The notes under the pieces are model-generated. The model saw only the letters and a program-made list of their open reading frames with translations, was not told the DNA's origin and did not search any database. A DNA stretch of 32,000 nucleotides from Phycisphaera mikurensis NBRC 102666 (GTDB taxonomy: Bacteria > Planctomycetota > Phycisphaerae > Phycisphaerales > Phycisphaeraceae), in NCBI RefSeq assembly GCF_000284115.1, contig NC_017080.1:2610001-2642000 (forward strand). The letters run 5' to 3'. Position numbers and translations under genes: made by a program. Shown here piece after piece: positions 1 to 32,000 of the stretch (position 1 is the stretch's first letter; every line of letters begins with the position of its first letter).

Positions 1-80
1 TCGCGAGGCGGCGAAGCCGCCCTGCCCCTGCGGGGCGATGCAGCCGACGGAGCGTGGGGCACGATCCGCCCGCAGCGGCG
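1..80. repeat. Dispersed ~80-bp intergenic repeat, copy 1 (left side cut by the window edge); homologous to 23191-23270
   Basis: An ungapped hand alignment of 1-80 against 23191-23270 gives 71/80 identical positions, and similarity decays after about position 100. This copy lies 3' of the minus-strand response-regulator gene, just as copy 2 lies 3' of minus-strand fusA. Confidence 0.8.
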
Positions 81-198
81 CTCAGGAGAGGGCGCACGGC
101 GTCCTCCTCGAGAGCAAGAAGGCACCCGCCGAGGAGAGGAAGCTCCGGGAGGAAGGACAGGGACGCTCGGCCGCCGCCTCCGCAAGGCGTGCCCCCCT

Positions 199-900
199 TC
201 AGCTCTGCTCGCTCTTGCGGATCCGCTCGTGGATCGCGTGCCGCGTGAGCTCGTTGCCGTTCTTGAGGCGCAGCTTCGCCTTGATCTTCTCGCGGTAGGT
301 CTCGACGGTCTTCACCGAGAGGTGCAGCGTGGCGGCGATCTCGCGGGAGCCCATGCCGTCGCCGATCATCTCGAAGACCTCCAGCTCGCGATCCGAGAGC
401 TGCTCGACCGCGGAAGGGCCCGGCTCGCCGTCGGTGCTCTTCTGCGTGGCGACCCGGGCGGCGGCGGCTTCGGAGAGGTACACCTCGCCGGCGGCCACCC
501 GCCGGACGGCGGCGACGATGTGGTCCGTCGCGAGGTCCTTGCGGAGGTAGCCCGAGGCGCCGGCACGCAGCACCCGATCGACGTAGAGGGATTCGTCGAG
601 CATCGAGCAGACGAGCATGCGGATCTTCCAGCCGTTGCCGTTGATCTGCTTGATGAGCTCGAGCCCGTGGCCGTCCCCCAGGGACAGGTCCACGAGAGCG
701 ACGTCGGGCTTGAGGCGTTCGAGCTCGCGGTGCGCCTCCGCGATGCTGGAGGCCTCGCCGACGACGTCGAGGTCGCTCTCGTCGTTGATGAGCTCCGCGA
801 GGCCGCGGCGGACGATCGGGTGGTCGTCGACGAGGACGACGCGGACGGTGCGGGCCGCGCCGGCGGGCGGGCTCTCGGGGTGGGATCGAAGCAGGGGCAT
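199..900 (-). CDS. Two-component response regulator, NarL/FixJ family (receiver + LuxR-type HTH)
   Basis: 233-aa ORF with ATG at 898-900. The receiver domain reads 'VRVVLVDDHPIVRRGL...PDVALVDLSLGDGHG...'. The C-terminal LuxR HTH reads 'LSDRELEVFEMIGDGMGSREIAATLHLSVKTVETYREKIKAKL'. It lies directly downstream of the kinase gene on the same strand. Confidence 0.9.
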   Translation of the reverse strand: MPLLRSHPESPPAGAARTVRVVLVDDHPIVRRGLAELINDESDLDVVGEASSIAEAHRELERLKPDVALVDLSLGDGHGLELIKQINGNGWKIRMLVCSMLDESLYVDRVLRAGASGYLRKDLATDHIVAAVRRVAAGEVYLSEAAAARVATQKSTDGEPGPSAVEQLSDRELEVFEMIGDGMGSREIAATLHLSVKTVETYREKIKAKLRLKNGNELTRHAIHERIRKSEQS

Positions 901-991
901 GGGCGGGGGTCGGGGGGGGTTCGGAAGCTGAGGGGCGGGGGCGGATCTTGACGTCGATCCAAGCAGGGGGAAGAAGCCGGGCGGAGGGAAC

Positions 992-2533
992 TCAGCGGGG
1001 CACGGTGACCCGGACGCACGTGCCGCGGCCGCTGCCGGTGGGCAGCGGCGAGCCCGAGCTGCCGGGCCGGCCGATCTCCAGGCGGCCGCCGACCTCCGAA
1101 GCCCGGTAGCCGAGGATCTGCATCCCGCGGCCGGTGCTCTCGGAGTCCAGCATGCCGGAGCCCTCGCAGGACGTGCCGCAGCCGTCGTCGGTCACGCTGA
1201 GCACCAGCGCCGCGTCGTCGACCAGGAGCTCGATCTCGATGAGCTCGGCGTCGGCGTGGCGGGCGGCGTTGATCGCCGCCTCCTGCGCCATCGCGAGGAA
1301 GTGGTTGGCCGCCTCCTCCTGCAGCACGCCGACCACCGGCATGCAGCGGCTCGTGGCGGGCACGCCGTAGAAGTTCTGCACGTTCGACGCCACCTGGCCC
1401 AGCGCCACCGGCAGCTCTTCCACGGCGATCCGCTCGGGCGTCAACCCCGAGATCATCCGGCGGACCTCGGTGCTCGCCGACGCCACCACCTCGGCGATCT
1501 CGTCGAGGGCGGAGAGCTTCGGCACCTCGCCCCGCTTCACCTGGCGGCGGACCTTCTCGATGAGCATCCGCACGCCGGTGAACTGCTGGCCGATGCCGTC
1601 GTGGAGGTTGCGGCCCATCGCCTGGCGCTCCTCCACCGCCTTCTCCAGCACCGCCGCCTGCAGCGCCGACTGGCGCTGCTCGGTGATGTCGGTAACGACG
1701 GCGAGCACGCCCAGCGGCTCGCCGTCGGCGTCGTAGAGCGGAGACTTGTCGGTCCGCAGCCAGATCCGCTTGCCCGAGGGGAGGGTCTGCTTCTCCACGT
1801 ACCCGAGCTTGGCGACGCCGCTCTTGAGCACGTCCATGTCGTCGGCGTAGTAGCTCGCGGCCTCCTCCGGGAACAGCTCCTCGGTGCTGCGGCCCTCGAT
1901 CCGGTCCAGCGGCATCCCCATCAGGTCCGCCACCGCCTGGTTCACACGCAGCACGTTGTTGTGGCAGTCCTTGAAGAAGATGAGCGCCGGAACCGCGTTG
2001 AAGATCATCCGCAGCTCGTTGTAGAGCCGCTGGGTCTCGTGCTCCTGCCGCTTCCGCTGGGTGATGTTCTTGGTGTGGATCGCGACGCCGTCGCCGACCT
2101 TCACCGCCTGGAACTGGAGCCACGACGCGTGGATGCCGTCCGCCTCCGCGAAGCTGTCTTCGCGGAGCATCGGCTCGCCGCTCTCGACGACGCGGGCGTA
2201 GAGCTCGAAGTAGCCGCGTTCCCGGTTGATGGGGAGCAGCTCGCAGAGCCGCTGCCCGATGACGTCCGCGCGACGCCGCCCGATGATGTCCGCGCCGTTT
2301 TCGTTGAGCTCCGTGAAGCGGAAGTCGATGATCGTGCCCTCCGCGTCGCGGACGGCGTCGAGCAGATAGAAGGCGTCGAGCATGCCCCCCGCCGCGGCGT
2401 GGAACCGGTCCTCGGATCGGCGCAGCCGGGCACGGAGCCCCTCGACCGTGTCGGCGGGCTCGGCGGGTTCGGGTGGTGTGGGCGGCGAAGAGTCCAAGGC
2501 TTTCTGAAGGTTGCGGGTGCTGATTATCGGCAA
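992..2533 (-). CDS. Soluble sensor histidine kinase, PAS-PAS-HisKA_3-HATPase_c (start codon uncertain)
   Basis: The long ORF 992-3019 overlaps the guaA start and the DUF2892 gene, so the true start must be internal. The PAS N-cap '[21 protein letters not shown]' precedes the first ATG (2381-2383), so a non-ATG start is required. Candidates are TTG 2531-2533 (used here) or GTG 2612-2614, which would overlap the DUF2892 stop by 7 nt. There are two PAS-like modules, the H-box '[13 protein letters not shown]' typical of HisKA_3, and the ATPase boxes 'DDGCG' and '[20 protein letters not shown]'. No hydrophobic TM segment is present. Confidence 0.8.
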
Positions 2534-2607
2534 CCCGTCGCCCCGCCGAGCCGAAAAGGGCCGGTCTGAGAACAGATTCAGGGGTCCCCCGATCTCGCCG
2601 CCGCCCG

Positions 2608-2835
2608 CTACCACGGCGTGCTGAACCCCATCGCCCGCACGGCGCACCAGCCGATCGCGCCCTCGACCACGCAGAACGCGCCGCCCGCCGCCGCGCCCGC
2701 CACCGCGATCCACCACGCGGGGTGATCCAGCACGCCCGCCAGGACCAGCATCGCGAGCACCACCGCCGCCGCGAGCGTGGCGATGCCGATGGCCAGCCGC
2801 CGCGTGCGGCCCGTTCTGTCGATGTTGCAGGGCAT
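2608..2835 (-). CDS. Small two-TM membrane protein, DUF2892/YgaP-like
   Basis: These 75 codons are the last 75 of the otherwise spurious 689-aa ORF 2608-4677. ATG is at 2833-2835 and TAG at 2608-2610. '[17 protein letters not shown]...' fits the N-terminal C-N-(V/I)-x-x-x-D-R-x-x-R signature. Two hydrophobic helices and a 'GWC' near the C-terminus also fit what I associate with DUF2892. Confidence 0.6.
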
Positions 2836-2991
2836 GACAGAGGTTACGCGCTGGCTCAGCCGGCCGGAGCGGGGGCCAGCGCCACAGAAGTTGCAGGTGG
2901 AGGGGGACCCGTTTGCGCATCCCGGGCGCGGCCGCGAGCGGGTCGGCCGGTGCATTACGCTCCCCCGCCGCACGCCGCGGGGTTGCCGCCC

Positions 2992-4626
2992 ATGAGCACC
3001 ACGCCCCCCGCCCCCGCATTCGACGTCACCGCCGACCTGCCGCCCGGCGTCGTCGGGCAGGCCGTGCCGATCCTGGATTTCGGCAGCCAGTACGTGCAGC
3101 TGATCGCGCGGCGCGTGCGTGAGCAGGGCGTGTACGCCGTCCTCGTCCCGCCGGACCTGCCCGTGGAGGAGATCGACCGGCTCGATCCCCGCGGGATCAT
3201 CCTCTCCGGCGGCCCGTCCTCGGTTCACGAGGAAGGTTCGCCGCGGCCGGATCCGCGGCTGCTCGACCACTACCTCGGCCGAGGCGTGCCGGTGCTGGGC
3301 ATCTGCTACGGGATGCAGGTCGGCTGCCAGCTGCTCGGGGCCGAGGTGCAACCCGCCGCGTCGCGCGAGTACGGGCGCGTGAAGCTCACCAGCGGCGTGC
3401 ACGAGGACGCCTTCCTCAAGGGCATCCCCTGCGAGACCACCGCCTGGATGTCCCACGGCGACCAGGTGAACACGCTGCCCGGCGCGGACTTCGTGCCGCT
3501 GGCGTCCACGCCGACCTGCCCGTACGCGGCCGTCCGCCACCGCACCCGGCCGTTCTTCGGCGTGCAGTTCCACCCCGAGGTGACGCACACGCCGCACGGG
3601 AAGGACCTGCTCGCCAACTTCCTCTTCGACGCCTGCGGCTGCGACGGCAGCTGGACGATGGCCGACTTCGTCGAGGGCGAGAGCGAGCGGATCCGGCGGA
3701 CGGTCGGCGAGGACCGCGTGATCCTCGGGCTGTCCGGGGGCGTGGACTCCTCGGTGGTCGCGGCCCTGCTCGCGAAGTCGATCGGCCGGAGGTGCACCTG
3801 CATCTTCGTCGACAACGGCCTCCTGCGGACCGGGGAGCGGCAGCTGGTCGAGCACACCTTCCGCGGGCACTTCGACGTGGACCTCCGCGTGGTGGACGCG
3901 AGCGAAGCCTTCCTCGCCGACCTCGCGGGCGTGACCGATCCGCAGGAGAAACGCCGAAGGATCGGCTCCCGCTTCATCGACGTCTTCAAGGCCTCCGCCG
4001 ACGCCATCGCCGGCGAGGGCGGCGGCGGCCCCGTGAAGTTCCTCGCCCAGGGCACGCTCTACCCCGACGTCATCGAGAGCGGCCACGGCCACACCGGCGC
4101 CGCCGCCAACATCAAGCTGCACCACAACGTCGGCGGCCTGCCCGAGCGGCTGGGCTTCTCGCTGCTCGAGCCGCTGCGGAACCTCTTCAAGGACGAGGTC
4201 CGCAAGCTCGGCGAGGTGCTCGGCCTGCCCGAGGCGATGGTCTGGCGCCACCCCTTCCCGGGCCCGGGCCTCGCGGTGCGGATCCTCGGCGAGGTGGAGC
4301 CGAGTGGCCTGGCGATGATCCGCCGGTCCGACGAGATCCTCCTCGAGGAGCTCGTCGCCGCGAACCTGTACCGCAAGACCGCGCAGGTGTTCGCGGTGTT
4401 GCTGCCGGTGAAGTCCGTGGGCGTCATGGGCGACGGCCGCACGCACGAGCAGGTCGTTGCGATCCGGGCCGTCGAGAGCCAGGACTTCATGACCGCGGAC
4501 TGGGCCCGCCTCCCCTACGAGGTGCTCGCGACGGTGAGCAACCGCATCATCAACGAGGTCCGCGGCGTGAACCGCGTCGTCTACGACATCAGCTCCAAGC
4601 CGCCGGCGACCATCGAGTGGGAGTGA
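2992..4626 (+). CDS. guaA: GMP synthase (glutamine-hydrolysing)
   Basis: ATG at 2992, TGA at 4624-4626, 544 aa. The GATase domain reads '[18 protein letters not shown]...GICYGMQ...FGVQFHPEV'. The PP-loop is '[10 protein letters not shown]'. The C-terminal end '[12 protein letters not shown]' is typical of GuaA. Confidence 0.96.
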
Positions 4627-4628
4627 GC

Positions 4629-5040
4629 GGAAGCGGGGAAGCGACGCTTGGTGTACGCGCGTGCGGAGGGGCTGCATGGACCGCGAACGGCGAGGCCGCG
4701 GGGTGGGCCGGATTGGATGAGCGAAGAAGCGAAGAAGCGAAGAAGCGAGGAAGCGAAGAAGTCAGACAGGAACAGGAAGCGGGGAAGCGACGTTTGGTGC
4801 ACGCGCGTGCGCAGAGGCTGCATGGACCGCGAAGGACGAGGCCGCGGGTCGGGCCGGGCTGGGTGAGCGAGGAAGCGAAGAAGCGAGGAAGCGAAGAAGT
4901 CGGACAGGAACAGGAGGCGGGGAAGCGACGTTTGGTGCACGCGCGTGCGCAGAGGCTGCATGGACCGCGAAGGTCGAGGCCGCGGGTCGGGCCGGGCTGG
5001 GTGAGCGAGGAAGCGAAGAAGTCAGGCAAGAGCAGGAACG
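4629..5040 (+). repeat. Three head-to-tail copies of a ~140-bp unit (4629-4774, 4775-4912, 4913-~5040), each ending in a short run of CGARGAAG octamers
   Basis: By hand alignment, units 2 and 3 differ at 2 of their first 109 nt, and unit 1 differs at roughly a dozen positions. The periods are 146 and 138 bp, a difference of exactly one octamer. Each unit contains the 12-bp palindrome GCACGCGCGTGC (GTACGCGCGTGC in unit 1) and a GACCGCG...CGCGGGTC inverted repeat. The array starts 2 bp after the guaA stop. Confidence 0.9.
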
Positions 5041-5068
5041 GCTGCTGACTTTCTGACTTCTTCGCTTC
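5010..5068. terminator. Candidate bidirectional terminator hairpin between convergent guaA and hisB
   Basis: There is a perfect 16-bp inverted repeat, GAAGCGAAGAAGTCAG (5010-5025) and CTGACTTCTTCGCTTC (5053-5068), with a 27-nt loop. Flanking octamer tracts of opposite polarity could extend the stem imperfectly. No classical U-tract is present. Confidence 0.35.
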
Positions 5069-5200
5069 TTCGCTTCCCCGCTTCTTCGCTTCTCCGCTTC
5101 CCCGCTTCCCCGCTTCCCCGCTTCTTCGCTTCTTCGCTTCCCCGCTTCCCCGCTTCCCCGCTTCTTCGCTTCCCCGCTTCTTCGCTTCCCCGCTTCCCCT
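5057..5200. repeat. 18 tandem octamers CTTCYYCG (variants CTTCTTCG and CTTCCCCG), a pyrimidine-rich microsatellite
   Basis: Counted unit by unit from 5057. The order is T,T,C,T,(CTTCTCCG),C,C,C,T,T,C,C,C,T,C,T,C,(CTTCCCCT). The last unit shares nt 5200 with the hisB stop codon (tca, 5200-5202). This array is the reverse complement of the CGAAGAAG/CGGGGAAG octamers in 4629-5040 and 27587-27626. Confidence 0.95.
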
Positions 5201-5823
5201 CAGATCGACCCCTTCGTGCTCATGATCTCGTCGCTCGTCACCGCCACCGCGGCCTTGAGCGCGCGGCCGAAGGCTTTGAAGACGGCCTCGGCGAGGTGGT
5301 GGTTGTTGGTGCCCCAGGGGCACTCGACGTGCAGGTTCATGCGCGCGTTCTGGCTGACGGCGACGAAGAACTCCTCGACGAGCTGGACGTCGAAGACGCC
5401 GATCCGCTCGCCGGCGATGGCGGGGTGGTCGACGCCGTAGGAGGTCCAGGGCACGCGGAAGACCAGCGCCGCCCGGCCGGAGAGGTCGAGGGCCACCCGG
5501 GCGAGGGACTCGTCCATCGGCACGTCGGCGCTGCCGTAGCGCTCGATGCCGCGCTTGTCGCCGAGGGCCTCGGCCAGGGCCTGCCCCAGGGCGATGCCGA
5601 CGTCCTCGACGCTGTGGTGGTCGTCGATGTGGGTGTCGCCGGTGCAGGCCGCGGCGAGGCGGAAGCGGCCGTGGCGGCCGACGTGGTGCAGCATGTGGTC
5701 GAAGAAGCCGACGCCGGTGCGGATCTCGGCGGGGTCGGTGCGGGCGCCCGCCGACAGGTCGACGGCCACGCGGATGTCGGTCTCTTGGGTCCGGCGGACC
5801 ACCTCGGCGTGTCGCGGGTTCAT
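5200..5823 (-). CDS. hisB: Imidazoleglycerol-phosphate dehydratase
   Basis: 207 aa with ATG at 5821-5823. Supporting segments are 'RRTQETDIRVAVDL', 'GFFDHMLHHVGRHG', 'DDHHSVEDVGIALGQAL' and 'NNHHLAEAVFKAFGRAL', the hallmark IGPD metal-binding His motifs. Confidence 0.96.
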   Translation of the reverse strand: MNPRHAEVVRRTQETDIRVAVDLSAGARTDPAEIRTGVGFFDHMLHHVGRHGRFRLAAACTGDTHIDDHHSVEDVGIALGQALAEALGDKRGIERYGSADVPMDESLARVALDLSGRAALVFRVPWTSYGVDHPAIAGERIGVFDVQLVEEFFVAVSQNARMNLHVECPWGTNNHHLAEAVFKAFGRALKAAVAVTSDEIMSTKGSI

Positions 5824-5832
5824 GCGGAGGTT

Positions 5833-7038
5833 CTACCGCAGACCGTCGAGCACCTCGAGCAGCAGGTCGACCTGCTCGGGCGTGCCGACGGTGATCCGCA
5901 GCCGGTCGGCGAGGGCGGGCGTGTCGAAGTGCCGGATCAGCACGTCGTTGCTCTTGAGGCCCAGGTACAGCCGGCGAGCCTCGCCGGGCCCGCCGGCCAC
6001 GCGGGCGAGCACGAAGTTGCTCTGCGAATCGAGGACGCCGAAGCCGCGTTCGCGGAGGGCCGCCGTCAGCCGGGTTCGCTCGCCGCGGACCGCGGCCCAG
6101 GAAGCCTCCGCGTGCGTGCGGTCCGCGAGAGCGGCGGCCGCGGCGGCCTGGGCGTACGCGTCGAGGTTGTACGAGTCGCGGGCCTTGTCCAGCAGGGCGA
6201 TCAGCGAGGGGTGGCCGACGCCGAAGCCGACCCGCAGGCCGGCGAGGGCGTAGCCCTTGGAGAGGGATCGCAGCAGCAGGACGTCGGTCCGGGCGTCGCC
6301 GGCGGGGGCGACCAGCCCGGCCGCGTCGGCGTCGGCGAAGTCGGCGTAGGCCTCGTCCACGACGAGCAGGCCCTCGAAGGCGTCGGCGAGGCGCACGAGC
6401 CAGGCGGCTTCCTCCCGGCGTCCGGAGGGCGCGTGCGGGTTCACGACGAAGCCGAGGCGAGATCCGGTCGCGTTCCACGCCGCGGCGATGGTCTCGGGCT
6501 CGGGCGGGGCGAGCGTGTCGGGGTCGCGCGGGACCTCGGTCGCGGTCGCTCCGTGGATGCCGGCGAGCACGCCGTAGAGCGAGTAGCTGGGCGTGGTGAG
6601 CCCGATGCCGCCGGTGCCCGGGCCCGAGCCCGCCGCCATGGGCGCCGGCTCGCAGAAGGCGGTGATGAGCAGCCGCAGGAGCTCGTCGCCGCCGTTGGTG
6701 CCGATCACGCTCTTCGCCGTGAAGCCGCGGCCTGCGGGGTGATTCAACGCCGCCGCCGCCGCCGCCCGCAGCCGGTCGGAGGCCGGCGGCGGGTACAGCC
6801 GCAACGCCTCCGCGGGCAGCGCCGCCACCGCCTCCAGCGCCCGGGGCGACGGGGGGTACGGATTCTCGTTGGTGTTCAGCTTCACCACCGGCCGCAACGG
6901 GCGGGCGGTGTCCGCCCAGGTCGGCTGCTCCCCGGGCACGTACGCGTGCAGCCCCTCGATCGCGGCGCGCGCCCGCGGCCGCGGCGAGGCGTCGGCGGCG
7001 GCGGCGGGTTCGGCGGGCGGAGCGGAGGACGACGGCAC
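5833..7038 (-). CDS. hisC: Histidinol-phosphate aminotransferase
   Basis: 401 aa with a GTG start at 7036-7038. Supporting segments are 'KLNTNENPYPPSP', 'YPPPASDRLR' and 'RSLSKGYALAGLRVGF' (PLP-Lys motif). The gap to hisB is 9 bp, so this is a hisC-hisB operon. Confidence 0.92.
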   Translation of the reverse strand: MPSSSAPPAEPAAAADASPRPRARAAIEGLHAYVPGEQPTWADTARPLRPVVKLNTNENPYPPSPRALEAVAALPAEALRLYPPPASDRLRAAAAAALNHPAGRGFTAKSVIGTNGGDELLRLLITAFCEPAPMAAGSGPGTGGIGLTTPSYSLYGVLAGIHGATATEVPRDPDTLAPPEPETIAAAWNATGSRLGFVVNPHAPSGRREEAAWLVRLADAFEGLLVVDEAYADFADADAAGLVAPAGDARTDVLLLRSLSKGYALAGLRVGFGVGHPSLIALLDKARDSYNLDAYAQAAAAAALADRTHAEASWAAVRGERTRLTAALRERGFGVLDSQSNFVLARVAGGPGEARRLYLGLKSNDVLIRHFDTPALADRLRITVGTPEQVDLLLEVLDGLR

Positions 7039-7235
7039 GCCGATACGTTAAAGAGTCGGCTCCAGCCGCCCGGGCCCGGTGCCGGCCGGCCGCGGCGCCG
7101 GGGAGCCCCGGGCCGCGGTCCGCAAGGCATCCCGGGAGCCGCTGAAGCAGCGCGGCCACGCCCCGCCCGCGGCGGGGGCTTCGGCCCCGCGGGAGCCCGC
7201 CGCGACCAACCTCGAAACCCGCGAAGCGGAGCAGC

Positions 7236-8411
7236 TTGCCCAACCACATCCCCCTCTCCCAGCCCGACCTCGGCGACGCCGAGATCTCCGCCGTGGTCGA
7301 CGTGCTGCGGAGCGGCCGGCTCTCGATCGGCCCGCAGCAAGAAGCCTTCGAGCACGCGGTCGCCCGGCGCAGCGGCCGCATGCACGGCGTCGCCGTCAAC
7401 TCCGGCACCGCCGGGCTGCACCTCGCGCTGCTGGCCCTGGGCATCGGTCCCGGCGACGAGGTCATCACCACGCCCTTCTCGTTCGTTGCCTCGGCCAACG
7501 TGATCCTGATGGTCGGCGCGACGCCGGTCTTCGTCGACGTCTGCCCGCGCTCGCTGAACCTCGAGCCCGCCGGCGTCGAGGCGGCGGTGACCGAGAGGAC
7601 CCGGGCCATCCTCGCGGTCGAGGTCTTCGGCAACACCACGCACATGGCCGCGCTCGAGGCCGTCGCCCGGAAGCACGAGATCCCGCTGGTGGAGGACTGC
7701 TGCGAGGCGTTGGGCGGCCGCGACGCCACCGGCCGCGACGCCGGCGGGTTCGGCCGCGTCGGCGTCTACGGCTTCTACCCCAACAAGCAGGTGACCACCG
7801 GCGAGGGCGGGATGATCGTCACCGACGACGACCAGCTCGCCGACCTCTGCCGCAGCCTGCGCAACCAGGGCCGGGCCGTGAACGCCCACTCCGGCCTCGC
7901 CGGCCGCATCGGCTCGTGGCTCACCCACGAGCGGCTGGGCTTCAACTGCCGGCTCTCGGAGATCGCCGCCGCCCTGGGCGTCGTGCAGATGCAGCGGCTC
8001 GACGAGATGCTCGAGAAGCGTCGCCGCGTCGCCGGCTGGTACACGCAGCACCTGATGGACGCGCCCGAGCTGGTGCTGCCCCAGCCCGAGCCCGGCAGCG
8101 AGGGCCAGCACTCCTGGTTCGTCTACGTCGTGCGGCTGTCCAGCGGCTTCGGGCCCGCCGAGCGCGACGCCGTGATCGACGGCCTCCGCAAGCACGACAT
8201 CGGCGCGAGCAACTACTTCCCCTGCATCCATCTGCAGCCCTTCTACCGGGAGGTGCTCGGCGACCTCTCGGGGCGGTTCCCCGTGGCCGAGCGGGCGAGC
8301 GGCAAGACGATCGCGCTGCCCTTCTTCCCCGACCTCGACGAGACCCGGGTCGAGCTGGTCTGCCGCCGCCTCCGCGACCTGATCGCCGCCGAGGGCTTGC
8401 GACGCGCCTGA
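7236..8411 (+). CDS. DegT/DnrJ/EryC1/StrS-family sugar aminotransferase (PLP-dependent)
   Basis: 391 aa with a TTG start at 7236. Supporting segments are 'IPLSQPDLGDAEISAVVDVLRSGRLSIGP', 'AVNSGTAGLHLAL' and 'FYPNKQVTTGEGGMIVT' (PLP lysine motif). Confidence 0.9.
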   Translation: MPNHIPLSQPDLGDAEISAVVDVLRSGRLSIGPQQEAFEHAVARRSGRMHGVAVNSGTAGLHLALLALGIGPGDEVITTPFSFVASANVILMVGATPVFVDVCPRSLNLEPAGVEAAVTERTRAILAVEVFGNTTHMAALEAVARKHEIPLVEDCCEALGGRDATGRDAGGFGRVGVYGFYPNKQVTTGEGGMIVTDDDQLADLCRSLRNQGRAVNAHSGLAGRIGSWLTHERLGFNCRLSEIAAALGVVQMQRLDEMLEKRRRVAGWYTQHLMDAPELVLPQPEPGSEGQHSWFVYVVRLSSGFGPAERDAVIDGLRKHDIGASNYFPCIHLQPFYREVLGDLSGRFPVAERASGKTIALPFFPDLDETRVELVCRRLRDLIAAEGLRRA

Positions 8412-8517
8412 GCCGCGGCCGCGGACCGTGCCGCTTGCGGGGCCGGCGGCCCGCCGGTCCGCGGCTCCGCCGGCTCGCTTTTCAGACACGATCGCCCCCG
8501 GGACCGAAGGAGGGGGG

Positions 8518-9489
8518 ATGAAGAACCTTTCCGGTCGCCCTCTCCCGTCCCCTCCCTCCCTCGCCCTGCTGATCGCCGCCGGCCTCGCCCCCGCGGCCGC
8601 CGCGAACGCTCAGGTCGAACTCGCCAACGGCGACACCCTCGACGCGGCCGTCGTGCCCACCGACGGCGTCGACGAGGAAGGCAACCCGGTGGTCACGCTC
8701 GACCACCCCTCGCTGGGCCTGATCACCGTGCCGGCCTCTGCCGTCGCACCCGAAGACCGCGGCGTGAGCGGGGCCTCCGGAACCGCCGCCGAGGCGGCGA
8801 ACGCGATGACGGAGGTCATCGACTCGGTGCTCTTCCCGGGCTGGGACAAGACGCTGAGCGCCGGCTTCAACGGCCGCACCGGCAACACCGAGACGCTGAG
8901 CTTCTACGGCGCCTTCCGCACCGGGATCGAGGACGAGCGCCGCCGCTGGGACGTGAAGGCCGACTACTTCCGCGCCACCGAGGACGGCGAGGCGACCGAG
9001 AGCAACCTCATCTTCCGCGCCGACCGCGACTGGCTCGTCCCCGGCGAGGACTACTTCTACTTCGCCCGCGGCACCGCCGAGTACGACCAGTTCGAGGCTT
9101 GGGAGCAGCGGCTGGGCCTGTACGGCGGCGTCGGCTACCAGTTCCTCGACGACGACCGGCACAGCCTGCTCGGCCGCGTGGGCGTGGGTGCGATCTACGA
9201 GTTCGGCGGCAACGAGGACTTCACGGTCGAGGGGCTGATCGGGATCGAGTACGCCTACCAGATCACCGAGAACCAGAGCATCGAGCTGCGGAACACCACC
9301 TACCCCGCGCTGGATCCGTTCTTCGCGGAGTTCCGCAACGTCACGGAGCTGAACTACAAGGTGCAGATTGCCGCCGGGGATGGGCTCTCGCTGAAGCTCG
9401 GCGTCTACAACGAGTACGAGTCGGAGGTGGACGACGGCCTCGACAACAACGACTTCAAGTACTTCGGTGCCCTGGTCTACGACTTCTGA
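8518..9489 (+). CDS. Secreted outer-membrane beta-barrel-like protein (DUF481/YdiY-like)
   Basis: ATG at 8518 is preceded by a strong purine-rich RBS (GAAGGAGGGGGG). The signal peptide is 'LALLIAAGLAPAAAANA/QVE'. The body shows an alternating beta-strand pattern with 'GFNGRTGNTETLSF...', and the protein ends in an aromatic '...LVYDF'. The family call is from pattern memory only. Confidence 0.55.
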   Translation: MKNLSGRPLPSPPSLALLIAAGLAPAAAANAQVELANGDTLDAAVVPTDGVDEEGNPVVTLDHPSLGLITVPASAVAPEDRGVSGASGTAAEAANAMTEVIDSVLFPGWDKTLSAGFNGRTGNTETLSFYGAFRTGIEDERRRWDVKADYFRATEDGEATESNLIFRADRDWLVPGEDYFYFARGTAEYDQFEAWEQRLGLYGGVGYQFLDDDRHSLLGRVGVGAIYEFGGNEDFTVEGLIGIEYAYQITENQSIELRNTTYPALDPFFAEFRNVTELNYKVQIAAGDGLSLKLGVYNEYESEVDDGLDNNDFKYFGALVYDF

Positions 9490-9531
9490 CCCGCGGCGAC
9501 GCCGCCGCCGGACCGGCAGCGCCAAGGCGGC

Positions 9532-12500
9532 TCAGCCGCCGCTGGACTGCGACGCCAGCTGGCTGAGCGTGCCCAGCGAGGCGGACTGGTCCTGCAGCCC
9601 GGCGAGCACGCCCTCGAGGCCGGCGAACTCCTCCTGGAGGCGTTCCCGCTTGCGGTCGACGTTCACGTTGAGCCGATCGATTCGCTCGTTGTTCTGGCGG
9701 ATCTGGCGGTCGAGGGTGTCGATGCGGCTCTGCACGCTGCCGAACTGCACGTCGGTCAGCGCGTCGAGCAGGTTGTTGATCTCCACGGCGATGCCGTAGG
9801 TGGGCGTCGGCCCCGCGGGCGCCGGCTCGCCGGGCTCGCGGAGGGCGGCCTCGGCGGCCTCGGTCGCTCCGAACGCGAACAGCTGCTCCACCGAGGCGGG
9901 GTCGGTGGCGTAGGCGGCCTCGAGCTTCTCGCTGTCGATCTCCAGCTTCGCGTCGCTGCCGACGGTGATGCCGATCTCCGAGAGCGACTTGTAGCGGCCG
10001 GTGAGACCGGCGTTGGGGTTGATCACCGCGTTGTAGAGCGAGCTGCGGACGCGCTGCACGGTCGGGTCTCCGAGCAGCACGCCGCGGGTGTCGGTCTCCG
10101 CGTCGTAGCTGTCGAGCTCGTCCAGCCGCGACGTCAGGTCGTTGAACCCCTCGACGAAGGCGGTGACGGACTCGGTGACGGCGCCGCCGTCGGCGGCGAG
10201 GTTGATGGTCACCGGCTCGTCGCTGGCGCGGAGCAGGTCGATGGTCGCCCCGGGCACCACGCCCACGAGCTGGTTGCTGGTGCTGGTGACGGCGACGCCC
10301 TGCCCCCCACCCACGCCCCCGACGTAGGCCAGCGCGTCGCGGGCCTCCGAGAGGTTCTCCGCCCGCAGCGCGAGCCCGCCGTCGTCGAGCGTGAAGCCGT
10401 GGGCGGAGCCGGCCCGCGAGCCCGTCAGCGACAGGCGGAAGGGCCGTCCGGCGGTGCCGTCGTTCACGACCGAGGCGTCGATGCCGGCGCCCGAGGCGCT
10501 GATCGCCTGGGCGAGGTCCTGAAGGGTGCCCCCCGGGCCGCTGGCGACGTAGGTGCGCAGCGAGCCGTCGATGACGCTGGCCCCCTCGAAGCTGCCGCCG
10601 ATGCGCAGCGCGGCGGCGGCGGTGCCCTCGACGTCGACGATCTCGATCGCGTTGGCGCCGCTTCCGGTGCTCTCGATGAGCAGGCCGTCGCCGGTGTCGT
10701 TGATGCGGGCGCTCAGCGCGATGCCCTGCGCGTTGATCTTGGCGATCACGTCGCCGAGGGTCGCCCCGCTCTCGGGCACGCCGTCGGTGAGGTCGATCGT
10801 CCCCCGGCGGCCGTCGGCGTCCTGGATCGTGAACGTGCCGGCATCGACGCCGAGGCTCTGCAGCGTGGTGCCCGCCTCCGCGAAGCCGTACTGCAGCGAG
10901 CGGCCCTGGACGCGGCCGGAGCGGTGCTCGCCGGCGAGGCCTAGCTGCTCGGCGAGCACGCCGCCGGTGACGCTGGACACCCGCAGCGCCTCGTCGCCGC
11001 CGCTGCGGTCGATCAGCGCGATCCCGTCGCCCACGCTGTTGAGCCGGGCCTGCACGCCGGCGCCGGCGGCGTTGATGCGGTCGATCAGGTCGTCGGCGGT
11101 CTCGGCCCCGGCGAAGTCGACCACCGTCACGCCGCCGGCGGCGTTGCGGATCTGCACCTGGCTGCCCCGGGCCTCGGCTCCGGAGGGGTCCAGCAGGCGG
11201 CCGACGGCGGTGCCGCCGCGGGCGGTGCCGGCGAGGCCCAGCTCGGCGGCGACGCGGCCGCCGTCGGGGCCGCCGCTCACCGCGAAAGCGCCCTCGCCCT
11301 CGGTGTGGTCGGCGAGGATCAAGCGATCGTCCTGGAGGAAGGCCGTGGCCTTGCCGCCGAGCCCGGCGTTGATGGAGCCGAGCAGGGCGTCGAGGGTGTC
11401 GAGGCCGTCGAGGTCCAGCTCGAAGGCGCTGCCGTCCGCGGTCTCGACGATCAGGTCGGCGACGCCGTCCGCGCCCGGCGTTCCGCCGCCGGGCAGGCCC
11501 AGGGGGTTCGCCGCCGCGGCCGCTTGGTTGGAGGTGGTGAGGCCGGCCCCGCCGAAGAGGTCGGCAAGGGCGGTGTCCCCGGAGAGGGGCACGTAAGCGG
11601 CGCCGCCGAGGGCGGCGAGCCCGCGGCCGCCGAAGGCCGGGCCGAGCAGCTTCGATCCGACGCCGCCGCGGATCCGCTCGCCGGTGATCGTGCCGGCGGA
11701 CGCGGTGGCCTCGGCCAGGCCCAGCCCGGCGAGCGCGTCCGAGCCCGGCGTCCCGCTCACGCCGAAGCCGCCGCCGCCGGCCGTGCGGTCCGTCAGCTCG
11801 AGCCCGCGGCCGTCGGCCCGGACCGCCAGCGACACCCGGCCCTCGCCGGCCTCGTCGATCCGGTCGAAGACCTCGCCCAGCGTCGCCGCGCCCGAGAGGT
11901 CCACCGAGAAGCCGTCGCCGCCGGAGGTGGTGAAGGTCAGGTCGTCGCCGGCCCCGAAGCGGACGCCGCGGCCGTCGCGGAGGCTCGCCAGGTCGGTCTC
12001 GCGGCCGAGCGTGTTGAGGTCGCGGCCGACGATCTCGCCGTTCACCGGTGGCCCGTCGAGGCCGAGCGAGCCGACCACGTCGGCCTCGCCGACGTTGATG
12101 AGCTGCACCGTCCGCTCCGGCGTCTGGCTCAGGTTCGAGAGGTTGCTCACACGCAGACCGCCCTCGGTCACCTCCGCCTCGACCGCGAGCTGGAGAGCGT
12201 TGATGCCGTCGGCCACCTCCTGCAGCGAGGCGATGCCCGACAGATCGAGCGTCCGCGTCTTCTGCGTGTGGTCGATGATCTTGATCTGGCCCCGCTCCAC
12301 ACCGAGGCCGCCGTTGAGGGCTTCGAGCGGGGTGTCGTTGGTGAGCTTGGAGCCGTTCCGCGAGAACGCGAGCAGCCGCGGCTCAGGCGCGACCGCCTGC
12401 GTGCTCGCGTTGGCGAAGCCGCGGCTGACGGTCTGCTGGCTCGACACCAGCCGGTTGACCGTCACCTGGTAGTCGCCCGCGGCCGCGCCGGCCGAGCCGG

Positions 12501-12759
12501 TGACGGTCGCCACCTCCTCGTTGGAGCTGGTCGCGGTGGTCTTGTTGAAGGTGGTCGGCCGGGTCAGCTTCGCGGCGTCGAGCTTGATCGACAGGAGCTT
12601 CGCCGAGACCTCGTTCAACGCCGTCTGCGTCTCCTCGAGCTCGGCGTTCCGCGCCTCGACGCGGTCGACGCCACGCCGCTCGATCGCGATCAGCTGATCG
12701 ATGATCTCCGCGGAGTTGATCCCGCTGACGAGGCCGACACTGGAGGCGAACTGTCCCAT
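9532..12759 (-). CDS. fliD: Flagellar filament cap protein FliD (hook-associated protein 2), unusually long at 1075 aa
   Basis: ATG at 12757-12759. The N-terminus 'MGQFASSVGLVSGINSAEIIDQLIAIERRGVDRVEARNAELEETQTALNEVSAKL' is the FliD_N signature. The C-terminus '...FVEGFNDLTSRLDEL...RGVLLGDPTVQRVRSSL...YKSLSEIGITVGSDAKLEIDSEKLEAAYATDP...RIDTLDRQIRQNNERIDRLNVNVDRKRERLQEEFAGLEGVLAGLQ' is the FliD_C signature. The upstream part of ORF 9532-13083 is Arg/Gly-rich junk. Confidence 0.88.
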   Translation of the reverse strand: MGQFASSVGLVSGINSAEIIDQLIAIERRGVDRVEARNAELEETQTALNEVSAKLLSIKLDAAKLTRPTTFNKTTATSSNEEVATVTGSAGAAAGDYQVTVNRLVSSQQTVSRGFANASTQAVAPEPRLLAFSRNGSKLTNDTPLEALNGGLGVERGQIKIIDHTQKTRTLDLSGIASLQEVADGINALQLAVEAEVTEGGLRVSNLSNLSQTPERTVQLINVGEADVVGSLGLDGPPVNGEIVGRDLNTLGRETDLASLRDGRGVRFGAGDDLTFTTSGGDGFSVDLSGAATLGEVFDRIDEAGEGRVSLAVRADGRGLELTDRTAGGGGFGVSGTPGSDALAGLGLAEATASAGTITGERIRGGVGSKLLGPAFGGRGLAALGGAAYVPLSGDTALADLFGGAGLTTSNQAAAAANPLGLPGGGTPGADGVADLIVETADGSAFELDLDGLDTLDALLGSINAGLGGKATAFLQDDRLILADHTEGEGAFAVSGGPDGGRVAAELGLAGTARGGTAVGRLLDPSGAEARGSQVQIRNAAGGVTVVDFAGAETADDLIDRINAAGAGVQARLNSVGDGIALIDRSGGDEALRVSSVTGGVLAEQLGLAGEHRSGRVQGRSLQYGFAEAGTTLQSLGVDAGTFTIQDADGRRGTIDLTDGVPESGATLGDVIAKINAQGIALSARINDTGDGLLIESTGSGANAIEIVDVEGTAAAALRIGGSFEGASVIDGSLRTYVASGPGGTLQDLAQAISASGAGIDASVVNDGTAGRPFRLSLTGSRAGSAHGFTLDDGGLALRAENLSEARDALAYVGGVGGGQGVAVTSTSNQLVGVVPGATIDLLRASDEPVTINLAADGGAVTESVTAFVEGFNDLTSRLDELDSYDAETDTRGVLLGDPTVQRVRSSLYNAVINPNAGLTGRYKSLSEIGITVGSDAKLEIDSEKLEAAYATDPASVEQLFAFGATEAAEAALREPGEPAPAGPTPTYGIAVEINNLLDALTDVQFGSVQSRIDTLDRQIRQNNERIDRLNVNVDRKRERLQEEFAGLEGVLAGLQDQSASLGTLSQLASQSSGG

Positions 12760-12805
12760 GGCAAGAAGAAGCCCCGGGACCGTGGCGGAGCTTCGCTTGC
12801 GGGCC

Positions 12806-12834
12806 GTATCGGCCGGGGGAAGGGAGCGCCTTGA
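12806..12834 (-). promoter_or_regulatory. Candidate sigma-28 (FliA)-type promoter for fliD
   Basis: The minus strand reads TCAAGGCG-N13-GCCGATAC. The -10 part matches 7/8 of the consensus GCCGATAA and ends 46 nt upstream of the fliD ATG. The -35 part is weak, and the spacer is 2 nt longer than the enterobacterial TAAAGTTT-N11-GCCGATAA. Confidence 0.3.
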
Positions 12835-12905
12835 GGGGGCGGCCGGGCGGGAAGGCAGACCCGCAGCCATCCCGCACGGCCGGCGTACCCGCCGTCGGGC
12901 CGGCC

Positions 12906-13754
12906 CTACCGCGCCCGTCCGCCCGTTCCGCCGTCCACCTGCTGCGCTTCGGCCGCGTCCTCGAGCTTCTCCATCACCCGCTTGAGGTCTTCCCAAACCA
13001 TCATCCGGTTGTCGCGCGTGTAGGAACGCAGCACGAAGGCGGGTGAGAGCGTGGGCATGACCGGGACGGGCGGGTCGGTCCACCCGCAGCTCGTCCAGAC
13101 GCCGCGGAGCCGGGTGATGCCGGGAACCTCGCCGAGCAGCGCCTTGGCGGCCGCTCCGCCCATCGCCACCACCACCTCGGGGGCGGCGAGGCGGAGCTGG
13201 GCCTGCAGGGCACCCGCGCCGGCGGCGAGCTCGGCGGGCGAGGGGTGCCCGCCGCCCGCCGGCTTGAACGGCAGGCAGGGGCAGCGGAACACGTCCCCGG
13301 ACGCGAGCTTCATCGCGTTGACCATGCCGTCGAGCAGCTTGGCGGCCTCGTCCGCTTCCGCGCCGGAAGCCGGCGGCTCGTTGACGAAGAGCACCCGCGC
13401 GGGCAGGCCGCCGGAGCCGAGCACGGGCGGCTGGCCCCGCAGCCGTTCGGCGAGGTCGGGATCTTCCGCCAGCGCGGCGGCCAGCGCGGCGAGCTTCTCG
13501 GCGGGCGTGCCGCCGCCGAGGTCCCAGGCGGCGGCGGCCGGCGGCGGCGGCGGCGGCGGATTGGATCGGCCGGCCCGGGCCGCGGCGGGAGCGAGCGGCG
13601 GCGCGGACGGCGCGGAATCCTCCCTCGCGGCGGCGGGCAGGGCGACCCCCGCCGCCGGCCGGCGGAGCGGCACCGATTCGACGCCCATCAGGCGGTCGGT
13701 CTCGAGGAACTGCCGGAGGACCCGGGCGGCGCGTTCGGCCTCCATCCGCGGCAC
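12906..13754 (-). CDS. Uracil-DNA glycosylase superfamily (family-4-like) protein with substituted catalytic motifs and a poly-Pro/Ala N-terminal extension
   Basis: 282 aa with a GTG start at 13752-13754; an alternative ATG is at 13743-13745. The C-terminal ~150 aa align by eye to the family-4 UDG layout: 'LFVNEPPASGAE...' in place of GE(G/A)PG, 'VFRCPCLPFKP' versus KCRPP, 'PEVVVAMGGAAAKALLG', and 'ITRLRGVW...VMPTLSPAFVLR' in place of HPA. Confidence 0.7.
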   Translation of the reverse strand: MPRMEAERAARVLRQFLETDRLMGVESVPLRRPAAGVALPAAAREDSAPSAPPLAPAAARAGRSNPPPPPPPAAAAWDLGGGTPAEKLAALAAALAEDPDLAERLRGQPPVLGSGGLPARVLFVNEPPASGAEADEAAKLLDGMVNAMKLASGDVFRCPCLPFKPAGGGHPSPAELAAGAGALQAQLRLAAPEVVVAMGGAAAKALLGEVPGITRLRGVWTSCGWTDPPVPVMPTLSPAFVLRSYTRDNRMMVWEDLKRVMEKLEDAAEAQQVDGGTGGRAR

Positions 13755-13755
13755 C

Positions 13756-14112
13756 CTACCCGGCCGCCCGAGCGCCCAGCCGCTTCTCCAGCCACCGCTC
13801 CCAAGCGGCGACCGCCCCGCGTCGGCCCGGTGCGTCCTGGTACCAGCGGTAGCCGAAGCGCTCGTCGGAGAGCCGGCGGAGCCCGCCGATCGCGAACAGC
13901 CGCACCGCCGGGTCGTCGTCGTCGAGGGCCCGCACCAGCGCCGCCGCGTCGCTCGCGGCCGCCCGGCCGTCCTCCGCGGCCCCGACCAGCGCCGGCACCC
14001 TCGCCGCCACCCGCGAGCTGGCGAGGTCGGGCTCGACGGCCGGGGCGGTGCAGCCCGCCGCGCAAGCCGTCGCCAGCGCGAAGCAGGGGAGCAGGAGGCC
14101 GCGGGCGAGCAC
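13756..14112 (-). CDS. Small putative lipoprotein with a HEAT/PBS-lyase-like repeat
   Basis: 118 aa with a GTG start at 14110-14112. The N-terminus is hydrophobic with Cys residues ('LLLPCFALATACAAGC'). 'DDDPAVRLFAIGGLRRL' resembles a HEAT repeat. The stop is 1 nt from the start of the UDG-like gene, so the two are probably co-transcribed. Confidence 0.45.
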   Translation of the reverse strand: MLARGLLLPCFALATACAAGCTAPAVEPDLASSRVAARVPALVGAAEDGRAAASDAAALVRALDDDDPAVRLFAIGGLRRLSDERFGYRWYQDAPGRRGAVAAWERWLEKRLGARAAG

Positions 14113-14329
14113 GCGCCGACGGTATCAGCGAGCCGTCGCCGCGGCCCGCTTCCGGTGCGTCCGCGGACCGTCGCCCGCCGGAGCCTCTGCGGCCGACGGT
14201 CCGCGGGAGGAGCGAGATTGACGATCGTTTACAATCTCGGAGCCCGGGTCCTCCCCCGGCGTTTCCTCCCTTTCCGCCTGGAGCCTCGTCCTGCTTCCGC
14301 CTTCCCGCCCTTCCCGCCGCCGCCTCGCG

Positions 14330-16645
14330 GTGCTGCTGGCCTGCCTCCTGCCCCTGGGTCACGCCGCCGCGGAGGTCGCCCTTCCGCCGTCGGCCCAAGC
14401 CGACAAGGCCCGCCTGGCGCACCTCTTCGAGGTCGCCGAGCGGCACGACCCGGTGCGGATGACGCAGGTGAACAGCCAGGAGCAGCGGCTCCAAGCGGTG
14501 CGCTTCGGACGCGGCACCGGGCCGGTCCGCGGCGAGGCCCGGCTGGAGGTGCCGGCCGACCTCCTGCCGCTCTGGAGCTTCTTCAAGCAGCTGCAGCTCG
14601 TTGGCGAGACCGCGGGGCTCTCGGTGGCTTGGCGGAGCGGCAGCGGCGCCGCCGGCGAGGCCTCTCACTGGTACCGAGCCGAGGGCCTCAACGTCTTCCA
14701 GGCGGGAAGCATTCCCGCGGAGCCCGGCACGCCGCTGACGCTGATCCTCCGCGGCGAGGGCCGGCTCGAGGAGGTGCGGCTGCAGATCGACGACAACGGC
14801 ATCGGCCCGGTCTTCGACGAGTCGCCCTGGTCCGCCCTCGGGGCCGACCGGCCGGTCGTCCCGGTCGGCGTCGAGATGGACCTCTCGGCGAAACGCGCGT
14901 TAGGCGGGACGACCCGCTTCGAGCGCGAGAAGTTCTTCCGCGTCTACGCGGCTCCCTGGGGCGGCCCCTGGGGCGTGCTCGACGCGGTGGCGGAGCGAGG
15001 GTTCCTCCCGGGCCGCCAGCTCTTCAAGATCGCGCCCGCGCTGGAGGTCGGTTATCCCGAGGACGGCCCCGGCAAGCCGCCCTTCCGCGAGGACCCCGAC
15101 CGCCCGCGACACACCGATCCGGCCTTCTTCTCCAGCGGCTGGTCCTGGCCGGAGGTGGAGGCCGGGATCGCCGAGCGGTACGCGGGGCTGGACTACGCGC
15201 TGTGCCTCGACGAGTGGCCGAGCTTCAACCGGCACGCCGGGCCCGGCGTCGTGAACAGCCGCGGGACCCCCGCCGACTTCGACGCCGCGGCGGAGACCGC
15301 CGGCCGGACCGTCAAGCTCGTCTCCGAGCTCACCGGCCTCGCGCCGGCATGGGTCGAGGTCAAGAACGAGTCGGACGTGCCCTACGAGTGGAGCTACCAC
15401 GGCGTCGAGGGCGTCGACGCCTGGGACCTGCTCGCCGACTTCCACGTCAAGGTGGCGGACGCCGTCCGCGCGTTCAGCCCGGGCGTGAAGGTCGGCGGCC
15501 CGACGTCCGCGTACCCCGCGCTCGCGGTGAAGGACTGGGCGCTCGCCCGCCGCCACACGGCGTTCATGGATGCCACCCGCGGCCGCCTGGACTTCTACAG
15601 CCACCACTTCTACGAGGGCGCGGGCCTGCTCTTCGAGGACCTGCGGGCCGGCGGCGGCGACACCTACCTGCTGGGCAAGGCGACGTCCTACCTCGACCTG
15701 CTGCGAGCCCACGGGGCCAACACCGGCAACACCGTGCCCTTCCTGCTGACCGAGTTCGGCACGCTCACCGGCGGTGGGCAGGACCACCAGCGGTGGCAGG
15801 CGATCCGCAACTGGAGCGCCTACCTCGTGCAGTTCATGCAGCGGCCCGACGAGCTGGACCTCTGCGTGCCCTTCGCCATCCCGCTGCTGTGGTGGGACCC
15901 CGACCACCCCCACGCGCTCTTCGAGCCCGACGGCGACGGGGGCTGGCGGCCGACGCCGATGGCGCGGTTCCTGGACCTCTGGGAGGGCTACGGCGGCGAG
16001 CTGTTGCCCATCGCCAGCGACGACCCGCTGGTGAGCGTGCACGCGGCCGGGGACGGGCGGACGCTGTGGGTGGCGATCAGCAACATGAGGTCGCGCCGCG
16101 TCGCGGTGGACCTCGCGGCCGGCCTCGCCGGGGCAGAGGTGGCGACCGCGGACCGCCGGCGGCTGTGGCTGGACCGCGGCGAGCTGGTGTGGTCGGTGGA
16201 GGACGCCGCGGCCGCCCTGGCCGCCGTCGAGCTCTCGCCGGAGGAAACCTCCATCCTGGAGATCACCCTCGCCGAGCCGCTGAGCCCGGCGCGGGTCCTG
16301 GGGTTGAGCCGCCACTACGGAACGCGGACGCTGCTGCGGACCGGCACGCCGCAGACGCTGACGGTCGGCGGCCCCGCGGGGGCCGCCGCCTCGGCCCTCC
16401 TGCGGGTGGGCGTGCAGCGTGAGAACGGCTTCACGCAGCCGCTGCGGGTGAGCTTCAACGGCGCGGAGTTGGAGGCGGACCTTGCCTTCTCCGCCGGCAT
16501 CCCGGCTTTCGACGCCTTCGTGACGGTGGAGGTCCCCGCCGGCCTCGTTCGCGAGCGCAACCAGCTCGTGCTCCACCAGCCCGAGCCCGGCGGCACGCTC
16601 GCCTCCGCGGTCCTGCTCGTAGAAACCGAGCGGCCGCTGCCCTGA
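14330..16645 (+). CDS. Secreted glycoside-hydrolase-like protein, clan GH-A-type TIM barrel (agarase-like size; family unresolved)
   Basis: 771 aa with a hydrophobic N-terminus 'LLACLLPLGHAAA/EV'. The candidate acid/base motif is 'WVEVKNESDVPYEW' (N-E), and the candidate nucleophile is 'PFLLTEFGT' about 130 aa later; 'FYSHHFYEG' lies between them. The start is uncertain. GTG 14330 leaves no charged n-region. In-frame upstream codons read '...SRPSRRRLAV', but the only upstream start-like codon is CTG 14291. Confidence 0.6.
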   Translation: MLLACLLPLGHAAAEVALPPSAQADKARLAHLFEVAERHDPVRMTQVNSQEQRLQAVRFGRGTGPVRGEARLEVPADLLPLWSFFKQLQLVGETAGLSVAWRSGSGAAGEASHWYRAEGLNVFQAGSIPAEPGTPLTLILRGEGRLEEVRLQIDDNGIGPVFDESPWSALGADRPVVPVGVEMDLSAKRALGGTTRFEREKFFRVYAAPWGGPWGVLDAVAERGFLPGRQLFKIAPALEVGYPEDGPGKPPFREDPDRPRHTDPAFFSSGWSWPEVEAGIAERYAGLDYALCLDEWPSFNRHAGPGVVNSRGTPADFDAAAETAGRTVKLVSELTGLAPAWVEVKNESDVPYEWSYHGVEGVDAWDLLADFHVKVADAVRAFSPGVKVGGPTSAYPALAVKDWALARRHTAFMDATRGRLDFYSHHFYEGAGLLFEDLRAGGGDTYLLGKATSYLDLLRAHGANTGNTVPFLLTEFGTLTGGGQDHQRWQAIRNWSAYLVQFMQRPDELDLCVPFAIPLLWWDPDHPHALFEPDGDGGWRPTPMARFLDLWEGYGGELLPIASDDPLVSVHAAGDGRTLWVAISNMRSRRVAVDLAAGLAGAEVATADRRRLWLDRGELVWSVEDAAAALAAVELSPEETSILEITLAEPLSPARVLGLSRHYGTRTLLRTGTPQTLTVGGPAGAAASALLRVGVQRENGFTQPLRVSFNGAELEADLAFSAGIPAFDAFVTVEVPAGLVRERNQLVLHQPEPGGTLASAVLLVETERPLP

Positions 16646-16726
16646 GCCCTCTCGTTGATCCGGGGGCGGCCGCGCGGCGGGCCGGTGCGGGCCATGCCAA
16701 GCCCCCCGCGTTAGCCTCCGCGGCTT

Positions 16727-18595
16727 ATGTCCTCGACCTACCGAACGCACTCCTGCGGGGCCCTCCGCCCCGCCGACTCCGGCTCCACCGTCACCCTCTC
16801 GGGGTGGGTGAACAACTACCGCGACCACGGCGGGGTGCGCTTCGTGGACCTCCGCGACCGCGACGGCCTGACCCAGGTCGTCTTCCACCCCGAGGCCGCC
16901 GCCGCTCACCAAACGGCCCAGAAGCTGCGGCACGAGGACGTCATCACCGTGACCGGCGAGGTGGTGGCCCGCGAGGGCGGCGTCAACCCGAAGCTGGCGA
17001 CCGGGGAGGTCGAGGTGGACGCGTCGGCGTTGAGGGTCCTCAGCAAGAGCCTCACGCCGCCGTTCACCCCCGACGAAGCCGGCAAGGTCAACGAGGAGAT
17101 CCGCCTCCGCCACCGCTACCTCGACATGCGCCGCCCGCGGATGCAGGAGATTCTGCGGAAGCGGCACCGCGTCACCAAGACCGTCCGCGACTTCTGCGAC
17201 GAGCACGGCTTCCTGGAGATCGAGACCCCTTTCCTGTGCCGGTCCACCCCCGAGGGTGCCCGCGACTTCCTGGTCCCCTCGCGTCTCCAGGCCGGCAGCT
17301 TCTACGCGCTCCCGCAGAGCCCGCAGCTCTTCAAGCAGCTGCTGATGATCGGCGGCGCCGAGCGGTACGTGCAGATCGTCCGCTGCTTCCGCGACGAGGA
17401 CCCGCGAGCCGACCGCCAGGCGGAGTTCACGCAGGTCGACCTGGAGATGAGCTTCGTCGACCAGGAGGACGTCATCGGCCTCTGCGAGGGCATGATCCGC
17501 CGCATCTGGAAGGACGTCGCCGGCGTCGACGTGCCCACGATCCAGCGCATGCCCTACGCCGAGGCGATGGCCCGCTTCGGCAGCGACCGGCCCGACCTGC
17601 GCTTCGGCATGGAGCTGGTGGACGTGACCCAGACGTGCCGCTCGACCGGCTTCAAGGTCTTCGACGGCGCCGTCGCCGCCGGTGGCGCGGTGAAGCTGAT
17701 CCGGGTGCCCGGCGGCGGCTCGCTCACGCGGAAGCAGACCGACGCGCTCGCGGACTTCGCGAAGGGCTTCGGCGGCGGCGGGCTCCCGGTGTGCAAGGTG
17801 GAGGACGCAGGCGGGACGCTCCAGCTCGCCACCGGCGTCGCCAAGTTCCTCGGGGGCGTCGGCCCGCGGCTGATCGATGCGGCCGGGGCCGAGGCCGGCG
17901 ACCTCCTGTGCTTCGGCGTCGACCCCAAGCCCGCCACGGTCGACCGCGTGCTCGGCGAGCTCCGCGTGAAGCTCGCCCACGACCTCGGGCTGATCGACCC
18001 GGAGCAGAACGCCTGGGTCTGGATCGTCGACTTCCCGCTCGTGGAGTGGCTCGAAGAGCCCGCCGGGCTCCGGGCCGCCGTCGCCGACGGAGCGGGCCAG
18101 TCCGGATCGGCCGCGGCCTCGGCGCCCGGCCGCTGGCACGCGCTGCACCACCCGTTCACGGCGCCCGCGGAGGGCTCGGCGGAGGCGCTCAAGAGCGGCG
18201 ATCGCGAGCGGATCGCCGCCGTCACCAGCAAGGCCTACGACCTCGTGCTCAACGGCAGCGAGCTCGGCGGTGGCAGCATCCGCGTGCACGCGCCCGAGAC
18301 GCAAGCCACGATCTTCGAGCTGCTGGGCATCCACCCCGAGGAGCAGCGGAACAAGTTCGGCTTCCTCCTCGACGCGCTCCAGCACGGCGCTCCGCCGCAC
18401 GGCGGCCTCGCCTTCGGCCTCGACCGCGTGGTGATGCACCTGGTCGGCACCACCAACATCCGCGACGTCATCGCCTTCCCCAAGACGCAGAACGGGGCGG
18501 ACCTGCTGACCGACGCGCCCTCGGAGGTGGAGGACAAGCAGCTCGAGGAGCTGTCGTTGGTGGTGCGGAGGGCGGCGGCCGCGGCAACCGCTTGA
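16727..18595 (+). CDS. aspS: Aspartate--tRNA ligase (bacterial type)
   Basis: 622 aa. Supporting segments are 'YRTHSCGALR...VTLSGWVNNYRDHGGVRFVDLRDRDGLTQVV', 'RYLDMRR', 'FYALPQSPQLFKQLLM', 'QIVRCFRDEDPRADRQAEFTQVD' and 'GGGSIRVH...GFGLDR'. Confidence 0.96.
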   Translation: MSSTYRTHSCGALRPADSGSTVTLSGWVNNYRDHGGVRFVDLRDRDGLTQVVFHPEAAAAHQTAQKLRHEDVITVTGEVVAREGGVNPKLATGEVEVDASALRVLSKSLTPPFTPDEAGKVNEEIRLRHRYLDMRRPRMQEILRKRHRVTKTVRDFCDEHGFLEIETPFLCRSTPEGARDFLVPSRLQAGSFYALPQSPQLFKQLLMIGGAERYVQIVRCFRDEDPRADRQAEFTQVDLEMSFVDQEDVIGLCEGMIRRIWKDVAGVDVPTIQRMPYAEAMARFGSDRPDLRFGMELVDVTQTCRSTGFKVFDGAVAAGGAVKLIRVPGGGSLTRKQTDALADFAKGFGGGGLPVCKVEDAGGTLQLATGVAKFLGGVGPRLIDAAGAEAGDLLCFGVDPKPATVDRVLGELRVKLAHDLGLIDPEQNAWVWIVDFPLVEWLEEPAGLRAAVADGAGQSGSAAASAPGRWHALHHPFTAPAEGSAEALKSGDRERIAAVTSKAYDLVLNGSELGGGSIRVHAPETQATIFELLGIHPEEQRNKFGFLLDALQHGAPPHGGLAFGLDRVVMHLVGTTNIRDVIAFPKTQNGADLLTDAPSEVEDKQLEELSLVVRRAAAAATA

Positions 18596-18746
18596 GCGGC
18601 GGAGGGAGCCGCCGCGTGCCGCCCGCGGCGGCGGCCGCGACGCTCCCGCGTGCTCCGCTTCTTCTCTCGCCGCCCGCCCGCTGCTCGGACCCGCCGATCC
18701 GCCCCGCCTCCGCTCGCGTTTCTTCCCTCGCCCGCCCAAGTTCCCC

Positions 18747-20708
18747 ATGTGCGGATTCGCCGGCCTCGTCAACTTCAACGACGACCCCGTCGACGAGCGG
18801 CGCCTCGGGGCCATGCTCGCCGCCGTCGAGCACCGCGGACCGGACGGGAGGGGCACGTCCGTCCGCGGGCGGGTCGGCCTCGTGCACGCGCGTCTGGCGG
18901 TCATCGACCTGCTCTCCGGGCAGCAGCCGATGTCGCTGGCGGCGGCGGGAGCCACGGGCTCGGGCGGTGCGGCCGCCGTGGCGGCACGCAGCGGCCCGCT
19001 CCGCCTGGTCTTCAACGGTGAGATCTACAACCACCGGTCGCTGCGGAAGAAGCTCTCGCGCCGCGGCGACGTCTTCACCAGCGATCACTCCGACACCGAG
19101 GTGCTGCTCCACGGCTACCGGCGGTGGGGCCCGGAGCTGCCCAAGCACCTCGACGGGATGTTCGCCTTCGCCCTCGTCGACGACGAGGCCGGCACCGTGC
19201 TGCTCTGCCGCGACCGCGTCGGCCTCAAGCCGCTGTACATCGCCCGCGATCCCGGCGGCCGCGGCATCGCCTTCGGTTCCACGGTGGCGGCGGTCACGGC
19301 CGGCGGGCCGGAGCGCCGGCTGAACCCCGCGGCCCTCCGCACCTACCTCCGCTTCGGCTACACCTTCGAGCAGTCGATCGTCTCGGGGGTGGAGGAGCTG
19401 CCGCCGGCGAGCACCCTGCTCATCTCCGCGGGCGGCGGCCTCGACGCGGCCACGTACTGGCGGCCGCCGCCGCTGTCGAAGAGCAGCACCGAGATCGGCC
19501 TCCTGCAGGGTCTCCGCGAGGTCCTCGGCGAGGCCGTCAGCCGCCGGCTCGAAGCCGACGTGCCGCTGGGCTGCTTCCTCTCCGGAGGCGTGGACTCCTC
19601 GCTGGTCGCCGCGCTGGCGCAGGCAAAGCTGGCGGAGGCCGGCGCCGGGCCCCTGCGCACCTTCAGCGTCGCGATGCCCGCGGCCGCCTACGACGAGACC
19701 TCGCACGCCGAGACGGTCGCCGCGCACCTGGGCGTCGAGCACACGACGCTGCCGTGCCGGCCCGGCGACGCGATCGAGGACCTCCACCTGCTCATGCGGC
19801 AGAGCGGCGAGCCCACCGCGGACAGCTCGCTCCTGCCGCAGTACTGGCTGGCCCGCGAGGCGAGGGCGCACATCAAGGTGGCGATCTCCGGCGACGGCGG
19901 CGACGAGCTCTTCGGCGGCTACGACCGGTACCGGGCCATGCGCGTGCTGCACCGCAACGCGGCGTGGATCGGCCGCATCCCCGCGTCGCTCTTCCCCGGT
20001 GGCGAGCAGAAGAGCCGGCTCGCCCGGCTGCAGCGGCTCGCCACCGCGGGCCGCGAGCCCGCGGCCGAGGGCCGCCGGTACGCCTCGATGATCGAGCTGT
20101 TCGGCCCCCCGTCGCTCGGCCTGCTGCTGCCCGACGCCGGGCCGCGTGGCCGCCGCCACGACGACGTCGACGACCCGCTTCCGCTGGCGCTCAGCTCCCC
20201 GGGCCTGCCCGGCTGGCCGGCCGGCGAGGCCGAGGGCCACGACCAGCCCGTCCACTCCGCGATGCGTTGGGACTTCCAGTACTACCTCCCGCACGAGGTG
20301 CTCCGGAAGGTGGACCGCGCCTCCATGGCCGTGGCGTTGGAGGTCCGCTGCCCGCTGCTGGACCGCGCCGTCTCGGACCTCGCCGGCCACGTTCCGCCGC
20401 ACCTGCTGATGCCGCGGAACCGGCCCAAGGGCCTGCTCCGCCGGCTCGCGGCCGAGCACCTCCCCGCCGCGATCGTGAAGCGACGCAAGCAGGGCTTCGC
20501 CGTGCCGATCGGGCACTGGATGCGCGGCGAGCTGAAGGACGCGCTGGCCGACCACCTCGCCTCCCCGGGGCTCGCGGCCCTCGGCATCGACACCGCCGTC
20601 GCCCGCACCTTCTTCGACGAGCACCAGGCGGAGCTGGCCGATCACACCCACCGTCTCTTCGCCCTGCTGCAGCTCTCGATCTTCGCGGAGCAGCGCGGGG
20701 CGGGTTGA
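18747..20708 (+). CDS. asnB: Asparagine synthase (glutamine-hydrolysing) family amidotransferase
   Basis: 653 aa. The N-terminal nucleophile is 'MCGFAG', followed by 'LVFNGEIYNHRSLRKKL' and 'SDTEVLLHGY'. The PP-loop is '[13 protein letters not shown]'. Confidence 0.9.
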   Translation: MCGFAGLVNFNDDPVDERRLGAMLAAVEHRGPDGRGTSVRGRVGLVHARLAVIDLLSGQQPMSLAAAGATGSGGAAAVAARSGPLRLVFNGEIYNHRSLRKKLSRRGDVFTSDHSDTEVLLHGYRRWGPELPKHLDGMFAFALVDDEAGTVLLCRDRVGLKPLYIARDPGGRGIAFGSTVAAVTAGGPERRLNPAALRTYLRFGYTFEQSIVSGVEELPPASTLLISAGGGLDAATYWRPPPLSKSSTEIGLLQGLREVLGEAVSRRLEADVPLGCFLSGGVDSSLVAALAQAKLAEAGAGPLRTFSVAMPAAAYDETSHAETVAAHLGVEHTTLPCRPGDAIEDLHLLMRQSGEPTADSSLLPQYWLAREARAHIKVAISGDGGDELFGGYDRYRAMRVLHRNAAWIGRIPASLFPGGEQKSRLARLQRLATAGREPAAEGRRYASMIELFGPPSLGLLLPDAGPRGRRHDDVDDPLPLALSSPGLPGWPAGEAEGHDQPVHSAMRWDFQYYLPHEVLRKVDRASMAVALEVRCPLLDRAVSDLAGHVPPHLLMPRNRPKGLLRRLAAEHLPAAIVKRRKQGFAVPIGHWMRGELKDALADHLASPGLAALGIDTAVARTFFDEHQAELADHTHRLFALLQLSIFAEQRGAG

Positions 20709-20764
20709 ACGGCGGCCGGCGGGGCTCGGAGTCGCCCCGCCGCCGCGCCATAGGGTGGGCCGCC

Positions 20765-21721
20765 ATGACCACCCGCTTCCTCCCCAAGCTCCTGGCGTTC
20801 GCCCTGGCCCTCGCCGCGGCGGGCCCCGCCGCGGCCCAGCCCGCCGAGGCCGGGCGGCTCACGGTCGCTACCTACAACATCGAGAACGCCTTCGACGTCT
20901 TCGACGATCCGTACTCCGGCGACGAGGGGACGGCGGTGAAGAGCCGGCACGAGCTCCGGGCGATCGCTTCCGCGGTGGCCGCGAGCAACGCCGACCTGGT
21001 CTTCTTCCAGGAGGTCGAGAACGCGGAGCTTCTCGCGGCGATGGCCGCCGAGTTCCTCCCCGACGCCGGCTACACGACCTGCCTGGTCACGCCGACCAAC
21101 GACGGGCGGGGGATCCACCTCGGGCTCCTGTCGCGGCTGCCGGTCGTCTCGGTCACCAGCCACCGCTGGGCGTCCTTCCCCGGTCCCGGGGGCGGGGAAG
21201 AGCGGCTCCACTTCAGCCGCGACGCCCAGGAGGTCGTCCTGGACCTGCCCGACGGCTCGCCGCTGCGCGTGTTCAACGTCCACCTCAAGAGCAACCGCGA
21301 CCGCGAGGGCGACGAGCGGTCGATGCGGAAGCGCACCGCCGAGGCTCTGAAGGTGAAGCGGCTCGCCGCCGAGCGGCTGGCCGCCGATCCGGGCGCGCTC
21401 TACCTCGCCGTCGGCGACTTCAACAGCGATTACACCGTGGCCGAGGGCCAGGCGGGCCCCTGGCCGGCCATGGCCGCCCTCCGCCGCGCGGAGCCCGATG
21501 GCTCCCGCGTCCTCCTCGACGTGCACGAGGGCCTGCCCCGCGAGCAGCGGGAGACCCTCCCCGGCGGCGGTTTCTATCCGCCGGCGACCTTCGACTACAT
21601 CCTCGCCTCCCCCGCCATGGCCCGCCGCCTTGTGCCGGGTTCCGCCGGCGTCATCCGGCGCGGCGACCTCGTCGCCGGCTCGGACCACCTCCCGGTCATC
21701 GCGACCTTCCGCACGGATTGA
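20765..21721 (+). CDS. Secreted endonuclease/exonuclease/phosphatase (EEP) family protein
   Basis: ATG at 20765, 318 aa. The signal peptide is 'LLAFALALAAAGPAAA/QP'. The EEP motifs are 'VATYNIENAF', 'DLVFFQEVEN', 'VFNVHLKS', 'AVGDFNSD' and 'GSDHLPVIATF'. Confidence 0.82.
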   Translation: MTTRFLPKLLAFALALAAAGPAAAQPAEAGRLTVATYNIENAFDVFDDPYSGDEGTAVKSRHELRAIASAVAASNADLVFFQEVENAELLAAMAAEFLPDAGYTTCLVTPTNDGRGIHLGLLSRLPVVSVTSHRWASFPGPGGGEERLHFSRDAQEVVLDLPDGSPLRVFNVHLKSNRDREGDERSMRKRTAEALKVKRLAAERLAADPGALYLAVGDFNSDYTVAEGQAGPWPAMAALRRAEPDGSRVLLDVHEGLPREQRETLPGGGFYPPATFDYILASPAMARRLVPGSAGVIRRGDLVAGSDHLPVIATFRTD

Positions 21722-21981
21722 GCCGCCGCCCGGGCGGGCGCGGCCGCGCGCGGCTTCAAGGCCGAAACCACGCCCGGCGTGGCCCATCGAGCCACGTTCC
21801 CCGCGCGGAGGGCGATCGGAACCTCCGGCTCCGGAGACGCTTGGGCGCGTTTTCGGCGCCGCCCGCACCCGCGGCTCCCGCGTCTCCTAAACCCCCGGGT
21901 CCCCGCGGGACGCGGTGTGGTGCCGCGTGCCGCGAGCGGCCTCCCCCGGGAGTTTCCGGGTCCTGCTCCCCGAGACCAACG

Positions 21982-22929
21982 ATGCCGATCGACGCCTTGA
22001 CCACCCTGGCCGCCGTGGGCCAGCTGCACAACATGGAGAACTTCTTCTCCTACACGCCGGGTCAGCACTTCGCGATCTCGCAGATCCTCACCTTCGGCTA
22101 CGGCTGCTTCCTCGCGTCGCTGATCTACTTCCTGCTCACGCTGACGAGCATCCCGCCGCGCTACCGGCTCGCCGGGATCCTCTCCTGCTGCGTCGCCGCG
22201 ACGGCCGGCTTCATCCTGTACCACGAGACGCGGTACTGGCAGCAGACCTTCGTCTACGACTCGCTCTCGGGCCTCTTCGTGCGGAGGCCCGACCAGATGT
22301 ACTCCAACGGCTACCGCTACGTGAACTGGGCGATCACGGTGCCGCTGCTGCTCATGACCCTGATGGTGGTGATCCCGCTCGCGCACGCGGCGAAGCGGCA
22401 GAAAGCCGCCCGGCGCCTGGTGATCTTCGGGGTCTCGATGGTCTTCTGCTCGTGGGTCGGCGGCTTCTTCGAGGCCGACGGCCACACCGAGGGCGGCAAC
22501 CTGCTGGGCTTCTGGTTCAGCTACCTGCTGGGCTGGGTCTTCTACGTGCTGCTGCTGATGCAGGTTTTCGCGGTCATCGGCGAGGGGCAGAAGCACGTCT
22601 CCGCCGAGGCGGGCAAGCTGCTCAGGTGCCTGCTGGGCCTGTTCCTGGTCTCCTGGACGATCTACGCCTTCGTGCTGCTCCAGCCGCTGTTCTGGTGGAG
22701 CCCCACGAGCGTCGTGGTGCGGCAGGCGCTGTTCACGATCGCCGACGTCAGCAGCAAGGCGGTGTACGGCATCCTGATGGGCCGGCTCGCGGTGCGGGTC
22801 GCCGACGGCTCCAGCGGGCTCCCCAACGCCTACCGCTCGCTCGCGAAGTCGCGTGAGCAGACGCACGCCTCCGGCGGCTCGGACGTCGGCGTCCCCGCCG
22901 TGGAGACGCGAAACGAAGCGCCCGCTTGA
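21982..22929 (+). CDS. Type-1 (microbial) rhodopsin, NDQ/NTQ-clade-like, with helix-C motif N115-T119-T126
   Basis: ATG at 21982, 315 aa; an alternative Met18 is at 22033. There are seven hydrophobic helices. Helix C reads 'NGYRYVNWAITVPLLLMTL'. Helix F reads 'LFLVSWTIYAFVLL'. Helix G reads 'RQALFTIADVSSKAVYGILMG', with Asp255 and the Schiff-base Lys259 (AAG at 22756-22758). Confidence 0.92.
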   Translation: MPIDALTTLAAVGQLHNMENFFSYTPGQHFAISQILTFGYGCFLASLIYFLLTLTSIPPRYRLAGILSCCVAATAGFILYHETRYWQQTFVYDSLSGLFVRRPDQMYSNGYRYVNWAITVPLLLMTLMVVIPLAHAAKRQKAARRLVIFGVSMVFCSWVGGFFEADGHTEGGNLLGFWFSYLLGWVFYVLLLMQVFAVIGEGQKHVSAEAGKLLRCLLGLFLVSWTIYAFVLLQPLFWWSPTSVVVRQALFTIADVSSKAVYGILMGRLAVRVADGSSGLPNAYRSLAKSREQTHASGGSDVGVPAVETRNEAPA

Positions 22930-23029
22930 TCCGGAGCGCGACGCCGGGCCCCTCGGAGGGTTCTCGCGGGTCCCCGACGCGGACGACCCGCCGCTGCCCG
23001 GGTGGTAGCGCCACGGTGCGGAGCGTGCC

Positions 23030-23048
23030 CGGCACACGCCGTGTGCCG
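23030..23048 (+). terminator. Candidate stem-loop about 100 nt downstream of the rhodopsin stop
   Basis: CGGCACAC-GCC-GTGTGCCG is a perfect 8-bp stem with a 3-nt loop. No U-tract follows. In GC-rich DNA such hairpins occur often by chance. Confidence 0.25.
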
Positions 23049-23146
23049 AGTCGCCCGACCCCGCCAGCGTCTTCGCGCACGAGCACCCGATCCGCGTTGC
23101 GGGTCGGGCACGCTGCGCCGCGCCTCGGCGAGGGGCTTTAGAGCAT

Positions 23147-23288
23147 CGTGCGCAATTTTCCGATCGGCCTGCGTCCGCGCGTCGTGTTCCTCGTGAGGAG
23201 GCGAAGCAGCCCTGCCCCTGCAGGGCGATGCAGCCGACGAAGCGAGGGGCACGACTCGCCCGCAGAGGCGATCGGAAAATTGCGCGCG
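23147..23288. repeat. ~140-bp palindromic (long-stem) extragenic element containing copy 2 of the 80-bp dispersed repeat (23191-23270)
   Basis: The outer arms 23147-23166 (CGTGCGCAATTTTCCGATCG) and 23269-23288 (CGATCGGAAAATTGCGCGCG) pair over 20 bp (17 perfect bp, then one G-T position and 2 more bp). Pairing continues after a small internal loop (GCCTGCG / CGCAGAGG). The centre holds the palindrome CCCTGCAGGG (23216-23225). The right end lies 5 nt from the fusA stop (TAG, 23294-23296 on the minus strand). Confidence 0.8.
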
Positions 23289-23293
23289 GTGCG

Positions 23294-25438
23294 CTAGCCC
23301 TGCTCGGCTTCGATGATGTCCTTGGCGATGTTCGCCGGGACCGGGGCGTACCGCAGCGGCTCCATCGCGTAGCTCGCCCGGCCCTGGCTCATGCCGCGGA
23401 GGCTGTTGGAGTAGCCGAACATCTCCGAGAGCGGGGCCTCGGCGGTGAGGATCCGGGTGTTGCCGCGCTCCTCGTCGCCGACGACCAGGGCCCGGCGGCG
23501 GTTGAGGTCGCCGGTCACGTTGCCGAAGAACTCCTCGGGCGTGGTGACGATCACCTTCATGATCGGCTCCATCAGCTGGAGCCCCGCCTTGCGCGTGGCC
23601 TCCTTGAAGGCGATGGTGCCGGCCATCTCGAAGGCGATCTGCGAGGAGTCCACGTCGTGGAACTTGCCGTCGATGAGCTCGACGCACACGTCCAGCAGCG
23701 GGTAACCGGCGAGGACGCCGCCCTTGGCGGTGGCGCGGGCGCCCACGGCGACCGAGGGGATGTACTCGCGGGGGATCGCACCGCCGGCGATGTTGTCCTT
23801 GAAGGCGACGCCGTCCTGGAAGGGCAGCTCCGCCTCCTGGGCTTCCTCCTCGGTCATCGGGTAGACCTTGATCGTGCAGTCGCCGAACTGGCCGCGGCCG
23901 CCGGTCTGCTTCTTGTGGATGCCGCGGGCCTCGGCCTCCTTGGAGATGCACTCCTTGTAAGCCACGCGGGGCTGGCCCACGATCACGCCGACCTTCATGT
24001 CGCGGCGGAGCTTGGTGGTGATGATGTCCAGGTGCAGCTCGCCCATGCCGGCGATGATGGTCTGGCCGGTCTCCTCGTCGTAGTTGGCCTGGAAGCTGGG
24101 ATCCTCGCGGCGGATGGTGCCCAGCGCCGTGGAGAGCTTCTCCTTGTCGCCGGCGGTCTCGGGCTCGATCGACATCGAGATGACCGGCTCGGGGAAGTCC
24201 ATGCGGTCGAGCACGATCGGGTCGTCGGGCGAGCAGAGCGTCTCGCCCGTGTACGAGCCCTTCAGGCCCACGACCGCGACGATGGTGCCCGCGGGCGCCT
24301 CGTCGCGCGGGATGCGCTCCTTGGAGTGCATCTCGAAGATCCGGCTGACGATCTCCTTCTTGTTGTTGTTGGAGTTCATCACGCGCGTGCCCTTCTCCAG
24401 CTTGCCGGAGTAGACGCGGACGTAGGTGAGGTCGCCGTGCTGGTCGTTGACGATCTTGAAGACCAGCGCCGACAGCGGGGCGTTCTCGTCGTGCGGGCGG
24501 GTAAGCCGCTTCTCGGCGTCGGCGGGGTCGGTGCCCTCGGTCTCGGGGACCTGCGTGGGGTTGGGCAGGTAGTCGATGACGCCGTCGAGCAGCTTCTGCA
24601 CGCCGATGTTCTGCAGGGCCGAGCCGCAGAAGGTCGGGTGGATCTCCCGCGAGAGCGTGCCCTTCCGCAGGGCGGAGCGGATCTCGTCGTTGGTGATCTC
24701 TTCGCCGCCGAGGTACTTCTCGGCGAGGTCGTCGTCGAGGTCGCCGCAGGCCTCCACCAGCAGCTCGCGGCGGGCGTCGGCCTCGTCCTGCATCTCGGCG
24801 GGGATGTCCTCCTCGACGATCTCGTTGCCCATCTCGCCCTGGAAGCGGTAGGCCTTCATCTCGATGAGGTCGATCAGGCCGGCGAACTCGTGGCCGCTGC
24901 CGATGGGCAGCTGCACCGCGATCGCCTTGGCTCCCAGCCGCTCGCCGATGGAGTTGAAGCTGAAGTCGAAGTCGGCTCCGATCTTGTCCATCTTGTTGAT
25001 GAAGCAGACCGACGGCACCTTGTACCGCTGCGTCTGCCGCCACACGGTCTCGGACTGAGCCTCCACGCCCTCCTTGCCGTCGAAGACCACCACCGCGCCG
25101 TCGAGCACGCGCATCGACCGCTCGACCTCCATGGTGAAGTCGACGTGGCCGGGGGTGTCGATGAGGTTGCAGGTGTACTCGACGCCGTTGCGGGTCCACG
25201 GGCAGGTGGTCGCGGCGGACTGGATCGTGATGCCGCGGTTCTGCTCGTCCTCGAGCGAGTCCATCGTCGCGAGGCCCTCGTGCACCTCGCCGATCTTGTG
25301 GGTCTTGCCGGTGTAGTAGAGGACCCGCTCGGTGGTGGTGGTCTTGCCCGCGTCGATGTGGGCGCAGATGCCGAAGTTCCGCGTCTTCTGGAGGCGGGTG
25401 AGGCTGGCGGGGTCGGTGAAGATGGCGGCTGCGGTCAT
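23294..25438 (-). CDS. fusA: Translation elongation factor G (stand-alone copy, outside a str operon)
   Basis: 714 aa. Supporting segments are '[25 protein letters not shown]', 'DTPGHVDF', 'INKMDK' and the domain IV/V signatures. Confidence 0.95.
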
Positions 25439-25697
25439 GGTGGGCGTTCGCGGCGGCGCCGCGAGGGAGCTGGGGGAGGAAAAGCACCGGCCGGCCTCCC
25501 CGGGGTGAAGGAAGACCGTCCGCGGATCGCGGATGCGCCGGCACGAGCGGCGCGGGGGTGCAGGAGCCGCGCACGCGTTCCCGCGGGCGTCGGGCGGGAA
25601 GCTTATCCCGGGCCGCGGGAGCCATCAACCGGGGCGGCGGCGGGTCGGGCCGCGCCACCCGGGCGGCGTCGCCCGCCTCCCGCGGACCGCGCGGTGG

Positions 25698-26186
25698 TCA
25701 GCCGTCTGGAGGCCGCGGTCCGCGGGCCAGGCCGGCCAGGGCTTCGCCATCGAGGCGGTGGGTCGTCCACCCGGATTGGGGCACCGATCGCAGCGTCTCG
25801 TAGAAGTCGATCGCGGGCCGGTTCCAGTCCAGGACCGCCCACTCCAGCCGGGCGCAGCCACGCTGCACGGCCTTCCGGGCGACGGCGGCGATAAGGGCCC
25901 GCCCGTGGCCGCGACCGCGGGCGGCGGGGCTGACGAAGAGGTCCTCGAGGTGCAGGCCGGGCTTGCCCGTCCACGTGCTGAAGCTGCGGTAGAAGAGCGC
26001 GAAGCCGACGGGGCGGCCCGCTTCCTCGGCGAGGAGCACCTCCGCGCACGGCTCGGGACCGAAAAGGTTCTCGCCGAACTCGTGCGGGTCGAAGGCCACC
26101 GACTCGGACTCGCGCTCGTACGCGGCGAGCGCGTGGATGAAGCCGAAGATGGCGTCGAGGTCTCCGGGCCGGGCGTCGCGGATCAT
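25698..26186 (-). CDS. GNAT-family N-acetyltransferase (diamine/spermidine acetyltransferase-like)
   Basis: ATG at 26184-26186, 162 aa. Supporting segments are 'MIRDARPGDLDAIFGFIHALAAYE', the acetyl-CoA motif 'LEDLFVSPAARGRGHGRALI' and 'RLEWAVLDWNRPAIDFYE'. Confidence 0.82.
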   Translation of the reverse strand: MIRDARPGDLDAIFGFIHALAAYERESESVAFDPHEFGENLFGPEPCAEVLLAEEAGRPVGFALFYRSFSTWTGKPGLHLEDLFVSPAARGRGHGRALIAAVARKAVQRGCARLEWAVLDWNRPAIDFYETLRSVPQSGWTTHRLDGEALAGLARGPRPPDG

Positions 26187-26372
26187 GGCGAGGTTGTATC
26201 CCGACGCCGCGCCGCGACGGGCTCCCGAAGGCCAGCCGGAGGGTGGACTCAAGACAGATCAAGGCGCCAGCACCCCTCCCGGTCGGGACCGCACCCGGCC
26301 CGGGCCGGGTGCGGGGAGGAGGCCGCGGCTTGCGCGACCCCTCGCCGCGGGAGCCAGCTACGCTGGCGGCTT

Positions 26373-27578
26373 ATGAAGCTTCACGAGTATCAGGCGCGTC
26401 AACTCCTTCAAGACCACGGCGTCGCTGTGCCCCCCGCGGAGGTCATCGGCTCGGCCGAAGAAGCCGCGGCGGCGTTCGAGAAGCTTGCCCCCGCGGGCGG
26501 GGGGCTCTGCGTCGTCAAGGCCCAGGTGCACGCGGGCGGCCGCGGCAAAGGCGGCGGCGTCAAGCTCGTGCGGAGCGCCGGGGAGGCCACCGAGGCGGCG
26601 GAGACGATCCTCAGCAAGCCGCTCGTGACGCCGCAGACCGGCCCCGAGGGCGTCGAGGTCGCCAAGCTGCTCGTCGCCGCGGGCGTCGACATCGCCAAGG
26701 AGTACTACCTGGGCGTCGTCGTCGACCGCGCACGCGGCTGCCCGGTGATCATCGCCTCGGCCGAGGGCGGCGTCGAGATCGAGGAGGTCGCCCAGAGCAA
26801 CCCCGACGCGATCCTCAAGGAGCCGGTCGACCCCTCCGCCGGCCTGCTGCCGTACCAGGCGACGAAGCTCGCCTTCGCGCTGGGCCTCGAGAAGAGCCTC
26901 GTCAAGCAGTTCAAGGGGATCCTCGCCGGGCTGGTCAGAGCCTTCCTCGCGAGCGACGGCTCGCTGGTGGAGATCAACCCGCTGGTGGTGACGCCGCCCA
27001 GCGAAGACCACCCCGACGGGCAGATGCTCGCGATCGACGCCAAGGCGGACCTCGACGACAACGCCCGCTTCCGCCAGAAGAAGATCGCCGAGACGCTCGA
27101 CGAGAGCGAGACGCCCCAGAGCGAGACGAGAGCCGCCGAGCACGGCCTCAGCTACATCCAGCTCGACGGCTCGATCGGCTGCCTCGTGAACGGGGCCGGC
27201 CTGGCGATGGCGACGATGGACATCATCAAGCTGCACGGCGCCGAGCCGGCGAACTTCCTGGACGTCGGCGGCTCCGCCAGCCAGGAAGCCGTGACCGAGG
27301 CCTTCCGCATCATCCTCTCCGACCCGTCGGTGCGTGGCATCCTCGTCAACATCTTCGGCGGCATCGCCAAGTGCGACACCATCGCCAAGGCGATCGTCGC
27401 CGCGGCGCAGGAGATCGGATTCGAGGTGCCGCTGGTGGTGCGGCTGGAGGGCACCAACGTCGAGCCGGCGCGGAAGATCCTCGAGGAAGCCAAGTCGTCG
27501 ATCCCCACGATGATCGTTGGCGACCACCTGACCGACGCGGCGGAGAAGATCACGTCGGCGGTGCGCGCCGCGGCGTGA
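26373..27578 (+). CDS. sucC: Succinate--CoA ligase (ADP-forming) beta subunit
   Basis: ATG at 26373, 401 aa. Supporting segments are '[20 protein letters not shown]', '[19 protein letters not shown]', '[16 protein letters not shown]' and 'NFLDVGGSA...VNIFGGI'. Confidence 0.96.
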
Positions 27579-27586
27579 GGCGGGCG

Positions 27587-27626
27587 GGGGGAAGCGAAGA
27601 AGCGAAGAAGCGAAGAAGCGAGGCAA
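27587..27626 (+). repeat. Octamer tract (CGAAGAAG: 3 perfect units plus degenerate flanking units) filling the sucC/gpsA convergent spacer
   Basis: The sequence is GGGGGAAG CGAAGAAG CGAAGAAG CGAAGAAG CGAGGCAA, with perfect units at 27595-27618. It is the same octamer as in 4629-5200. The whole spacer between the sucC stop (27578) and the gpsA stop (27634) is only 55 bp. Confidence 0.9.
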
Positions 27627-27633
27627 CCAGCGT

Positions 27634-28656
27634 TCACCGCTGCTGCTCCGACTCCGGCCTCGCCTCCCGCGTCATGAGACGCGCCACGCCGTCGCGCGGC
27701 GAGAGGCCCTCGAAGAGCACGGCGTGCACGGCGCCGGTGATGGGCATGTCGACCCCGTGGCGGGCGGCGAGGACACGGGCGGCGCGGCAGGTGGGCACCC
27801 CCTCGACGACGCCGTGGCTGCCGGCGATGACCCCGTCCAGGGACTGTCCCCGGCCCAGCGCCTCGCCGCAGCTGCGGTTGCGGCCGCTGGGGGAGAAGCA
27901 GGTGGTGGCGAGGTCGCCGACGCCGGTGAGCCCGGCGAAGGTCTCGGCGCTGGCACCCATGGCGACGCCGAGCCGCGAGATCTCCGCGAGGCCGCGCGCA
28001 AGCAGCGCCGACTTGGCGTTGGCCCCCAGGCCGAGGCCGTCGATGATGCCGGCGGCGATGGCGACGACGTTCTTGAGCGCTCCGGCGAGCTCGACGCCGA
28101 GCAGGTCGGGGTTGGTGTAGACGCGGAACCAGTCCGCGTGGAACGCGGCCTGCAGACCGGCGGCCACCTTGGCGTCGCGGCACGCGGCGGCGGCGGTGGC
28201 GGGGAGCTTCCGGGCCAGCTCCTCGGCGATGGTCGGGCCCGACAGGCTCGCGTATGCCCGGGCGTCGGGGCCGCCGAGGGTGTCGGCGAGGACGCCCGTG
28301 GGGGAGAGCAGCGTCTCCCGCTCGATGCCCTTCGCGACGGAGACCACGGGCACGCCGGCGGGGACGAGCGGGGCGAAGGTCCCGAAGACCGAGCGGATCT
28401 GCTGCGTGGGGATCGAGGCGAGGACGAGGTCGCACCCATCGAGGGCTTCCACCGGGTCGGTCGCGAGAGCGAGAGCCGCCGGCAGCGGGTGGCCGGGGAG
28501 GTACTTGTGGTTCTCCCGGTGCCTCCGCATCAGGTCGATCTGCCCGGCGTCGCGGCCCCAGAGCGTCGCGGCGCGGCCGTTGTCGACCAGGAGCGAGGCC
28601 ATGACCGTGGCCATCGCCCCGCTGCCGATCACCGCGACCCGCTGGAATCCGCTCAT
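27634..28656 (-). CDS. gpsA: NAD(P)H-dependent glycerol-3-phosphate dehydrogenase
   Basis: ATG at 28654-28656, 340 aa. Supporting segments are '[18 protein letters not shown]' (Rossmann fold), '[12 protein letters not shown]', 'VSVAKGIE', 'GPTIAEELA' and '[30 protein letters not shown]'. Confidence 0.94.
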
Positions 28657-28791
28657 GGCCCGAGCGTACGGAGCCGCGGATGGCGGGCTCCGGAGCGGCG
28701 AAACCCCGGCGGTCCGCGGATCCGGGCAGAGCCGGGGGCTCGCTGGATCTTGCCGCGACCCCAAGCGGCCTCCGCAACGTTTACAGTCCCC

Positions 28792-28823
28792 GCCCCGTCC
28801 GCCGAAGCGGGCGGGGCTTTCTG
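28792..28823 (+). promoter_or_regulatory. Strong GC stem-loop followed by CTTTCT in the divergent gpsA/export-gene spacer (possible 5'-leader structure or attenuator)
   Basis: Positions 28792-28802 (GCCCCGTCCGC) pair with 28807-28817 (GCGGGCGGGGC) as an 11-bp stem with one G-U and a CGAA loop, followed by TTTCTGG. A TANNNT-type box TACAGT lies at 28782-28787, immediately upstream. Confidence 0.3.
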
Positions 28824-28949
28824 GCCGATGGTGCCTCCGGGCCCCGCTCCGGAGAGCTTTCCGGGCAACGCGCCACCCGCCGGCCCCCGCCGGTCCTCAC
28901 GACGGCCCAGCCGCGGCCCGACCCGATTTCCTCCCCGCCGGAGCGACTC

Positions 28950-30452
28950 TTGACTTCTCCCGATCGTCCGCGCGTCACCGCCGCCGCCCCCTCCCGCACC
29001 GCCACGCGCCTCGCGCTGACCCTGGCCGCCGGCTCCGCTGCGCTGCTGGCGGGTTGTGAGGCCGACTCCTACCTGGACCCGTCGGTGGTTGGACGCTGGG
29101 AGCCGACGCCGGTGACGATGCCGATCCTCTCGGAGCTGGACGTCATCGACACCGGCGACGACACGCTGCTGCCGGTGACGCCGGTGCGCCCGGCCGACCT
29201 CGAGCCGGACGTGCAGGAGTACACGCTGGGCTCGAGCGACGTGATCACCGTGACCATCTACGAGCTCATCGAGCCGGGGCGGGACTCGGTCTACACCCGC
29301 TCCATCGACGAGACCGGCTCAATCCGGCTGCCGATCGTCGGGACCGTGCGGGCCTCGGGCAGCTCGCCCTCGCAGCTGGAGAGCGCCGTCACGACGACGC
29401 TCGAACGCAAGGGCATCCTCCGCGACGCCCAGGTGAGCGTCGTCGTGAACCAGAGCGGCCAGAACCTGTTCCACATGGTCGGCACGCCGGGCATCGGGAA
29501 CACCCGCTTCGGCACCTACGCGATCCCCCAGCCGGACTACCGCCTGCTGGAGGCCGTCGCGGCCGCCGGCGGCGTGACCGACCGCACGAAGCACGTCTAC
29601 ATCATCCGCCAGACCGCGCTCACCCCCGGCGTGGCGGGCACGGGCGCCGTGGAAGATCCCGCCTCGGTCACCGCCCCGGCGACCAGCGACCCCGAGAGCC
29701 TTCTCGACGACCTGCTGCAGGGCGGCGAGGCTCCCGCGCCCGCCGAGGCCCCGCCCGCCGACGGCCGCCCGGCCCCGCCGGCGGGCATCGACGCCGGCCT
29801 CGGCGGCGACGGCGGCAGCCCGCAGTACGTCTACGTGGATGGTCAGTGGGTGGCCGCGGGGGCGGTCGGCCCCGACGGCCGCGTCGCCAATGCGCTCGCG
29901 GGCGAGACGCCGGAGGTCTCCGAGGAGCTCGAGGCGGAGCTGGGCCGGATGATCACCCAGCGGATCATCGAGGTCCCCTACGAGCGTCTGCTCGACGGCG
30001 ACACCCGCTTCAACGTGGTCGTGCGCCCTGGCGACATCATCCGCGTCCCCAACGAGAACGCCGGCTTCTGCTACTTCACCGGGCAGATCGCACGCGGTGG
30101 CGCGTACAACGTCCCCGGCGAGAACCGCCTGACGCTCAAGCAGGGCATCGCCGCCGCCGGCGGCCTGGGCCCGCTGGCCAACCCCAAGCGGGTGGACCTG
30201 GTGCGGCGGATCGGCGACGACACGGAGGCCACCATCCGCCTCGACGTCAAGGCCATCTACGACGCGACGCAGCCGGACATCTACCTGAAGGTCGAGGATC
30301 AGATCAACATCGGCACCTCCTTCTGGGCGGTCCCCCTGGCGATCGTCCGCAACGGCCTCCGCCTGACGTACGGCTTCGGCTTCATCGCGGACCGCAACTT
30401 CGGCAACGACATCTTCGGGGCTCCGCCCCGCGACGACGGCTTCCGCCGCTGA
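28950..30452 (+). CDS. Polysaccharide export lipoprotein (Wza-like: Poly_export + SLBB domains); start uncertain
   Basis: ORF 28680-30452. I chose TTG 28950, which gives a signal peptide ending in the lipobox 'ALLAGC'. The Poly_export-like segment reads 'YTLGSSDVITVTIYEL...IDETGSIRLPIVGTVRASGSSPSQLESAVTTTL'. The SLBB-like segment reads 'VVVRPGDIIRVP' and 'LTLKQGIAAAGGL'. The C-terminus is aromatic-rich. Confidence 0.8.
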   Translation: MTSPDRPRVTAAAPSRTATRLALTLAAGSAALLAGCEADSYLDPSVVGRWEPTPVTMPILSELDVIDTGDDTLLPVTPVRPADLEPDVQEYTLGSSDVITVTIYELIEPGRDSVYTRSIDETGSIRLPIVGTVRASGSSPSQLESAVTTTLERKGILRDAQVSVVVNQSGQNLFHMVGTPGIGNTRFGTYAIPQPDYRLLEAVAAAGGVTDRTKHVYIIRQTALTPGVAGTGAVEDPASVTAPATSDPESLLDDLLQGGEAPAPAEAPPADGRPAPPAGIDAGLGGDGGSPQYVYVDGQWVAAGAVGPDGRVANALAGETPEVSEELEAELGRMITQRIIEVPYERLLDGDTRFNVVVRPGDIIRVPNENAGFCYFTGQIARGGAYNVPGENRLTLKQGIAAAGGLGPLANPKRVDLVRRIGDDTEATIRLDVKAIYDATQPDIYLKVEDQINIGTSFWAVPLAIVRNGLRLTYGFGFIADRNFGNDIFGAPPRDDGFRR

Positions 30453-30542
30453 CCGCGGCGGCGGCGCCCGAGCGGGCGTCACCGCCGGCGGATCCCCAAC
30501 CGCGGCCGCAACGGGCCCGTGACCCCGGTCGCGGGCCCGTGA

Positions 30543-32000
<1,458 letters not shown>

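What the first reader, a model, noticed from the sequence alone, without database searches (positions are those of the whole stretch)
21982..22929. Microbial rhodopsin of the Na+/Cl- pump (NDQ/NTQ) clade with an unrecognised N-T-T motif and no helix-F proline
Seen in the sequence: a 7-TM ORF whose helix C reads 'NGYRYVNWAITVPLLLMTL' (R112, N115, T119, T126) and whose helix G reads 'FTIADVSSKAVYGILMG' (D255, Schiff-base K259). Established knowledge: the three helix-C positions equivalent to bacteriorhodopsin D85/T89/D96 track function. DTD and DTE mark outward H+ pumps, NDQ marks Na+ pumps, NTQ marks inward Cl- pumps, and TSA/TSD mark halorhodopsins. From memory, KR2 reads '...NGYRYLNWLIDVPMLLFQ...' and '...YTIADVSSKVIYGVLLG...'. 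This protein therefore looks like a close relative of the NDQ/NTQ group, even in residue numbering (N112/D116/Q123 and K255 in KR2). It carries Thr where the clade-defining Gln sits. I do not recognise N-T-T as a characterised class. Helix F reads 'SWTIYAFVLL', whereas type-1 rhodopsins almost always have W-x-x-Y-P plus a downstream aromatic residue. There is a ~45-aa hydrophilic C-terminal tail. The window contains no retinal or carotenoid genes (blh/brp, crtEBIY) and no transducer. The host looks planctomycete-like. Inference: a neutral Asn at the counter-ion position argues against an outward proton pump. An anion pump with altered uptake-side chemistry, a different ion specificity, or a sensor are all possible.
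Basis: partly seen in the sequence, partly recalled or inferred. Interest (0 to 1): 0.8.

Follow-up and report, generated by a model that had tools for sequence, protein, structure and literature searches.

The report
Planctomycete rhodopsin with new N-T-T motif
This gene from the marine bacterium Phycisphaera mikurensis encodes a light-driven membrane pump whose ancestors pumped sodium; its ion-selecting residues have changed to an undescribed N-T-T combination that most likely makes it a chloride-type pump, so it looks like a natural switch of ion specificity.

Summary
Window 21982-22929 (+) encodes a 315-aa type-1 rhodopsin, 100% identical to the 'bacteriorhodopsin' of Phycisphaera mikurensis. 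Its best solved-structure matches are KR2, ErNaR and NM-R3. Ungapped alignment puts N115/T119/T126 on KR2 N112/D116/Q123, K259 on K255 and A229 on P219.

New findings:
- N-T-T defines a rare, conserved clade of 5 proteins among 5.8 billion clusters.
- In neighbour-joining trees the clade nests with 99% bootstrap inside a Planctomycetota group of NDQ (sodium-pump-type) rhodopsins. It does not group with the known NTQ chloride pumps.
- One relative carries the intermediate motif N-D-T.
- The missing helix-F proline is shared with at least 40 NDQ relatives. It is the already described red-shifting 'G/P colour switch'.
- Relatives sit beside blh (the retinal synthesis gene) and often beside a TrkH K+ transporter. 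The P. mikurensis copy has neither within 32 kb.

The clade lost the essential Na+-pump residue D116. It gained the N+T pair that binds Cl- in NmClR. It also carries Gly at KR2 F72 and a neutral residue at D102, the changes that turn KR2-D116T into a Cl- pump.

Best reading (about 0.5): an independently evolved inward anion pump. Function is untested. This is a new variant of a known kind.

The parts
21982..22929 (+). Rhodopsin gene (315 aa plus stop). Seven TM helices at residues 26-52, 59-89, 110-130, 136-161, 174-203, 208-231 and 241-276.
   Evidence: ORF and translation. PF01036 E=3.4e-25. 100% identical to the P. mikurensis protein. AlphaFold2 model pLDDT 90.8, pTM 0.85. Foldseek against ErNaR, KR2 and NM-R3: target-normalised TM-score 0.88-0.94, rmsd 1.5-2.2 A.
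22324..22359 (+). Helix-C motif codons: N115 (22324-22326), T119 (22336-22338), T126 (22357-22359). They correspond to KR2 N112/D116/Q123 and BR D85/T89/D96.
   Evidence: Ungapped HMMER alignment to KR2. MAFFT alignments. All 5 clade members are N-T-T. All 133 NDQ sequences in the alignment have D and Q at the second and third positions.
22744..22758 (+). Helix-G D255-V-S-S-K259. This holds the counter-ion Asp (KR2 D251) and the Schiff-base Lys (KR2 K255).
   Evidence: These residues are invariant in alignment A6 of 103 homologues.
22654..22677 (+). Helix-F W225-T-I-Y228-A229-F-V-L232. Ala replaces the conserved Pro (KR2 P219, BR P186). Leu replaces the aromatic KR2 Y222 (BR W189).
   Evidence: Ala is present in all 5 N-T-T proteins. 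Gly or Ala is present in 34 NDQ relatives. This is the known G/P colour switch (PMC8514524).
22174..22227 (+). Helix-B pathway-lining changes: G65 (KR2 N61), A72 (M68), A73 (V69), T74 (S70), G76 (F72), E82 (Q78).
   Evidence: Column comparison of N-T-T, NDQ and NTQ groups. G65, A72, A73, T74 and E82 are fixed in the N-T-T clade and absent or nearly absent from NDQ proteins. G76 is shared with 7 of 11 NTQ pumps.
22810..22926 (+). Cytoplasmic C-terminal tail (residues 277-315) with clade-conserved motifs G-L-P-[ND]-A-Y-R and [ST]-[DN]-[VI]-G-V.
   Evidence: Alignments. Low-confidence helix at 283-296 in the model.

Best explanation
The gene encodes a retinal-binding, light-driven ion pump. It descends from NDQ-type sodium pumps of Planctomycetota and has most likely been converted into an inward anion (Cl-/halide-type) pump.

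Shown:
- It has the KR2/ClR fold, the Schiff-base Lys K259, the counter-ion D255, R112 and a conserved retinal pocket.
- It belongs to a 5-member N-T-T clade nested in NDQ relatives.
- Relatives are linked to blh.

Inferred mechanism:
1. T119 replaces the Asp that must accept the Schiff-base proton for Na+ passage, so the sodium-pump cycle is lost.
2. N115, T119 and the protonated Schiff base form the anion site, as N98 and T102 do in the Nonlabens chloride pump.
3. After retinal isomerisation the anion passes the Schiff base into the cytoplasmic half.
4. That half is widened by smaller residues: T126 for Gln, G65 for Asn, A72 for Met, A73 for Val and A260 for Val.
5. E82 (Gln in relatives) probably pairs with R112 on the extracellular side.
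6. A229 and L232 in helix F tune colour towards the red rather than change function.

Physiological suggestion: anion import makes the inside more negative. In relatives this may be coupled to K+ uptake through the neighbouring TrkH, giving net salt uptake.
For: 1. Fold and catalytic core. W116, M153, W225, Y228, D255, S258 and K259 are retained.
2. N98 and T102 are the only residues contacting the Schiff-base Cl- in NmClR. T102D kills pumping (PMC4999514). The query has N115 and T119.
3. KR2 D116T alone is inactive. F72G/D116T and D102N/D116T pump Cl-, and the triple mutant pumps better (table in PMC10608830 citing Inoue 2016). All five N-T-T proteins have Gly at F72 and Gln or Met at D102.
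4. Na+-pump hallmarks are lost:
- D116 to T.
- Q123 to T.
- N61 to G.
- H30 to G or Q.
- S70 to T. The S70T mutation lowers KR2 activity.
- D102 is neutral.
5. Partial convergence with NTQ pumps at KR2 S60 (to A), V69 (to A) and V256 (to A).
6. The clade is conserved at 52-83% identity, with dN/dS of about 0.3 for the closest pairs. blh is adjacent in 3 of its 4 metagenomic members: P0003, P0005 and P0002. Blh also flanks the closest out-group rhodopsins in L008 and L009. This supports a functional retinal protein.
7. No transducer gene lies beside any member.
Against: - No experiment exists.
- The third motif residue (Thr, not Gln) and about ten other fixed changes are unique to the clade and have no characterised precedent. 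These include M68A, W170S, S270A and loss of the otherwise invariant Q157. Selectivity or even transport mode could therefore differ.
- Q78E adds a negative charge on the extracellular (anion-entry) side, which is not obviously helpful for anion uptake. It could also balance R112 without a bound anion.
- The F72 and D102 states are largely inherited from NDQ relatives (Ala or Gly, and Gln, Thr or Arg). They form a permissive background rather than specific adaptation.
- Two limited-sensitivity searches found no blh in P. mikurensis.
- The tree is neighbour-joining only, and the immediate sister group is unresolved.
- I could not read Inoue 2016 directly.
Confidence: 0.5

Rival explanations
1. 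It is a photosensor or regulator rather than a pump. Light-induced conformational change would be passed to a partner through the conserved cytoplasmic tail. A plausible target is the TrkH K+ transporter that neighbours several relatives.
For: - Neutral residues at both the D85 and D96 positions are also typical of sensory rhodopsins (established knowledge).
- The tail motifs GLP[ND]AYR and [ST][DN][VI]GV are conserved across the clade.
- TrkH lies next to the rhodopsin in L001, L002/L003, L005 and L008.
- The long stem branch and many clade-specific changes suggest a functional shift.
Against: - No Htr/MCP-type or ASRT-like transducer lies in any of six contexts.
- TrkH linkage is also seen beside ordinary NDQ relatives (L017, L019, L024). 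It therefore predates N-T-T and fits physiological coupling of two transporters.
- P. mikurensis has no trkH within 32 kb of the gene.
- The ion-pathway residues R112, D255 and the triad E19/E164/R247 are all retained.
Confidence: 0.15
2. It is still a cation pump (Na+, K+ or outward H+) that uses a non-canonical proton acceptor such as D255. The widened cytoplasmic entrance (G65, G267) would admit larger cations.
For: - It descends from NDQ pumps.
- KR2 mutations at N61 and G263 give K+/Cs+ pumping.
- TrkH linkage hints at K+/Na+ homeostasis.
- A published tree labels it 'PmNaR' (PMC7714340). This is a label only.
Against: - Every tested replacement of KR2 D116 (A, N, E, T) abolishes Na+ pumping.
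- All 133 NDQ sequences in the alignment keep D116, whereas all 5 clade members have Thr.
- H30, N61, Q123 and D102 are also replaced.
Confidence: 0.1
3. It is an inward proton pump, analogous in function to xenorhodopsin or schizorhodopsin.
For: There is no carboxylate at either the D85 or the D96 position. Inward H+ pumps have arisen several times in type-1 rhodopsins (PMC5118547 appears in the list; otherwise established knowledge).
Against: - No candidate cytoplasmic proton acceptor (Asp, Glu or a His pair) lies after K259 or near T126 in the sequence.
- The phylogenetic position is far from xenorhodopsins.
- The best solved-structure matches are all NaR and ClR.
Confidence: 0.07
4. In P. 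mikurensis specifically, the opsin is an orphan. Without its own blh it would be inactive, or depend on retinal scavenged from the algal host, whatever its transport chemistry.
For: - No blh lies in the window.
- A profile search of 5.8 billion protein clusters found no P. mikurensis hit.
- A pattern scan of GTDB genomes found no hit to the strain's genome either.
- The strain was isolated from a marine alga (title of Fukunaga 2009, cited in the reference list seen).
Against: - Both searches require shared 5-mers or exact peptide patterns and would miss a divergent Blh.
- The strain is pink and has a terpenoid cluster (PMC8882080).
- Codon usage is as optimised as that of fusA, and the sequence is intact, which argues for use.
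Confidence: 0.1

Closest known systems
KR2 and other NDQ light-driven Na+ pumps (NaR; PDB 3x3b, 6rex; ErNaR 8qle/9tbd)
   Same: - Best sequence and fold matches: E=1.9e-42, about 33% identity, target-normalised TM-score about 0.9.
- Same numbering register.
- N112, R109, D251, S254, K255, G263, the E11/E160/R243 triad and the B-C beta-hairpin are all kept.
- Phylogenetically nested among NDQ proteins.
   Different: - D116 to T, Q123 to T, N61 to G, H30 to Q or G, S70 to T, Q78 to E, P219 to A, Y222 to L.
- The residue aligned to D102 is neutral (Gln/Met).
- The F-G loop is 6 residues shorter and the D-E loop is longer.
- There is a tail of about 39 aa.
- The defining proton acceptor is absent, so it cannot work by the NaR cycle.
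NTQ chloride pumps (NmClR/NM-R3, PDB 5g28, 7vgt; Fulvimarina FR)
   Same: - N and T at the two positions that ligate Cl- at the Schiff base.
- Gly at KR2 F72.
- No acidic residue at KR2 D102.
- Same fold (target-normalised TM-score 0.94 to 7vgt).
- About 31-36% identity.
   Different: - Thr instead of the Gln that organises the cytoplasmic cavity IC3.
- Gly, not Thr, at KR2 N61 and at KR2 G263.
- No helix-F Pro.
- It does not cluster with NTQ lineages in the tree. Any chloride pumping would be convergent.
Engineered KR2 F72G/D102N/D116T chloride pump (Inoue, Nomura and Kandori 2016, as tabulated in PMC10608830)
   Same: The same three residue states occur naturally: G76, Q105 and T119. The direction of change is also the same, from Na+ pump to anion pump.
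   Different: This is a natural protein with about 25 further fixed changes, including Q123T. The engineered protein keeps Q123 and P219.
JsNaR and PoNaR, natural NaRs lacking the helix-F proline ('G/P colour switch')
   Same: Non-proline residue at KR2 P219. The expected consequence is a red shift: JsNaR absorbs at 550 nm, its G216P mutant at 523 nm, and KR2 P219A at 536 nm against 525 nm.
   Different: JsNaR and PoNaR keep NDQ. The query has Ala and also replaces Y222. Its absorption has not been measured.
Archaeal and cyanobacterial halorhodopsins (TSA / TSD motifs)
   Same: A hydroxyl residue one turn from a neutral D85-position residue, a small non-amide residue at the D96 position, and the proposed inward anion transport (established knowledge; motif summary).
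   Different: These are only distant homologues. phmmer E-values to halorhodopsin chains are about 5e-3. The anion-site residues differ (Thr/Ser against Asn/Thr), as does the B-C loop orientation.

Membership tests
Type-1 (microbial) rhodopsin, Pfam PF01036 | Profile match above the curated threshold | tested here: met
   89.3 bits against a cut-off of 24.6, E=3.4e-25, covering residues 33-271.
Type-1 (microbial) rhodopsin, Pfam PF01036 | Seven-TM fold superposable on solved rhodopsins | tested here: met
   AlphaFold2 pLDDT 90.8 with 7 helices. Foldseek target-normalised TM-score 0.88-0.94 and rmsd 1.5-2.2 A to KR2, ErNaR and NM-R3.
Type-1 (microbial) rhodopsin, Pfam PF01036 | Schiff-base Lys in helix G and aromatic retinal pocket | tested here: met
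   K259, W116, W225, Y228 and D255 align to KR2 K255, W113, W215, Y218 and D251.
Type-1 (microbial) rhodopsin, Pfam PF01036 | Covalent retinal binding and visible absorption | not testable with these tools
   Indirect evidence only. blh (PF15461) lies adjacent to clade members P0003, P0005 and P0002, and to the closest out-group rhodopsins in L008 and L009.
NDQ/NTQ ('NQ') clade of ion-pumping rhodopsins | Phylogenetic placement within the clade | tested here: met
   Neighbour-joining trees of 85 and 95 taxa rooted on DTE proteins. The nearest 160 or so homologues are all NDQ or NTQ.
NDQ/NTQ ('NQ') clade of ion-pumping rhodopsins | Asn at BR D85 and Gln at BR D96 | tested here: not met
   Asn is present (N115). 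Gln is replaced by T126 in all 5 clade members.
NDQ/NTQ ('NQ') clade of ion-pumping rhodopsins | Extracellular E11/E160/R243 cluster and N-terminal cap helix | tested here: met
   E19, E164 and R247 are conserved. The model has short N-terminal helices at 5-12 and 18-21.
Light-driven Na+ pump (NaR, NDQ) | Asp at KR2 D116 as Schiff-base proton acceptor | tested here: not met
   T119. KR2 D116A, N, E and T are all inactive for Na+.
Light-driven Na+ pump (NaR, NDQ) | Cytoplasmic uptake residues N61, Q123 and G263 | tested here: not met
   G65, T126 and G267. Only the Gly is kept.
Light-driven Na+ pump (NaR, NDQ) | H30 and D102 inter-protomer and Na+-site residues | tested here: not met
   Q34 (Gly in the other four members) and Q105.
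Light-driven Cl- pump (ClR, NTQ) | Asn and Thr ligands of the Schiff-base chloride (NmClR N98, T102) | tested here: met
   N115 and T119.
Light-driven Cl- pump (ClR, NTQ) | Gln of the motif (NmClR Q109) lining cavity IC3 | tested here: not met
   T126.
Light-driven Cl- pump (ClR, NTQ) | Descent from the NTQ lineages | tested here: not met
   The N-T-T clade groups with NDQ Y-A proteins at 99% bootstrap. NTQ sequences lie elsewhere in the tree.
Light-driven Cl- pump (ClR, NTQ) | Anion-dependent spectral shift and inward anion transport | not testable with these tools
   Requires expression and pH-electrode or spectroscopic assays.
Sensory rhodopsin | Cognate transducer gene (Htr/MCP-type or soluble ASRT-like) next to the opsin | tested here: not met
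   None in the window or in loci L001-L005 and L008.

The most novel reading that the evidence does not exclude
N-T-T rhodopsins may do something no characterised member of the Na+/Cl- pump clade does. One possibility is transport of a different substrate through the enlarged cytoplasmic half-channel, for example a larger oxyanion. Another is a role as the light-sensing partner of the neighbouring TrkH K+ transporter, acting through the conserved C-terminal tail. Either way the set NDQ, N-D-T, N-T-T would be a natural, stepwise series showing how a sodium pump acquires a new function.
Probability: 0.25. Interest if true: 0.85.

Novelty: new variant of a known kind. Interest (0 to 1): 0.62.

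Why it matters
Ion selectivity in microbial rhodopsins is read from the three-residue helix-C motif. Each new natural motif has so far marked a new function or mechanism (NDQ, NTQ, TSD, DTG, FSE).

What this case offers:
- An undescribed motif that arose inside the sodium-pump lineage, with living NDQ and N-D-T relatives.
- The same auxiliary substitutions that laboratory work needed to turn KR2 into a chloride pump.
- A way to test directly how, and in which direction, pump specificity evolves. The published 'asymmetric conversion' idea places Cl- pumps before Na+ pumps. This would be a natural Na+-type to anion-type reversal.
- A cultivated, genome-sequenced host (P. mikurensis NBRC 102666), so physiology can be tested.

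Other consequences:
- The protein is a probably red-shifted candidate tool for optogenetic silencing.
- The record needs correcting. The protein has been listed as an 'NQ' rhodopsin and labelled 'PmNaR', and neither fits its sequence.

Tried and rejected
1. Blh in P. mikurensis. A profile search with three clade-linked Blh proteins returned 5 hits, none from P. mikurensis. A pattern scan of 185,579 GTDB genomes returned 48 loci. None came from the NBRC 102666 genome. There was one MAG labelled with that name, which carries an unrelated rhodopsin of about 25% identity. Both methods need shared words or patterns, so absence is not shown.
2. More N-T-T members. Exhaustive phmmer over 1.84 billion representatives found only one other 50% cluster nearby, P0017 (NDQ). 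The JGI metagenome scan found no N-T-T locus.
3. dN/dS. Values are about 0.3 for close pairs and 0.5-0.7 for distant pairs. At 97% GC3 synonymous sites are compositionally constrained, so only the close pairs are usable.
4. Promoter and terminator consensus scan around the gene: nothing found.
5. tRNA and Rfam scans of the window: nothing found.
6. Inoue 2016 (PMC4858992) is not held, so I used the mutant table in review PMC10608830.
8. I rejected the idea that the missing helix-F proline signals a non-functional or mechanistically aberrant protein. It is common in the sister NDQ group and is a known colour switch.
9. I rejected recent horizontal transfer. Codon usage is native.
Full report
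**What is there.** Window 21982-22929 (+) is an intact ORF of 315 codons. Its product is identical over its full length to the NCBI protein 'bacteriorhodopsin [Phycisphaera mikurensis]', found on a 3.80-Mb contig. The window is therefore a piece of the chromosome of this cultivated marine planctomycete (class Phycisphaerae).
- The protein matches Pfam PF01036 at 89 bits, against a cut-off of 24.6.
- Its best solved-structure relatives by sequence are the sodium pumps KR2 (E=1.9e-42) and ErNaR, then the chloride pump NM-R3/NmClR (E about 1e-38).
- An AlphaFold2 model built on 103 homologues has pLDDT 90.8 and pTM 0.85. It shows seven helices, a B-C beta-hairpin and an N-terminal cap helix.
- The model superposes on ErNaR, KR2 and NM-R3 with target-normalised TM-scores of 0.88-0.94.
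- Third-position GC is 0.975, like the adjacent fusA at 0.983. The gene is native and well adapted.

**The motif.** The HMMER alignment to KR2 is ungapped through helices C and G. It gives R112=R109, N115=N112, T119=D116, T126=Q123, D255=D251 and K259=K255. In helix F it gives W225/Y228/A229/L232 = W215/Y218/P219/Y222. Two MAFFT alignments of 128 and 157 sequences agree.

**It defines a small clade.**
- A word-indexed search of 5.8 billion protein clusters found four close relatives, P0002-P0005, at 54-64% identity, all from ENA metagenome assemblies. All are N-T-T with Y-A in helix F.
- An exhaustive phmmer pass over 1.84 billion 50%-identity representatives found only one further nearby cluster, P0017 at 45% identity. 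It carries NDQ together with Y-A.
- A profile search then revealed at least 34 NDQ rhodopsins that also lack the helix-F proline. Those with organism names come from Planctomycetota or Verrucomicrobiota (MAGs and Rubripirellula obstinata). These proteins have Gly or Ala at KR2 P219, Ser at KR2 G153 and Ile at KR2 Y222.
- A Blh-guided look-up turned up one rhodopsin with the intermediate motif N-D-T, also with Y-A, at 42% identity (L008).
- A scan of JGI metagenomes found more NDQ/Y-A relatives but no further N-T-T protein.

**Phylogeny.** In neighbour-joining trees rooted on DTE proton pumps:
- The N-T-T group is monophyletic at 100% bootstrap.
- Together with the N-D-T protein and the P0017-type NDQ/Y-A proteins it forms a clade with 99% support (95 taxa, 263 columns, 300 replicates).
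- The immediate sister group is unresolved.
- The known NTQ chloride-pump sequences lie elsewhere and nearer the base.

N-T-T is therefore derived from an NDQ (sodium-pump-type) ancestor within Planctomycetota, independently of NTQ. MAG titles fit this picture. P0017 lies in a Planctomycetaceae MAG, and a protein 63% identical to P0017 lies in a Phycisphaeraceae MAG.

**What changed on the way to N-T-T.** Positions fixed in all five N-T-T proteins and absent or nearly absent from 133 NDQ proteins are, in KR2 numbering:
- D116T and Q123T.
- N61G, M68A, V69A, S70T and Q78E.
- Y154W, W170S, Y222L, V256A and S270A.
- Loss of the otherwise invariant Q157.

H30 is Gly or Gln. D102 aligns to Gln or Met. 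F72 is Gly. By helical periodicity, I infer that N61G, M68A, S70T and Q78E lie on one face of helix B. KR2 N61, S64 and S70 are known channel or site residues. On the cytoplasmic side the changes all go to smaller residues.

**Mechanistic reading.**
- All tested replacements of KR2 D116 abolish Na+ pumping (review table, PMC10608830). None of 133 natural NDQ proteins lacks D116. The NaR cycle is therefore excluded by inference.
- In the Nonlabens chloride pump, N98 and T102 are the only protein residues contacting the Schiff-base chloride, and T102D is dead (PMC4999514). The query has exactly this pair.
- KR2 D116T alone is inactive, but F72G/D116T and D102N/D116T pump chloride, and the triple mutant pumps better. 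The N-T-T clade naturally carries Gly, a neutral residue and Thr at these three sites.
- There is partial convergence with NTQ pumps at KR2 S60 (to A), V69 (to A) and V256 (to A).

I therefore favour an inward anion pump at about 0.5 confidence. Thr at the third motif position recalls the small residue (Ala) at that position in halorhodopsins. It would line an enlarged cytoplasmic release path.

Caveats:
- The Gly and neutral states at F72 and D102 are mostly inherited from NDQ relatives.
- E82 adds negative charge on the entry side.
- About ten substitutions have no precedent.

**Helix F.** The missing proline is real but is not a mark of aberrant mechanism. It is the published 'G/P colour switch' (PMC8514524):
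- JsNaR has Gly and absorbs at 550 nm, and its G216P mutant absorbs at 523 nm.
- KR2 P219A absorbs at 536 nm, against 525 nm for wild type.
- The paper reports that certain P219 mutations red-shift KR2 with no loss of Na+ pumping.

The whole Planctomycetota/Verrucomicrobiota NDQ group shares the substitution together with G153S, S174G, F178Y and Y222I/L. This points to a remodelled beta-ionone end of the pocket and probably red-shifted absorption.

**Genomic context.** In the window the gene stands alone. Upstream on the same strand is an endonuclease/exonuclease/phosphatase-family gene. Downstream and convergent is fusA. The other neighbours are housekeeping genes. There is no blh, crt, trkH or transducer gene.

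In relatives:

| Locus | Rhodopsin | Arrangement |
|---|---|---|
| L002/L003 | P0003 (N-T-T) | blh directly upstream |
| L005 | P0002 (N-T-T) | blh fragment upstream |
| L004 | P0005 (N-T-T) | blh overlaps the rhodopsin stop codon |
| L008 | N-D-T protein | blh follows the rhodopsin |
| L009 | P0017 (NDQ) | blh follows the rhodopsin |
| L001, L002/L003, L005 | N-T-T proteins | TrkH-family gene convergent, downstream |
| L008 | N-D-T protein | TrkH, rhodopsin, blh co-directional |
| L017, L019, L024 | NDQ proteins | TrkH follows rhodopsin-blh |

The blh linkage supports a retinal pigment. The TrkH linkage predates N-T-T. It suggests that these pumps are used together with K+ uptake. This is an inference and does not discriminate between Na+ and Cl- pumping.

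I could not find a blh in P. mikurensis, but both searches have limited sensitivity. The strain is pink and has one terpenoid cluster (PMC8882080).

**Literature.**
- No paper in the 8-million-paper library combines an N-T-T motif with rhodopsin.
- None combines Planctomycetes, NDQ and rhodopsin.
- This protein appears only in lists. Riedel 2013 counts it among rhodopsins with Asn and Gln at the acceptor and donor positions, which is wrong for Gln (PMC3587595). Konno 2020 labels it 'PmNaR' in a tree legend (PMC7714340).
- I found no functional characterisation. Subscription-only papers and supplements are not covered.

**Verdict.** This is a new variant of a known kind: a rare N-T-T lineage that arose from sodium-pump-type rhodopsins and is most likely an independently evolved anion pump. 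Interest is moderate to high because the case is clean, has natural intermediates and a cultivated host, and bears on how pump selectivity evolves. The function itself remains an inference.

Noticed in passing
L008:3600-7056 (Logan SRR26831644): An apparent operon of TrkH (3600-4985), rhodopsin (5053-5997) and blh (6001-7056), all on one strand. The rhodopsin carries an N-D-T motif with Y-A in helix F. This is intermediate between NDQ and N-T-T, and I also did not find it described.
   Followed up: partly
Proteins P0018, P0166-P0196; loci L010-L014, L017, L019, L022-L024, L090, L097: A large group of NDQ rhodopsins lacks the helix-F proline (Gly or Ala). Where an organism is named, it is Planctomycetota or Verrucomicrobiota. 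The group has a co-varying pocket set, in KR2 numbering G153S, S174G, F178Y and Y222I. Many members also have a 30-60-aa insertion in the B-C loop. No characterised member was found in the literature searched.
   Followed up: partly
L017:6001-9648, L019:4814-8275, L024:1022-3490: A TrkH-family gene follows rhodopsin-blh in ordinary NDQ relatives as well. Rhodopsin-TrkH linkage is therefore a recurrent feature of this lineage and not specific to N-T-T.
   Followed up: partly
window 22810-22926 (residues 277-315): The C-terminal tail carries two motifs conserved in all five N-T-T proteins, G-L-P-[ND]-A-Y-R and [ST]-[DN]-[VI]-G-V. P281 and G303 are kept even in the N-D-T and P0017 relatives. This suggests a binding or regulatory role.
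   Followed up: partly
window 9532-13755 (-): An unusually long FliD flagellar cap protein of about 1400 aa. FliD_N begins only at residue 344, and a flagellin-IN motif lies in the middle.
   Followed up: no
window 14222-16645 (+): An 807-aa protein with porphyranase beta-sandwich and C-terminal domains. This fits the red-alga-associated lifestyle of the host.
   Followed up: no
window 199-3025 (-): A two-component pair: a PAS-containing HisKA_3 histidine kinase and a LuxR-type response regulator. The stop-to-stop frame of the kinase overlaps the frame of guaA (2524-4626, +), so one or both start sites lie well inside these frames.
   Followed up: no
L112 (CAMBSR010000062.1) and L097 (CAZPQM010000031.1): Two public MAG labels look unreliable. 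A MAG titled 'Phycisphaera mikurensis NBRC 102666 isolate AE-24oct19-296' carries blh next to a rhodopsin only about 25% identical to the real one. A 'Rickettsiales' MAG contig carries a planctomycete-type NDQ/Y-A rhodopsin 85% identical to P0017.
   Followed up: partly
Literature: PMC3587595, PMC7714340: This protein has been listed as having Asn and Gln at the acceptor and donor positions, and labelled 'PmNaR' (sodium pump). The sequence has Thr, not Gln, and lacks the essential Asp, so both descriptions need correcting.
   Followed up: yes
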